Part shown: one piece after another, positions 1-64,000 of the stretch | Layout of the letters: each line of letters opens with the position of its first letter | How positions within the stretch are numbered: the first letter of the stretch is position 1 | Assembly: GCF_963921235.1 (NCBI RefSeq) | Contig: NC_086097.1 | Location: 67,086,001-67,150,000 of the forward strand | Direction of reading: 5' to 3' | DNA length: 64,000 bases | Source: Mobula hypostoma | Taxonomy: Eukaryota | The notes under the pieces: generated by a model | Told to the model about the DNA's origin: nothing | Seen by the model: the letters and a program-made list of their open reading frames with translations, nothing else | Databases searched by the model: none | Position numbers and translations under genes: made by a program

Positions 1-91
1 ACTAGCCTTTTGTGTGGTATTTTATCAAATGTCTTCTGAAAATACACAAATATAATTTCCCCGGTACAAATTTATCACAAAAACACATTGA

Positions 92-448
92 CATAGAGAG
101 ATCATAGAGAGAAACAGTATGGAAAAATGCCCATCAGCTCCACAAGCCCATGCTGACTCTCGGCCACCCTTATACATTAATCCTATTTTTTATTCTCTAC
201 ACATTCTCCCCAAACCCACCCACCTCTCCCCCCATTCTACCATTACTTACACAAGTGAGGTATTTTACAGTGGTAATTAATCTACCAACATGCATATACT
301 GTACTTGGGATGTGGGAGGAAATGAACACTTGGAGAGCACCCAAGGGAGAATGTACAACCGTCCACAAAGGCAGCACCTAAGGTTAGGAGTGAACCGGGA
401 CCACTGATTCTGTCAGGCAGTGGTTCTACCAGTTGTGCCACTGTGTCA
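92..448 (-). mobile_element. tRNA-derived V-SINE (HE1-like), diverged
   Basis: Reverse complement gives a tRNA-like head near 448, a V-domain-like core (rc of GGATGTGGGAGGAAA...GAGAGCACCC, ~308-345) and a CR1-like (CTCTATG) tail at ~92-110. Confidence 0.6.
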
Positions 449-635
449 ACATGGTTTGATTGTATTAAGCTTTTCTAAATGACCAGTTATCTCCTTCTTG
501 ACTGTAGATTACACTACCATCCCAATAAGTGATGCTACATAAAGTTTCATGCTTTTTTTTTTAATTTTCCACCCTTCTTAAACACAGTTTTCCAGTCTAT
601 TGTACCCTACTGAAACAAATAATTCTCTTCTAATG

Positions 636-708
636 AACACAAGAAATTCTGCAGATGCTGGAAATCCGAAATAACACACACAAAATACTGGAAGAACTCA
701 GCAGGTCA
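636..708 (-). mobile_element. Penelope-like terminal repeat (tail) fragment
   Basis: AACACAAGAAATTCTGCAGATGCTGGAAATCC...ACACACAAAATACTGG resembles the pLTR end at 36905-36970. Confidence 0.6.
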
Positions 709-709
709 A

Positions 710-1960
710 ATCTCTACTAACCCTGTTGCCACTATACTTAATGACCATAAAATTCTGGTGATTTTTCTGCTTTCAATTTCAGTAATTTTTCTAATACTTT
801 GTGTAGGGATTTCTATAAATTCTTCCTTCCTATCTGAAGCCAGCCTTAGAATGCTTAAATGTTCTGTCATTTTCTCCATTCTTATTTTTAACTTTTTGCT
901 TTCAACCTCATGATCTATGTTTACTTCAGCCACCCTCTGTTTTGTTATACTGTATATCCATAAATGGATTGTGCAGTTTGTTCTGGTAGTACCTCTCAGT
1001 TTACTCCTGTAATTAATTTTCTCCCTCCCTGTTAACTTTTTACTCTTCCATTATTAGATCCTAAATAAATCCTACTCTCTTAGCCTACCACTGGGTTTTG
1101 CACTTTGTATACTTTACCTTTAGATGTGGTATTTTTCTCAATCTCCTTTGTTAGCCATGGATGATGGATCATCTTTCTCATTGAGCCTTTCTATTTGATT
1201 CGGATAAGTTTCTGCTATGCATTATGAAATATCAGCCAAATACTAGCCACTGCTCATCCTGCTTTTTAACTTATTTTTTCAATCCACTCCTTCATACCTT
1301 TATAATTGTCCCTTCTATTACTAAAATTAAGGACTCCTTTTGGACCCAAAGTGTTCACCCTCAGCTGTTTCTACCATGTTGTCATCACTGATCCACAGAT
1401 TCTCCTAAACAAGATTTTTATTATTCTACCTCATTATATCAGATTGAATCTAAAATGGCCTGTTCATGAGTAGTTTGAAAATGTATTGCTCTAAGAAGCA
1501 ATCACTGACGCCCTCCACAAGCTCTTCTTCAACAGTAGCCTTGTCAGTTTGATTAGTCAATCAAAATCACTTAATTAAAATTAAGATCACTTATAATTGT
1601 ACTTCATTTGTATCATTGGCATTTCACTATTTATGTTTTGTTCTACAAGTGAGGAAATATTTTGGGGCTTCCCATCTGTGTCATCTTTCCCCTGCTGTTC
1701 CTTATTTCCACCCAAACTAATTCCACTTTGCAATTTACTGCATCTATATCATTACTCACAAGGGCACTAATGCTCTTCTTAATTACTAATGCAACTTCAC
1801 CTCCTTTTTCATTTTGCCTTATCTTTTGTAGCATTGAATATCCTGGAACATCAAGTTCCTAGTCCTGCTCTCACCGCAATCTTGCCTTTCTTATAGTTAT
1901 AATATAAAACACGTTTCTTTCTATTTGTGCCATTGATTTATTTATGATTGCTCTGATAAA
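710..1960 (-). mobile_element. Old CR1 LINE ORF2 endonuclease-region fragment
   Basis: ORF 1643-1834 reads GGEVALVIKKSI...VELVWVEIRNSRGK, homologous to the CR1 EN segments at 34800-34930 and 46785-46900; many stops. Confidence 0.65.
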
Positions 1961-2849
1961 AAGTTTTCAAACTTTGAATTTTGAGAGTTATTACATACAT
2001 AGGTTCCAGTTCAGATCGTACTTTGATTTTTCCTTCATTATCCTGTGCCACTACTTGCTCATTTCCTTTTGAGGATGCAGGGAGGATGTGGTAGTCAGTA
2101 TGGACCAGTTAGGCCAAAGAGCTTTATCCTCACAATGACTCTGGTTCATTAAATTTGTTAGTTGAAAACCATAATGAATTATGGAATTATGATTAGAGAA
2201 TTTAAAAAATCAGTTCTTCTTCATCTATTCTACCAATTACTTCTTCAAAAAAATTCTAAATGGGTTTATTAGCCATAAATCCATAACATTGTATCACCAA
2301 TTAAGTTATTATAACAGCTTTTTCTTATAACAGGTATTTAACATAACATATATCGTTAAAGATTACCGTGGTAAATATATACTCTACGGGGTGACTAAAA
2401 TCAAATCCATTCATATTATATAGGTTATTTACATGTTTCACTGACTTTTTATGTGCATCATACATGTGAGCTTCATCAGTAATTACACTTACTGCAGAGA
2501 TGCATGTCTAGTAATTGCATCATAAACAGATTGGCTGTATTTTTGAGGTCACGCACATCCAAAATAAACATGCAACCATTCTGGTGATCGGGTAGAACAG
2601 TTTTAAAATATTTATATCCACAGAGTAAATGCCATTTTTTTTCCGAATTTTTTTTTTGAAAATTAGTTTTTCCTAAGATCTGCGATTATAGTTATACGTC
2701 GGTTTACAGCATGTACGATAACTAAAAAAGGCCGTGATTGTGCATTAAAGCAGGTCAGCTAACAAACGTTTTTGTTAAGATTTGAGCAGACGCTGTTGAC
2801 CTAAATCCTCCTTGCAAGGGTTTTCCAACTGTATTGCAAGCAGGTTGTT

Positions 2850-3850
2850 TTGCGCGTTTATTATTAACCTGCTCCGCTGCACGCCGCTCGGTCCGAGTGC
2901 GCTCTGCCTGACTGGGCGGAGAGGCAGAGCGCGAGCGCGCGCGCGCACAATCAGCAGGTGCCCTGTGGTCAGGGTTGGACAGACCATGTGGTGACTCTGG
3001 TGGTGGTGGTGCCGGTGCGGAGTGTGGACGTGCTTCGGCTGTTTCCTATCGGCCCAGCCCTGCCTCTCCTTCCAGGACCCCTGTGAATGGTCGAACCCAG
3101 CTGCCACCCCTCCCCCGCTCAGCTTGCAGCAGCTGAAGTAACGGTCCAGCGTTCGCTGCCGCTCCCATCCCGTGCGTGGCTGCTCACCGTTGCCACTCGA
3201 CATGGTGAGTTACTCTCGCCGAGCGCTCTCTCCTCCCTCCCCCCACACGACTCGGCCACTAACCCGTGTATTTTTACCCCAGCAGCCAGCCCCGCGCCGT
3301 TCGTTGTGTGCTTCTGGCGGGATGTGGTGGGCTCTGGAGGGTGGGTAGGGACGTTTCGAGGTTGCCGGCGAGCGCGGCCGCAGCCTGCAGCGGCCATTTT
3401 AACCTAATTTTAGCCGCTTGCAACGACTGGCTTGCATCTTGCATGGCGTTCGCCCCATGCTTGTCCGGTCAGTGTCCGGCGCTGGCGGCTGACCCACACC
3501 GTGACCACTCAGCTCGCCGTCTTCTCCCACCCCCTCCCTCGTTACAGTACCTGAAGCGTCCCGTTCAATTGAAAATGGATCACTGCGTGCGCTGCCGGTG
3601 AATGTCGGTGCGCAACACGGCCAGCCACTGCTGGGTTTTGTACACAGCCGCCGTGGGAGAGCACGGCAGGGTAATGGGGGTGGGGGGAGTGAAGTGGCGG
3701 AGCTATGACGGACGGAGCAGATTTGCTAACACATTTTATACCCAAGTATGAATCCCGGGGCCATTTGGTCTTTACTTTCCACAGCCATTTATTGCGGTGC
3801 TGTGAAGCGCACAGGAGCGGGCAGCTTAGCCTCGTAATATAGAGGTTCGA
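2850..3850 (+). promoter_or_regulatory. CpG island / promoter and first exon region of CFL2
   Basis: Sharp GC- and CpG-rich block in an AT-rich background. GC box GGGCGG at 2914-2919, a (GC)n run at ~2929-2946 and E-boxes CAGGTG/CAGCTG; it contains the ATG-only exon 1. Confidence 0.8.
3202..3204 (+). CDS. CFL2: Cofilin-2 coding exon 1 (start codon only)
   Basis: GACATG|GTGAGT, a perfect donor directly after ATG. An ATG-only first coding exon is the canonical vertebrate ADF/cofilin structure, and it splices in phase 0 to ASGVTVN. Confidence 0.85.
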
Positions 3851-4479
3851 CAACTATTCGTATGTTTTTATTTGAATCTTTGACTTGTTAAATCTCTTAC
3901 CTTTTTTTTAAAAAAACGAATGCGCCCATTGCGACCTGTAAAAGGGGGTAGAGTCAGGAGATGGTGGACAGGATTGTGCACAATGGCCTGAGTCACCAAG
4001 ATACCGCTCGTGGTTTCGACAGAAAATATTTTGCCATTGTTTTAAATCAGTGCTGTGCCGGTTTACCGGTGCCTTTTCTATTTCAAGGATTGACCATGAT
4101 AATTTGCTGTAAAGGTATAAGGTAGTTAAAATATAAGTGGATTTCTGTGGTTGGATTCTTTTGTTACATTGAGCTCAAAGGCTCCCCCGCCGTCTGTCGC
4201 ATACCACAATTTGCTGTAATTTGTGTCAGAATCACTGCATCATTACAAGTGATGCTGCTTTTGGCATCGGTGCCTTAACTTGCGCAGTAAAATGAATAGG
4301 TGGCCTCTATCCCCAGTTCACGTTTTTATTAATTCTTGAAACGTGTGTTTATTAAATTGTATTTTAAATATTTTTGAAGTAATAAACGCTGGATTACTGA
4401 TTTCCAGTGCTGTGTTGCACCACCTATAAGATGTATGCAAAGCTCATTTTCTGTCTTTAATTTTTCTTATTTCAAAAAG

Positions 4480-4787
4480 GCCTCTGGAGTAACAGTGAAC
4501 GATGAAGTTATTAAAGTCTTCAATGACATGAAAGTAAGGAAATCTTCATCCCCAGAAGAAGTCAAAAAAAGAAAGAAAGCAGTACTGTTCTGCCTTAGTG
4601 AAGATAAAAAACAGATAATTGTAGAGGAAGCCAAAGAAATATTGGTGGGTGAAATTGGGGGAACTGTGCAGGACCCCTACACATCCTTTGTTAAGTTACT
4701 ACCTTCGACTGACTGTCGTTATGCTTTGTATGATGCTACATACGAGACAAAAGAATCCAAGAAAGAAGATTTGGTATTTATATTTTG
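4480..4787 (+). CDS. CFL2: Cofilin-2 coding exon 2
   Basis: AG|GCCTCT acceptor and TG|GTATGT donor; 308 nt; [23 protein letters not shown]...[29 protein letters not shown]...[25 protein letters not shown](W). The ASGVTVN start is CFL2-type. Confidence 0.97.
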
Positions 4788-4899
4788 GTATGTATTTTTA
4801 AAAATAATTTGTGTAGATTTTGTTAAGGCTTGTATATATTGCCAAACGTTACATCAGTATTGAAGATGGGTATTAACATTCATCCTTTATCTCACTCAG

Positions 4900-4976
4900 G
4901 GCTCCAGAGAAGGCAAGCCTTAAAAGCAAGATGATATACGCTAGCTCAAAGGATGCTATTAAAAAGAAATTTACAG
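4900..4976 (+). CDS. CFL2: Cofilin-2 coding exon 3
   Basis: CAG|G acceptor and G|GTTAT donor; 77 nt; (W)[25 protein letters not shown](G). Confidence 0.97.
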
Positions 4977-5057
4977 GTTATAGATTTTACTATGTTAAAA
5001 GTTGTTTACATTGATATGGTTTAACAACATATTCAGTACATTTTATTTATTTTTCAG

Positions 5058-5182
5058 GTATTAAACATGAATGGCAAGTTAATGCAATAGATGAAATTCA
5101 GGACCGTAATACGCTTGCAGAGAAACTGGGCGGCAATGTGGTGGTTTCACTTGAAGGAATAACCTTGCACAATGACAATTGA
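5058..5182 (+). CDS. CFL2: Cofilin-2 coding exon 4 (to stop)
   Basis: TTTTCAG|GT acceptor; (G)[40 protein letters not shown] with TGA at 5180-5182. Total CDS 3+308+77+125=513 nt, 170 aa. Confidence 0.96.
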
Positions 5183-6129
5183 GTGCCATCTTGACCCAAG
5201 GAGCTTCCATTCCTGCAGCTCTATTATAATTTGATCAGAGTTGGAATAGTTTAGAGTTTTTTTTCCACGTAAAGGAGATCTCATTAACTTAAAGCAGCCA
5301 ATTGGCGGTTGCGCTTAGACTGTTTGATCCCTGTAGTTTTATGTAGAATCTCAAGGAATGCTTTCACATCGTTCATTCTAGCCAAAAAAATTGTTGTTGC
5401 ATGCATTCCTTGTTCCTTGTACAATGAATGTGAACGTTTATGTGAGTAGTTTAGAACACTAAGTATAAACTTTTGAAAACCGTGTGTATTGTCCACTGGT
5501 CAGGTGGTAGCCATCAGTTCATTACTGTAATTGTTGAAATTGCACTTGATCACAGTTCCATGAGGCTCTTGTGCATTCATAATCCACTCCTGCCTTGATA
5601 TAGTTTTGTCATGGCAGTATGTGTTCTACACTTTTCATCAAAAGCACTTTTGGTAACACTTTTTGTTTTTAAAAAAAAGAATAAGGAATGCCAACCAAGT
5701 CTCTGTAGTTGCGTCATCAGTGAATTGTAGCTCTTGCATTTTTCATTCCTGTTGTGCAGACCTTAAGGAAGGAGTTGTTTATGTTGCCTTTTGTTTCCAG
5801 TGGAATGTACACTACTGAAAAAGAATGGGAGTCAAAGTTTACCATGTTAATCTTTTTCAACATTGAAAAGACATGCAAAATTAGTCATGATGGCAGTTAC
5901 TGTATACTGGAGCCTTAAATGGAACATTGTTTTTGAGATCAGAAATTTGGCCACGCTTACAATAAAAATTGTGTGGTTTATGGCCGATTGCTGCTCTGTT
6001 TTTATTTTTAATGATAAGTATGCTATTGAGAAAATTGCAACTTTCACTCATTCAGTGTGATCCTCCTTTGTAATGCGTAATATTTTCAGTTTGCTCTGGT
6101 GTTTTAATTCCATACTTTTTCAAAACTGG

Positions 6130-6135
6130 AATAAA
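6130..6135 (+). terminator. Candidate CFL2 polyadenylation signal (AATAAA); another at 5961-5966
   Basis: AATAAA about 950 nt after the stop, followed by GT-rich sequence. The real 3' end may lie further downstream. Confidence 0.4.
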
Positions 6136-9100
6136 AATGTGTTAAGTTGGTACTCCCAAATTAGTACATTGAAATATTACATGATATTGGTTGGTTTTGG
6201 TCAAGCTTCAACTTGCTGATAAGTTAAATAGGTTAGTAGCAAGAACTGATCCTGAAGGTAACTGGTGCATTAGAGATGCTAGTGTTTTATTAGAATATTG
6301 TCTGATTGCAATCAAACAAATTCTTCATTACTTAAATTCATAAGACCAGACAAGTTGATCTTGGCCCTGGAACTTTTTGTACAGAGTTCAAGATACTTGG
6401 ACTAATACTGAATATTTAAATAGAATAGACAAATTTTAAAACACTCTGGAATTCTAAGATTTTAGTGTATATAGAATTCCTTGTGTTAACTTTGAGAAGA
6501 TGGTTTTAGTTACACTTGGATGTTGGCTATTAGTTACTGGATTTGGCTGAATGCCAACAGTTGCTCTCCTGCTAGAGAATTTGATCTGTATGCTGTGAGC
6601 AATCCTTTGCTAGTCAGAGCTATTTATGGGAAACGCATGCTTTTGTGTCCTGTCATCCTTGTCCACAAATGGCAAAACTGGACATAGTTCCAATGCTGGA
6701 TAAAAGCAAGCATAGCTGCCAAATATTACATGTTCAAAGAATGCATTTCTAGAATGATTGGGGGGGGGGGTTTGAAGCTGAATGTTAACTGTCTAAAGAA
6801 ATGGAATTTCTAAGTAGTTTTGCCGAGAAACTTAATTTTTTTTGCTTCAAAGTAAATTTACTTATTTGAAACTATATGCAATTTGTATTCTTTAAATGAA
6901 ATTTTAATTGTGCAGGCATGTTTAAATGTTAACTTGATTTTTTTTAAAAAAACTTCTTTGCAATCAGGTGGCTGAAGGTAGTGGGAAAGGTTCATTAAGT
7001 TGTAAAATGGTGTATAAATGAGCCTATAAATACTTTGAAGGTAATTTGGTATTTTCGGCAGTCTGTATTCATAAAGGTACAGTTGAGTTTCAGAATTGTT
7101 TGAATTTAATGTCTTGAGTATTTGGTGTTTAAGAATTTTTTGTTTTAACTAAATATAAGTGCAGTAATATCTTGTACATTTGGAGGACATCATTGAGTAT
7201 AGCAGTTTTTATTTGAAGATTTAATTACAGCATTTTTAAAAAACAGACCAAGCAACATCTTGAGGCTGTTATTCAATTGCTAACCTGACTCATAACACCA
7301 CTCATGGACTTTGTCTCATAATCTTTAATACACTATTGCCCTGATCAAAAACATACAAATTTCCAGTAAACTAAATTATTTGGAATTAGTTGTGCTAAGT
7401 GCTTTTTGATATTTATCTTTTGAATATTAAGGTTATAGTCTTGTTGAGGAACCATTCTCTTCTAACCTTGTCAATTTTTCAGTAATATTTAAATTTCTTT
7501 GTTTGCAGTGCTTCAATTTTAGATTTTTTGGCAGCAACTAGGTCATTGTGTAGAAACCAGAGCTCTTACCGACAGCCTACAATTTGTAATATTATCCAAA
7601 GAGTTGAAGGTAACGGGCACAATTTACTGCTAAGTATGTTTTGTAGCAAATGGTTTTGTAGACGAAATCTGTAGCCAACATCCTTTTACAGGGAAATACC
7701 AACAAATTTTCAATTTTGTTTTAGAAGTCTTGAAAAATGCAATGAATGGAATATGGATATATTGTAAAAATGAGAATTAGTTAGCTAATGACACTTTGAA
7801 TAGGTATTTTGTAAACCTTTTACTCTAAATTTTGACATTTTTGAAAAATTAAATGAAAGGAAGCAGTAGTTGTATAGGTTGAGAATTTTTGTATCCTAAA
7901 ATTGCCTATTTAAAAATGAGTGGGGGGAATGACAATGGGTAAAGAGGAAATGGGGAAGGATAACAAAAAAAAGCTTGATCATGTGTTCAAAATTGTTAAA
8001 ACATAACAAGTGATAAACCTTGTATTCTGTGGATTAGGGTTAAATTCTTCTGAGTAAGTGTACACTGGAGGTTATTTAAGATTGCTCAGGATTGGGGAAG
8101 CGAAAGAGGATTTTTGGCAATGGTTTAAGATGTTTGGAGTTCAGAAGTTGTCCCAGTCAGCAAGGTTAGAAATATTGAAATGGGTTGAAGCTATTGTAGA
8201 TTTTAAAAAAAATATTTAAAGGTTAGAAGCCAATTTGTACTTTGATCAAGGCTTTGTGCAAAGAGTATTAGGTGGATACAGTTGTATCACAGAATTAATG
8301 ATTAAATGGATAGTGATAAGCTTTAATTCTAAATTTTAGTAAAGGCCCAACCCAATAATCAATAAAACTTTTTGTATAATATTATATCGGAATTCAAATT
8401 TAACATGGTGCCATATATGGTGTTTGATAATTCATTTGTAATCATGCCACTAAGATTTAAATATAATTTGTATAGCATTTGAATTATGCCAATTCCATTT
8501 TGTAGCATACATGTATGTGGATTGATTATTGTTATTTAGTTGCTGTATAGTATCCTGTGGTCAGAGGATTTCAAATGGAAAAGCAGAAGAATCCCAGGTA
8601 ATAAAATTTTTTTAATATATTTGCCTACTAGAACTTGATGTCAACATAAGAAAACTGAAAAGCCAGAAATCTTGTTGGTTTTGATCACTGGTACAGTCAC
8701 AATAAGAGTTAAGTAGTCACCTTGGGGTTGGGGGTGGAAGAAGTCTGTTGTCTTGGAACTAAACAACATCTCAACTGATATACAGAAAGAATGAATCCCT
8801 TAATCATTTGTCATTCTCTGGTCAAAAGCTACAATTAAAGATTCTGTATTTTTGAAACAATAGCCATGGAGCAGCTGTTAGAAAGGATTAGCATAGTTGT
8901 GTACTGTGGGAGCTACAACAATAGTATATATTTTTGGAGATGGACAGTTTTCTATTAATGCTCGTCAATTTTAATTCTATCCTGATGAGTATCCTGATGA
9001 GAGGAGAAGCATTTCAGTTTTGAGATTTGTAGCTACTCAGCAAATTGGATATACTGCAAATGTACTTTGCCTGTTGCATGTTCTGTTTCAATAAGGGCGT

Positions 9101-9449
9101 GGAGGTAATTAAACTATATTAGCATAATTTATTGCAAATTGATTTTGGCTATTGTTGCTATCATAGATTTGGATGTGATAAAATGGGGTTGGATTTTGTC
9201 ACCTTTTGAGATTGAAGCAAAATACAGCAAGTTGTATTCCAAGTCTGTGGACAGTTCTTGAAATGAATTAAAGCAGATTATTTCAGCATCTATTTGTAAT
9301 CAAATTCATGCTTAAAAATTGAGCAACCAGCATTAATGTCTGCTGCTTAAGAAATGAAAATGCAAATGGTTTAAATTATTAATCCTTGAAAATATGGCTA
9401 TCCAATTAATCGATCTATTAAGTGAAACCATTTAAAATGAGGAAATTGA

Positions 9450-11170
9450 AATTTGGTTTATTATTGTCACATGAACAAAGATACTGTGGAAAAACTTAGT
9501 TTTGCAAGCCATCCATACAGATCATTTCAAAACATCTGTATTATGATAATATAAGGGAAAATTAATAGCAGAATTTAGAATAGTGTTACAGAGAAAATGC
9601 AGTGCAGGCAGATGAGGTGCAAGGGCCTTGACTAGGTGGATTTGAGGTAGAGACTTCATCAATAACATACAAGAGGTCTGTTCATGAACCTTACAACAGC
9701 AAGGTAGAAACTGTCTTTGAGTTGGAGTATTTTTTCAAGCTTTTGTCCACTGTTCCCTGAAAAGGGGAGATGAGAAAATCTGGGTGGGGGCAGTCTTTGT
9801 TATGCTGGCTGAGGCAGTGAGAAGTACAGATGGTGTTGATGGAGGGGAGGCTGGTTTTGCGATGGACTGAGCCGTGTCTACAACTATCTGCAATTTTTTT
9901 AGATTTTGGGCAGAGAGTTAACATATTAAACTGATGCAACTGGATAGGTACAAACTCTATTCTTGTGATGGTCATTGAGATGCATCCTTCCCCATGTATA
10001 TGCTTGAATAAAATCTGCAAACTTTTGTCCATCACATTCCACGTATAATCTTACAATTAGACAGCAGTCAGTCAAAAATGAAATCAGGTTTATTTTGCAC
10101 GAGAATATTAATGCCCAAACAACTGGAGCCTTTAAGATTTTTCAAAGGAGCGAAAAGCACAAAATGGAACTGAGCTGCACATGATGAAGTGTAAGTGGCT
10201 TTTTGGATCGGGGCCAATTTTATTCATCATATGCATATATGTATATTAAAGTTATGCTGTGGCATGTTAACATGACATGCAACAAAAACAACATTCAACA
10301 ATTATAAGAATAAATACATAAAAAATAAACTTGGTTAGAGTATGGATATGGAATAAAATCCATAAATACCATGTACTTACAGTGTAAAAGCATTATAGAA
10401 AGAGGTTTAAAATGTTTATAGTGCAGTGACTGAGGTTGATAGAGGGAGATGAGGTGCCTATCCAGAATGGCTAATCAGATTAAGTTCCTGGTGGAATTAA
10501 CTTTTAAGATGGTGTTAAGTTTTTGTTTTAATATCCCTAAAGCACTTTCCAGAAGAGCATTTGGAAAAGGAAGTTTGCTAGGTGGGTAGTATCCGCAAAT
10601 ATTTTTCCTGCCCGATTCGTTGCTTTGGACATATCCAAGCCTGTAGTGATTGTAGACTGCAGCCAGTGACCTTTTCAGCTGAGTTGACAGTTTGTTGTGG
10701 TTTTCATACTGTGAGAGGATGCTGCACCAAACCAGAGTAATGGCTAATGTGTGGATGTTCTGAAAGCAGTGTAGAGTTGAATCAGTATGTTCCGGAGAAG
10801 GTAGAATTTTACCAGCTGCTAGAAGTACATCTCCACTAAGCCTTTTTGTTTAAAGGAGATTTCGTTCTTGAACAATGTTCTGCAAAATAATGATGCCTAG
10901 GAGCCTGAATATTGAAACATTACTAATTGTAGAGCCGATGAGTGGGTGGAAAGGCAACACATTACTCTTGAAGTCAATATTCATCGTCATTAAGAGCTGT
11001 TGTGATTGCACCAGGACCCTAGCTTGTTTACTTTTGGGTAGTACTTGGATTTGTTGCCTCTGGTTCGTCTAATGACAGTAGTGTCATCTGCAAACTTTTA
11101 TCAGTTTAACAGATGGATCACTGGATTCAATCATTGGTGTACAGAGAAAAAAGGGAGAGAACACACCTAT
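9450..11170 (-). mobile_element. Decayed Rex1/Babar-type LINE 3' fragments (at least two pieces)
   Basis: Minus strand reads KTSLPSINTICTSHCL (ORF 9691-10035) and KLIKFADDTTV near 11075-11105; GGTTTATT-type 3' tails at ~9455 and ~10087. Confidence 0.55.
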
Positions 11171-12274
11171 AGAGTTTGTAGCCGTCTTTGCCCTTTTTTT
11201 AATTAGAATATTTTACAATGATTTTTTGCTGACTTGCATTGAGCTGACTCACCAATATTCTGTTATTAAACCCAGGCTAGGCCTATTCATTTTGTGCAAC
11301 AATGAATAGTCTATCATAGCTATCATTGACAAATTTGCTTATGGTAAGATTTAGTATTAATCTTTCATAGTCCCCACTTCATCAAAGAATTCTCCAATCA
11401 TCGTGCTGAATTTGTCTTGCCTGGTTACTCATTTACTCAGGATGCAGTGTTAATTTTATTGATCCTGCCCACATTGCACTAGGTAGTAAGGTCTTTGTAA
11501 ATGGGTCTTGTATTCTTGGCTGCTGAGGCATTGTTCCTGGAAAAATTTGAAAGCTGAACTGAAAAAATAATTTGCAAAGTGAATTAATATTTGTGAAATG
11601 TGTGACCTGTGTAAAAGTGAACAAGTATTTATTAGCTGTACTAAACTAAATTGTAAACCGAGAATACTCTTTGAAGTCAGAAGGATCTCTGATCAGAAAG
11701 ATGATAGTGACAGCTTAAAACTGAGAATTCCCAGCAAGATTGATCTGTTATGGAGTAGTGAAGTGTTGTGACAGATATGGCACCATCTTATCACTAAGGC
11801 GAGGACTAATGTGTTCTACCCTGTCTTAAAGAAGAGACACGAAGTTTCAAAGACTAACAGTAAAGTTTCTCATCAGAATTGCTCACTCCAGTCCAGCAGG
11901 ATTCACCCCCAATGTTTTAAATAAAAGGATCAGTGCTAGAATCCTTGATGGTGATGTATATTAACCATTTGGAGGATAAGGAGTAAATTAATGGATGGTA
12001 AAGAAACTTGTCTAAGGCTACAGTAGGATTTAGATCAGATGGAAACTTGGATGAAGCATTGCAGAGGAAAAATACTGAATTGTGGAGGCACTCATGAATG
12101 TTGATTGGAGTTCATTCATTGTTCCTTGAAAGTGGCAGCACAGGTAAATGGGTGGTGAAAAAGGCATATAGCGTGTTTACTTTAATTAGGTGGGACATAG
12201 AATACATAGATTGGCACATTAGATTGTGGAGTATTAGGTTCATTTCTGTTTGTCACAGGAAGAATTGAAAGACA

Positions 12275-12990
12275 TTCTGCAGATGTAGAAACACAAAACA
12301 ATATGTACAAAATGCTTTAGAAATTCAGCTGGTCAGGTAGCATCTGTGGAAATGAACAAACAGTAGATGTTTCGGGAAGAGAACCTTCAGGACTGGAAAG
12401 ATAGGGTAGGGTAAGATTACAGAATAAAAAGGTGAAGGGAGGGGAAGGGTAGCTAGAAAGTGATGGGTGAAGCCAACTGGATGGGAAGGGTAAAGGGCTG
12501 GAGATGAAGGATTCTGATATAAGAGTTGAGTGGACCATTGGAGAAAGGAGAGGGGGAGGGAATTTTTTTAAATATTGGAATGAGAACTCAATATTCATGC
12601 CTTCAGGTTGGAGTATTCTATAGTATGCAAATCTGCTGGAGTCTAAGGCAGCAATAGTTGGCCTGTGAATCTACTGGGATTGTGTATTGTATTCAGTGCT
12701 CCCGATGTGGACTCCTACGTTGGTGAGACCTGTCATGAATTGAGGGACTGCTTCATTGAGCATATCTGCTCTGTCTGCCAAAAGTGCAACTTCCTGTTTA
12801 ATTCTGATTCCCATTCCCATACCAACATGTTGGGCCATAACCTTTCTTTCTGGCACAATGAGGCTATCCTCAAGAGTGGAGGAGTAACATTATATTCTGT
12901 CTGGGTAGCTTTCAATCTAATGGTATGAATATCGATTTCTCCTTCCAGTTAAAATAAAAATTTCACTCCCCATTACTCCCTAACCCATTC
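12275..12990. mobile_element. Old Penelope-like element with inverted arms (minus pLTR + plus GIY-YIG fragment)
   Basis: 12275-12620 is a diverged reverse copy of the pLTR and ORF end. 12665-12940 encodes YVGETCHELRDCFIEHICSVCQK...HSHT on +. Confidence 0.7.
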
Positions 12991-13309
12991 ACGTCCTAGC
13001 TCCTAAAAACTTTTCTATCCCAAGTCAGAACTTAATTCATTGCTGTTGCTTCAGTTAATCTCTTGTGGAGGTTCATAAAATGATTGTGAAAGTCCAAATT
13101 ACAATGGTTTCTGCTTTGGCAGTAATACCATTAACATTTTATTATGCTTGAAGCTAATTTGTTGCTAGGTTAAGTTACTGAAGATTGTCTTACTCAGAAT
13201 AATGGTACATACAAAGGAAATCTTGAGAATTTGAGTGCATTTGTAAAGTACAAGTTAAAGTAAAAGGGGGGGGTCATTAATCCCCTTTTTAAAATTGAAC
13301 TACTTCATT

Positions 13310-14020
13310 GTCTAGGGGACTGATAGCAGGTCTCTTCACTCCAGGAGTGAGTGTTGCAAATCTTGTCGCAAGCATCTCCTATCTGGGGATTGTTGTGGAA
13401 CAGAGGGACCCACAAGTACAAGTAAATAGTTGCTGAAAGTGGCATCGCAGGGTGGTGAAGGAAGTATTTGAACCCCGGGCTTTGTCAGGCAGGGCACTGA
13501 GTGTAGGAGTTGTGATGTTGCAGTTGTACAAGATAATGGTGAGGCTGCACTTGGAGAATTTTGATCACATTGCTGCAAGAGAGACATCATTAAACTGGAA
13601 AATGTACAGATTTACAAGACTGCTTCCAGGACTTGGTCGTGATTTATAGGGAGAGTTTGGACAGGCTAGGACTTTATTCCTTGGAACACAAGACTTAGAG
13701 GTGTATAAAATTGTATAGGTAGGGTGAACACAATCTAACCCAGAGAAGGGGAACTTAAAAACTTAGGACATTTGTTTAAGGTGAGGTAAAAAATTAAAAA
13801 GATTTTAGAGCAAACTTCATGCAGAGCATGGTGCATAAAAAGAATGAGTTGGCAGAGAAAGTGGTTGAGATGGGTACACTGCAACACTTAAACACCTACT
13901 TATCCAAATGTTTTTTTTTAAGAGGGCTATGTGCTAAACGCAAGCAAATGCCATTAGTTTGGTGGGTATCATGGATGAGTTGGTCACGGGACCTGTTTCT
14001 GTACTGCATTACTCTGACTC
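13310..14020 (+). mobile_element. CR1 LINE 3' fragment
   Basis: VMLQLYKIMVRLHLE...RFTRLLPGL, homologous to the CR1 C-terminus at 38180-38330; ends in a CTGTACTG...ACTCTGACTC tail. Confidence 0.7.
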
Positions 14021-14294
14021 TTGAGCCAGCATAGCTCACTGACGTCATATTGAAAGGAGTGCAATTCGCTTTTTAAGAACATGAAAACGAGGAGTAGACC
14101 ATACAACCTTAAGAAATTACTCTGCCTTTCAGTAATACTATGATTAATTGTACCTTGGCTTTACCACCACTGTTTTGAATGGTTCCCATAAATAAATGTA
14201 AATATATATATAAAAATAATTAATTCCAGGCTTACATGTGTTATAATGAAGGCTACCACAGCTCTCCAGGATAGAGAATTTCTAAAATCTGTTC

Positions 14295-14660
14295 AGTCAA
14301 GCACAGCTCCAATGCCATATTCAAGTTTGCTGATGATACCACTTTGGTAGGCCAAATCAAAAGTGGTGATAAATCAGCATATAGCAGGGAGATTGAAAAT
14401 CTGTTTGAGTGGTGCCATAACAACAAACAGTAGATTATTGACTTCAGGAGAAGGAAACCAGATGTCATTGAGCACATGGCGGGAAAGCAGCATCCATTAT
14501 CGTAGGCTCCCACCACCGAAGGCATGCTCTCTTCTTGCTGCTGCCATCAGGAAGAAGACAGGAGCCTCATGACGTACCATCAGGTTCTGGAACACCTACT
14601 ACCCCTCAACCATCATATGGTGACATATACGTACTTTGATAATAAATTTACTTTGAAAAT
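14295..14660 (+). mobile_element. Rex1/Babar-type LINE fragment
   Basis: Reads KHSSNAIFKFADDTTLVGQIKSGDKSAYSREIENLFEWCHNN; ends GATAATAAATTTACTTTGA. Confidence 0.65.
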
Positions 14661-15899
14661 CTACAACCTGAGAGAAATTCCTCTTCTCAGTTCTATATAA
14701 ATGGCTTTTTTAATGTGATATTTCATGTGTCGTTTCATAGTATTACTCGTCGTTTTTGAGGTCCCTTTGAGCTTCTGCTTAAAGGCGTAATTGGCCTGCA
14801 GCGTTGTCTCTTAGGTGCTGTTATATGACATCAGGGAGTGGAACCAGTGACAGACCAGATGCCTGGCTTCAGCATCTTTTCCAGACAAGGGTTCATTTTA
14901 TTATCAACTCTGAAATTCTTCAATTTGCAGGGTAGCCATGAAACCAAGAAAGGCAACACAATTGTCAAACCCAAATCCCACCTTGCTGCAAAGTGACAAA
15001 ATTCAGCTGGTGGTAAAAGCAGCAGTAAACCATTTATGGCACATCAGCCTCCCATTTCCCCTCCCACACAAAAACCAAGCCAAATGGATCAGGCACATCA
15101 ACAACCAAGCTCAACTCCCCCCTCCCCCCCACAACCACCACCTCACTGCACAAAAAAAAACAAAAACAGAACAGGCTCATTGACCACTCCACCCACACAC
15201 AAAAAAAACACATCAGGCACATTGATTTCTCCCCCCTCCCCAAAAAAAAATTGGGTGGAAAAAAACAATATTAAAAACTGTAAGACTAAAAAATAGTCTA
15301 CAGTCCAAAACCCAAATCCAAACTGCAGATGCAGCTGCAAGCTCTGGCCATTGCTATTAAATCATGAGAGGAAGATCTTTTAATCTTGAGGCATGGTACT
15401 GGTTGCACCAATATTTATCTATTTGGGGACATGAGATTTTTCTTTCATGAGCTGGTTACTGGCACTACTGTCATCCTCAAACTAGAGCCAAGTACTTGCA
15501 CCTGAGAGCTAGTTGTAAGTACACACAATGTTCAGAGCAGACAACCAATCTGAAATGGCACTTCTGCTCTTTTAGACAAATCTGAAGGTGCTCTCCAAAA
15601 GTGGCAAGACAGGTCAAGTGCATGCTCCATCTTAGCCAACAGCTGGTCAGCAGAAGAAGTCAAGGAGGAAGTGGAAAGCCAGAGGCGATGTTGGCAGTTT
15701 TTTTTCTCTGATTCGATAATCAGATGGTCCCAAGATTGACAACAATTATAATCCTATTCTCCTTCTTTGACCAATTTAAATGTCCCTTTGACAAAACTCT
15801 GGATTACAACACCACACATCCACCAACTTTTATTATTTACAAAAGAAAGTTGACTATCTTCTTAAGAGATTCCCCTCAAGGATCCACTCTGGTTTGTGG

Positions 15900-16640
15900 G
15901 TTTTTAGGTTACTGATGAGGTCTTGATGGGAACAGCAGGCACACAGTTGGGGCAGGAGATTTTTAATAGGTTAGCTAGCTGGGGTGTTTGTGAGTTTACA
16001 CATAAGCAGTTTGCACCGGGTTTTTGTGTGCTCCAATGTATGGACCTGAGATTCCAGGTCATATTTTGAATGCTGCTCTGCTTTGATCCATCATGGTCAA
16101 TGATTTCCAAGAATCAGCAGGAAGCTTGCAATTTTCCAACAAGGTTCAAGAACATCAAAGAATTTCTTCCTTTGTTTGCCTGATAATTTCTTATAATGGG
16201 TCAGACTAGAATGTTAGCCATGCAAATAACACAACCTGCTCAAAGTAGCTTACTCAATGGTGTAGACACTGACATGGGTTCACATTCAGTGGATTTTTAA
16301 TGATTTTGCTGACAGTGTTGTATCTTTTTAGTGGTTTGAGGTACCTGCTGTTACATTATCTGGGTCTCAGAAGAATATGAGGTTAGGGATTACTGCTGCC
16401 TGTGGAAGTATTTTTTTTGTCTCGTCTAAAGTCTTGATACTCCTACCCTTTTCTTCAATCAAAGTTGTTCTAGTGCATTGAAGTCAGCAGTGAATTTCAC
16501 ATTTGATATCTGCCTTCACTGTGAACTGGTCCCCAAAGTTTCAACTTGAAAGTTAGAAAGGAAGTATTCTCAACTGTTAACATTGTAATGTAATCTAGAC
16601 AGAGTAACTGAAACCTGGCTCTACCCTCATGCCCAGCTGT
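15900..16640 (-). mobile_element. Decayed RTE-clade LINE 3' fragment
   Basis: Minus strand reads KKLSGKQRKKFFDVL...CKLPADSWKSL, typical of the RTE ORF C-terminus and similar to 39810-40270. Confidence 0.5.
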
Positions 16641-17229
16641 GTCCTTCTGTCTGATGCATTTTTTTCCTTGTGCAATATCGTTTTTCTAGGCCAGGCACAT
16701 GTGATTTGATGTTTGTGTTATGTTCTGAATTCATATACTGCAATGAGCTGTTCAGCATGGGATGTTTATGTCAAGTAGGGAAAATATTAATAGATGTTCT
16801 TGTGAAGGATAGCTTATGTATTGCAAAATATTGCGAAACATTGATAATTTTAGGAAAAAGTCATCTTGTGCATAATTATTTGTAGTTATCCGAAAAGGTT
16901 TAGAATAACAGTTTAATACTGGATATGACTAAAACACTGGAGGAACCTTAAATTGAACCTAATGAAGCTCAGGAAAGTAAGTCTACTAGAGGATTCTTAT
17001 GATAGGACGATAAAACCACTGATATTCTGGGATTTGTATTGTCATGTTTGTACGTACACTAAACATTAATGTGCTCAATATTTTTAGCACTAACTATTCT
17101 AATGTTTAGCATTCATGAGTGACCTTGAGCTTCCAGTTGCTTACTAAGGTAATTCACCATCCCATTCTGAATTTTCTTCTGGTGCACTGTTACAAAAGTT
17201 TACTGAATGGAAAGCAATGTGATTTGAAG

Positions 17230-17740
17230 TAAAAACATAAAATACTGCATAACACTTTGCAGGGCAATAGTATCTGAAGAAAGAGAAACAGTTGATCTTT
17301 GAGGTCTTGGATCTTTCATCAGATCTGCAAGCTTCAGGGGCATCTCCTCATCTTCTGTTTGACTATGTTGAAGTATGCAAGGCGCAATATCAAATTCTGA
17401 TTTCTATGTGTATCAGAAGGGGGCCAATTTTGCCTACCATTATTTTGGTCCTGCTTCTTTTGATATTCCAGTATGCTGGGCATGTCCCACAGTCTTACAT
17501 TAGCATTACATTACATAGACAAAGAACTTTAGCTGATATTGACTGTCTCATTAGGTCATTGGTGTTTCTCTATCAGAGACATTCCTATTGTTGCATTCAG
17601 CTCCATTCCCCACCTTCTCTGCTATATAATCTAACTTGTTTTCTCTTTCAAATCTGATTAATGATCCTTGACCTGCAATATTAACTATTTCTCTTTCCAA
17701 AGATACTGTCTGACTGCTATTTTCTTTTTTTTAATTTCAA
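17230..17740. mobile_element. Old non-coding element with inverted pLTR-like arms
   Basis: 17230-17330 and 17650-17740 are degenerate reverse complements of each other. Each has a decayed CTGATGA-like hammerhead core and resembles the Penelope pLTR. Confidence 0.45.
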
Positions 17741-19244
17741 ATTGTTGCTTCTCATTCAGTAAACTTTTTCCTAATATAAAGTTGACGTTGTGCTCTGAAT
17801 CTGGACCCATGATGTCACAAGTTACATTAGAAAATGTTAGATAAACGTATACAAAACAAAGTCAATTAAAATTGTAGCATCTACTTGTAATAATTATATG
17901 ACACCACTAGATGCCATAATGGTTCTGTTGTTGCTGGTAAATACTGGCAATTCAGAACAGAAGAGATGACATTTACCCATTTATGGGAAAACAAGTCCAT
18001 GACTTGTATACGTGTATTGCACACACTTATTGCTGGATTCCCCAGGTGTTTAGGTTGATTAAGATTGTAGACTTGCAGGGAAGCAAAGGGGGAAAAATGT
18101 TTATTTAGGTTTAGTTCAATGTTTTTAGTTATAATGTTCTTAAAGTGGGCAGAATCATACTTTTTGTCAGAAGTTCTGTAATCAGTTTGTATCCAACCTC
18201 TGTACCTGCACATTGAAATGTAAAAGTCAGAATATAAGCTAGAAAGCAGATGTCAATGCCCAACCTCCAACTCTCCTGTAGCAGTGATTGGGGGTGGAAG
18301 CACTTTACATCCACTCATCAATGACTCACTGATCCAGTGTTGAGTTCTTCCAGTATGTTTGAGTTCTGATCTCTTGATAATAAAATTCCAAACATGCTGA
18401 ATTCAGAACCAAAATCCAAAAGAAGTATACATATCTGCCATCAAAGTTGACTAAAACTGGGTCAGTACGGAGCCATAGGAATGCCTTTTCCTTAATTGGC
18501 CTTATATTTAATCTGAAGAAAGTTTGAAGTGAATATTTTGCCCAGTCATCAAAGTGGTGATGTTCCACTTCTCAATGATGTAGGATAGTAATCAGATAGG
18601 AGTTGCCAAGGGTACCTACTGCCACTTCCATAATAAAAATAAGCCAGTCAGGCAGTACATATTGTTTTCCTGTCCCACAGATGATGCTGAGTCTCTGGTG
18701 TCTGCTGTTCATTGATTTTCAACTCAATTGCACTGTTTCTTGGTTTGCTTTTATCAAGGCTGTTCAGTGGGTATGATAAAGACATGTCACCAGATTACTA
18801 TCATATGGAATTCAATCATTCAGAATTAATTCAATAAATCTTCTTTCACATAACTGCATGCTTTTGCTTTTCTTTACCAAATTTCTTCCCATACTTATAC
18901 CATTTTTCTTTTTTTACAGTGCTATTAGCCAGTACAACCCAAAGACTCAGTTTTTTTGTGTTTTTAAAAACTGTATGCAACATTCTGAAAGCAAAATATT
19001 AACTTAAATCATTGCTGTTTAGGTTAGAGAATTTTTTTGTGATAAAAATGAAAACAAAATTGAAGACCTGACTATTAGGGCCCAATCACATTTAGCAATC
19101 AATTTTAGTTTAAAATTCAGCACAAAAAATCATGTAATGTGATATTAATTTTTTTGGCCCAGATGTTTATCTTTACAAATGATCTATAAGTGAAAATGAC
19201 AGAAGTTGAAGACATCTGGTGGATGTGGGAAGTATTACACCAAT

Positions 19245-20580
19245 CAGAATCAGGTTTATTATCATTGACATGTTGTTTTGCAGCAACAGTAAGTGGACTA
19301 CAAAAAAAAACTATGTTACATTAACTAATATAAATAGACAAGCAAATAAATAGTGCAAAAAGATAGCTCATTAGTGAGGTAGTGATCTGATGGTGGAGGG
19401 GAAGAAGCGGTTTGTAAAATGTTAAGTTGCATCTTCAGGCTCCTGTACCTCCTCCCTGATGTTAGTAATAAGAGGGCATGTCCTGGATGGTGAACATCTT
19501 TAATGAAAGATGTTGCCTTCTTGAGGCACCACCTTTTTAAGATATCCTTGATGGTGGGGAGGGTTATGCCCTTGATGGATCTGGTTGAATCTGTACCCCT
19601 TTTCAGCCTCTTGCAATCCCATGCATTTGAGGCTCTATATCAGGTGATGATGAAACTGGTCAGAATGCTCCCCATGTTACATCTGTAGAAATGTTAGAGT
19701 ATTGGGTGACATACAGAATCTCCACAAACTTCTAATGAAGTATACTGCTGGTGTACCACCATGATTGGATCAATATGTTGGGCTCAGGATGGATCCTGTG
19801 TGACATTGACTACCAAGAATTTGAAGCTGCTCACCCTTTCCACTCCGACTTCTCGATGAGGACTGGTGTATATTCTCCCGAATTCCTCTTGCCAAATCTG
19901 TAATCTTTTGGTCTTACACTGGGTGTAAGACTATTGCTGTGAAACCACACAACCAGCTGTTATTGCCCCTATACTCTGCCTAGTTACTGAATGAGATTCT
20001 GCCAACAACTGTTAATCACTGGCAAATTTATAGACTCTGCTTGAGCTATGCCTGGCCACATAGTCATGAATGTGGAGAGAGTAGAGCAGTGGGCTAAGCA
20101 CACATCATTGAGTATGCCTATGTTGATTATCAGCGAGGAGATGTTATTTCTGACCTGGATTGATCATGCTCTTGAATAAAGAAATCGAAGATTCTGTTGC
20201 AGAGGGTGATACAGATGCACAGGTTTTGAAGCTTATGGATTAGCACTGAGCAGATAATGGTATTGAACACTGAGCTATAATCGATAAACAGTAGCCTAAT
20301 GTAGGCATTGCTGTTCAGATGGTCGAAGGCCAAGTGGAGAGCCAAAGAAATTGTGTTGCCAGTGACCTGTTGTGGCAGTAGATAATTTGCATTGGGTCCA
20401 GGTCCTTGCTCATGCAGGAGTTCATTCTAACCACGACCAAACACTCAACAATTTATCTCGGTAGGTGTCATAAGCCAGCTCTCACCCTGCTCTTATTGGG
20501 CACCAGTATGATTGATCCGCTTTTGAAACGGGTAGGAATCTCTTGACTGCAGCAATAAGAAGTTGACGATGGCCTTGAAT
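19245..20580 (-). mobile_element. Rex1/Babar-type LINE RT fragment
   Basis: ALHLAFDHLNSNAYIRLLFIDYSSVFNTI (ORF 20130-20345); (ATTCTG)n-type tail seen as AATCAGAATCAGGTTTATT at ~19242. Confidence 0.75.
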
Positions 20581-21339
20581 ATTCCAGCCAATTAATTTCA
20601 AGTTTCATCACTTAATGAGCATTTTTGAATTTTATGTTTTTTTTAATTGTCCTTCAATAATTTGTAGCAGTAGTGTATTTTCAATAGGGATTTTGAGGGC
20701 ACCTGTCCATTTTGGACCACTTCCTGAAGCAGTGACCTGAAATTTGTCTCCACAATACCAAAAATATTGTGTTACACTTCCAGAATTTGGTATTGATATG
20801 GCATTAAACAATTCTGTGTGCATTTCTAGGAAAGTTAATGCCAGTCATTAATATCGTATGATTTTTGTTTTGTGGACTTTCATGTACACTAACGCTGTTT
20901 CTCTGAGACCCCACCAAATTACAGCTACAGCAGTGCCATCACTTTAGAGCTTCTCCAGCAAAATTTTCAAACATATCAGTCTAAATAATGACAGTTAACT
21001 GTGTACTCACAGAATTTGTTTTTCCAGATGCTGAATGCTTCAAAGCAAGGGTATTTAAAAGGTCAGGTGTGTTTTTCCAGTAGCATAAGGCAGATTTACT
21101 GCCAAACTAACTTCATGTACATTGATCTAAATTTGTCACAAAGAATGAAAAAAAGGACAGGCATTGCAATTATACAGCAACCTCAACACTCCCAACACAT
21201 GTAATGAGGCTTTTTGATGCCAAACAAAATATTGGTGACAAAATATTTATTTATAAATAAATATTACAAATTTTATCATGTATAAATTCCCAAAATGTTG
21301 TCGGCAGAATCTCAGATGGTGATTGTAGTGATTGTTAAT

Positions 21340-21770
21340 ACCACTAAACAATGTTCAGTGGCAGGAGAAGTACCTGGAGTTGTTCACAGGCCAGGGGCTA
21401 CTGAAGGACCAATGCCTCTCAGTTATCCACTCAAAATTGGAAGGAGCTCATATACTGTACAAGCAAGGCTACCAATAAATTTTAGTTGAATATCCTGCAG
21501 GCTGACATCCTGGTGCACTATCCCTCAATCGTGAACACAGCATGGTGTCAGAAGTGGTTGAATTAGTGCTACAGACCAAGTGAGATTCCCAACAAGAAAG
21601 AACTTGCAGGAAGACTCTTCTTGTTTGCCTATATCTATGAAAAATATCCAGAGGCATATCAACCTAAACTGCCTATGCTTGTTTGTTAAGCTATATTCAC
21701 CATGAAGCTTGAGCTGAGAACTGGCCAGGGTTGCTAGGCAATGCCTTCTATCTACACCCACAGTGGAGAC
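21340..21770 (+). mobile_element. Gypsy pol fragment, same family as 31590-34490
   Basis: CACTAAACAATGTTCAGTGGCAGGAG at ~21342 recurs at ~33064; downstream sequence follows the RT N-terminus. Confidence 0.65.
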
Positions 21771-21875
21771 TTTATAATAATGAACCCCTAGACTGGGGAA
21801 ACACACAGACACAGCACAGTAGTCAAACTCTCAGGAAGGGAATTTGTTGTCCAAATAAAAATAATAAAAAACAAG

Positions 21876-22423
21876 TAAAACCCCGGTTTCCTTGGGCTGC
21901 ATAAGTCTAGGGAATACACACCCTGGTCCTGCTAAATCCGTGAGATTGGGATAGCTCTCCACCCCAAACACTGGCTTGTGTGAATGCTGTGTAATTTGCT
22001 ACCCTGTTACAACTCAATGCCAAGAAATAACAGCAGTACACTGCAAAGGAATTATACTTATGAATGTTAACCAAAGGGTTAGTAAATAGAACAAAAAGGG
22101 CCCATCATAATTGAACAGTCCAATGTACACAAGTTGGAGTTAAACTCTCCCAAAAGTCATGTATACCGATCCTCAGTAAACCTCCACACCTTGCTCCGTC
22201 AAATCATGGTCCCCCACCGGGTCCGATGACCAGCTCCCTCCAGTGTCTTCTCTCTTCATCTCCTGCTGAACAAAGACCTCAGCTCACACTGGTGTCAGGC
22301 GCACAAAACAACCTGCTCCTCGATTGGCTCACATTCCAAAGCACCTGTTATCTCTAACCATAACCCAAACACTGCTTCTACAGGAAACCATTACGTTAGT
22401 GAAACCTTTATCAGGGCATTACA
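21876..22423 (-). repeat. 3' LTR of Gypsy element
   Basis: Colinear with 30964-31549; starts TGTAATG on minus directly after the PPT GGTGGAGGGAGAG. Confidence 0.9.
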
Positions 22424-23501
22424 CTCTCCCTCCACCAAAGCTAGTCACTTGCTCATGACAGATAATTTATCACCCCTTCATAAATAGCACAACGTCTGAC
22501 AGAAATTTCGAGATATCAGGACCTCCAACCCGGTGTAAATGGCAGGGATGTATCTCACCAAGGGGATAGCTTCCACACTCTGTTCCCTGGGTGCAACGTA
22601 GGCCAGTCTGTCTGGAGGTTTCCTGACTCTTTGGGACCTCCTTACCCCATCATCAGCTTCAGACACTTCCTGGGCTCTTTCCTGTCTATATAGGGAAGCC
22701 CCTCCCTGTCCCATTACTTGTGCATCCCAACTACTCAAGTGCCCTTGTCACTTAGCTGAACTCTGCTTCATACTCAGTTACTTCAGAGTCCAGCCTCCCA
22801 TCATTTTCTAAACGCAAACCTGCGTGTCCACTGCTAGTTCTCCCCAATTCACCTGCCTCAGTGTGAGAAGGGACGGGAATCTCTTTGTCAATTACTGGGG
22901 AAACTAAGGGCAGCATATACCACACCCCCATTTCCTCACCCTCTGAGTCTGTATCACATTCAGCAGTGAGGTCCAGTCTAGTCCTTTCCACGGCTTGTCC
23001 TTCAGTTCCTCCATGTCACCACAGAGTCCCCTTACTAGGTTTAGGGTCCAGGTCAGGCTCTGGGGCAACATGTACCTCTTGCCCCAGAGGTAGAAGGTGC
23101 CTCTGATGGAGAATCTTGACAGGTCCATTCCCATCCTCTGGTTTCACCCAGAATACTGGTACATTTGGCATCTGACTCTCCATGACATAGGGTGGAACCA
23201 CGCAGTGGTCAGCCAATTTATGCTTCCCAGGTAGTCCCAAATTCTTTATGAGCACTCAGTCTCCAGGCATTAGTTGGGAGAACCTAACCTCTTGATTATA
23301 CCTCCTCTTATTTCCTTGATTCTGCTTGGTAGCCAAGACCTCAGCTAGTTCATAAGCCCTTTGCAGCTCATTACTCATACTTCAGAAGAGTCTTCTGTAG
23401 TAGATCTTCCCTGCCAGTCCCAAAACAGAAGTCAACAGGCAACCTCACTTCATGCCCGAACATCAGATAATACGGCGAGCACCCAGTTAGTTTATTCTGT
23501 G

Positions 23502-24004
23502 TGTAACCCCCTTGGCCAGCCTCAGGGTCGCTCAGCTCGCAGTCGTCTAGGGAAACAGCCCTCGGCCCCGCCAAACTGGGTAATAAGTTTGTGTGGATGC
23601 TGTGTGATGTACCCCACCCTGCCCAAATAACAGACAATACACCAGATATGATTAAATGATTTACAGTTTATAGATATTACTGGAACTATATAATTAATAG
23701 AGAATAAAATATAAAAGGAAATTAAAAGGCGCCACACTACCAAAGTTCAATCTCTTCGTGCACAAACAGTTGGAGCTCAGGACCTTCCTTCTTCACCCTG
23801 CGATTCCTCGGACCACCTCGACCTGCCACCTGGGACCACAACGGTGGTCAACTAGACGCTCCACACGAGTCCGTCTCTGTCTCCTCTCCTTGCCAAACAC
23901 CCTGGACCTCGGACTCCTGCTCAGGGTCCGACCCCGTTAGCGGACTCACAGCACCTGGTGCATTCTCATTCATTCATTCATTCATTCATTTTCTCTTTTT
24001 TTTT

Positions 24005-24045
<41 letters not shown>

Positions 24046-24270
24046 TTCTCCCCTAAAACCCGCGCATCACAGTATCTTACAGACACACAGAAAGCATAAC
24101 AACTATCCCAATTGGTTCAACACCTTCTTGTCAGTAACATGATCCAAACAAACTGCTAGCGGCAGGACTTTCTCAGCAGTTAACATAACAAAGAAGCCCT
24201 TTCAATTATAACATAACAAAGAAGCCATTTTAATTAGACTACGCAGTGACAAAAAAAAAGAAACCCCTTA
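23502..24270 (-). mobile_element. Solo LTR of a related Gypsy family nested in the integrase
   Basis: Begins TGTAACCCC and is flanked by TGTG (23498-23501 / 24271-24274). Removing it restores integrase YNCTQNKLTGCSPY. It shares GTGTGGATGCTGTGT...AAATAACAGACA with the host LTR and contains (TCAT)n and (CT)n. Confidence 0.8.
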
Positions 24271-25431
24271 TGTGTACAGTTGTAGCAGTGGATCAGATAC
24301 CCAATATGTTGACTCCACTTGTTCTTTTTACTGATCTCCAAGGTTCCGAGCATGTCCGGTTGAACCTCTCAGGCTGGGGATCACCCTTCAGGTGATAAGA
24401 CATAGTCCTCGACTTCTTGACTCCAAGCATGCTCAGTAACTCGTGTATGAGCCTACTCCCGAAATCCTGTCCCTGATCGCTACGTATCCGCCTGGGGAGA
24501 CCATAATTAACAAAATACTTGTCCCATAACACTTTGGCCATGGTGGCGGCCTTCTGATCCTTGGTACGGAAGGCTTGCACATATCTGGTGTAATGATCCG
24601 TAATAACCAAGATGTTCGCTGTATTGCTAGCATCAGCCTCTATTGATAGGAAATCCATACATACCAGATCAAGTAGTCCTGCACTCTGGAAGTGGGATAA
24701 CAGTGTGGCCCTCGTAGGCAGTGTCTTCCTCTGTATACATCGAATGCATGATGTTTCATTCGGGGCCAGTAGAACCGATCTCTGACCAATCCTTAAGTCT
24801 TGTCAAACCCCAAATGACCAGAATCATCATGAAGTGACTTCAACACAATCCTCTGATACTTCTCAGGCAGAACCAGCTGGGCAGGCCGAGCCCAGTCTGG
24901 AGGCAACGTGACCCGATATAGGATCTGGTTCCTCAACTCCATTCTGGGCCATTCTCTCAGTAGTAGAGACAGTGCAGAGTGTTTCATCTTGTCTGCATGG
25001 GCCACGTCCCCTTTCACAACCGCTGACCAAACGGTACCTATGCACAGGTCATCTTGCTGAGCAACTGCCACTTCCCAGGACTCAATTCAGGCCACTGCTT
25101 TGTTTTCCGAGCAGTCAAGTTGCAGTAATCTTGTAGAATGGTGCCATCAGAAGCTCCCAAATGATCTACCGATCGATTCCTCTGCCTTCCTCATGATGGA
25201 AAACTGGCACATTACTTTGACTCCAGGGACAGGAATGCTCTCCCACTCTCTGTCCCTGTCCAGCCCTTCATGTGCACATTGGGACAACACATTGGTGTCA
25301 GTGTTCTGACTCCCTGACCGGTACTTCAGTTTGAAATCATAGGCAGACAACGCTGCTAACCACCGATGTCCTGTGGCATCCAATTTCACCGAGGTCAGGA
25401 TATAAGTTAATGGGTTGTTGTCCATCCTCAC

Positions 25432-27238
25432 ATAGAAACATAGAAAACCTACAGTACAATAAAGGCCCCTTAGACCACAGTGCTGTGCTGAACATGTACT
25501 TACTTTAGAAATTATCTATGGTTACCCATGGCCATCTATTTTTCTAAGCTCCATGTACTTATCCAGGAGTCTCTTAAAAGACCCTATTGCATCTGCCTCC
25601 ACTACAGTCACCAGCAGCCCATTCCAAGCACTCACAATTTGCTGCGTAAAAACTTAAACCTGACATCTCCTCTGTACCTATCTCCAAGTGCCTTAAAACT
25701 GTGCCCTCTTGTGTTAGCCATTTCAGCCCTGGAAAAAAGCCTCTGACTATCCACACGATCAATGCCTCTCATCATCTTATACACCTCTATCAGGTCACCT
25801 CCCATCCTCCATTGCTCCAAGGAGAAAAGGCCAAGTTCACTCAACCTATTCTTGTAAGGCATGCTCCCCAATCCAGACAACATCCTTATAAATCTCCTCT
25901 GCACTCTTTCTATAGTTTCCACATCTGTCCTGTAGTGAGGTGACTAGAACTGAGCACAGTACTCTAAGTGGGGTCTGACCAGGGTCCTATATAGCTGTAA
26001 CATTACCTCTCGGCCCTTGAACTCAATCCCACGGTTGATGGAGGCCGATGCACCATATGCCTTCTTAACCACACTGTCAACCTGCACAGCAGCTTTGAGT
26101 GTCCTATGGACAGGGACCCCAAGATCCCTCTGATCCTCCAGACTGCCAATACTCTTACTATTAATACCATATTCTACCATCATATTTGACCTACCAAAAT
26201 GAACCACCTCGCACCTATCTAGGTTGAACTCTGTCTGCCACTTCTCAACCTAGTCTTGCATCCTATCAATGTCCCACCATAACCTCTGACAGCCCTCTAC
26301 ACTATCCACAACACCCACAACCTTAGTGTCATCAGAAAATTTACTAACCCATCCCCCCACTTCCTCATCCAGGTCATTTATAAAAATCACAAAGAGAAGG
26401 GGTCCAGAACAGATTCCTGAGGCACACCACTGGTCACCAACCTCCATGCAGAATATGACACATCTACAACCACTCTTTGCCTTCTGTGGACAAGCCAATT
26501 CTGGATCCACAAAGCAAGGTCCCCCTATATCCCATGCCTCCTTACTTTCTCAATAAGCCTTACATGGGGTACCTTATCAAATGCTTTGCTGAAATCCATA
26601 TACACTACATCTACTGCTCTACCTTCATCAATGTGTTTAGTCACATCCTCAGAAAATTCAATCAGGCTCGTAAGACTTGGCCTGCCTTTGACAAAGCCAT
26701 GCTGACTATTCCTAGTCATATTATGCCTCTCCAAATGTTCATAAATCCTGCCTCTCAGGATCTTCTCCATCAACTTACCAACCACTGAGGTAAGACTCAC
26801 TGGTCTATAATTTCCTGGGCTATCTCTACTCCCTTTCTTGAATAGAGAACAACATCTGCAACCCTCCAATCCTCCCGAACCTCTCCCGTCCCCATTGATG
26901 ATGCAAAGATCATTGCCAGAGGCTCAGCAATCTCCTCCCTCGCCTCCCACAGTAGCCTGGGGTACACCTCGTTCGGTTCCAGTGACTTATCCAACTTGAT
27001 GCTGTCCAAAACCTCCAGCATATCCTCTTTCTTAATGTCTATATGCTCAAGCTTTTCAGTCCGCTGTAAGTCATCCTTGCAATTGCCAAGGTCCCTTTCC
27101 GTAGTGCACACTGAAGCAAAGTATTCATTAAGTACCTCTGCTATTTCCTCTGGTTCCATACACACTTTTCCACTGTCACACTTGATTAGTCCTATTCTCT
27201 TATGTCTTATCCTCTTGCTCTTCACATACTTGTAGGTA
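25432..27238 (-). mobile_element. 5'-truncated CR1 LINE nested in Gypsy RNase H
   Basis: RT motifs PGNYRPVSLTS, MDFSKAFDKVPH, FINDLD...KFSDDTK and RPHLEYC; (TTTCTATG)n tail; TSD CTCAC at 25427-25431 / 27239-27243. Removing it restores GAKFEVRMDNNPL. Confidence 0.93.
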
Positions 27239-29394
27239 CTCACCTCAAACTTGGCACCATTTGAATGTCAGGAACTTGTGCGTGGGGTCATTTTGCACAG
27301 AGGGTGACGGACCTGGCTGACAAATGTGACAGGTCTCAACCCTGTGCCCTGATCCTCATACAGAACATCCCCCAAGCCCTCTCTTCTAGCATCCGTATGC
27401 AGTACATACAGCAATCAGGGGTCTGCAAAAACCAACAAAGGCGCTTTCGTCAGTAGCTTCTTCAGCAACTGAAAGGCCTTTTCATGTCTCACATCCCATC
27501 TAGCTCCAAAAGGCTCTGAAGGACTAAGATAATCTTTACCATCCTCTCTTTTTGTCCTTCTCCCATTTTCCCCAAGAGAGGGTAACAACACAGAAGCTGA
27601 TTTAAAGAGTGACTCACTTTTGCATAGCCCTCCACGAACCTCCGATAGTACCCACAGAATCCACGGAACAAGTGCAGGGCACTCACAGTCTTGGACCTTG
27701 GCCATGCGGTCAATGCCTCTATCTTAGACGGATCAGTAATTACTCCATTATGTGAGACTATGTGCCCAACATAGTTGACAGATGTCTTGCACTTGTCCAG
27801 GGAAAGCTTTAACCCTTCACGTTCAGTAACCTCACTTCATGTTCCTCCAAGGTTGACCCAAACACTATGAGGTCATCTAGATACACCAATACCTCAAGCA
27901 AGTTCATATCCCCCACCGTTTTCTCCATGACATGCTGGAAAGTTGCAGGGGTCCCCATATGCCCTGGGACATCCTTTCAAACTGGAAGAATCCCACTGGA
28001 CATATGAATGCCATTTTCTCTTTATCAGCCTCACTCATGGGGATCTGGTAATACCCACTCCTCAAGAAGCGCACACTGAACTGCTTCGCACCAGTCAGAC
28101 AGGTCAGCGCGTCCTCGATTCTCGAGACAGTAGGCCTGGTCAGGGACTGTATGCCTGATCAGAGTCTGATTGTCCACACTCATCCGTACCTTCCCATTCT
28201 TCTTCCTGGCCACTACTATTGGGGACGCATAGGGGCTTCTGGACTCAGTGATGATCCTAGCTTCCTTCAACTTCTGCAGATGCTGCTGAACGTCCTCCAC
28301 CTCTGCTGGTGCCAGTCGCTGCGACCTTTCTCTGAATGGGGTGTCTTTTGTCACCTGGATGGTGTGGCGAGTACTCGTGGAACAACACACATCAAACTTG
28401 TCAGTAGAAAAGACATCTTCCAGCTTCAACATCTTCTCTATCAACCCCCTCTTCCAATCTCCAGGTACTGGGGAGTTCCCAAAGTTGAATGACTCGGCAG
28501 TCAACTTTCCTCTTTTCAGAGAGAGTTTCTCTCTGGCTTATCTCACAGGGACACTAGACATTACCATCACTGGAAAGAGGTGTGCCATTGGAATCCCCCG
28601 CCCGAGGATCACTTCCCTTTACAAGGTGTTCCAGACACTCACTGTCATCCTATTCACCTGTACAACTGAGGGCTTCTGCAGTTCAGGCCTCACCAGTACT
28701 CCAGCAGGTAAGCCTGACTCCTCTTCATGGTCTTCTGGAGCATACACCAAGAGAGCCTCAGCATCAGGCATTCCAGGAAATTTCGGGTTTCCCGTCACTC
28801 TAGCTACGTAATGCAACTGGTTTGGACCGGGTGAACCATACAGTCCCTCGCTTATGCTCATCATCCAGCCCAGTGTGGCCACGCTCTTCCTCAAAAGCAG
28901 CTGAGAACACAGGGTGAATAGAAAATGTTTTCAGAAAGCTCTCTCCAACTTTCTTCTTGCAGGCTCCCACTAGCCTCCTCACAATAGGAGTATTTGTTCC
29001 CATGAGAATTGAAGCTTCGTCCCTCTCGACCGGGTCCTGACAAGCCAACATTAATGTATCAAAGACCTCAGCTACTCCCACATCTGCCTCCAAAAACTCC
29101 AGCTTCAATGACAAGTAACCATCGTACAAGAAGTCATATGTACTAAGACCCCAGATCTCTAGCGCACTGAGTGGCGTCAAGGGTAAATAAGTCAAATACC
29201 GGTTGTAAAACGAACGGTATAGCAGAGTAACCTGGGATCCTGTGTCAAGTATGGCTCTAGCACAAACACCCTCAATCCATAGCAATACACTGGAGCTTGG
29301 CCCCACTGAGCCTTCAGGAATAGGGTTTTTGCTTTAGCGTGTTCCTTGATATACTGATTGGAACGTGTTCCACCCGAGATGCCAGGCCATTCCT

Positions 29395-30850
29395 TCACTG
29401 GAGCTCTTCTAAGTTTCCTGATGTCTCTCACCACTTAGGTACCCGGGGGGGGGGGGGGGCTCACTCTCTGAAGGCTTTCCTGGTCTTCACTTCCACCTGA
29501 AGTGTCCTTCTTCCTCACAGTTATAGCAGACAATACCAGACTCTCCCCTTCTCGCGGGACCCCATTCCCTAGCAGTGCTCTGCTTAGTATGTGCCCTCAA
29601 CGGTCCGACTCCCTGTCGCCTTTGCCATGGGGGGTGGCCACACCCACTGATAATAACCGGGACTTCTCAGTTCTAAACTCTGCCATGAGCTCCTTTACCA
29701 CCCCCGGGGGTGGGTTATCAGGGGTCACTTCAGCAACAGGGTCTACTACCGAGGACTGTACCCTGCTGACGGAGGCCTCCCGTGCCTCCGTTGCATTCTC
29801 CTCCTCGCTTACTTCTCTGTTCAGCTTGACAAATGAAGGAGGAGGGGCATGTCTTACGAGACATTTGGAGACCCCAGACAATCATGTCTGTGACTGGGTG
29901 CCTTTTGCCACCTGGTCCATTCTTAACTGATTCACCTCAGCCGTTTGAATGGCCCACCCTACGCTGCAAGCAACTCAATTGTCTCTCTAGCCGAAAAATG
30001 TAGGCCGAATGTAGGTCTCTCTAGATGAAAAATGTTTCTCCCCCCCTTCTCCTAAAACATGTTCCAAAGCCCCGCCATAAGCTCCATTGGGCTTCCCGTC
30101 ATGCCAAAAGTATTTTCTAGCGCTTGCACATAGCCCCCGGAAGTAGCCAAAGGTTTCTGTGTCTTTAAGGATCTCACTACGTCAGCAGCCGGAACTCCCA
30201 GACTCTTTGCCAGTCGCTGTCTTTTCACATTATCAGAGCACTGCCACTCATCCAGCATCTGGGAGGTTTGCTTCGCCCAAGTCTCATATTCCTCCTACCC
30301 TTCGGGGGGTGCGTTATTCCCGAGAATATTCTGAGCCTATGATAACTGCGACTCCACCTGGGCACTTGGCCATTTATTCCTCAGGAATGTAAGGGCTGAT
30401 ATCAACTCAGAATGCTCACCCCTCGCTGGAGGGCTCATTAAGCCTTCCAGATCAGACCACTCCTTCCCCTCACTCCTCAGAAACGGGAGCAACTTGTCTT
30501 TAAAGTCTCCATCCGCAGCTATGGGAAACTCAGCTTGCGATTTGGCACCCTCATCTACACTCCCCTCCTCCCAGAAAGTATGGACAGCCCACGTGCCCCC
30601 CCACTTTCCCGGGGCCCCAATAGAACCAGACAGACCCACTGCACTAGTCTGACCTAAAACGAAGTCTTTGCCTGCCATTTTGTCAGACCTCTACTCCATG
30701 ATCGTAACTGTTCCCTGATGCTTTAACGGTACTCAGAGTCCTAATCAGCAATTCATCAGGGCTACGAACGTTCACCCTACTCAGTACAAATGCACTTGTT
30801 ACCAGTGATCCCATGGATTTGCACCACTGCTCAGCCCCTACAGCATTCAA
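29395..30850 (-). pseudogene. Gypsy gag (PNMA/Ma-like capsid), disrupted
   Basis: EQWCKSMG...GGTWAV...MLDEWQCSDNVKRQRLAKSLGVPAADVVRSL; decayed zinc knuckle CYNCEEEGHFRWK* at ~29478-29529; frameshifts and stops. Confidence 0.8.
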
Positions 30851-30941
30851 AACCACGTATCTTAATCACGTTACTGGACAATAGTTTAACACACAACCCA
30901 CTGGATTGCTCAGGACAGTCACACAGCATTGAACAAAATCA

Positions 30942-30960
30942 ATCCGGGACGATACCCCCA
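30942..30960 (-). promoter_or_regulatory. Primer-binding site, tRNA-Pro-like
   Basis: Minus strand TGGGGGTATCGTCCCGGAT lies 3 nt after the 5' LTR end (..TTTCA) and is similar to the tRNA-Pro PBS TGGGGGCTCGTCCGGGAT. Confidence 0.7.
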
Positions 30961-30963
30961 TAG

Positions 30964-31549
30964 TGAAACCCCGATTTCCTTGGGCTGCATAAGTCTAGGT
31001 AACACACACTTTGGTCTCACCAGATCTGTGAGATTGGGATGGCTGTCCCACCCCAAACCCCGGTTTGTGTGGATGCTGTGTAATTTGCTACCCTGTCACA
31101 ACTCAGTGTCAAGAAATAACAGACAGCGCACTGCATATGATTAAGGGAATTATATTTATGAATGTTAGCCTAACTAAAAGGTTAGTAACGAACAGAAAGA
31201 AAAAAACAAAAGAGATCCACCATAACTAAACAGTCATATGTGCACAAGGTGGAGCTGAAATCTTCCAAAAGTCATATTCACCGATGCTCAGTAGGTTTCC
31301 ACACCTTGCTCCGTTGAATCACGGTCCCCCACCAGGTCGAATCCTATGACCGGTTCTCTCCAGCGTCTTTTCTCTTCATCTCCCACCGAACAAAGACCCC
31401 AGCTCACCCCAGTGTCAGGCACACAAAAAGAACCTGTTCCGATTGGATGGCTCACATTCCAAAGCACCCATTATCTCTAACCATAACCAAACACTGCTTC
31501 TACAGAAAGACCATTACGTTAGCAGTGAAAACTTTACCAGGGCCTTACA
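30964..31549 (-). repeat. 5' LTR of Gypsy element
   Basis: TG...CA termini (TGAAACCCC...CCTTACA); homologous to 21876-22423. Confidence 0.9.
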
Positions 31550-31589
31550 CTAGCAAACAGTAAAGTGTTTGCTAAATACCTGCAGTATC

Positions 31590-34490
31590 TACATCTACTT
31601 ACCTAATAAAGCCCTTCGTCATCTGATTTCTCTAAACCAGGGGACTTTGAGAGATAGCTTGGACGCTTTGAGAGATTTAGGGTTGCAAGCAATCTCACTC
31701 AGGCTTCAGAACAGCATCAAGTAAGCACATTGATATACTGCATGGGTGACAAAGCAGATTACATCATGGGTGGATTAGGATGGAGGGATTCTCAGAAAAA
31801 GGAGTAGAAAGCAGTGCAGGACAAATTCAAAGAATATTTCACAGGAAAGCAAAATGTGATATATGAGAGGGCAAAGTTCAACTCCAGGAAACAGGAACCA
31901 AATGAAAGCGTAAATGACTTCATCACAGCTTTGTATGCCCCGTCAGACAACCGTACATATGGAAATCTGAGAGATGAGCTCATTAGAGACAGGATGGTTG
32001 CCTGGCTAGTAGACACCAAATTATCAGAGGGGTGCCAGTTACAGACAAATCTCACACTAAAAAAAGCTATTACTATGGTCAGACAGAGTGAGAATATTTG
32101 TCAGCAACAGGCAGAACTCAGGCATAAAAACAATACTGAGGTAATGCTAGAAGCTGTATAAAAGGAAGGGTACAAACAAGTTGCAGTCAAAAAGTCTACC
32201 AAAAGAAGTGACAGTAGAGATCAGCTCAGACAAAATAGACAAGCGAAACAAAAAGCAGGTAAAATGTCCAACTTACTGCAGGAGATGAGGCAAGTTTCTA
32301 TTCCATGCCAAAAAGCTCTATTCAGCAAAAGAAGTGAAATAATAGTAATAATAATAATAATTCCCCAAGTGGGAAATTGATCCTTGTGACAGTGGAGCTG
32401 AATGAGCCTGTTCGAAAGGATGCTCCGCTGCTTAATCAGTAGGTCATGGAAAGGATGTGCCTGATTGTCCATAATGGATTAACAATTTGTTAAGTGACCT
32501 CCTCTCCATCACTAACTCAAAAGAGTCCGGGTTGTAGCCAAGGACAGATCCAGCCTTTTTGATGAGGTTGTTTAGGCTTTTTGCATCACTAGTAGCAATG
32601 CTGCTCCCCTAACATAAATGTCACCAATGCAACAGACTTGGCCATTATAAAACCCAGTGTCGCTCAAAAATAGTTCTTCAGGAGGTCAAAGAAGACCATG
32701 ATTCAGATGAAGACAGACCTTGCCTTGGGGCTCTAGATTCAAATAAACAAGGCTGGTATACTAAAGTTCAGTTGCAAAATGAGGCAGTGATGTTGAAAAT
32801 GGACAGCGGGGCAGATGTCGCAACCCTCCCTGAATGTCAGTTCACAAAACTGCTGAAGGAAATAGGCATTACACTAAACCCAACAAAGAAAATGATCACG
32901 GGGCCAGAGAAACATAATCTCAGTGTGAAAGGAATGTTTACTTCTTCCATCTGTAAAAGGGAGAAACAGTTAAAAGAGGATGTCTATGTTGTTCAGAATC
33001 TCTTCTCACCACTACTGGGATGACATGCCATCCAGAAGATGAACCTCATTGCAAGGCTGGATTCACTAAACAATGTTCAGTGGCAGGAGACGTGTCCAGA
33101 GTTGTTCACAGACCTTGGGGTACTGAAAGAAGAGTACCTTATCCATTTCAGGTCATGAGTGATGCCCTACTCTCTGACCACAGTGAGGTGTATACCAGTG
33201 CCATTAATGAACAAAGTCAAAGTTGAACCTGAGAGAATGGAGGTGCTTGACATCATAACTAGAGAGAATGGACCTACCAACTGGTGAGCTAGCCAGATGG
33301 CACAGTGAGGATCTGTGTTGATCTAACAAAATTGAATAATGCAGTGAGGTGGGAGAAGTTTATTTTGCCCTCTTTTGAGCACACATTGGCTATGCTGGGT
33401 GGAGCAAAGTTCTTCACCAAACTAGATGCAAACTCAGGGTTCTGTCAGATCAGTTTAGTTCGCGTGTCACAGAGCTCACAACCATTATCACACCATATGG
33501 ATGCTATGCCTTCAATAAACTCACTTTTGGCATCTCATCAGCCCCAAAACTTTTTCAGATGAGGATGAACCAAATTCTGGAGGGACTGGAAGGAGTAGTT
33601 TGCCACATGGATGATATACTCATCTTCAGAGGCTCAAGTGAGGAACATGACAAAAGAGTGGAAGTTGCCTTGGAGAAACTGAAACAGGCTGGAATCACCC
33701 TGAAATGGGAATTTGCAAAGTTGAAGGTGAAGTTCTTAGGCCACCAACTGCCCTCAAAGGGAGTGCAACCAGATTCAGACAAAATGGTAGGGATAACCTC
33801 GGAAAGTATCAGAGATCCACAGTTTCCTTGGCATGGGTAAACCAGCTGGGAAAGTTTATTCTAGACTTGGCAGAGCAAACAAAACCAATATGTGACCTTC
33901 TGTCTCAGAGAAACATTTCAACCTTGGGCGCACTGCAGGAGAAGTCATTCTCATCGCTTAAAGCAGAGCTTATCTCTCTGCCAATATTTATCTGAGTAAA
34001 ACAACCAAGGGCTGAGCAGACGCCTCTTCCATTGGCCTTGGGGGAGTGCTCATGCAGCACTGCAGTGGTGTATGGAAACCAGTGGTGAATGCATCAAGAG
34101 TACTGACACCTACTGAACAGCGTTACGCCCAAATTGAAAAGGAAATGCTGACTCTTTGTGTGGGCTTGTGAATGCTTTAGCTGCTACCTGATGGGTACTA
34201 AATTCCTACTTGAAACAGACCACAAGCCACTTGTCAGCCTCCTCATCTCAAAATGCTTGGATGACTTACCTCCACATTTGCAAAGATTCAGAATGAAGCA
34301 TATGCGACACTGCTATGACCCCGGAACATCTTTCATAACACCAAACTCTCTGTAGAATATGCCATGTAACAATGAGTGGTGGGAAGCTGACTCTGCCCTC
34401 ATGGAAGATGCCAACATCTACTTAACTCAGGTACGTGAAAGCTTTCCTGCATCACAGAGTAAACTGGACAAATTTTGCACGAGTTGAAAA
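31590..34490 (+). mobile_element. Decayed Gypsy internal region (gag-PR-RT-RH), no LTR recognised
   Basis: gag FKEYFTGKQNVIYERAKFNSRKQEPNES, CCHC knuckle CHQCNRLGHYKTQC (~32619-32660), protease KMDSGAD, RT RICVDLTKLN...KLDANSGF...CHMDDILI, RH EQRYAQIEKE...ETDHKPL. Confidence 0.88.
32341..32615 (-). mobile_element. Rex1/Babar-type LINE 3' end nested in gag
   Basis: MDNQAHPFHDLLIKQRSILSNRLIQLHCHK; (ATT)n tail; TSD AAAT at 32337-32340 / 32616-32619. Removing it restores AKEVKCHQC. Confidence 0.75.
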
Positions 34491-35486
34491 AGGACCAAAT
34501 CTGCAGCAAGGGAACCAAAGTGAAGAGATGGAGAATGGGGAGGTTGGAGCACAAGCAGAGACAACTTGTAGTCAGCTTGTGAGGAAGGACAGGCAGATGT
34601 TAGAGCAAAGATGCACCCAGCTTGATGGTTTAAGATGTGTCTATTTTAATGCAAGGAGTATCATAGACAAGGCAGATGAACTCAGAATGTGGATCAATAC
34701 ATGGAACTGTGACGTTGTGGCCATTACAGAGACTTGGATGTCTCAGGAGCAGGAATGGCTGCTGAGTGCGCCAGGCTTTAGATGTTCCAAAAAGAAAAGA
34801 GGGGGGAGGCATTGCTAATCAGGGATAGTGTCACAACTGCAGAAAAGGAGGAAGTCATGGAGGGATTATGTACTGAGTCAGTGTGGGCGGAAGTCAGAAA
34901 CAGGAAGGGGCAATAACTCTACTGGATGTTTTTTATAGACTCCCCAATAGTAACAGGGATATCGAGGAGCAGATAGGGAGGCAGATTCTGGAATGGTGCA
35001 ATAATAATAGGGTTGTTGTGATGGGAGATTCTACTTTTCCTAATATTGATTGGCATCTCCTTCGTGCAAGGGGTTTAGATGGGGTGGAGTTTGTTAGGTG
35101 TGTTCAGGAAGGTTTCTTGACTCAATATGTAGATAAGCCAACTAGAGGAGAGACTGTACTTGATCCAGTATTGGGAAATGAACCTGGTCAGGTGTCAGAT
35201 CTCTCGGTGGAAGAGCATTTTGGAGGTACTGACCACAACTCTATTTCCTTCACCATAGCACTGGAGAGGGATAGGAGCAGACAATTTGGGAAAACATATA
35301 ATTGGGGTAGGGGGAAATATGATGCTATTAGGCAGGAACTTGGGAGCATAAATTAGGAGCAGATGTTTTCAGGGAAATGCATAGCAGAAATATGGCAAAT
35401 GTTCAGGGAACATTTGCCTGGAGTTCTGCATAGGTATGTTCCATTGAGGCAGGGAAAGGATGGTAGAGTTAAAAAACCATTGTGTA

Positions 35487-36465
35487 GAGTGCCCTCCTGC
35501 TTCAAATTATCCACCATTGTCCCTGTACCAAAAAAGACCAAGGTAACATGCCTGAACGACTGGTGTCCTGTTGCACTCACCTCAAAAATAAGCAAATGCT
35601 TTGAGTGGCTGGTCAAGGATTACATCTGCAGCTTGCTATCATTCAAACTGGACCCCCTACAATTCACGTACTGACACTGAGCAACAGCCACTGCTCTACA
35701 TACCATCCTTACATATCTAGAGAAGAAGGATGCTTATGTGAGAATGCTGTTCTTGGACTACAGTTCAGCTTTCAACACCATAGTCCCATCCAGGCACCAG
35801 TTGTGTGGTGAAAAAGGCTCTTTCACCTCAGATGTTTGAGGGAGTTTGGTATGACCATAAGACCATAAGACAAAGGAGCAGAAGCCGGCCATTCGGCCCA
35901 TCGAGTCTGCTCCGCCATTTTATCATGAGCTGATCCATTCTCCCATTCAGTCCCACTCCCCCGCCTTCTCACTATAACCTTTGATGCCCTGGCTACTCAG
36001 ATACCTATGGGTCCCAAGTCCTAAGAACTTTCTACAGAGGCACAATTGAGAGCATCCTAACTGGCTGCATCACTGCCTGGTATGGGAACTGTTCCTCCCT
36101 TGATCGCAGGATTCTGCAGAGAGTGGTGTTGACAGCCCAGCGCATCTGTAGTGGTGAACTTCCCACCATTCAGGACATTTACAAGGACAAGTGTGTAAAA
36201 AGGGCCCATAGGATCATTGGGGACCCAAGTCACCCCAACCACAATCTATTCTAGCTGCTATCATCCGGGAAGCAGTACTGCAGCATAAAAGCCAGGACCA
36301 AGAGGCTCCGGGACAGCTTCTTCCACCAGGCCATCAGACTGATTAATTCACACTGATTTGAGTGTACTCTATATTACATTGACTGTTCTAGAGATGTAAC
36401 GTAAAGATTTTACTCCTCATATATGTGAAGGATGTAAGAAATAAAGTTAATTCAATTCAGTTCAA
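35487..36465 (+). mobile_element. Internally deleted Rex1/Babar LINE nested in CR1
   Basis: [32 protein letters not shown]...LDPLQF and [22 protein letters not shown] + (TTCAA)n tail. Its 3' part is nearly the same as 44615-45042. Confidence 0.85.
35854..36005 (-). mobile_element. CR1-type 3' tail fragment nested in the Rex element
   Basis: (ACCATAAG)2 tail followed by GGCCATTCGGCCC (CR1 3' stem); TSD TATG at 35850-35853 / 36006-36009. Confidence 0.7.
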
Positions 36466-36904
36466 TACAAAGTATGTAGAAAATCTAACTAAGAAAAGAA
36501 AAGCTTACAAAATGTTCAAGAAACTAGGTACTGTTAGAGCTTTAGAAAACTACAAGGTTGCTAGGAAGGAGTTTAAGAATGGAATTAGGAGAGCCAGAAG
36601 GGGCCATGAGAAGGCCTTGGTGAGCAGGATTAAGGAAAGCCCCAAGGCATTCTACAAGTATGTGAAGAGCAAGAGGATGAGCCGTGTGAGAATAGGACCA
36701 ATCAGATGCGATACTGGAAACGTGTGCGTGGAGTCAGAGGAGGTAGCAGAGGTACTTAATGAATACTTTGCTTCAGTATTCACCAGGGAAAAAGACCTTG
36801 CCAATGGAGGGGATGACTTACAGTGGACTGAAACGCTTGAGCATATAGACATTAAGAAAGAGGATGTGCTGGAGCTTTTGAAAAGCATTAAGTTAAATAA
36901 GTCA

Positions 36905-37188
36905 AACAACAGGAATTCTGCAGATGCTGGAAATTCAAGCAACACACATCAAAGTTGCTGGTGAACGCAGCAGGCCAGACAGCATCTCTAGGAAGAGGTA
37001 CAGTCGACGTTTCAGGCTGAGACCCTTCGTCAGGACTAACTGAAGGAAGAGTTAGTAAGAGATTTGAAAGTGGGAGGGGGAGTTCGTCCTGGTGAAGGGT
37101 CTCGGCCTGAAACGTCGACTGTACCTCTTCCTAGAGGTGCTGCCTGGCCTGCTGCGTTCACCAGCAACTTTGATGTGTGTTGCTTAAA
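36905..37188. mobile_element. ORF-less palindromic Penelope-pLTR element
   Basis: Two inverted pLTR arms; TSD TTAAATAAGTCA at 36893-36904 / 37189-37200. Removing it restores CR1 IKLNKSPGLD. Confidence 0.88.
37002..37037 (-). ncRNA. Minimal type I hammerhead ribozyme motif (intact core)
   Basis: rc = AGTC CTGACGA AGGGTCTCAGCCT GAAAC GTC GACT. Confidence 0.75.
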
Positions 37189-38754
37189 TTAAATAAGTCA
37201 CCAGGATTGGATGAGATATACCCCAGGCTACTGTGGGAAGCAAGAGAGGAGATTGTTGAGCCTCTTGCAATGATCTTTGTGCCATCAATAGGGACAGGAG
37301 AAGTATTGGAGGATTGGAGGGTTGCAAATGTTGTTCCCTTGTTCAAGAAAGGAAGTAGAGATAACCCAGGAAATTATAGACCAGTGAGTCTGATTTCAGT
37401 GGTGGGCAAGTTGTTGGAGAAGATCCTGGGAGGCAGGATTTATAAGCATTTGGAGAGACATAATCTGATTAGGGATAATCAGCATAGCTTTGTCAAGGGC
37501 AAGTCGTGCCTTACAAACGTGATTGAATTCCCTGAGGATGTAGCAAAACACATTGATGAAGGTAGAGTAGTGGATGTAGTGTGTATGGATTTCAATAAGG
37601 CATTTGATAAGGTTCTCCATGTAAGGTTCCTTTAGAAAGTAAGGAGGCATTGAATCCAAGGAGACCTTGTTTTGTGGATCCCGAACTGGCTTGCCCACAT
37701 AAGGCAAAGGGTGGTTGTAGATGGTTCGTATTCTGCATGGAGGTTGGTGACCAGTGGTGTTCTGCAGGGATCTGTTCTGGGACCCCTCCTCTTCGTGATT
37801 TTTATAAATGACTTGGATGAAGAAGTAGAATGGTGGGTTAGTAAGTTTGCTGATGACAGGAAGTTTGGGGGTGTTGTGGATAGTCTAGAGGGTTGTCAGA
37901 GGTTACAGCGGGACATGGATAGAATGCAGAGCTGGGCTGAGAAATGGCAGAAGGAGTCCAACCCAGGTAAGTGTGAAGTGGTTCATTTTGGTAGGTACAA
38001 TTTGAAGGCAGAATATAATAAAAATGGTAAGACACTTGGTACTGTGGAGGATGTGAGAGATCTTGGGATCCATGTCAATAGGACACTCAAAGCTGCTGCG
38101 CAGGTTGACAGCGTTGTTAAGAAGGCATATGGTGTGTTGGCATTCATCAGCTGTGGGATTGAGTTCAAGAGCCTTGAGGTAATGTTACAGATATATAAGA
38201 CCTTCGTTAGACCCCACTTGGAGTAGTGTTCGGTTCTGGTCACCTCACTACAGGAAGGTTGTGGATTCTATAGAGAGAGTGCAGAGGAGATTTACAAGGA
38301 TGTTGCCTGGATTGGAGGGTGTACCTTATGAGAATAGGTTCAGTGCACTTGCCCTTTTCTCCTTGGAGCGACAGAGGATGAGAGCTGACCCGATAGAGGC
38401 GTAAAAAATGATGAGAAGCATTGATCGTGTGGATAGCCAGAGGCTTTTTCCCGTGGTTGAAATGGCTAACACAAGGGGGCATAGTTTCAAGGTACTTGGA
38501 AATAGGTACCAAGGGGTAGGTTTTTCACACAGAGAGTGGTGGGTGCATGGAATGTACCACTGGCGGTGGTGGTGGAAGTGGATACAAAAGGGTCTTTTAA
38601 GAGCCTCTTAGATAGGTACATGGAGCTTAGAAAAATAGAGGGCTATGCACTAGGGAAATTCTAGGCAGTTTCCAGAGTAGGTAATATGGTTGGCACAACA
38701 TTGTGGGCCGAAGGGCCTGTAATGTGCTGTAGATTTCTATGTTCTATGTTTTAA

Positions 38755-39000
38755 GTCAATATTCATGCTATCAGGTTGGAAGGTACCCAGACAGAATATA
38801 GGGTGTTGCTCCTCCACCCTGATGGTGGCCATTTGTGGTGGATAGTACGGATGTGATCGATAAAGCGGTCCCCCAATTCAGATGGGTCTCACCAATGTGG
38901 TGAAGGCTGCATTGGGAGCACCAAACACAATAGATGGCCCCAGCAGGATCACAGGTGAAGTGCTGTCTTAACTGGAAGGACAGTCTGGGGCACTGAATGG
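38755..39000 (-). mobile_element. Penelope-like GIY-YIG fragment
   Basis: SFQLRQHFTCDPAGAIYCVWCSQCSLHHIGETH in ORF 38771-39175. Confidence 0.75.
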
Positions 39001-39809
39001 AAACACCCAGCATCTTCAGACTTCCACGTGTTTGAGTTTTATATCCAGGCTTAATGGAAATGAGAAAGGCCAAAGGTGAAGAGATCTGGAGAGGCATGAG
39101 ACAGTCAACCATGCAAACATTTTTCAGATAGTAAGGGTGGAGTTTGCCATCTTTTACAGGCAAAGCTGCAGACAAGTTGCAAAAAGGATGAGGTTCTGGA
39201 TACCAGAATTACAATGGATATCGTTTGTGATTTTGATGAAGCACATTTCAGTACTGTTCAGGGTGGAATGCTGACTTATTAGTTTCAGAGGTCCTGAAAG
39301 GGTGGGCATGAATCTGGGAGATAGACAATGAAGAGAAGAGAAAAAGTGGAGATGGATTGGTTGTTTGAAAAGCCAGATGAGCTAATGTCAGTTTTTTTTT
39401 AAAAAGAGGGAGGTGATGCATCCATTAAGTCCGCTCAGCCAGTCAATAAAATCATGACCTCAACTCCACTTACCTTTACAGTCCAAATATCTACCTATTT
39501 CAGCCTTGAATTTATTCAGTGATTTAGATCCCACAATGATATTGGGAAGAAAATTCTGAATATTCATGACCAGCTAAGAGATAAAAATCATTCTCATGTA
39601 TTTTAAATAGGTGGCCCCTTAATCCTAGACAGTATATTTTTGTTCTGTATTCCCACTATCATCTCAGCATCTATCATACTAAGCCCATTCTGAATCTTAC
39701 GTGTTTCAATAAAATTAACTCTGGTTCTTAAAAATTGCAAGTTTAATCATTCTTTATTATAAAACCCCACTAATCAGCACTACCCACTGCAGTTGTAGTC
39801 TGCTTCCCA

Positions 39810-40270
39810 TATTCAGGAACTACTTCTCTGCAAAATGCTCCAAATTCACTGTAAGGATAAGCAAACGTACTTCAGTATCCAGTCCCTGGTTGGCATCTCC
39901 AACATTAAGGCCCAAGTTACATTATTTTGACTGTTGGGGTATATACACAATATCAAACTATTCCAACAGATTATCAGGCACACAGAGGAAAAGATTCAAA
40001 GAAGATATGCAAGATTTCCACTGATCTCTGGGAAAGTCTGGTCCATGATGCCTTCAAGTAGAGCAGAATCACTTGGGATACATAGGCAACACACAGAACT
40101 ACATGCAAACAATAGGAGAGGCACACCACGCCACAAACTACTGGTCAAGGACCTTCTATCTCACCTGATGGAGGGTGTTTGCAGTTCCCATACTGGCCTC
40201 ATCAGCCACAAAATACACAAAACCAGAGGAGAAGAAATTCCCATTTCATCCTCAGGGAATACCAAAGTAA
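39810..40270 (+). mobile_element. Decayed RTE-clade LINE 3' fragment
   Basis: LCKMLQIHCKDKQT...GTQRKRFKE...WESLVHD...GVCSSHTGLISH, read across frames. Confidence 0.6.
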
Positions 40271-40667
40271 AAAAATAATAGCTGTAGCAAGACTTCCCAA
40301 ATTTATACTTCTCCCCCTGCAACAAAGACACTTATTTGACTCTCTGTATTTGCTGAATTCAAATATTAGCTTTGTGGAGGTATCCAAATTCCTCCATTTA
40401 GCAGCATCCTGTAACTTCACTGCTTGTTCAAATAAATGGAACTTCAATGGTATTTCTGGTATTTTAATAGCAACAGAGGAAGTTCCACACTGTTTTACTT
40501 TCCTTATTATCTCTCTTACAAATTGAACCTCTACCTCTGAGTCTGCTTCCGGATGTCAGACAATACAATTTTGCTTTTATAAAATTGCAAAGTCCTAGCA
40601 AAGGTTTGCTAGAAATGTGAAAACCCCTTGTAATGCATGCAGAGTCAGCATCTATCGGAAGTACTAT

Positions 40668-42900
40668 TGTGTTAGTGCACAACTACATGTCAATTAAATA
40701 AAAATATGCATACGGGAGATTGCTTTAACTGGTGATTTCACATTGCAATGAGAGAGAGAACCATGCGCCTGTGCAGACAACAGATCAACTTGTAGTGCTA
40801 AAAGGGGTGGGTCATCGCTCTCAATGAAACAGATCCATACATCACACTTCCTCCCCCCTTAGATTAATACAACATAAAACTGTTATGTACAAAACATTAA
40901 ACTTCCCTTTCATAAAACCCATATTCCACATAACCATGCTTTCACAATGACAGTCCATAACCGACTTCACAGTTCTAAAGATTCTGTATTTTGGGTGGTG
41001 CTCTGCTTCTTTCAGGATAGCACCTCTGGACCTGGGGAGTGGCATCAGGTTTGGTAGGTGTCTTGTCTAAAACAACGTTCTCCGTTTCCAGTGTCACATT
41101 GCTCTCATTGACATGATTATCACTGAGAGGTAAGTCCAGTGACTGTAATGTGTCCGTCTTGTTGGATGTGGTCGACTCAGGTGTGCTCTTCAATTGCGCA
41201 TCCAGGGTCTGGTCCACATAATGTCTGCATGTCTGATCTCTAACATCCACTGCAGTCCATTTCTTATAGCTATCCTACCAGGTGTCCACTTGTCTTCTCG
41301 GTAATCACGAAGACTTAGAGTTCAATCTCGAAGCTCCTCACTGTTTCACTTGGCAACTGGCTGATCTGTTTATTTAGTACTTCCCTCCAGAGATCTGGTT
41401 TCAGGAGGTCTTTGCAGGATCTCAGATTCCTGCTCATGAACAGCATTGCAGGTGTTTGATTTGTCGTTGCATGAACCGAGTTCTGATATACAAAAAGGAA
41501 AGTGTCCATATTGTGCTGTAGAGAAATGTCCTCCTTGTCCATCCCTTTAATGGACTTCTTGAAGGTTTGGATAAATCTTTCAGCTAACCCATTCATTTCT
41601 GGGTAGTGAGGAGCTGACTTGAAATGTCTGATGCCATTTTTCTTTATGAACAGTCAGAATTCTTCTGACGTGTATTGTGGCCCATTGTCACTCATGGTTT
41701 GTTCTGGTAAGCCATTTCTGGTGAAGATGCAAACACAAGGAATTCTGCAGATTCAAGCAACACACATCAAAGTTGCTGGTGAATGCAGTAGCATCTCTAG
41801 GAAGAGGTACAGGCCGAGACCTTTCGTCAGGACTAACTGACGGAAGAGCTAGTAAGAGATTTGAAAGTGGGAGGGGGAGTGGGAGATCCAAAATGATAGG
41901 AGAAGACAGGAGGGGGAGGGATGGAGCCAAGAGCTGGACAGGTGATTGGCAAAATGGATATGAGAGGATCATGGGACAGGAGGCCCAGGGAGAAGGAAAA
42001 GATAGTCCTCAGGGCAGAGACAGACTTTGTTGAGATGGTTGACTTCATTGGTTTAACCTCCGGCCACTTCGAATGAACATCCACACCAATCAGAAACATG
42101 GAGTCCATGAATGGTCCAGCAAAGTCAATATGTACTCTTTTCCATGGCGATGACAGCCAATCCCACCACTGTAACGTTGCCTGTGGAGGTGTACTGTGAA
42201 CTTTTTGGCATCCCGTACAGCTTTTGGCCACCTTCAATTTGTTTATCTATTCCCACCCACCACACATAGCTTTGGATGAGACTCTTCTTCTTGATTGTAC
42301 CCAGGTGTCCTTCATGCATATTTTCTAATGCTCTTGTGTGCAGTTTAGAGGGAACTAAAACCTGAGATCCACACATCAGCGTTTTTTGGTCTTGTCTCGT
42401 TGAAAACTGTAGGAACATAGGGTTACCATGAGCTGTCCATCCTTGCATGATGATGTCATAGACTTTGGACAAAGTTGGGTTACTCTTTGTTTCTCTTTGT
42501 ATTTAAGAATTTGTTACCGGAAACTGGTCCACCAGTGCTGTGTGGAACACTTCTGCTGGGTCACAGTATGAAGACATTTCTTCTTCAGTTGCCAGCAGTG
42601 GAAGATGTGACAAGCCATCAGCATTGCTGTGTTGTTTGGTACCCTTGATTTCTATGTTATAAGTGTGGGCTCCTAGGAATAGTGCCTAGCATTGTAACTG
42701 GGTAGTCGTCATCACTGGAATTCCCTTCCTCGGATTGAAAATGGACACAAGGGGCTGGTGGTCTGTCACTAGTGTACACTTCTGTCTGTAGAGGTAGTGG
42801 TGGAACTTCTTTATTCCTTGTACTAGACTAAGGGCCTCTTGGTCAATCTGTGCATAGAGGCGTTCTGCGCTTGTCAGCGATCTTGAAGCAAACTCAATCA
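40668..42900 (-). mobile_element. 5'-truncated Gypsy element (RH-IN + PPT + short 3' LTR)
   Basis: FASRSLTSAERLYAQIDQEAL...TDHQPL, HEGHLG...YVWW, PWKRVHIDFAGP, NGLAERFIQTFK. PPT AAGGGGGGAGGAAG (40847-40860) is followed by TGTGATG; putative LTR 40668-40846 (TGTG...CACA). Confidence 0.85.
41729..41998 (-). mobile_element. Penelope pLTR fragment nested in Gypsy integrase (hammerhead partly deleted)
   Basis: Matches the pLTR at 50255-50500 plus the tail; TSD AAGAT at 41724-41728 / 41999-42003. Removing it restores SALRTIFTRNGLPEQ. Confidence 0.85.
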
Positions 42901-43589
42901 GGCAAAACACCAACACTTTTTGGTCTTCATCATTTAAACATTTCTTTGCTAAAGTGAGTAAACTCCTATTTTTCCATCTTATAGCCCATCTCTCATGTCC
43001 TCACCCTTTCACTTTGCTTGTCCGTATTCTCACAACACGCACATCAAGAAACTTGCCTATATTACATAATCAAACAGCAAAAAATTGCAAATATTGGAAA
43101 TATGAAATTAAAATAGAAAATGATGGAAATACTCAACAGGTCAGGTAGCATCTCTGGAGGGAGAAACAAATTACACATCAGGTTAATGGCCTTTGATCAG
43201 AAGCAGAAAAAGTTAGAAATCAACTGCGTTTTTCTGTTACAGAGAAAGGAGAGAAATACAGAAAACAACAGGAATATTTGTGAATGTTTGGCAATCTAAA
43301 GAGATTGAATGACAAAGGATTGAAAGAATGTGCTGAAAGCTTATTAATTGCAGATGGTTAGCCTGGGGAAATTACAAGAAAAATTAAACGACTGAGGGCA
43401 GAGGAGAGAAAATAAATATGCTAGAACCATGAAAATCAAGTCATTGCTACTACTAAAGATCTGAAATAATGGAAATGAAGATACTCAGAGACCAGGCACA
43501 TAAAACCTATATTTCTTTTTTTTTTCCTTTTCTGACTAATTTGAGGTATAGATTTATGTTTACATGTTCTCTCCCTTCTTGCCATTCTT

Positions 43590-44510
43590 TAGTTATCTGA
43601 ATCCTTGGCGTCCTGACCAACAGACCAGTCAGTAAGGACTGGCACCTCCATCATGATTACCCTCAACACTGGTGCATCCTCAGACCCCACTCTACTCCCT
43701 ATTCGCCCATGACTGTACGACCTGATTGTACTCTAACTTCATTTATAAGTTTGTTGGCGAAACAAAAGAGATGGTTATCAACTTTAGGAAGGGGGATGTT
43801 GCACAAACTCCTGTTTACATCGATGGTGCTGAGGTCAAGAGGATTGTAAGCTTCAAATTTCTAGGAGCGAAAATCACCAATATCTGTTCTGGTCCAATCT
43901 GGCAAAAGAACTGTGCCAGCACCTCTTCATCCTCAGGAGGTAAAAAGAATTGGCATGTCCTACTGGACTGTCACCAATTTTTATAACTGCACCACAGGAA
44001 GCACCTCGTCTGCATGCATCATGGCTAAGTACGGCAACTGTTCTGCTGGGATTTCAGGAAACTGCAGAGAGTTGTGTATGTCATAGAATGCAGCCTCCCC
44101 CGCTCCACCGTGAACTCTGTCCACACTTCTCACTGCCTTGGTAAAGCAGCTAACATAATCAATGACCCCATCCATCTCAGCTATAATCTATTCCCCCCCC
44201 CCCACCTCTCATTCATCAAAAGACATAAAAGTTTGAAAGCATGTACCACCAAGCTTAAGGACAGCGTGACCTATAAGGTCATAAGACTACTGAATGCTCC
44301 CCTAATACTCTGACCTCGCAATCTAACTCTTTATAACCTGGCACCTTATTGTCTGCATGCACTGCACTTCCTGTGTAAGTGTAACACTTTATGCTGCATT
44401 CTGTATTGCTTTCCTTTGTACTCCCTCAATGTATTGCACTAAGTAAATGATCTGTATGGAGGGAAAGCAAATCAAAGTTTTTCACTGCTCCTCAGTACAT
44501 GTAACAATTA
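43590..44510 (+). mobile_element. Rex1/Babar-type LINE fragment
   Basis: TKEMVINFRK...FKFLG and HCLGKAANIINDPIH...KLKDS...VIRLLN. Confidence 0.75.
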
Positions 44511-44614
44511 GTAAAACTCCAATAATCCAGCATGATCAGGAATTTGATTATAGTATTGTTAGTTTTTCTGGATTACTGTAAGTTATTTTATTACTGGATG
44601 TTATTAATAGCACC

Positions 44615-45042
44615 ACTCCCTGGTATGGGAACTGTACCTCCCTCAATTGCAGGATTCTGCAGAGAGTGGTGCGGACAGCCCAACGCATCTGTAGTTGTGA
44701 ACGTCCTATCATTCAAGATATTTACAAGGACAGTTATGTAAAAAGGGCCAGTAGGATCATTGGAGACCCAAGTCACCCCAACCACAATCTATTCCAGTTG
44801 CTACCATCCTGGAAACAGAACTGCAGCATAAAAGCCAGGACCAACAGGCGCCGGGACAGCTTCTTCCACCAGGCCAACAGACTGATGAACTCACGCTGAT
44901 CTGAGTGTACTCTATATTACATTGTCTGTTCTATTTTTTATAAATTACTATGATTACACATTGCACATTTAGACGGAGACATGATGTAAAGATTTTTACT
45001 CATATATGTGAAGGATGTAAGAAATAAAGTCAATTCAATTCA
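44615..45042 (+). mobile_element. Rex1/Babar LINE 3' end
   Basis: VVRTAQRIC...RASRIIGDPSHPNHNLFQLLPS...DSFFHQANRLMN; AATAAAGT(CAATT)n tail. Confidence 0.8.
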
Positions 45043-45149
45043 ACAGCTCAACTCTTTTTGAATACAATTTTTAAGGTATTATACACTGCAATGCACTTTC
45101 TAATAAGTTAAGTAAGTTGAAAGGGACTGCAGGAATGAAGCCCATTTGA

Positions 45150-45430
45150 GTGGAAAAGGAGCATGGGAAAAAGGATCTGAGCGAGTAGAAAGGGGATTGC
45201 AGAGTGTTAGGGGATCTTGGAAGCTAGGGCCCTGGGACGGTAAAGACAACAAGGACGTAGAGCCCCCAGTGTGTTAGAAGGAGTTGGGGGACATGTCATA
45301 GGGAGCATGGGAACTGGGGCCCTGTATTGTTAGAGGGAGTGTGAAAACTAGTGCCCTGGAATGTTAGATGGAGCACAGGAAACAGGGCCCCAATGTATTA
45401 GAGAGGGTCGGGGCATGAAGACCCTGCCAA
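45150..45430. repeat. Degenerate ~34-bp minisatellite
   Basis: Consecutive units GGGAGCATGGGAACTGGGGCCCTGTATTGTTAGA / GGGAGTGTGAAAACTAGTGCCCTGGAATGTTAGA / TGGAGCACAGGAAACAGGGCCCCAATGTATTAGA from 45301, with more decayed units upstream. Confidence 0.65.
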
Positions 45431-45535
45431 GAGGGAAGGGAGTGAGCCAAATGTTATCTGATTGGCCAGAATGCTGAACTATCAGGATTTCTGAGAAGTT
45501 GGATAGTAGAGTTTCACTGACTTTTAAAAATATTA

Positions 45536-46328
45536 ACTGGAGGCAGAGCTAAGTTAAGATGGCGCTAAACGGCAACTCCTTTGCTTGCATCTTATTTTTT
45601 CCTTTCAGGGTTCTTTTGAAAACCCTGACCTGGAGTTACTCGCTGACTACGGTTCTTTGCAGGTATGGGCCCTGTTCTCGGGGTTTCAGGACTGGCCGCT
45701 GTTCGGCACGCCAAGGGTACGGCCTGAGAGTCCGGCTCGAATTCGGAAGCCTAAGATCTGGGGGCTCTGGAGATGGGTGGATGGAGGGTTGGTGTCATGG
45801 CAAGAGATCCGTGTGTCATTGGGGGAGTCGGGATAGCTGCTGTGGGCCCGAAGACCTGGGATCTTTGCGATCTTTGGGCACAGAGATCGAAAAAAGTGAT
45901 GTAATGGACTTTTAACATTGTAAACCAGCGTGTTGTTTGTTATGTCTCCCTACTCGCTGGGGAAAAAAATGGAGACACCTCCCTTATTAGAGAGAGAGAG
46001 AATCTGCGGTTGTCGAATGCTGGGTGTAACGCGAAATCTTTGGGGTAACTGCAAGTCTGTGTCTTTGCTATTGCTTTGCTCAAGCTGAGTACTCGGTGGT
46101 GATACTGATGTTTGCTTTTTTTTTGCTGGTGGTGGGAGGGGGATTGTCGCTCGCTGCCACTTACGTGCAGGCGGGAGGGGAATTGGGGGGCTTTGGGGTT
46201 CTTATGTTTATTTGTCGTTCATTCTTTGGGGCACTTCTCTGTTTTCGTGGATGTTTGCAAAGAAAAAGCATTTCAGGATGTATATTGTGTACATTTCTCT
46301 TACATTAAATTGTACCTTTGAACCTTTG
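45536..46328 (+). mobile_element. Non-coding, CpG-rich non-autonomous retroposon
   Basis: Starts near AAGATGGCG (45556-45564) and ends ATTAAATTGT(ACCTTTGA)2; TSD ATATTA at 45530-45535 / 46329-46334; no credible ORF. Confidence 0.6.
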
Positions 46329-46359
46329 ATATTACCCACTTCCATATCCTAGGGGGCAT

Positions 46360-47860
46360 TTATGGATCATTCAGAGAAGGTATGATCTGTACAAAATGGA
46401 TAGGTTACACTTGAACCTGAGGGGGATGAATATCCTTGGGGACAGGTTTACTAGAGCTGTTGGGGATTGATAAGTTAGTTTGGCAGGGCAATAGAAACCA
46501 GAGTAATAGGTCAGAGGATGGGACATTTGCTATACAGGTAAATGTGATGTGTATAGAGACTGTGAGGAACAATAAATTGTAGTCAGTAGGATGGATTAAA
46601 GTTTGTCTATTTTGATGCAGCAGGTATCAGGAACAAGGGTGATGAACTTAGATCAAGGGTCAGTACATGGTAGGATGATAATGTGGCCATTACAGAGGCT
46701 GTCACAAGGGAAGGAAAAGTGGCTAGATGTCCTGGATTTAGATAGTTCAAAAAGGACAGGGAGGGAGGTAAAAGAAGTGAAGCAATGGCATTGCTATTCA
46801 GGGATAGTATCACAAGTGCAGAGAGGGAGGTTGTCATCGAGGGATTGTCTACTGAGTCAGTATGTGTGATAGTCAGAAACAGGAAGGGAGCAATCACTCT
46901 GTTAGGAGTATTCTGTAGATCCCCCAATCACAACAGAAACACCGAGGAACAAATCAGGAGGCCGATTTTCGAAAGGTGCAAAAATAACAGGGTTGTTGTC
47001 ATGGAAGACTTCAACTTCCCTAATATTGTTTGGCACTTCCTCAATGCAAAAGGTTTAGAGGAGCGGAATTTGTTAGGGGTGTCCAGGAAGGATTTCTGAC
47101 ACAATATGTACATGATCTGACTAGAGGAGTGGCCATACTGGATCTGGAGCTAGGTAATGCACCAGGTCAGGTGCCAGATCTCTCAGTGGGTGAACATTGT
47201 GGAGACATTGACCACAACTCCCTGACCATTATCATAACCTTGGACAGGGACAGAGCAGATGGTATGAGAAAGTATTTAATTGTGGGAGGGGGAATTATGG
47301 TTCTACTAGGCAGGAACTTGGAAGCATAAATTGGAAATGGATGTACTCATGGAAATGCACAACAGAAATGTGGAAGTTGTTTCGGGAGCATTTGCATGGG
47401 GTTCTGGATTGGTTTGTCTCATTGAGGTAGAGGAAAGATGGTAGGGTGAAGGAAACATGGTTGACAAGAGATGTGGAACATCTAGTCAAAAGGTAGAAAG
47501 CAGCTTACTTAAGGTTTAGGCAGCAAGGATCAGTCAGGGGTTTGCAGAATTACAAGATAGCCATGAAGGAGCTGAAGAATGGACTTAGGAGAGGGAGAAG
47601 GCGGCATGAGAAAGCCTTGGCAAATAGAATTACAGAAAACTTCTAGACATTATATCAATATGTAAAGAACAGAAGGATGACTAAAGTGAGGATTAGACCG
47701 ATTAGAGATAGAAGAGGAAACATATTGCCTAGAATCAGAGGAGGTCCTTAATGGATATTTTGTTTCAATATTCACCAAAGAGAGGAACCTGGACGTTTGT
47801 GAAAGCAGTGCAAAACAGATACTTTTGAAAAACGTCTAGAGAGGTAAGCCCCTGGGGCTG
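46360..47860 (+). mobile_element. CR1 LINE (ORF1 end + ORF2 endonuclease), decayed
   Basis: ALLFRDSITSAEREVVIEGLSTESVCVIVRNRKGAITLLGVFCRSPN...VVMEDFNFPNI; colinear with 34500-36850. Confidence 0.85.
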
Positions 47861-48469
47861 GATGGTCTGCTTCTGCCATTTTTATCATGGATTAATGACC
47901 ACGGTCAACAGCCTTTTGTTTAAGTCCAGCTTCTGGCACAGTGATCAATAAGGGGAAAGTTATGACATCATCACAGTTTAGGCAAAACCTGACTCTCTGC
48001 CTGAAGATACATAAAGTGGGACAGCGAAATCTTGGTTGGGCCATGGGCTAGAGAAATGCGGCCAAGACCATTTGAAAGTGCAGGTTCTGAACTTTACTCC
48101 ATTAAACCCTAATTCACAGGAATTGTGTCATTGCGTGATTAGAGTATGAGAATTGTACAAGCTAATTTTGTAGTACAGAAGTGAATGGCAATAATGTGCC
48201 AAAGATTACATGATTTCTTCAGATTTCTCATGATACGCCAAATACAAAAGTGTCACATTGCTTTTCAACAATTATAACATGCTTCAAGCAACGTCTAAGA
48301 GAATGGTGGGTGAGCAAGAAATAAGGTGATTACCTGATCGTTGTAATCAATTATGAAGCACCTCGGATCAACTGCTTATAATATGTAATTAAATTAAGTC
48401 TGTAATCCCTCAGCTGCCTCCCTTGCTACCAAGTGCCCCTCGGCCCCCTTTATTTTTATCGCCATATAG

Positions 48470-49290
48470 ATAGCTTAGATTACAATGGGATTCTGACAGA
48501 ATGCAGAGCTGGGCTAAGAAGTGATAGATGGTGTTCAACCTGGAAAAGTGTGAAGTGATTAACTTTGGAAGGTTGAATACGAAGGCAAGACACAGGGTTA
48601 AAGGCAGGATTCTTAGCAGCAAGGAGGAAAGAAGAATCCTGGAGTCCTCATCCACAGATCCTTCAAAGTTTCTGCACAAGTTGATAGAGTTGTTAAGAAG
48701 ACGCGTGGTGGGTTGGCCTTCGTTAGTCGGGGGATTGAGTTCAGGAGCTGCGTGGTAATGTTGCAGTTCTATAAAACCCAGGTTAGACCACACTTGGAAT
48801 ATTATGTTCAGTTCTGGTCACCTCATTTATGGAAGGATGTGGAAGTTTTAAAGAAGGTGCAGAAGAGATTTTGCAGGATGCTGTCTGGATTAGAGAGCTC
48901 TTAGGACGACAGGTTGAGTGAGCTAGGACTTTTCTCTTCGGAGGGAAGGAGGATGAGAGGTGACTAGATGAAGGTGTCACATACAAAATGCTGGGTGTAC
49001 AAGATGATAAGGATTGAGTGGATAGCCAGGGTGGAAATGACTAACACGAGGGGCATAATTTTAAGGTGATTGGAAGGTAGGGGGAATCAGAAGTAAGTTT
49101 TTTGTTACACAGAAATTGGTGGGTGCATAGAAACCCTGTCGGGAGTGGTGGTCGAGACATAAGGGAAGATAGGAAAAAATGCAAGGCTATGTAAGAGGGA
49201 AGAATTAGACTAAACAGAGTAGGTTAAAAAGCCTGCACACCATCGCGGGCCGAAGAGCCAGCATTGTACCGTAGTGCTTTATGTTCGTTG
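48470..49290 (+). mobile_element. CR1 LINE 3' fragment abutting the SNX6 promoter
   Basis: FNLEKCEVINFGR and RPHLEYYVQFWSPH; 3' GGGCCGAAGAGCC tail at ~49247. Confidence 0.85.
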
Positions 49291-49564
49291 TACCTTTAAC
49301 TTCCCCGCTACAGAACACGTTCCCACCCATTTAGTTTAAAGTCCTGGCAGCTGACATTAGGAAACTTGTTTCTTGCGGTAGTGACGGGGTCTCGGATACC
49401 AGGCGCCCATAACCTGCGGTCTGTGCAGACGACCGGAGCAGCCCGCACTGGACACGTCGCGCACCCAGTGAGAGCGGCAGCTCCAGGAGCCTCCCTCCAC
49501 CTCCCTGTTCGTCGCGTCACGGGCTTCCCTGCGCGTCACGTGACACAGGCTCTGCTGCGCAGCC

Positions 49565-49570
49565 ATGATG
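49565..49570 (+). CDS. SNX6: Sorting nexin-6 coding exon 1 (MM)
   Basis: GCCATGATG|GTGGGT with good Kozak context; joins exon 2 to give MMEDLDDGPDFLSEEDRG, like vertebrate SNX6 MMEGLDDGPDFLSEEDRG. Confidence 0.85.
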
Positions 49571-49706
49571 GTGGGTGTTCTTAATTTGTCCCATTTACGG
49601 GCTTTTACACTTCATTTCACTTTTTTCCCCCTGAGTGATTTGTGTTTCGGGCACGGACGGCAGTATTGGTTTGTGTAGTGACATTTTTATTTCATTTATA
49701 TAGCAG

Positions 49707-49754
49707 GAAGATTTGGACGATGGCCCCGACTTCCTGTCAGAAGAGGATAGAGGA
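49707..49754 (+). CDS. SNX6: Sorting nexin-6 coding exon 2
   Basis: TAGCAG|GAA acceptor and GGA|GTAAGT donor; 48 nt; EDLDDGPDFLSEEDRG. Confidence 0.93.
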
Positions 49755-50314
49755 GTAAGTTTTTGCCGTTCTCAGTTTCTGGTTCTCCAGTCCTGGGCCC
49801 TCAATAGGGCCGTAAAGGGGATTTTAAATCACGTTCCACCCTATCCTAGTTACTGTCTCGATAGGTGAACTTGCCTCGTGCCAATTGCAACTGTGCACGA
49901 ATTATATCCCGTTAAACAAGGTTAAATGTCTATTATGTTTTGGATCGCCGTTGGCACGATATTGTAAGGTGAATTTCATATTTTTATTCTTAGAATTGAT
50001 TCAGGCTTATAGCTACCAAATTTGCTTCTAATTTTGAAAAGAAAATCAAGAAAACGAAATGCAAATTGTATTGTTTTCCTTGTCTTTAGTAAGCTTCATA
50101 TTTTGGGAGAAGCCTCTGTCTTTGCACCTACTTCAACTGAGTTTTAAATGGATTCAAATGTAACCACAAAGGATAAACTGAAGCATTACTTGCACAGCTT
50201 CTGACAGCTGTTGCAGTTAATGGGATTCTCACCTCTGAGTAAAAAGGTTGTGTAACACACATAAAAGTTGCTGGTGAATGCAGCAGGCGAGGCAGCATCT
50301 CTAGGAAGAGGTAC

Positions 50315-50350
50315 AGTCGACGTTTCAGGCCGAGACCCTTCGTCAGGACT
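50315..50350 (-). ncRNA. Minimal type I hammerhead ribozyme motif (intact core)
   Basis: rc = AGTC CTGACGA AGGGTCTCGGCCT GAAAC GTC GACT. Confidence 0.78.
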
Positions 50351-50641
50351 AACTGAAGGAAGAGTGAGTAAGGGATTTGAAAGTTGGAGGGGGAGATCCA
50401 AGATGATAGGACAAGATGGGGGGGGGGGGGATAGAGCCAAGAGCTGGACAGGTGATAGGCAAAAGGGGATACGAGAGGATCATGGGACAGGAGGTCCGGG
50501 AAGAAAGACAAGGTGGGGGGGGGAACCCAGAGGATGGGCAAGAGGTATATTCAGAGGGGCAGAGGGAGAAAAAGGAGAGTGAGAGAAAGAATGTGTGCAT
50601 AAAAATAAGTAACAGATGGGGTACGAGGGGGAGGTGGGGCC

Positions 50642-52357
50642 TTAGCTGAAGTTAGAGAAGTCGATGTTCATGCCATCAGGTTGGAGGCTACCCAGACGGA
50701 ATATAAGGTGTTGTTCCTCCAACCTGAGTGTGGCTTCATCTTTACAGTAGAGGAGGCCGTGGATAGACATGTCAGAATGGGAATGGGATGTGGAATTAAA
50801 ATGTGTGGCCACTGGGAGATCCTGCTTTCTCTGGCGGACAGAGCATAGATGTTCAGCAAAGCGGTCTCCCAGTCTGCGTCGGGTCTCGCCAATATATAAA
50901 AGGCCACATCGGGAGCACCGGACGCAGTATATCACCCCAGTCAACTCACAGGTGAAGTGTTGCCTCACCTGGAAGGACTGTTTGGGGCCCTGAATGGTGG
51001 TAAGGGAGGAAGTGTAAGGGCATGTGTAGCACTTGTTCTGCTTACACAGGTAAGTGCCAGGAGGGAGATCAGTGGGGAGGGATGGGGGGGACGAATGGAC
51101 AAGGGAGTTGCGTAGGGAGCGATCCCTGCGGAATGCAGGGGGGGGGGAGGGAAAGATGTGCTTAGTGGTGGGATCCCGTTGGAGGTGGCGGAAGTTACGG
51201 AGAATAATATGTTGGACCCGGAGGCTGGTGGGGTGGTAGGTGAGGACCGGGGAACCCTATTCCTAGTGGGGTGGCGGGAGGATGGAGTGAGAGCAGATGT
51301 ACGTGAAATGGGGGAGATGCGTTTAAGAGCAGAGTTGATAGTGGAGGAAGGGAAGCCCCTTTCTTTAAAAAAGGAAGACATCTCCCTCGTCCTAGAATGA
51401 AAAGCCTCATCCTGAGAGCAGATGCGGCGGAGATGGAGGAATTGCAAGAAGGGGATGGCGTTTTTGCAAGAGACAGGGTGAGAAGAGGAATAGTCCAGAT
51501 AGCTGTGAGAGTCAGTAGGCTTATAGTAGACATCAGTGGATAAGCTGTCTCCAGAGACAGAGACAGAAAGATCTAGAAAGGGGAGGGAGGTGTCGGAAAT
51601 GGACCAGGTAAACTTGAGGGCAGGGTGAAAGTTGGAGGCAAAGTTAATAAAGTCAACGAGTTCTGCATGCATGCAGGAAGCAACGCCAATGCAGTCGTCG
51701 ATGTAGCGAAGGAAAAGTGGGGGACAGATACCAGAATAGGTACGGAACATAGATTGTTCCACAAACCCAACAAAAAGGCAGGCATAGCTAGGACCCATAC
51801 AGGTGCCCATAGCTACACCTTTAGTTTGGAGGAAGTGGGAGGAGCCAAAGGAGAAATTATTAAGAGTAAGGACTAATTCCGCTAGACGGAGCGGAGTGGT
51901 GGTAGAGGGGAACTGATTAGGTCTGGAATTCAAAAAGAAACGTAGAGCTTTGAGACCTTCCTGATGGGGGATGGAAGTATATAAGGACTGGACATCCATG
52001 GTGAAAATAAAGCGGTGGGGGCCAGGGAACTTAAAGTCATCGAAAAGTTTAAGAGTGTGAGAAGTGTCATGAACATAGGTAGGAAGGGATTGAACAAGGG
52101 GGGATAAAACCATGTCGAGGTATGCAGAAATGAGTTCGGTGGGGCAGGAGCAAGCTGAGACAATAGGTCGGCCAGGACAGGCAGGTTTGTGGATCTTGGG
52201 TAGGAGGTAGAAACGGGAAGTGCGGGGTGTGGGAGCTATAAGGTTGGTAGCAGTGGATGGGAGATCCCCTGAGCGGTGATGGTGTGGGAGACAATGGCCT
52301 GGTGCTCCTTAGTGGGGTCATGATCGAGGGGTAAATAAGAGGAGGTATCTGCGAGAG
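50642..52357 (-). pseudogene. Penelope-like RT/GIY-YIG ORF, lightly disrupted
   Basis: ORFs 50965-52113 (RT) and 50642-50968 (GIY-YIG). A 1-nt deletion near 51250 relative to the copy at ~57630 (RVPLVLTYH) shifts the frame; the N-terminus is broken or truncated. Confidence 0.85.
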
Positions 52358-52518
52358 TTCTTCCCGGACCTCCTGTCCCATGATCCTCTCGTATCCCCTT
52401 TTGTCTATCACCTGTCCAGCTCTTGGCTCTATCCCTCCCCCTCCTGTCTTCTCCTATCATTTTGGATCTCCCCTTCCCCCTCCAACTTTCAAATCCCTTA
52501 CTCACTCTTCCTTCAGTT

Positions 52519-52554
52519 AGTCCTGACGAAGGGTCTCGGCCTGAAACGTCGACT
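52519..52554 (+). ncRNA. Minimal type I hammerhead ribozyme motif (intact core, sense to SNX6)
   Basis: AGTC CTGACGA AGGGTCTCGGCCT GAAAC GTC^GACT; predicted cleavage at 52550/52551. Confidence 0.78.
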
Positions 52555-52729
52555 GCACCTCTTCCTACAGATGCTACCTGGCCTGCTGCGTTCACCAGCA
52601 ACTTTGATGTGTGTTACTTGAATTTCCAGCATCTGCAGAATTCCTGTTGTTTGCGTTTTTTAAAAAAAAGGTTGTGTAGTTTTTTTTTCTACTTGAAAAA
52701 TGAAACACCTGTAAGACGGTGCTGTCTTT

Positions 52730-53346
52730 ATCCTTTATACTTTATTGTGGCCAAACAATTGGTACTAGAACGTACAATCATCACAGTGGTATTTGATTCT
52801 GCACTTCACACTCCCTGGATTACAAATATTAAATATTAAAAATAGTTAAATTTAGTAAATGTTAAAAATTTAAATTATAAATCATAAATAGAAAATAGAA
52901 AAATGGGAAGTAAGGTAGTGCAAAAAAACCGAGAGGTAGGTCCGGATATTTGGAGGGTATGGCCCAGATCTGGGTCAGGATCCATTCAGCAGTCTTATCA
53001 CAGTTGGAAAGAAGCTGTTCCCAAATCTGGCCATACAAATCTTCAAACTCCTGACCCTTCTCCCGGAGGGAAGAGGGACAAAAAGTGGGTTGGCTGGGTG
53101 GGTCGTGTCCATGATTATTCTGGCAGCGCTGCTCCGAAAGCATGCGGTGCAAAGTGAGTCCAAGGACGGAAGATTGGTTTGTGTCATGTGCTGCGCCGTG
53201 TTCACGATCTTCTGTAGCTTCTTTTGGTCTTGGACAGGATAACTTCCATACCAGGTTGTGATGCACCCTAGAAGAATGCTTTCTACGGTGCATCTTTAAA
53301 AATTAGTGAGGGTTTTAGGGGACAGCCAAGTTTCTTTAGTTTTCTC
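52730..53346 (-). mobile_element. Rex1/Babar LINE 3' fragment
   Basis: TAQHMTQTNLPSLDSL...DTTHPANPLFVPLPSGRR...NSFFPTVIRLLN; AATAAAGTATAAAG tail; TSD GTCTTT at 52724-52729 / 53347-53352. Confidence 0.85.
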
Positions 53347-53635
53347 GTCTTTTAGATGAGTTGTTAAGCTGAGGTCCTTTATTGTCCTCTCAAGTAAAAG
53401 ATCTCGTGCATTATTTCAAATCTGAGCAGAGTGGCTTATTCCTGGTGCTGTGGCTACTCTTTATACTTCAATTAGCAATGCCAAGGACATCTTGTAGTTA
53501 TATTCTTATGGAATTTTACAGTGTGTAAATTGACTGTTTTTCAGTTAATTCAAAAACATTTTATCAGCTGCAAAATATATTGGGATAATCTGGTTTGGCA
53601 CTTTTAAAAATCTGAATAAAAAGTAAACAACATAT

Positions 53636-54590
53636 TAAGGTTCAAAGTAAATTTGTTCTCAAAGTACATGTACGTTACCTTATGTTAGTCCTGACGAAGG
53701 GTCTCGGCCTGAAACGTCAACTGTACCTCTCCCTAGAGATGCTGCCTGGCCTGCTGCGTTCACCAACAACTTTTATGTGTGTTGCCTGTATGTTACCTTA
53801 TGCTACCTTGAGTTTAATTTTTGGCAGGTGTTTATAAGAAGAATAGAAATGCAATAGAATCCATGAAAAAAAACATACATAAGCAAAGACTGACAACCAA
53901 TTTGCAAAAGGAAACAAAATGAGCAAAAAAAAAGTCAAGAACATGAGTTGTAAAGAGTCCTTAAGTGAGTCTGTAGTTTGTAGAATCAGTTCAGAGTTGT
54001 GGTGAGTGACATTATCCACTCTAATTAAGGAACCTGATGATTGTAGGTTAATAATTGTGCGAAACTGGTGGTGTGGGACTACTGACTTCTGTACTTCCTG
54101 CCCAATCGTAACATTGAGAAGGGAGTATGGCCTGAATGGTGGGGATCTATGCTATGCAAATCTATGCAAACTTCTGAGGAAGTAGATGGTGCTGTCATGC
54201 CACCTTTGTGATGGTACTTGCGTGCTGGTCCCAGGATAGGTAATCTGATAATACTAGTTGCAAGGAGTTTAAAGCTTCTGCCCTTCTCCACCCCCAATCC
54301 CTTAATGAGGAAGGACCTCCAGCTTCTTCCTCTTGTAATCGATCTTTGATTTTGACATTGAGGGAGAGGTTGTAATTGTGGCACTATTCAAACAGATTTT
54401 CAGTCTCCCTCCTATATGCTGATTCATCAGCATCTTTGATTTCGTTAACAACTTTGGTGTCTTAGCTACATGATCATAGGTATAAAGTGAGTAGAGCAGG
54501 GGCTAAACACACAGTTGTGTAGTGCACTTATACTGATGGTGAGTGTGGAGGAGATTTTGCTAATCCAAACTAACCAGGGTCTGCCAGTTG
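53636..54590 (-). mobile_element. Old Rex1/Babar-type LINE fragment
   Basis: GVEKGRSFKLL...IDPHHSGHTPFSMLRLGRKYRS; AAATTTACTTTGAACCTT tail on minus. Confidence 0.65.
53685..53786 (+). mobile_element. 102-bp Penelope pLTR mini-insertion: hammerhead motif (53687-53722) plus downstream pLTR
   Basis: 16-bp TSD TGTACGTTACCTTATG / TGTATGTTACCTTATG at 53669-53684 / 53787-53802. The core CTGACGA...GAAACGTC is intact; one stem I mismatch. Confidence 0.85.
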
Positions 54591-54619
54591 GTGGAATGGA
54601 GTTGAATGGCATTTAAAAG

Positions 54620-54880
54620 GCACTAAGGTAGCGTAGCAGTTGGTGTGATGTTATTACAGCATCTTTTGTAAGTAAGTTTGTACATTCTTCTTGTGAGTCT
54701 ATGGGTTTTCTCTGGGTGCTCCAGTTTCCTCCCACAGTACAAAAGACCTAACCAGTCAGTAGGTTAATTGGTGATTGTAAATTGTCCTGTAATTAGACTA
54801 GGGTTAAATAGATGGTTTGCTGGACAGTGCAGCTCATTAAACCGGAACGGCCTGTTTCGTGCTATCCCTAAATAAATAAA
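54620..54880 (+). mobile_element. tRNA-derived V-SINE
   Basis: Head GGTAGCGTAGCAGTTGGTGTG; V-core GGGTTTTCTCTGGGTGCTCCAGTTTCCTCCCACA; TAGGTTAATTGG; CR1-like GGCCTGTTTCGTGCT tail. Confidence 0.75.
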
Positions 54881-55158
54881 ATTTGCCCTTCATGGCTAGA
54901 TGTGCAAGTTTACGAAAACAGTCATAGTTTAGAAAACAAAGTTGAATTGGCTATTTGGTTTTGTTGAAGAGTTTGTTACTAAAATCAGCACAATATTAGT
55001 GTTAGTCTTTGGTTTGTCCTGTTTTCTGTGATACCACTCCGGAGAAATATTGTATCATTTCTTAATGCATGTATGCATTTCTAAATGACAATAAAAAGAG
55101 GACTGAGTGTTCTCATAATCTAATCTAATATTATAAACATATGTTAGTTTTCCTAAGT

Positions 55159-55238
55159 CAGAAGTTCACAACCTGGGGTCTACAGGTCCGTCAGTTAATG
55201 GTAGGGGTCTGTGGCATAAAAAAGCTTGGGAACCCCTG
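55159..55238. mobile_element. 80-bp hAT-type MITE
   Basis: Imperfect TIRs CAGAAGTTCACAACCT / AGCTTGGGAACCCCTG; 8-bp TSD TCCTAAGT / CCCTAAGT at 55151-55158 / 55239-55246. Confidence 0.75.
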
Positions 55239-55774
55239 CCCTAAGTGGTCAAAGTGCACATTCCGGAGTATATTGATACAAATGCTTGAAGTGAGAGTTG
55301 GGTTTGTAAAACCTGATTCATTGTTTGTGGTTTTTTTTTGAATGATTATCTCCTGCTATAGCTGTAGGTTAAGAAACTTCCTCAGTATTTTATTAGCTTA
55401 AAGATTGCTGATGTCAAAGTGAGAAGCCAAGATTTGTAACAGGCATGTTTTCAAAAAAAGCACAACGTTAACACACAGAATCCATTGTTCAGCAGTCAAA
55501 CTTAATGTTTCAGCATAAACTTAATGTTTGGTTATATTACCAAATTAGTATTGAACTTGAGTCTGAGGGAAGTCATGTTTAGTGCTTTGATTAAGCTCTA
55601 ACTTTGATTTCAGACCATTAAGCTTTAAGGAACTGTCAAGCCTTGATGGTGGTTGAAAGAAGAGATGGAAGTGTGATTTCTTATGGTGATTGAATTGAAG
55701 GTTATAAAAGTATGGCTTATTTAATTCTTTTCAAGGCTGAATGAGTCTGGATCTTATAGAATGAAATAAATTGT

Positions 55775-56500
55775 GCTGTAAGATGGCATTGCATTCAATC
55801 ACAACAGCTTCTGTGGGTCAACCAGAGGTGGTGTTGTCCTTTTTAAATGTATTGTTTACAATTACAACGTACTGCAGGACATTAAGAACTGGAAGTACTG
55901 CAGGTGTACCCCATTAGCAGGTTGGTCACTGGCAGAGGAACTGGAAGAGCTGGACTTGGTGCCGTTCGTGCAGTTGCCTGCATCAGAGAGGCAGCTGAGG
56001 AGTCAGGATACAAAGGCAGTGTGCAGTCTAACAGTGAGTGATCGTCTCGGTCGCCTTTCTTGTTATTGTCAGACCCTTTAGGACATTGTTAATGTGGAAT
56101 GCTGCAAGTTCAATTCATTGATTTTTATCAGTGGACTGCGTGGGAGCTGCATGGCCTCGATTGTAGCAAGGACTAGTCCTCCAGCTGCGGTGTCACCAGT
56201 TTACAGCCGCCCAGGAGAGAGGCGTCAGAGTTGGCGCGCTCCAGTGGAGGCGGTATGGCACGCATTCAAGCTGGAGTTGGTGCTACGTTCACTCGACAGA
56301 AGGCAATCTGTTTTGTGTTCAACTGCAGATTTCTGCAACATTCATGGACTTTTTGTTTTGTTACTGTATTTTCCTGATATCTTGTATGTGGTTTGTGCTG
56401 TGTGTGACTGTTGGTACTATGTTTTGCACCTTGGCCATGGAGGAATGTTGTTTTGTTTGGCTGTATTCATGTATGGTTGAATGACAATTAAACTTGGACT
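55775..56500 (+). mobile_element. Non-coding non-autonomous retroposon (AAGATGGC head, LINE-like tail)
   Basis: AAGATGGCA at 55780, CpG-retaining middle, TG-rich 3' part ending GAATGACAATTAAACTTGGACTT; same architecture as 45536-46328. Confidence 0.45.
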
Positions 56501-57578
56501 TAAAATAGCATTTTTGTCATACAGATATGTTTTTAAAGTACACCTTCAATTATAAGGAAACAGATCAACTAATTTATAGAAAACATAGTTGCAAAAGTAA
56601 ACAGAAAATGTTTGTGCTATTTGTCAAGACTGTTGAATAGGCTACTTTATTTGTGTATTCAGCATAACTATTTATTATTATTGGCATTGTTTAATTAATC
56701 CCAAAGAGTCAAAGAATGCAAGTATAAACTTGTTGAGGTTTTGGAGGCATTCTTGTATGGAAAGTTTCATAGAGTAGTTATGCCAGAAGTGTAAATAATT
56801 CAGATGATTTAATGGTGGAGTAGAAGTTTTCTGTAGGATAATAATCAGGATTTGGATTATCCTGTTGATCTGTAGAGTTACGATTTTGTTACTTTCTCAT
56901 ACTTTCTGCAGAAAGTGGATTGTTCCTTTGTAACAATTTTTGTGATAACTTTTGTATTTGTGAATGATGGGATACTTTCTCAATGCAATGAAGCTGATAG
57001 TTAATGTGGGTTTTCAGTAGATGCTCTTCTCCTTGTGTGTGAATAATATGTTCAATAAAAAAGGTAATTAACACAGAAGTAATCATCAAAAACTTTTTCA
57101 CTCGCTGCATAGAGTAAGAGGAGTTGTGAACCTTCCAGGAAAAACACGACTCCTTTTGAATTTGGTTATTAGGTTGTTAATAAAGTTCCTCCCCTTATGA
57201 ATGCCAGACTTGTGTATAGTCTGTACATATGAATCAGTGCGTGGGAACTATTCGGTCTGGATTTGCCAGCTGCTGTGCTGCTGCAGGCATCTGCCATGTA
57301 AGAACTCAGTTCGTGGTTGCATTTCCAACATGCAAACTATTCAACCTTGCCATATCCTTGGAAGACCTGTACTACTGGTTTTGTGTTGTTGAATTAAGAT
57401 GGGATGGATATAGTGATTGCTATTTGTGAAAGAACATTTTACCATGCAACATAGTTTGCTTTATGTGACTTTTTTTTTTGCAATGGTGAAATTCATGTTT
57501 TCCCATTCCTTCCAGCAGTTTTATTTTGCCGTGCCATCCAAATACTTGTCTTTGGTATAAAATTAGAATGCATAATTT

Positions 57579-58671
57579 CACGCACATCTGCTCTCACTCC
57601 ATTGTCCCGCCACCCCACTAGGAATAGGGTTCCCCTTGTCCTCACCTACCACCACACCAGCCTCTGGGCCCAACATATTATTCTCTGTAACTTCTGCCAC
57701 CTCCAACAGGATCCCACCACTAAACACATCTTTCCCTCCTCCCCCCCCCCCGCTTTCCGCAGGGATTGCTCCCTACGCGACTCCCTTGTCCATTCGTCCC
57801 CCCCATTCCTCCCCACCGATCTCCCTCTTGGCACTTAACCTTGCAAGTGGAACAAGTGCTACACATGCCCTTACACTTCCTCCCTTACCACCATTCAGGG
57901 CCCCAGACAGTCCTTCCAGGTGAGGCGACACTTCACCTGTGAGTTGGCTGGGGTGATATACTGCGTCCGGTGCTCCCGATGTGGCCTATTTATTGGCCAG
58001 ATCCAGCAGACTGGGAGATCATTTCGCTGAGCACCTACGCTCTGTCTGCCAGAGAAAGCAGGATCTCCCAGTGGCCACACATTTTAATTCCACGTCCCAT
58101 TCCCATTCTGATATGTCTATCCATGGCCTCCTCTACTGTAAAGTTGAAGCCACACTCGGGTTAGAGGAACAACACCTTGTATTCTGTCTGGGTAGCCTCC
58201 AACCTGATGGCATGAACATTGACTTCTCAAACTTCCACTAATGCCCCGCCTCCCCCTCGTACCCCATCCGTTATTTATTTATTTATATACACACATTCTT
58301 TTTCTCTCTCTTGTTTTTCTCCCTCTGTCCCTCTCACTATACCCCTTGCCTATCCTCTGGGTTTTCCCCCCTCCCCCTTTTTCTTTCTCCCTAGGCCTCC
58401 TGTCCCATGATCCTCTCATATCCCTTTTTGCCAATCACCTGTCCAGCTCTTGGCTCTATCCCTCCCCCTCCTGTCTTCTCCTATCATTTTGGATCTCCCT
58501 CTCCCCCTCCAACTTTCAAATCTCTTACTAGCTCTTCCTTCAATTCGTCCTGACGAAGGGTCTCGGCCCGAATCGTTGACTGTACCTCTTCCTAGAGATG
58601 CTGCCTGGCCTGCTGCATTCACCAGCAACTTTTTGTGTTGCTTGAATTTCCAGCATCTGCAGATTTCCTCG
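57579..58671 (+). mobile_element. 5'-truncated Penelope-like element (GIY-YIG + pLTR; hammerhead mutated at 58546-58581)
   Basis: Close reverse complement of 50255-51310; 14-bp TSD AGAATGCATAATTT at 57565-57578 / 58672-58685. Confidence 0.92.
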
Positions 58672-59656
58672 AGAATGCATAATTTATTGTTTCTCCAAGT
58701 TCACGGATAAAGCAGGGAAATAAATACACTGAGTTAGCTTTGTGCATTTCTTTGCCTTTAGTTTCTAAAGATGGATCTACGTCAAGTGTGGCACTTGAGT
58801 TGACAGTGCATTTTAATTATCATAGCTGGTGCGTATGTTTAATAAATTTTAAGTAAAATATTCTTGTTTGAACACATTTATTAGTCCTCAGTTAGAGCCG
58901 AAGTTTGCTGACAAATAGTGGCATCCCTGGACTTGATTTAAAATGTTCTATCCATGTATTTGAAGTTCCCTTCTATCTTTGTTAATACAACTCCTCACAG
59001 ACCTCTTGCACAATTCTGACTACTTATGCACCCCATTTCTCTTTGGTTCAGCTTTGAACTTCCCACTTCTGATATCTCCTTTTTGCAGTGCTCCTTAAGT
59101 TAATTTTCACCTCTTGATAAACATTTTAGAGAAGCATAATCTCAGCTGTATTCAACAGGAAGTGGATTGCAGTTTAATTTAAAATCAAGACAAGAATCCT
59201 TAGCATTGGTGGAAAGGATTGTCTGTTGCAAGGAAATTGTCTTAAATCAAATCTGTAATAATTATTAGTTTGAAAATCTGAATTTTAGTGGTTTTATTGC
59301 TAACTGGAAAACATCTGAGTTTTTTTTAAAGGTACTGATTTTATATATTTTTTGGTTTTCTCTTCATTTAATACAGCTATTGGAAGATTTTGTACTTTAC
59401 AAAATCTTGAACATTTTCCTTTTGCTGGGCTACTGCTGAGATTAGCCTTGGTGTAAAAGGTAATGCCATGTTCTGCTGAAGGATAACATTTTGTCACAAA
59501 AATGTTGACTTACTGTGGCAGTCCCATTGTGTGGAAATTGTAATTAATTCTTTTTATAAAAGTCTCGAATATTAGTTTGAGTTTTGCAGAAGGAAAATGG
59601 TATTTTGGTGCACACACTAGCTATTGTTTGTAGATTTTTCAAAGCAATAAAACATT

Positions 59657-60261
59657 TTTTCTTTTTTCTTTTTATTTATAACAAACAAAAAAACACAAAA
59701 AATAGAACATCTACAAAAACCACAACCATAACAAAATCAAATTAAATATTGTGCAACAAAAGGGAGAAAAATATAAAGTATAAGTAAACATACACAGCAG
59801 AGGTGCACCACACCAAAAAACCTCAGTCCTCACCCTGTAAGAAAGTCCAATACAGGGCCCCATAATCCTTTCAAAGATGTCCCCTCTGTCCTCATTACAT
59901 AGTCTCAGTCTCTCCAAATGTAAAGTATTTGCCAGTTTGTAATAGATGTAAATCTGTGAACAGTAATTTGTCACATTCATTCTGGTCATGTTGTAAGCTT
60001 TATGCATACTGGAAAAGTATTTTTCACTTTTACTCTGAGGCTTTTGGGAAGTGGTGGGAACCAGACCCGCTCATAGCCATCCTTGGAGCAACAATCTCCC
60101 TGTCTTCAGCCAATACGTATGAAAAAATGGCTGTATTATTTGGAATGGTGATTGCTAAGACGTTAATCCTGCAAATGTGGAAAATGGAACCTGTGCCTTC
60201 GTACGATATGTGGCTGAGAGAACTGGCAAATAGTTTACGTTTGGAGAGACTGAGACTATGT
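59657..60261 (-). mobile_element. L1-clade LINE 3' end with 5' inversion
   Basis: A-rich tail on minus at ~59655-59675. The ORF2 end is on minus (59711-59937) and the CCHC region CNRCKSVNSNLSHSFWSC is on plus (59929-60264); TSD AATAAAACATT at 59646-59656 / 60262-60272. Confidence 0.85.
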
Positions 60262-61349
60262 AATAAAACATTATATTAATTTTTATGTTTGCAGTTAGAT
60301 TTTTGAGGTTATCTTAATATAAATACTCACTGCACATAAGTGTAAAATCAGACATTCAATTCTTAGTGCTGTATCACACATGGGACACAGTCTGATTCTG
60401 CACTTCTCATTAATTGCTTTTATTCTTCACCATTCTTCATTGTATGTCATTCTTGTTCCAGCAGCCAGTTAATTTTCCTTATGGATCCTGTTTCAGTAGG
60501 AGTTTGAAGAAGGGAATTCCATATTCGATCTGCCATCCATGCAAATGTTACTGAAATGAATCCTTTTTGTGATTACTAATATTTGTATTGGTTTATTATT
60601 GTTGCCAGTAAATGGAAAAGGTTCCACCACTGGTGATTATCTTTCTATTATTTTGAAGATCTTTATTAGTTACTCATCAATAATAAATGTAAACAAGACT
60701 GACTAGAAATAATCAGCAGATCAGACACCACCAACTGTGGGTCAACATTTTTATTTTGATCTTTATAATAAGAACGTTCTGGTTAAAGATTGTCGAGCTG
60801 AAACATTTTTTTTCCTGTTCTCAAAAGACACTGCCTGATCTGCTGAGCATTTGCTGCATTTTCTGTTTTTAGTATTTCTGAATTGAAGTGTCTATAGCTT
60901 TTTGCTTTTCAAACCCCCTATCTCAACTCATGACAAAATACTAACTTTGGGTAATATAAGAGTTATACAATGTTAGATAGACACCCAGTGAATATATTTT
61001 CAGCATTTTTCATCCTTTTGTGTTTTTAATTTTGTAATGGATGAATCCGTAACTATAGAGGCTATTGCTAAATAATTGAAGTTCAAGTTGCATGTAGATG
61101 GCTTTTAAATGCCCATTTGTCTCTACATTATAATTCTCCTGCCAGCTTTGGTGACCTGCTTATCTCCTAGCAAACTCCTTGTGCTTCTTTATGATATTTG
61201 AAACCTTACCATTTAAGATTTGAGTTTTCTCCGATTCTGGCTCAACATATATTAATTCACGTTTTCTATATTTTATTTTTAAATGAAATAATATTGTCTT
61301 TCTTTGAATATTTTTGAAACTTAGTTTTAAACTATTTTTGCCATTTCAG

Positions 61350-61454
61350 TCTAGACCAGTCAATGTGGATCTCCAAACAGATGGCACTCTTCAGGTTGAC
61401 ATTTCTGATGCACTTAGTGAAAGAGATAAAGTTAAATTCACAGTTCACACAAAG
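61350..61454 (+). CDS. SNX6: Sorting nexin-6 coding exon 3
   Basis: TTTCAG|TCT acceptor and AAG|GTAAAG donor; 105 nt; [35 protein letters not shown] (start of PX domain). Confidence 0.96.
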
Positions 61455-62529
61455 GTAAAGGGATTAAATTTAAGATGAAAACTGAGCACTTCTGTTTTCT
61501 TATATTGTGTTGTACAGTATATAATTGGTGTAATAGTTTTCTGTTTAATTTTATTGGTTACCAACAGCAATGTAATCCTTCAAAAATCACAGCACATGCT
61601 GCCTGAATTTTTCAGGTGCTGCTACAAAAATCATGAGTGACTGACATACTGTATGCAAACCACTTGAAGTGAGGATGCTCAAATTTCATTTCAAGTGCTA
61701 ATGGTCTATGCTTGTGTTGCATCATTATTAAAAGTTTTCATGTTCTTATACTTTTTCTTAGACTATAGAACATTACAGTACAGGTCAAGATGTGCTGATT
61801 CCAAGATTACTCTAACCCTTCCCATATAGCCCTTCTTTTATCCATATATCGAAAAGTCTCTTAAAAGTCCTTAATATATCTTCATCTACCACCACCCTGA
61901 GCAGCGCATTCCATGCACCTGTCACTCCCTGTGTGTGTCCGCCTTGTACTATTCTCTGAACATGTTGGTTATTCGCTTAAGTTGTTATTTAAGAATTATG
62001 ATTTTGATCAACAAATTTAAAATAACTTTAAAAAATCTCATTATTTACAGATTGTGATCTGCAAAAGGAAATTAGTTCACATTTTAAAAAATCATTATCT
62101 TCAAATGTAAAATAAAAATTCAAGCTATTTGCTCTTGATCTGAAAAATGCCATAATATAATCTTTAGCTAAACTAAAATTCAATTCTGTGCTCATCCTGC
62201 CACACATGCCCCTTAAACCATTCTGGATTGATTTCAACATTATTATGTATTTTCAAGTATCTCATGTTTTGATTTGGATAATAAGTCAGTAAGAAACAGT
62301 TTTCCTCTGAGTTGGAATACTGGGGAGCCCACTCCAGGGACTGGAGCTCAGAAATCCAGCTTGGCCACCTAAATGCATTATGGCAGAAGTGTTACTTGTC
62401 AGGTATGCTGCTTTTGGAAGGAAATGGTTAACTGTTCACTCCCTCAGTCGGGCACAAGATTCCCAGGCACTAGAACAGCAGGGGTGATGTGCTTGGTGCA
62501 GTCTCGATCAACATCACATGTAAATAGTC

Positions 62530-62670
62530 ACATTGCTGTTTATGGAAGCTTCCTCTCTTCAATTGGTTAATGTTTCCTACAATGCAACAGTGATTATGTT
62601 TAAAACAACTTCATTGGTTGCACAGTGCTATGGGATGTTCTGTGTTGTCAAAGGAGCTTTACAATGCTAT
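62530..62670 (+). mobile_element. Deu-SINE 3' fragment
   Basis: CATTGCTGTTTATGG...TTTCCTACAATGCAACAGTGA...CTTCATTGGTTG...GGGATG follows the recalled SacSINE1/AmnSINE1 3' region. Confidence 0.55.
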
Positions 62671-63028
62671 TTTTTTTTAAGTCTGGCATATTCTGATACA
62701 GGATTGCTCCTTATTTCCATTTATCCACTGGAGAGTGATCTGTTCCATTAATCCTCCACTTCCTTGCTCTCCCCTGCATTTAGAGTACTCCAAAAACATT
62801 TCTCTTAAACTTTGCCAATGCCTTGTTTTGATCCATTCCTACTTACTGCCCTTTATCAACACTATTCATTTTTTGACTGTAAATGCAGGTCTGTTATGTT
62901 AAAATTCTTGGCAATTATGCAAGTCAGCTTTATGCTAATGGTTTATTGCACCTACCATAAGTTTCCTTTTTCTCTTTAAAACATTGCAAAGATAAATTGT
63001 GACTTACAATGTGCTTGTATCCTTGCAG

Positions 63029-63139
63029 AGTACTCTACCTAATTTCAAACAAGATGAATTTTCTGTAGTTCGTCAGCATGAAGAATTTGTCTGGCTTCAT
63101 GATGCTTTTGTTGAAAATGAAGAATATGCTGGCTATGTT
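63029..63139 (+). CDS. SNX6: Sorting nexin-6 coding exon 4 (gene continues beyond window)
   Basis: TTGCAG|AGT acceptor and GTT|GTAAGT donor; 111 nt; STLPNFKQDEFSVVRQHEEFVWLHDAFVENEEYAGYV. Confidence 0.96.
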
Positions 63140-64000
63140 GTAAGTGTTTTGGAAATGGAATAGTTAATTATTACAAAGAAAATTATTTATCTTGCTATCA
63201 TGTTTTTAACTGGGCCAAATTTAAAGGTTATATAAATCTACTGATACACGCTACCCTTCAAACCGTGATTCATCATTGTACTTTTGGTCTTGTAGTCTGA
63301 ATGTTTACAGGTACACTTAGCTGAAAGGTAAATACATTTGCTCAGGCTGCACTGGAACCTGATGTTCCTGCAGCAGTGGTTTGGGATTGATTAGAACACC
63401 GAAGCAATGTGCAGTGTTTAGCTGCGGGGGCTGGGGTGAACCGAGCGGCTGATTAGACTGGGATGTGGGGTCCTGGGACGTGCCCTGGTTGCCATGGCAG
63501 CAATTGAGCTGGTTGTTAAAAGAAATGTCTGGGCGGGGGAGAGCCATGCGGCTAAACAAAGAGGGGGAAATGGTAGCATCCACTGCATTCTACAGAAAGT
63601 AATGATAGAGGATCTGTTAATAAGTGGAGCAGGTGCTGCCTGTTCTCATGGCTCCTACTGGTGCTGCACTCACTGCACTGGTCAGGGTGGATTCTGCATC
63701 TTGGTGCTAAGCAGCAATATCAGTTGTCATAGCCCTCACAAGTAGCTATAGGACTTTGCCACATGGTGTGGTATAGAGTGAGCTTCTTAGGTAATGAAAG
63801 TATGAACTATCCACTGCTCTGGGAGTGCCAGTGGGTAACTGAACTTTCAGGTTCGTGACAGAGCGATGGAGAGGGCAGAGGTTAGTGCCGGATTCTCAGA
63901 ACAACAGTGATGTCTGTAATGTATTGTTATTTATATAATTTTTATAATGACTTTTTAGTGTTGAATCCATTAATGCTAATTATCACCAAGTGAGGTATCA

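What the first reader, a model, noticed from the sequence alone, without database searches (positions are those of the whole stretch)
36905..37188. ORF-less 284-bp palindrome made only of two head-to-head hammerhead-bearing pLTRs, with its own 12-bp TSD
Seen: the left arm (minus) has an intact hammerhead plus the ~35-nt tail AACAACAGGAATTCTGCAGATGCTGGAAATTC. The right arm (plus) has a core-mutated hammerhead (CTGGTGA) and no tail. The TSD TTAAATAAGTCA shows a single insertion into CR1. Older inverted-arm relatives lie at 12275-12990 and 17230-17740. Inference: this is either an extreme truncation/inversion product of Penelope integration or a non-autonomous, MITE-looking, retrozyme-like family mobilised by the Penelope RT/GIY-YIG. 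Its RNA would fold into a hairpin of more than 100 bp.
Basis: partly seen in the sequence, partly recalled or inferred. Interest (0 to 1): 0.7.

Follow-up and report, generated by a model that had tools for sequence, protein, structure and literature searches.

The report
Stump-sized head-to-head Penelope retroelement insertion
This 284-base mirror-image insert is a real but ordinary leftover of a Penelope-like jumping gene, whose integration often leaves two shortened copies head to head, and nothing found here shows that the mirror-image unit itself jumps as a family.

Summary
In detail: 110-nt arms, 94% complementary, a 12-bp TSD, and an empty site in a paralogous LINE copy. It is the shortest form of the known inverted-pLTR Penelope insertion. 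A sister at 50255-52664 has the same plan around RT and GIY-YIG remnants with a Neptune-type linker. Both outer ends fall on the family's two 3' end classes (tailed, tail-less), so both arms read as first-strand cDNAs primed from the two nicks and joined over 3 nt (inferred). It fails the retrozyme test: one hammerhead per strand, the right one damaged, the left buried in the hairpin. Contigs of two related organisms show many other short head-to-head junctions (15 of 120 joints shown); the strongest filler junction matches a natural fold-back site, so a shared junction alone would not prove a family. No genome was held, so the genome-wide junction count is still open. One lead: arm starts pile up just 5' of the hammerhead. 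The scan's notes report similar palindromes elsewhere in this genome and in one other genome. Interest low.

The parts
36893..36904 (+). left target-site duplication, 12 bp
   Evidence: control
36905..37083 (-). long arm: 5'-truncated pLTR with tail, 179 nt; + strand reads as first-strand cDNA primed from the top-strand nick (inferred)
   Evidence: 95% identical over 177 nt to 52475-52651; profile hit E 9e-64
36905..36933 (-). unpaired 3' tail (29 nt; 34 nt if 37184-37188 is a target stutter)
37002..37037 (-). minimal type I hammerhead, core unchanged, 1-bp palindromic stem III; predicted cut between 37006 and 37005
   Evidence: pattern scan; constrained fold; no Rfam match at E<=1
37042..37080 (-). 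39-nt loop: pLTR sequence present in the long arm only (pyrimidine tract ending in CAG on the sense strand)
37081..37083 (.). head-to-head junction with 3-nt overlap AGT that belongs to both arms
   Evidence: junction pattern found once in the window
37081..37188 (+). short arm: tail-less pLTR, 108 nt, starting 0-3 nt from the A of the CAG just 5' of hammerhead stem I
37085..37120 (+). damaged hammerhead: changes at 37085 (stem I), 37092 and 37093 (core)
37189..37200 (+). right target-site duplication, 12 bp
36460..38749 (+). host LINE (CR1-like; label recalled) interrupted by the insertion; paralog without the insertion at 25430-27235 (-)
   Evidence: 82-85% identity to the paralog; RVT_1 hits E 5e-12 and 6e-10; empty site
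50255..52664 (.). sister insertion with the same plan: tail-less long arm on - with RT and GIY-YIG in two frames, tailed 294-nt arm on +, 14-bp TSD
53685..53791 (+). solo tail-less arm, 107 nt, 11-bp TSD; starts within 1-2 nt of where the focal short arm starts
57579..58671 (+). solo tailed 5'-truncated copy, 14-bp TSD
41732..42004 (-). solo tailed copy with internal deletions; no TSD found

Best explanation
One integration event of an abundant Neptune-type Penelope-like retrotransposon, in which both cDNAs stopped early. Shown: an insertion with a 12-bp TSD; two pLTR arms head to head; one outer end at the family's tailed 3' end, the other at its tail-less 3' end; a 3-nt overlap at the joint. 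Inferred: the GIY-YIG endonuclease nicked both strands of an AT-rich site 12 nt apart; each 3'-OH primed reverse transcription on element RNA, one at the distal (tailed) and one at the proximal (tail-less) start site; the cDNAs (179 and 108 nt) met, annealed over AGT and were filled in. The palindrome is then made anew at each insertion and is dead on arrival; the 7 arm differences, including the damaged core, are mostly later decay. That it is a single event and not a mobile unit: about 0.85. That the route was two primed cDNAs and not fold-back: about 0.6.
For: Same plan with a different junction in the sister copy, which holds RT (E 1.7e-5, below Pfam's cut-off) and GIY-YIG (E 4.8e-5, above it). 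Of 5 young insertions in the window 2 are head to head and 4 have an 11-14 bp TSD; their 7 arms end in two classes, 4 tailed and 3 tail-less, and start at +1, +2/+3, about -42, -152, -161, -979 and -2002. The tail is on the arm that reaches further 5' in the focal copy but on the shorter arm in the sister, which a simple copy of the longer arm cannot give. An anole Penelope-like protein cuts and extends both strands at AT-rich DNA from two adjacent RNA sites that define the tail, and is predicted to be a dimer (PMC11167929). Inverted 5'-truncated copies with a 30-40 bp tail at either end are typical (PMC8557442; PMC3846280); paired minimal hammerheads 100-700 bp apart on opposite strands were noted in 2014 (PMC4209133). 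Contigs of two related organisms hold many other short head-to-head joints: 14 of the 15 shown (120 in all) and 10 of the 12 filler joints shown (339 in all). The two focal arms differ from each other (6 of 97) as much as from other copies (5-8). The focal junction has no predicted self-pairing at the long cDNA's 3' end (P < 0.0001).
Against: No genome was held, so copies of this junction elsewhere were not counted. The joints come from contigs, 13 of the 14 with unknown letters between the sides, and can include library fold-back chimeras and related subfamilies. 11 of those 14 joints appear in both organisms, so some junctions recur. The paper on two-strand extension is about a Poseidon-clade element in vitro and, in the parts read, does not derive inverted arms from it; the field's published readings are self-priming and endonuclease resolution of an intermediate. 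Only one site hints at two different RNA templates (37085, shared with the copy at 58543 and not with the left arm); the sister's arms share 3 private variants, which fits either route.
Confidence: 0.82

Rival explanations
1. Single event, but by fold-back: one cDNA was primed at the tail, stopped at about -42, folded on itself and was copied back; the second end was cut or joined at the tail-less position.
For: Self-priming is the published reading of head-to-head palindromes (PMC3846280). The best-supported filler joint (37043 to 37094 with one C) is exactly the product of a cDNA end folding back on a 4-bp stem, the most paired 3' end between 37033 and 37085 (P 0.47-0.72). A 3-nt overlap fits this route too.
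Against: At the focal junction the predicted pairing is below 0.0001. In the sister copy the shorter arm carries the tail that the longer arm lacks. The short arm would have to stop by chance at the tail-less end class seen in solo copies.
Confidence: 0.27
2. Non-autonomous mobile family: the whole palindrome is transcribed and reinserted by the Penelope RT/endonuclease, as a hairpin 'retro-MITE'.
For: pLTR sequences alone can be enough for mobilisation in trans (PMC3846280); non-autonomous PLE derivatives exist. Some short head-to-head joints occur in both organisms and in several contigs. The long arm keeps the tail and hammerhead core.
Against: RT would have to copy through a 110-bp RNA duplex, and the far end would be an RNA 5' end, yet it sits on the family's tail-less priming end. 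The arms start at many positions among copies. The arms share no private variant. Not a tandem; one hammerhead per strand; hammerhead stem I has P about 1e-32 to 1e-35 in the full minus-strand RNA.
Confidence: 0.07
3. Two separate insertions, or a later inversion or deletion that brought two older arms together.
For: The arms differ at 6 of 97 sites, as much as unrelated copies do; a microhomology deletion could have shortened a longer inverted insertion such as the sister.
Against: One 12-bp TSD flanks the whole unit and the empty site is collinear. A deletion from a longer inverted copy cannot be told apart from truncation at birth here, but needs an extra step, and short forms are common.
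Confidence: 0.08

Closest known systems
Endonuclease-containing Penelope-like insertions with an inverted 5'-truncated pLTR and a one-sided tail (Pen2a_Av and others, PMC3846280, passages; PMC8557442 Fig. 2 legend and passages; D. virilis form C, PMC2377424, passages)
   Same: Head-to-head pLTR arms, tail on one end only, one TSD of about 8-14 bp round the whole unit, microhomology at a 5' joint.
   Different: Both arms are cut so short that no coding sequence is left; the parent family is Neptune-type by its linker motif.
Minimal hammerheads of metazoan PLE pLTRs, including pairs 100-700 bp apart on opposite strands (PMC4209133, parts 1-2 of 4)
   Same: Type I core, unpaired A before stem II, tiny palindromic stem III, two motifs on opposite strands (48 nt apart here).
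   Different: The pair at 10.1-11.1 is G.U in 5 of the 6 young arms compared, where G-C is reported as highly conserved; the right copy is damaged.
PAc (Poseidon of Anolis) in vitro mechanism (PMC11167929, parts 1-2 of 4)
   Same: AT-rich target, two 3' end classes about 30 nt apart downstream of the hammerhead.
   Different: Other clade; the link from two-strand extension to inverted arms is my inference; no ORF start was found in this pLTR.
Animal non-LTR retrozymes (bioRxiv 10.64898/2026.07.22.740005, part 1 of 5 and passages)
   Same: Non-coding, pLTR-derived, type I hammerhead, similar length (mean 363 bp for the one cartilaginous fish sampled).
   Different: Retrozymes are head-to-tail arrays with two or more complete hammerheads on one strand; this is head to head with one motif per strand.
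MITEs, and L1 twin-priming inversions (both recalled, no call)
   Same: Short, terminal inverted repeats, TSD; two primed strands joined by microhomology.
   Different: The ends are retroelement priming ends, the TSD length varies (11-14 bp), and both arms copy the same segment, whereas L1 inversions join adjacent, non-duplicated segments.

Membership tests
EN+ Penelope-like element insertion | Sequence belongs to the pLTR of an element coding RT plus C-terminal GIY-YIG endonuclease | tested here: met
   94-95% identity to both pLTR arms of 50255-52664, which holds RVT_1 (E 1.7e-5, under the curated cut-off) followed by GIY-YIG (E 4.8e-5)
EN+ Penelope-like element insertion | Inverted 5'-truncated copy, head to head | tested here: met
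EN+ Penelope-like element insertion | Tail of about 30-40 bp on one end only | tested here: met
   29 nt (34 on the other reading of the right end)
EN+ Penelope-like element insertion | Variable-length TSD | tested here: met
   12 bp here; 14, 14 and 11 bp in 3 of the 4 other young insertions
Neptune clade | CX2-5CxxC linker before the endonuclease and two cysteines inside GIY-YIG | tested here: met
   both motifs in the translation of 50642-51256; definition in PMC8557442; the linker is shared with Nematis
Neptune clade | Placement in an RT tree with named Neptune elements | not tested
   no tree built; no solved relative at E<=0.1
Minimal type I hammerhead of PLEs | Conserved core, stems I and II, palindromic minimal stem III | tested here: met
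   left arm only; right arm has 2 core changes and a lost stem I pair; Rfam 0 matches at E<=1
Minimal type I hammerhead of PLEs | Self-cleavage (as dimer or with protein help) | not testable with these tools
   stem I is predicted unformed in the full RNA (P about 1e-32 or less) and rare even in the 179-nt arm alone (P 3e-4 to 4e-4)
Non-LTR retrozyme | Head-to-tail tandem with at least two complete hammerheads | tested here: not met
   definition; anatomy
Non-LTR retrozyme | Circular RNA intermediates | not testable with these tools
   only contigs were offered
Non-autonomous mobile family (MITE-like) | Many dispersed copies with the same internal junction and different TSDs | tested here: inconclusive
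   1 match in the 64-kb window; no genome; contigs of related organisms show other junctions
Non-autonomous mobile family (MITE-like) | Copies share private mutations (form a clade) | not testable with these tools
   needs further copies of the junction; the two arms share none

The most novel reading that the evidence does not exclude
The palindrome is a founder or member of a hairpin 'retro-MITE': a non-coding, fully double-stranded RNA unit that the Neptune RT/endonuclease copies through and reinserts whole, a kind of non-autonomous element that my five literature searches did not list. A milder novel reading (probability about 0.3, interest about 0.45) is that the pile-up of arm starts at the CAG just 5' of the hammerhead marks the true 5' boundary of the element RNA (start site or splice boundary), so that thousands of such palindromes record in vivo how Penelope-like elements build inverted repeats.
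Probability: 0.07. Interest if true: 0.65.

Novelty: new member of a known kind. Interest (0 to 1): 0.2.

Why it matters
On its own this copy is ordinary repeat debris. As a class, such short palindromes are useful: how Penelope-like elements make their inverted repeats is still open (PMC8557442), and a genome with very many young copies would allow a count of arm starts, arm ends, junction overlaps and arm-to-arm variants that separates two-cDNA joining from fold-back. They also matter for annotation, since they look like MITEs or retrozymes, and as a possible source of long double-stranded RNA where they fall in transcribed regions (not shown here).

Tried and rejected
No whole genome was held, so the genome-wide junction search could not be run. 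Run search: 24 runs listed, all contigs, best share of words 0.67; no RNA holder listed. I laid 4 of the 24 (X1, X2 of organism A, one sample; X5 of organism B; X15, guessed RNA, organism A) on 37020-37140: of 32755, 43819, 23164 and 1948 contigs laid, the longest listed pieces were 63 nt and lay on the left part only, so no listed contig bridged the focal junction; a hole proves nothing, a junction contig under about 63 nt would be hidden, and these samples may not carry this locus. Contig depths were not used as copy numbers. Loose ends piled at 37086 (647-735 contigs in the 3 DNA runs) were rejected as proof of a truncation hotspot: the reference has a private base at 37085 and their consensus is another subfamily. 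A binomial test on the joint positions was dropped, as the rows are not independent. Pattern scans of metagenome contigs and prokaryote genomes found 0 loci. Rfam: 0 matches. PDB sequence search with the sister's RT: 0. Look-up of earlier notes by sequence: 0, although the family is common, so it is insensitive. RNA editing or selection for the hairpin was considered: of 7 arm mismatches 4 give G.U and 3 give mismatches in the + strand RNA, no bias; rejected. Retrozyme membership rejected on anatomy. No canonical splice donor was seen among the 8 GT sites in the 307 nt between the endonuclease stop and the CAG, which weakens the splice-boundary reading. Literature searches (listings only) showed no paper on a mobile palindromic PLE family or on such palindromes in cartilaginous fish; most subscription papers are not in the library, and supplements (for instance Fig. 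S2 of PMC11167929 on tail ends, and the tables of the 2026 preprint) were not seen and may bear on this.

Full report
Observation. The palindrome is there. The arms are 36932-37041 and 37081-37190, 110 nt, 94% complementary, with 39 nt between and 7 mismatches. Either strand folds into one long hairpin (-210.7 and -204.6 kcal/mol; 0 of 200 shuffles as stable). The 12-mer TTAAATAAGTCA flanks the unit at 36893-36904 and 37189-37200; 2000 random 284-bp intervals gave at most 8 nt. Both flanks align collinearly to a paralogous LINE copy near 26920-27050 that has the site once, so this is one insertion into a LINE whose right flank codes RVT_1. The label CR1 is recalled. The left arm (36905-37083, minus) keeps the hammerhead core; the right arm (37081-37188, plus) has changes at 37085, 37092 and 37093. 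Rfam gives 0 matches at E<=1; the motif fits the minimal type described for Penelope-like elements (PMC4209133). The unpaired tail is 29 nt, or 34 nt if the last five bases of the right arm are a stutter of the target. The arms overlap by AGT at 37081-37083.

What it belongs to. A profile of the in-window copies finds 7 young arms in 5 insertions (E 1e-36 or better; best score in the reversed window E 0.26). One of them, 50255-52664, has the same plan on a larger scale: a tail-less arm on the minus strand with RT (E 1.7e-5, below Pfam's cut-off) and GIY-YIG (E 4.8e-5) in two frames, a tailed 294-nt arm on the plus strand, and a 14-bp TSD. Its endonuclease has the CX4CxxC linker and the inner cysteine pair, which marks Neptune or Nematis and not Penelope/Poseidon (PMC8557442); no tree was built. 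Four of the 5 insertions have a TSD (12, 14, 14, 11 bp) and 2 of 5 are head to head.

How it most likely arose. Read on the plus strand, the left TSD runs straight into the antisense of the tail; read on the minus strand, the right TSD runs straight into the antisense of the tail-less end. Both arms therefore have the geometry of first-strand cDNAs primed from the two 3'-OH ends of a 12-nt staggered cut (sequence shown; mechanism inferred). The anole element PAc cuts and extends both strands at AT-rich DNA, starts reverse transcription at two adjacent RNA sites that define the tail, and is predicted to be a dimer (PMC11167929); in the parts read it does not derive inverted arms from this. Two facts favour two cDNAs over fold-back. 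The tail is on the arm that reaches further 5' in the focal copy but on the shorter arm in the sister, and a copy of the longer arm cannot hold what that arm lacks unless it was trimmed later. And the long cDNA's 3' end has no predicted self-pairing at the focal joint (P < 0.0001). Against: self-priming is the published reading (PMC3846280), a 3-nt overlap fits both, and only one site (37085, shared with the copy at 58543) hints at two templates, while the sister's arms share 3 private variants and differ at 2 sites shared with other copies. The focal arms differ at 6 of 97 core sites, other pairs at 5-9, so the damage to the right hammerhead looks like ordinary decay.

Family or single event. 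No genome was held, and the junction pattern occurs once in the window. I laid contigs of 4 of the 24 listed runs on 37020-37140. They show that short head-to-head hairpins of this pLTR are common and varied: 14 of the 15 joints shown (120 in all) and 10 of the 12 filler joints shown (339 in all) join an antisense piece to a sense piece, with left ends at 37037-37051 and right starts at 37086-37105. Eleven of the 14 occur in both organisms, so some junctions recur. These are contigs; 13 of the 14 have unknown letters between the sides; library fold-back chimeras and related subfamilies may contribute. The best-supported filler joint (37043 to 37094 with one C) is exactly what a cDNA end folding back on a natural 4-bp stem would give. 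Anatomy speaks against a mobile unit: RT would need to copy through a 110-bp duplex, and the far end sits on the tail-less priming end, not at an arbitrary RNA 5' end. It is no retrozyme: those are head-to-tail arrays with at least two complete hammerheads, and here stem I of the one intact motif has P about 1e-32 or less in the full RNA (and only 3e-4 to 4e-4 in the arm alone).

An unexplained lead. The focal short arm and the solo copy at 53685 start within 1-2 nt of each other at the CAG that ends a pyrimidine tract, and 11 of the 14 joints have their left end at +1 to +3, with only 3 further 5'. The detection edge lies just 3' of that spot and the rows are not independent. The site looks like both a splice acceptor and an initiator (consensus motifs recalled); in D. 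virilis an intron ends at the 5' end of hammerhead helix I and lies 46 bp after the start site (PMC2377424). No canonical donor was seen in the 307 nt upstream. An RNA boundary, the local hairpin, and library artefact all remain possible.

Comparison and verdict. Inverted 5'-truncated pLTRs with a one-sided 30-40 bp tail and one TSD are the typical Penelope-like insertion, and paired minimal hammerheads 100-700 bp apart on opposite strands were noted in 2014. Five searches (listings only) showed no paper on a mobile palindromic family. Papers seen: PMC11167929 and PMC4209133, parts 1-2 of 4; bioRxiv 10.64898/2026.07.22.740005, part 1 of 5 and passages; PMC3846280, PMC8557442, PMC2377424 and PMC8969392, passages; no supplements. 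Earlier notes of the scan report similar palindromes in this genome and in another, and call the organism a ray; these are unchecked notes and are not counted as evidence. Verdict: a clean, real example of a known insertion type; new member of a known kind; interest 0.2.

Noticed in passing
window 37081-37084, 37039-37041 and 53684-53685: Two of 7 young arms, and 11 of 14 shown contig joints, begin at +1 to +3 of a CAG that ends a pyrimidine tract just 5' of hammerhead stem I; the site resembles both a splice acceptor and an initiator. RNA boundary, local hairpin or artefact not separated.
   Followed up: partly
window 37030-37043 (same site in other copies, e.g. 50343-50356): A natural 4-bp stem in the first-strand cDNA predicts the best-supported filler junction in the contigs (37043 to 37094 with one C): a fold-back or microhomology hotspot.
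   Followed up: partly
window 50255-52664: Largest Penelope-like copy in the window: 5'-truncated, RT and endonuclease in two frames, Neptune-type linker, inverted tailed arm, 14-bp TSD with about 13 extra T/A-rich bases before the right copy.
   Followed up: yes
window 38753-39032: Older Penelope-like piece directly behind the host LINE's tail: endonuclease region on minus (39001-38753) head to head with a 27-nt tail-like stub on plus (39006-39032); a possible still shorter second arm.
   Followed up: partly
window 638-716, 12271-12971, 17194-17768, 43073-43200: Older, 65-80% identical pLTR relics of related subfamilies; two have inverted arms.
   Followed up: partly
window about 4440-5170, CpG island 2751-4000: Three coding exons of a cofilin-like gene on plus (name recalled from the translation); the focal insertion lies about 32 kb after its last coding exon. 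No gene over the insertion was looked for beyond this.
   Followed up: partly
window 23700-30000, 32600-33840, 42125-42502: Decayed LTR-retrotransposon coding fragments (protease, RT, integrase-like; read by eye from translations); the paralogous LINE at 25430-27235 sits inside the first.
   Followed up: no
table 5c, joint 37133 to 37020: A sense-to-antisense (tail-to-tail) joint with 16 letters between, in both runs of organism A, unlike the usual head-to-head form.
   Followed up: no
young pLTR copies, e.g. window 37108 and 37014: The hammerhead pair 10.1-11.1 is G.U in 5 of 6 arms compared and G-C in one (58543 copy), where G-C is reported as highly conserved.
   Followed up: no
window 36067-36459 and 44610-45042; 34624-35483 and 46590-47461; 59894-60264: Further dispersed repeat pairs (74-80% identical), one next to the 5' end of the host LINE segment, and a 44-nt inverted repeat pair at 59894-59937 and 60221-60264.
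   Followed up: no

Follow-up and report, generated by a model that had tools for sequence, protein, structure and literature searches.

A head-to-head pair of truncated Penelope-like elements carrying minimal, loop-less hammerhead motifs in the Mobula hypostoma genome

Within the window, by which we mean the whole 64-kb stretch of Mobula hypostoma DNA that was analysed, positions 50255-52664 are best explained as a dead insertion in which two 5'-truncated copies of a Penelope-like element (PLE) lie head-to-head inside a 14-bp target-site duplication (TSD). Each copy carries a minimal hammerhead motif, a likely weak ribozyme that would cut as a protein-assisted dimer in transcripts of the rarer tandem source copies, a role suggested by analogy with related elements. 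We put the probability of this joint explanation, the hammerhead role included, at roughly 80%.

A single insertion of two truncated copies

Sequence comparison places the bounds of the 2.4-kb segment exactly between two copies of the same 14 bases (50241-50254 and 52665-52678), so we regard it as a single insertion. Within it, a minus-strand copy (52357 to 50255) and a plus-strand copy (52358 to ~52660) are joined at their truncated 5' ends. What the sequence-only reading had called terminal repeats is really the second, inverted, 5'-truncated copy of the element. The features of the insertion are as follows.

50241..50254, plus strand: left TSD, 14 bp, the same 14 bases as at 52665-52678
50255..52357, minus strand: left copy, a 5'-truncated Penelope-like element with the tail absent (alignment to the intact copy L079)
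50255..50641, minus strand: 3' untranslated region, or pseudo-LTR (pLTR), of the left copy (sequence comparison)
50315..50350, minus strand: minimal hammerhead motif, sense to the open reading frame (ORF); predicted cut between 50319 and 50318, from hammerhead numbering
50642..51256, minus strand: ORF with a C-x4-C-x2-C linker and a GIY-YIG endonuclease that has the CCHH residues (domain match E 4.8e-5, passing the cut-off; motifs from the translation)
50965..52308, minus strand: ORF with a reverse transcriptase (RT) core, out of frame past ~51248 (RVT_1 E 1.7e-5, below the Pfam curated cut-off)
52358..52664, plus strand: right copy, a 3' end of the element in inverted orientation with its 5' part missing, plus tail (92.7% identical to the left copy over 260 bp)
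52519..52554, plus strand: minimal hammerhead motif, 36 nt, identical to 50315-50350 on the minus strand
52570..52617, plus strand: second conserved block, downstream of the ribozyme and reaching to the first of two clusters of 3' ends (old/young subfamily comparison and 3'-end clusters); likely an RT-initiation region, by analogy with Frangieh et al. 2024
52618..52657, plus strand: right-copy segment directly 3' of the second conserved block (3'-end and locus comparison)
52665..52678, plus strand: right TSD, 14 bp (sequence identity to 50241-50254)

Aligned to L079, the left copy shows 59 mismatches over 2101 aligned bases and deletions of 10, 1 and 6 bp near 52276, 51248 and 50395, respectively. 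The first 1.4 kb of its ORF is missing, and its RT and GIY-YIG pieces lie in different frames. The tail of the right copy is ~40 bp long. The two hammerheads face outward on opposite strands and therefore cannot both act, or pair with each other, in one transcript.

The element resembles Neptune-type Penelope-like elements

The intact copy L079 contains an open frame of 1041 codons in which RVT_1 spans 533-695 and GIY-YIG spans 944-1014, each narrowly missing its Pfam curated cut-off. This arrangement of a single ORF with an RT followed by a C-terminal GIY-YIG is that of an endonuclease-bearing (EN+) PLE. A protein search returned 492 relatives at E<=1e-30, and the same domain set is found in most of the best 120 of these 492. 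The most identical named relatives among the matches listed are bamboo-shark proteins (68-71%), which fits a cartilaginous-fish host.

The C-x4-C-x2-C motif precedes the GIY-YIG domain and a CxxC...H...H pattern lies inside it, and this combination of linker and CCHH residues places the element with Neptune/Nematis, not with Penelope/Poseidon. Only Neptune and Poseidon are reported in the vertebrate sample of Li et al. 2026, in the accessible part of that work. Elimination thus points to Neptune rather than Nematis, an assignment made from motifs and this sample.

The layout, too, is that of a PLE: pLTRs arise from partial tandems, an inverted 5'-truncated neighbour is present and a tail of 30-40 bp is optional. 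Recognition of the insertion as Penelope-like by the sequence-only reading is thus borne out by both the protein domains and the architecture. As far as the accessible text of Craig et al. 2021 (PMC8557442) goes, the element matches Neptune-type EN+ PLEs in its single ORF with RT and C-terminal GIY-YIG, its CX2-5CxxC linker and CCHH residues, and its partial tandems, inverted 5'-truncated neighbour and one-end 30-40 bp tail. It differs from them in its insertion sites, which are AT-rich in the cases seen here and not (TA)n microsatellites.

Six loci, picked from 30 for their long 5' extension, were examined. L081 is a direct pLTR-ORF-pLTR copy with two sense motifs 3548 nt apart, such that the motif lies in the pLTR and occurs twice in sense, the location described for minimal hammerheads. 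L079 and L080 have a tandem unit of ~3.51 kb, and the open frame starts ~55 nt after the cut site. By hand count over the first 100 matches listed, 14 neighbouring motif pairs lie within 4 kb, 11 of them facing outward, 2 inward and 1 on the same strand.

A minimal hammerhead motif with a bulged A before stem II

The 36-mer is the same letter for letter at 52519-52554 (plus) and 50315-50350 (minus), as had been seen from the letters of the window. Its core likewise supports the proposed assignment as a minimal type I hammerhead whose stem III is palindromic and has no loop, combining CUGANGA, GAAA and UH with a palindromic 15.2-16.2 and the absence of loop 3. In the plus-strand motif, stem I pairs 52519-22 with 52551-54 and continues with a U-G at 52518/52555 (4 bp plus U-G); the core comprises CUGACGA (52523-29), a bulged A (52530), GAA (52543-45), ACGU (52546-49) and C17 (52550); and stem II pairs 52531-34 with 52539-42 (GGGU/GCCU, 4 bp). 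Stem III is the palindrome ACGU with no loop. Because no loop separates C15.2 from G16.2, a monomeric stem III would be sterically impossible, and the 'obligate dimer' of the sequence-only reading is something we infer from this geometry.

The AGG/CCU register (AGG/CCT in DNA) originally given for stem II does not stand. The energy difference between the registers is small when taken alone. Cross-family pairing is more informative: over the first four positions in 30 loci, a register with a 1-nt bulge pairs in 101 of 120 cells versus 34 for a 0-nt and 41 for a 2-nt bulge, in a count for which C11.1 was fixed by the search pattern. A G directly follows the bulge in 24 of these 30 other-family loci. 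Cross-family pairing therefore sets the register as a bulged A with G10.1 opposite position 11.1, and the base left unpaired between positions 9 and 10.1 is the one characteristic of minimal hammerheads (min-HHRs). Position 11.1 is C in old copies and is U in 59 and C in 30 of 90 young copies. A G10.1-C11.1 pair is thus found in old subfamilies and in 30/90 young copies, and a G-U wobble in 59/90, including both motifs of the insertion.

Neither canonical type I hammerheads nor non-LTR retrozymes provide a match, in that loop 3 is absent, stem I is 4-5 bp where the canonical form has 6 bp with loop contacts, and the motif occupies the dispersed ends of a coding element. An Rfam scan of the window (cmscan, E up to 5) gave three weak unrelated matches and none to a hammerhead model, so it is the core sequence, together with comparison, that identifies the motif. 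A loose core pattern matched the window 7 times against 0.42 expected, and 4 of these 7 matches belong to this Penelope-like family.

Other family copies in the window

Seven further sites had been named as recurrences of the motif, and all of them proved to be real family copies, ranging from a single change to decayed relics. The copies, identified by sequence comparison, are listed below.

12274..12941, strand unassigned: older-subfamily relic with an endonuclease piece and a decayed motif at 12326-12394 (minus strand, 72% identical)
17235..17330, minus strand: motif region of an older-subfamily relic at ~17300, 68% identical to an old copy in L177 over 99 columns (pairwise E 1e-7)
36893..37190, strand unassigned: second head-to-head insertion of two short 3' ends, with motifs at 37002-37037 (minus strand; 1 loop change, core intact) and 37085-37120 (plus strand; 3 changes, two within CUGANGA)
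41729..42001, minus strand: solo 3' end whose hammerhead, at ~41799-41834, has lost its 3' half to a deletion
53678..53791, plus strand: solo 3' end with the motif at 53687-53722 (core intact; G1.1>A disrupts the first stem-I pair)
57575..58669, plus strand: 5'-truncated copy including the endonuclease region, with a core-mutated motif at 58546-58581 (4 changes, one in GAAA)

The insertion at 36893-37190 lies inside a decayed LINE-type RT copy and has a 13-bp duplication with 1 mismatch.

Abundance and age of the family

The suggestion of a very large motif population is borne out genome-wide. In the 3.48-Gb genome, 59,002 sites exactly match a 28-nt core pattern that has three degenerate positions, compared with 0 for the reversed control, and the 28-nt 3' flank has 67,345 genome matches. 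Across 32 stretches of 10 kb that were not chosen by motif, we identified 48 family matches (16 at >=85% identity and 32 older), where 5 shuffled queries gave none. A rough extrapolation from these stretches, whose choice followed round coordinates or proximity to the window, gives ~500,000 family copies genome-wide, of which well over 100,000 are young.

The divergence of young copies from their own majority is ~2% at flank sites outside CpG and 3-13% at CpG sites. Dead relics make up most of the family, and the notion of a very large population of working ribozymes does not survive.

Conservation between subfamilies and decay of dispersed copies

Comparison of old and young majorities (37 and 99 copies, respectively) revealed 2/36 differences within the motif, at N7 and 11.1, versus 26/40 in the immediate flanks, a rough contrast in that truncated copies and indels inflate the flank figure. 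The expectation that the core would be better kept than its flanks across subfamilies was thus realised, and both old-to-young changes fall outside the invariant core. The second conserved block, further 3', shows 11/46 differences between the same majorities. In contigs of three organisms (X1, X5 and X9, from public runs), groups of 9-60 stop matching exactly at L079 positions 5751 and 5787. Contig ends thus stack at both motif edges, indicating that related subfamilies share the motif as an island.

A looser genome search identified other families with a loop-less GAAACGU core and an unrelated stem II (536 matches versus 126 for the control). The mean contiguous stem I in these loci is 2.1 bp, compared with a background of 0.55. 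Only 7/30 other-family loci are near a protein match to this PLE, which establishes the PLE link of those families in part.

Within the young family, genome-wide single CpG variants number 2,904 for C7U, 1,782 for G8A, 1,996 for loop C>T and 2,625 for loop G>A. The core-breaking G8A is about as common as loop C>T, which has the same TCG context, and no strong selection is therefore visible within the young family. TCG sequence context affects CpG variant frequency. We considered reading selection from these variants and rejected it, as the two lowest counts are both in TCG context and context explains them equally well. At the level of individual copies, non-CpG changes number 7/757 in the core versus 63/2,766 in the flank (p 0.018), a weak difference that is open to junction-edge effects. 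Dispersed copies decay approximately neutrally, and constraint is seen only between source lineages. That the motif is constant between subfamilies and lost about neutrally in dispersed copies points to selection on source elements only.

Folding, 3' ends and a proposed mechanism

ViennaRNA folding gave no signal relative to shuffles (z-scores -0.37 to 0.24). The 36-38-mer is predicted to fold into a hairpin that sequesters the core, pairing core GACG with CGUC (z -0.37). The hammerhead dimer is predicted at -11.5 kcal/mol versus -30.3 for an alternative duplex, and the C11.1 form at -16.7 versus -34.1, in a model that leaves core tertiary contacts outside. These energies suggest that the ribozyme would be off in naked RNA, a predicted state in line with both the weakly active dimers described in 2014 and the anole motif, whose cleavage is assisted by protein.

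Among 99 copies picked by their 3' flank, the 3' ends are bimodal: downstream of the cut, one cluster holds 53 copies (~57-76 nt) and the other 44 (~94-110 nt), and the two clusters match two RT start sites and the tail. The cut site is crossed by 94/99 of these copies, so the RNA that was copied was mostly uncut or re-joined at the ribozyme.

We propose the following mechanism. Tandem copies hold pLTR-ORF-pLTR units of ~3.5 kb, as seen in the L081 motif pair and the L079 open frame. By analogy with Forster-type dimers and with the model of Cervera and De la Pena (2014), motif A would contribute CUGACGA, stem II and GAAAC to the dimer, and motif B would contribute GUC together with the 3' stem-I strand. 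The ACGU of one motif would pair with that of the other as a 4-bp shared stem III, and the cut would fall after C17. Reverse transcription would begin ~60 or ~100 nt 3' of the cut site, where copies are observed to end, and RT would read through a ribozyme that was either uncut or re-joined. If both strands of the DNA serve for priming, two outward-facing truncated copies may then result.

Alternative readings of the motif

The motif could instead be a hammerhead derivative that does no cutting in vivo, either retained as a structure that binds protein or pauses the RT, or by now a vestige in the young subfamily. Several observations lean this way: the G10.1-U11.1 wobble together with C7 permits the GACG/CGUC mispairing of the core, 94/99 copies were copied across the cut site, and the 5' ends of 43/99 are spread over positions 154-200 around the motif. 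In the anole element, moreover, catalytic mutants were without effect on in vitro insertion and no RNA-seq reads end at the cut, according to the accessible text (PMC11167929). However, the letters of the catalytic core persist in families with stems II of unrelated sequence, and the changes from old to young at N7 and 11.1 spare the invariant core. Fungal PLE hammerheads (PMC4209133) and the anole motif (PMC11167929) also cleave in vitro, as those sources partly document. We consider a non-cutting motif unlikely, if deserving of serious attention.

Rather improbable, in our estimate, is that the motif acts as a protein-chaperoned monomer or with a trans partner rather than as a cis dimer between two pLTRs. 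The anole PLE motif was cleaved only when protein was added (PMC11167929, accessible text). Same-strand motif pairs are rare and 3.5 kb apart, and transcribed single motifs would be numerous. A monomer is opposed by the steric problem of a stem III that would lack any loop between C15.2 and G16.2, and by the reported inactivity of a single min-HHR in vitro (PMC4209133, accessible text), points with which a trans dimer is compatible.

Scarcely credible is that the insertion has true terminal inverted repeats (MITE- or DIRS-like) with the ribozymes of both arms cooperating: inverted 260-bp arms of 92.7% identity do bound it and TSDs do flank it, but this is refuted by arm lengths that vary by locus from <100 bp to >1.4 kb and take in ORF sequence, and runs against the internal join at truncated 5' ends, the tail on one arm only, the motifs on opposite strands and the description of an inverted 5'-truncated copy as typical of PLEs (Craig et al. 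2021, PMC8557442, in the part accessible).

An excess of 5' junctions at the predicted cut

A further reading is that the genome records in vivo cutting, as would be expected if some cDNAs ran off RNAs cleaved at C17. We scored 5' junctions genome-wide as three non-family bases followed by 26 family bases and found 547 at the predicted cut, compared with 199 at +1, 143 at +3 and 204 at -3, an excess of 2.7-3.8x over the three neighbouring positions. The predicted cut is the centre of a GTCGAC palindrome. In the first 42 of the 547 matches there are 41 distinct junctions, of which 13 join inverted copies through 3-5 nt of microhomology, 5 reflect deletions or tandem joins and 6 (by hand count) read CCT|GAC, a jump from the core's own GAC. 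After these exclusions 17/41 cut-site junctions remain versus 15/21 at the +1 control, a residual ratio of ~1.6 before chance spill-over. One of the 99 flank-anchored copies starts at the cut site.

The junction excess is mostly explained by microhomology and is a weak lead that we do not count as evidence. Run-off at a cleaved end is compatible with microhomology but is not required by the junction data, and a genomic record of cutting strikes us as a long shot. If true, it would amount to a genomic footprint of Penelope hammerhead activity and would mean that the G10.1-U11.1 variant still works. Such a footprint has no counterpart in the accessible parts of the literature compared.

Relation to known hammerhead-bearing elements

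There is no new design here, and what stands out is only the tens of thousands of near-identical copies in this fish genome. Dimer cleavage has reportedly been described by Lunse et al. (RNA Biol 14:1499), going by the title. What our analysis adds is the scale, a head-to-head structure that arose in one event, a correction of the stem II register together with a G-U variant in the youngest wave, and the weak junction excess. The architecture, which had been thought possibly uncharacterised, is the same loop-less palindrome with which Cervera and De la Pena (2014, PMC4209133) defined the min-HHR, using a descriptor that requires neither helix III nor loop 3, with dimerisation via the palindrome. 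The accessible parts of that study report min-HHRs in fish Xena, Poseidon and Neptune, with ~4,000 copies in coelacanth and ~9,000 in Xenopus; they find no monomer cleavage and low dimer cleavage; and they note inverted pairs, the bulge and the G10.1-C11.1 pair. No shark or skate terms were found in two of its supplement files.

Like the min-HHR so described (PMC4209133), the present motif has no helix III loop, a palindromic 15.2-16.2, a helix I of 4-5 bp and a bulge between 9 and 10.1, and it sits in a pLTR, mostly as dispersed single copies with some inverted pairs 100-700 bp apart. It differs in having a 4-bp stem II where Schistosoma min-HHR families have 7-8 bp, and in the G10.1-U11.1 of its youngest subfamily, in contrast to the conserved G-C. 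Scale also differs, with 59,002 exact copies of a near-invariant motif here and heterogeneous sets in coelacanth and Xenopus.

The anole element PAc (Poseidon_Ac; Frangieh et al. 2024, PMC11167929), as accessibly described, provides a second parallel. There, too, two RT start sites set the tail, targets are AT-rich and uncut RNA is the main template. Unlike the present element, PAc belongs to the Poseidon clade without the linker Zn finger, and its ORF starts inside the hammerhead. A third comparison is with non-LTR retrozymes (PMC7229834; bioRxiv 10.64898/2026.07.22.740005, both in part), which reach up to 120,000 canonical type I motifs in axolotl. They are similar in the very large number of type I hammerheads in a vertebrate, and a PLE origin has been proposed for them, but they form short tandem arrays that encode no protein, and their hammerheads have a looped stem III and contacts between loops 1 and 2, whereas here the motifs lie in dispersed 3' ends of a coding PLE. 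The accessible part of the 2026 preprint on tandem retrozymes (bioRxiv 10.64898/2026.07.22.740005) has one chondrichthyan sampled. Full-text literature searches, limited to the text accessible and with Repbase and Dfam outside their scope, returned no description of this particular family.

Implications

Rfam models miss the motif, and genome annotations therefore undercount it. Hammerheads of PLEs show low in vitro activity and were dispensable for insertion in the one reconstituted system, in the sources as far as accessible. With its 59,002 exact motifs, several age layers and an open full-length copy, this family constitutes a large natural test set, in which junction statistics, source-lineage selection and the effect of G10.1-U11.1 could be measured with high power.

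Repeats and genes around the Penelope insertion

The sequence in and around the head-to-head Penelope-like insertion contains a gene exon, several kinds of decayed retroelement and a conserved pLTR block:

4378-4863 (+), cofilin/ADF gene exon (Pfam E 9.4e-14)
636-708, 38753-39040 and 43071-43164, old relics of the main Penelope lineage
25500-27270, 34600-39000 and 46590-48900, several decayed LINE-type reverse transcriptase (RT) copies, 73-85% identical to one another
24293-24802, 28031-29333 (-) and 33379-33840 (+), broken open frames with pieces resembling LTR-retrotransposon protease, RT and integrase, read by eye
~21870-22310 and ~30960-31430, direct repeats
52570-52617, second conserved block of the Penelope pLTR

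The three Penelope relics were absent from the list given by the sequence-only reading. One of the LINE-type copies is split by a Penelope insertion (36893-37190). A Pfam scan of one of the LTR-retrotransposon-like frames returned no match; the direct repeats may be LTRs.

Variants and relatives of the minimal hammerhead

In an older Penelope subfamily, core position 6 appears to be C rather than A (CUGCYGA) in several copies (L097, L126, L165, L173, L182 and L212). The 30 loci recovered by a looser core search of the genome (L189-L218) include at least five further minimal hammerhead families, which share the loop-less core of the main element and have longer, unrelated stems II. The commonest among them has a stem II of 7-8 bp and a stem I of 2 bp, and no nearby protein match to the main element was found for it. 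Two of these families include outward-facing pairs (L203/L204 and L211/L212).

Truncation at the motif

The second conserved pLTR block contains a UGCUG/CAGCA hairpin and lies immediately ahead of the first 3'-end cluster, making it a candidate protein-binding or RT-start element. Across pLTR positions 154-212 (window 52511-52569), 43 of the 99 young copies selected by their 3' flank alone have a 5' end inside or just ahead of the hammerhead motif, and none of the 99 has one in the 12 bases that come next. This distribution of 5' ends thus suggests that RT stalls or microhomology joins are concentrated at the motif.
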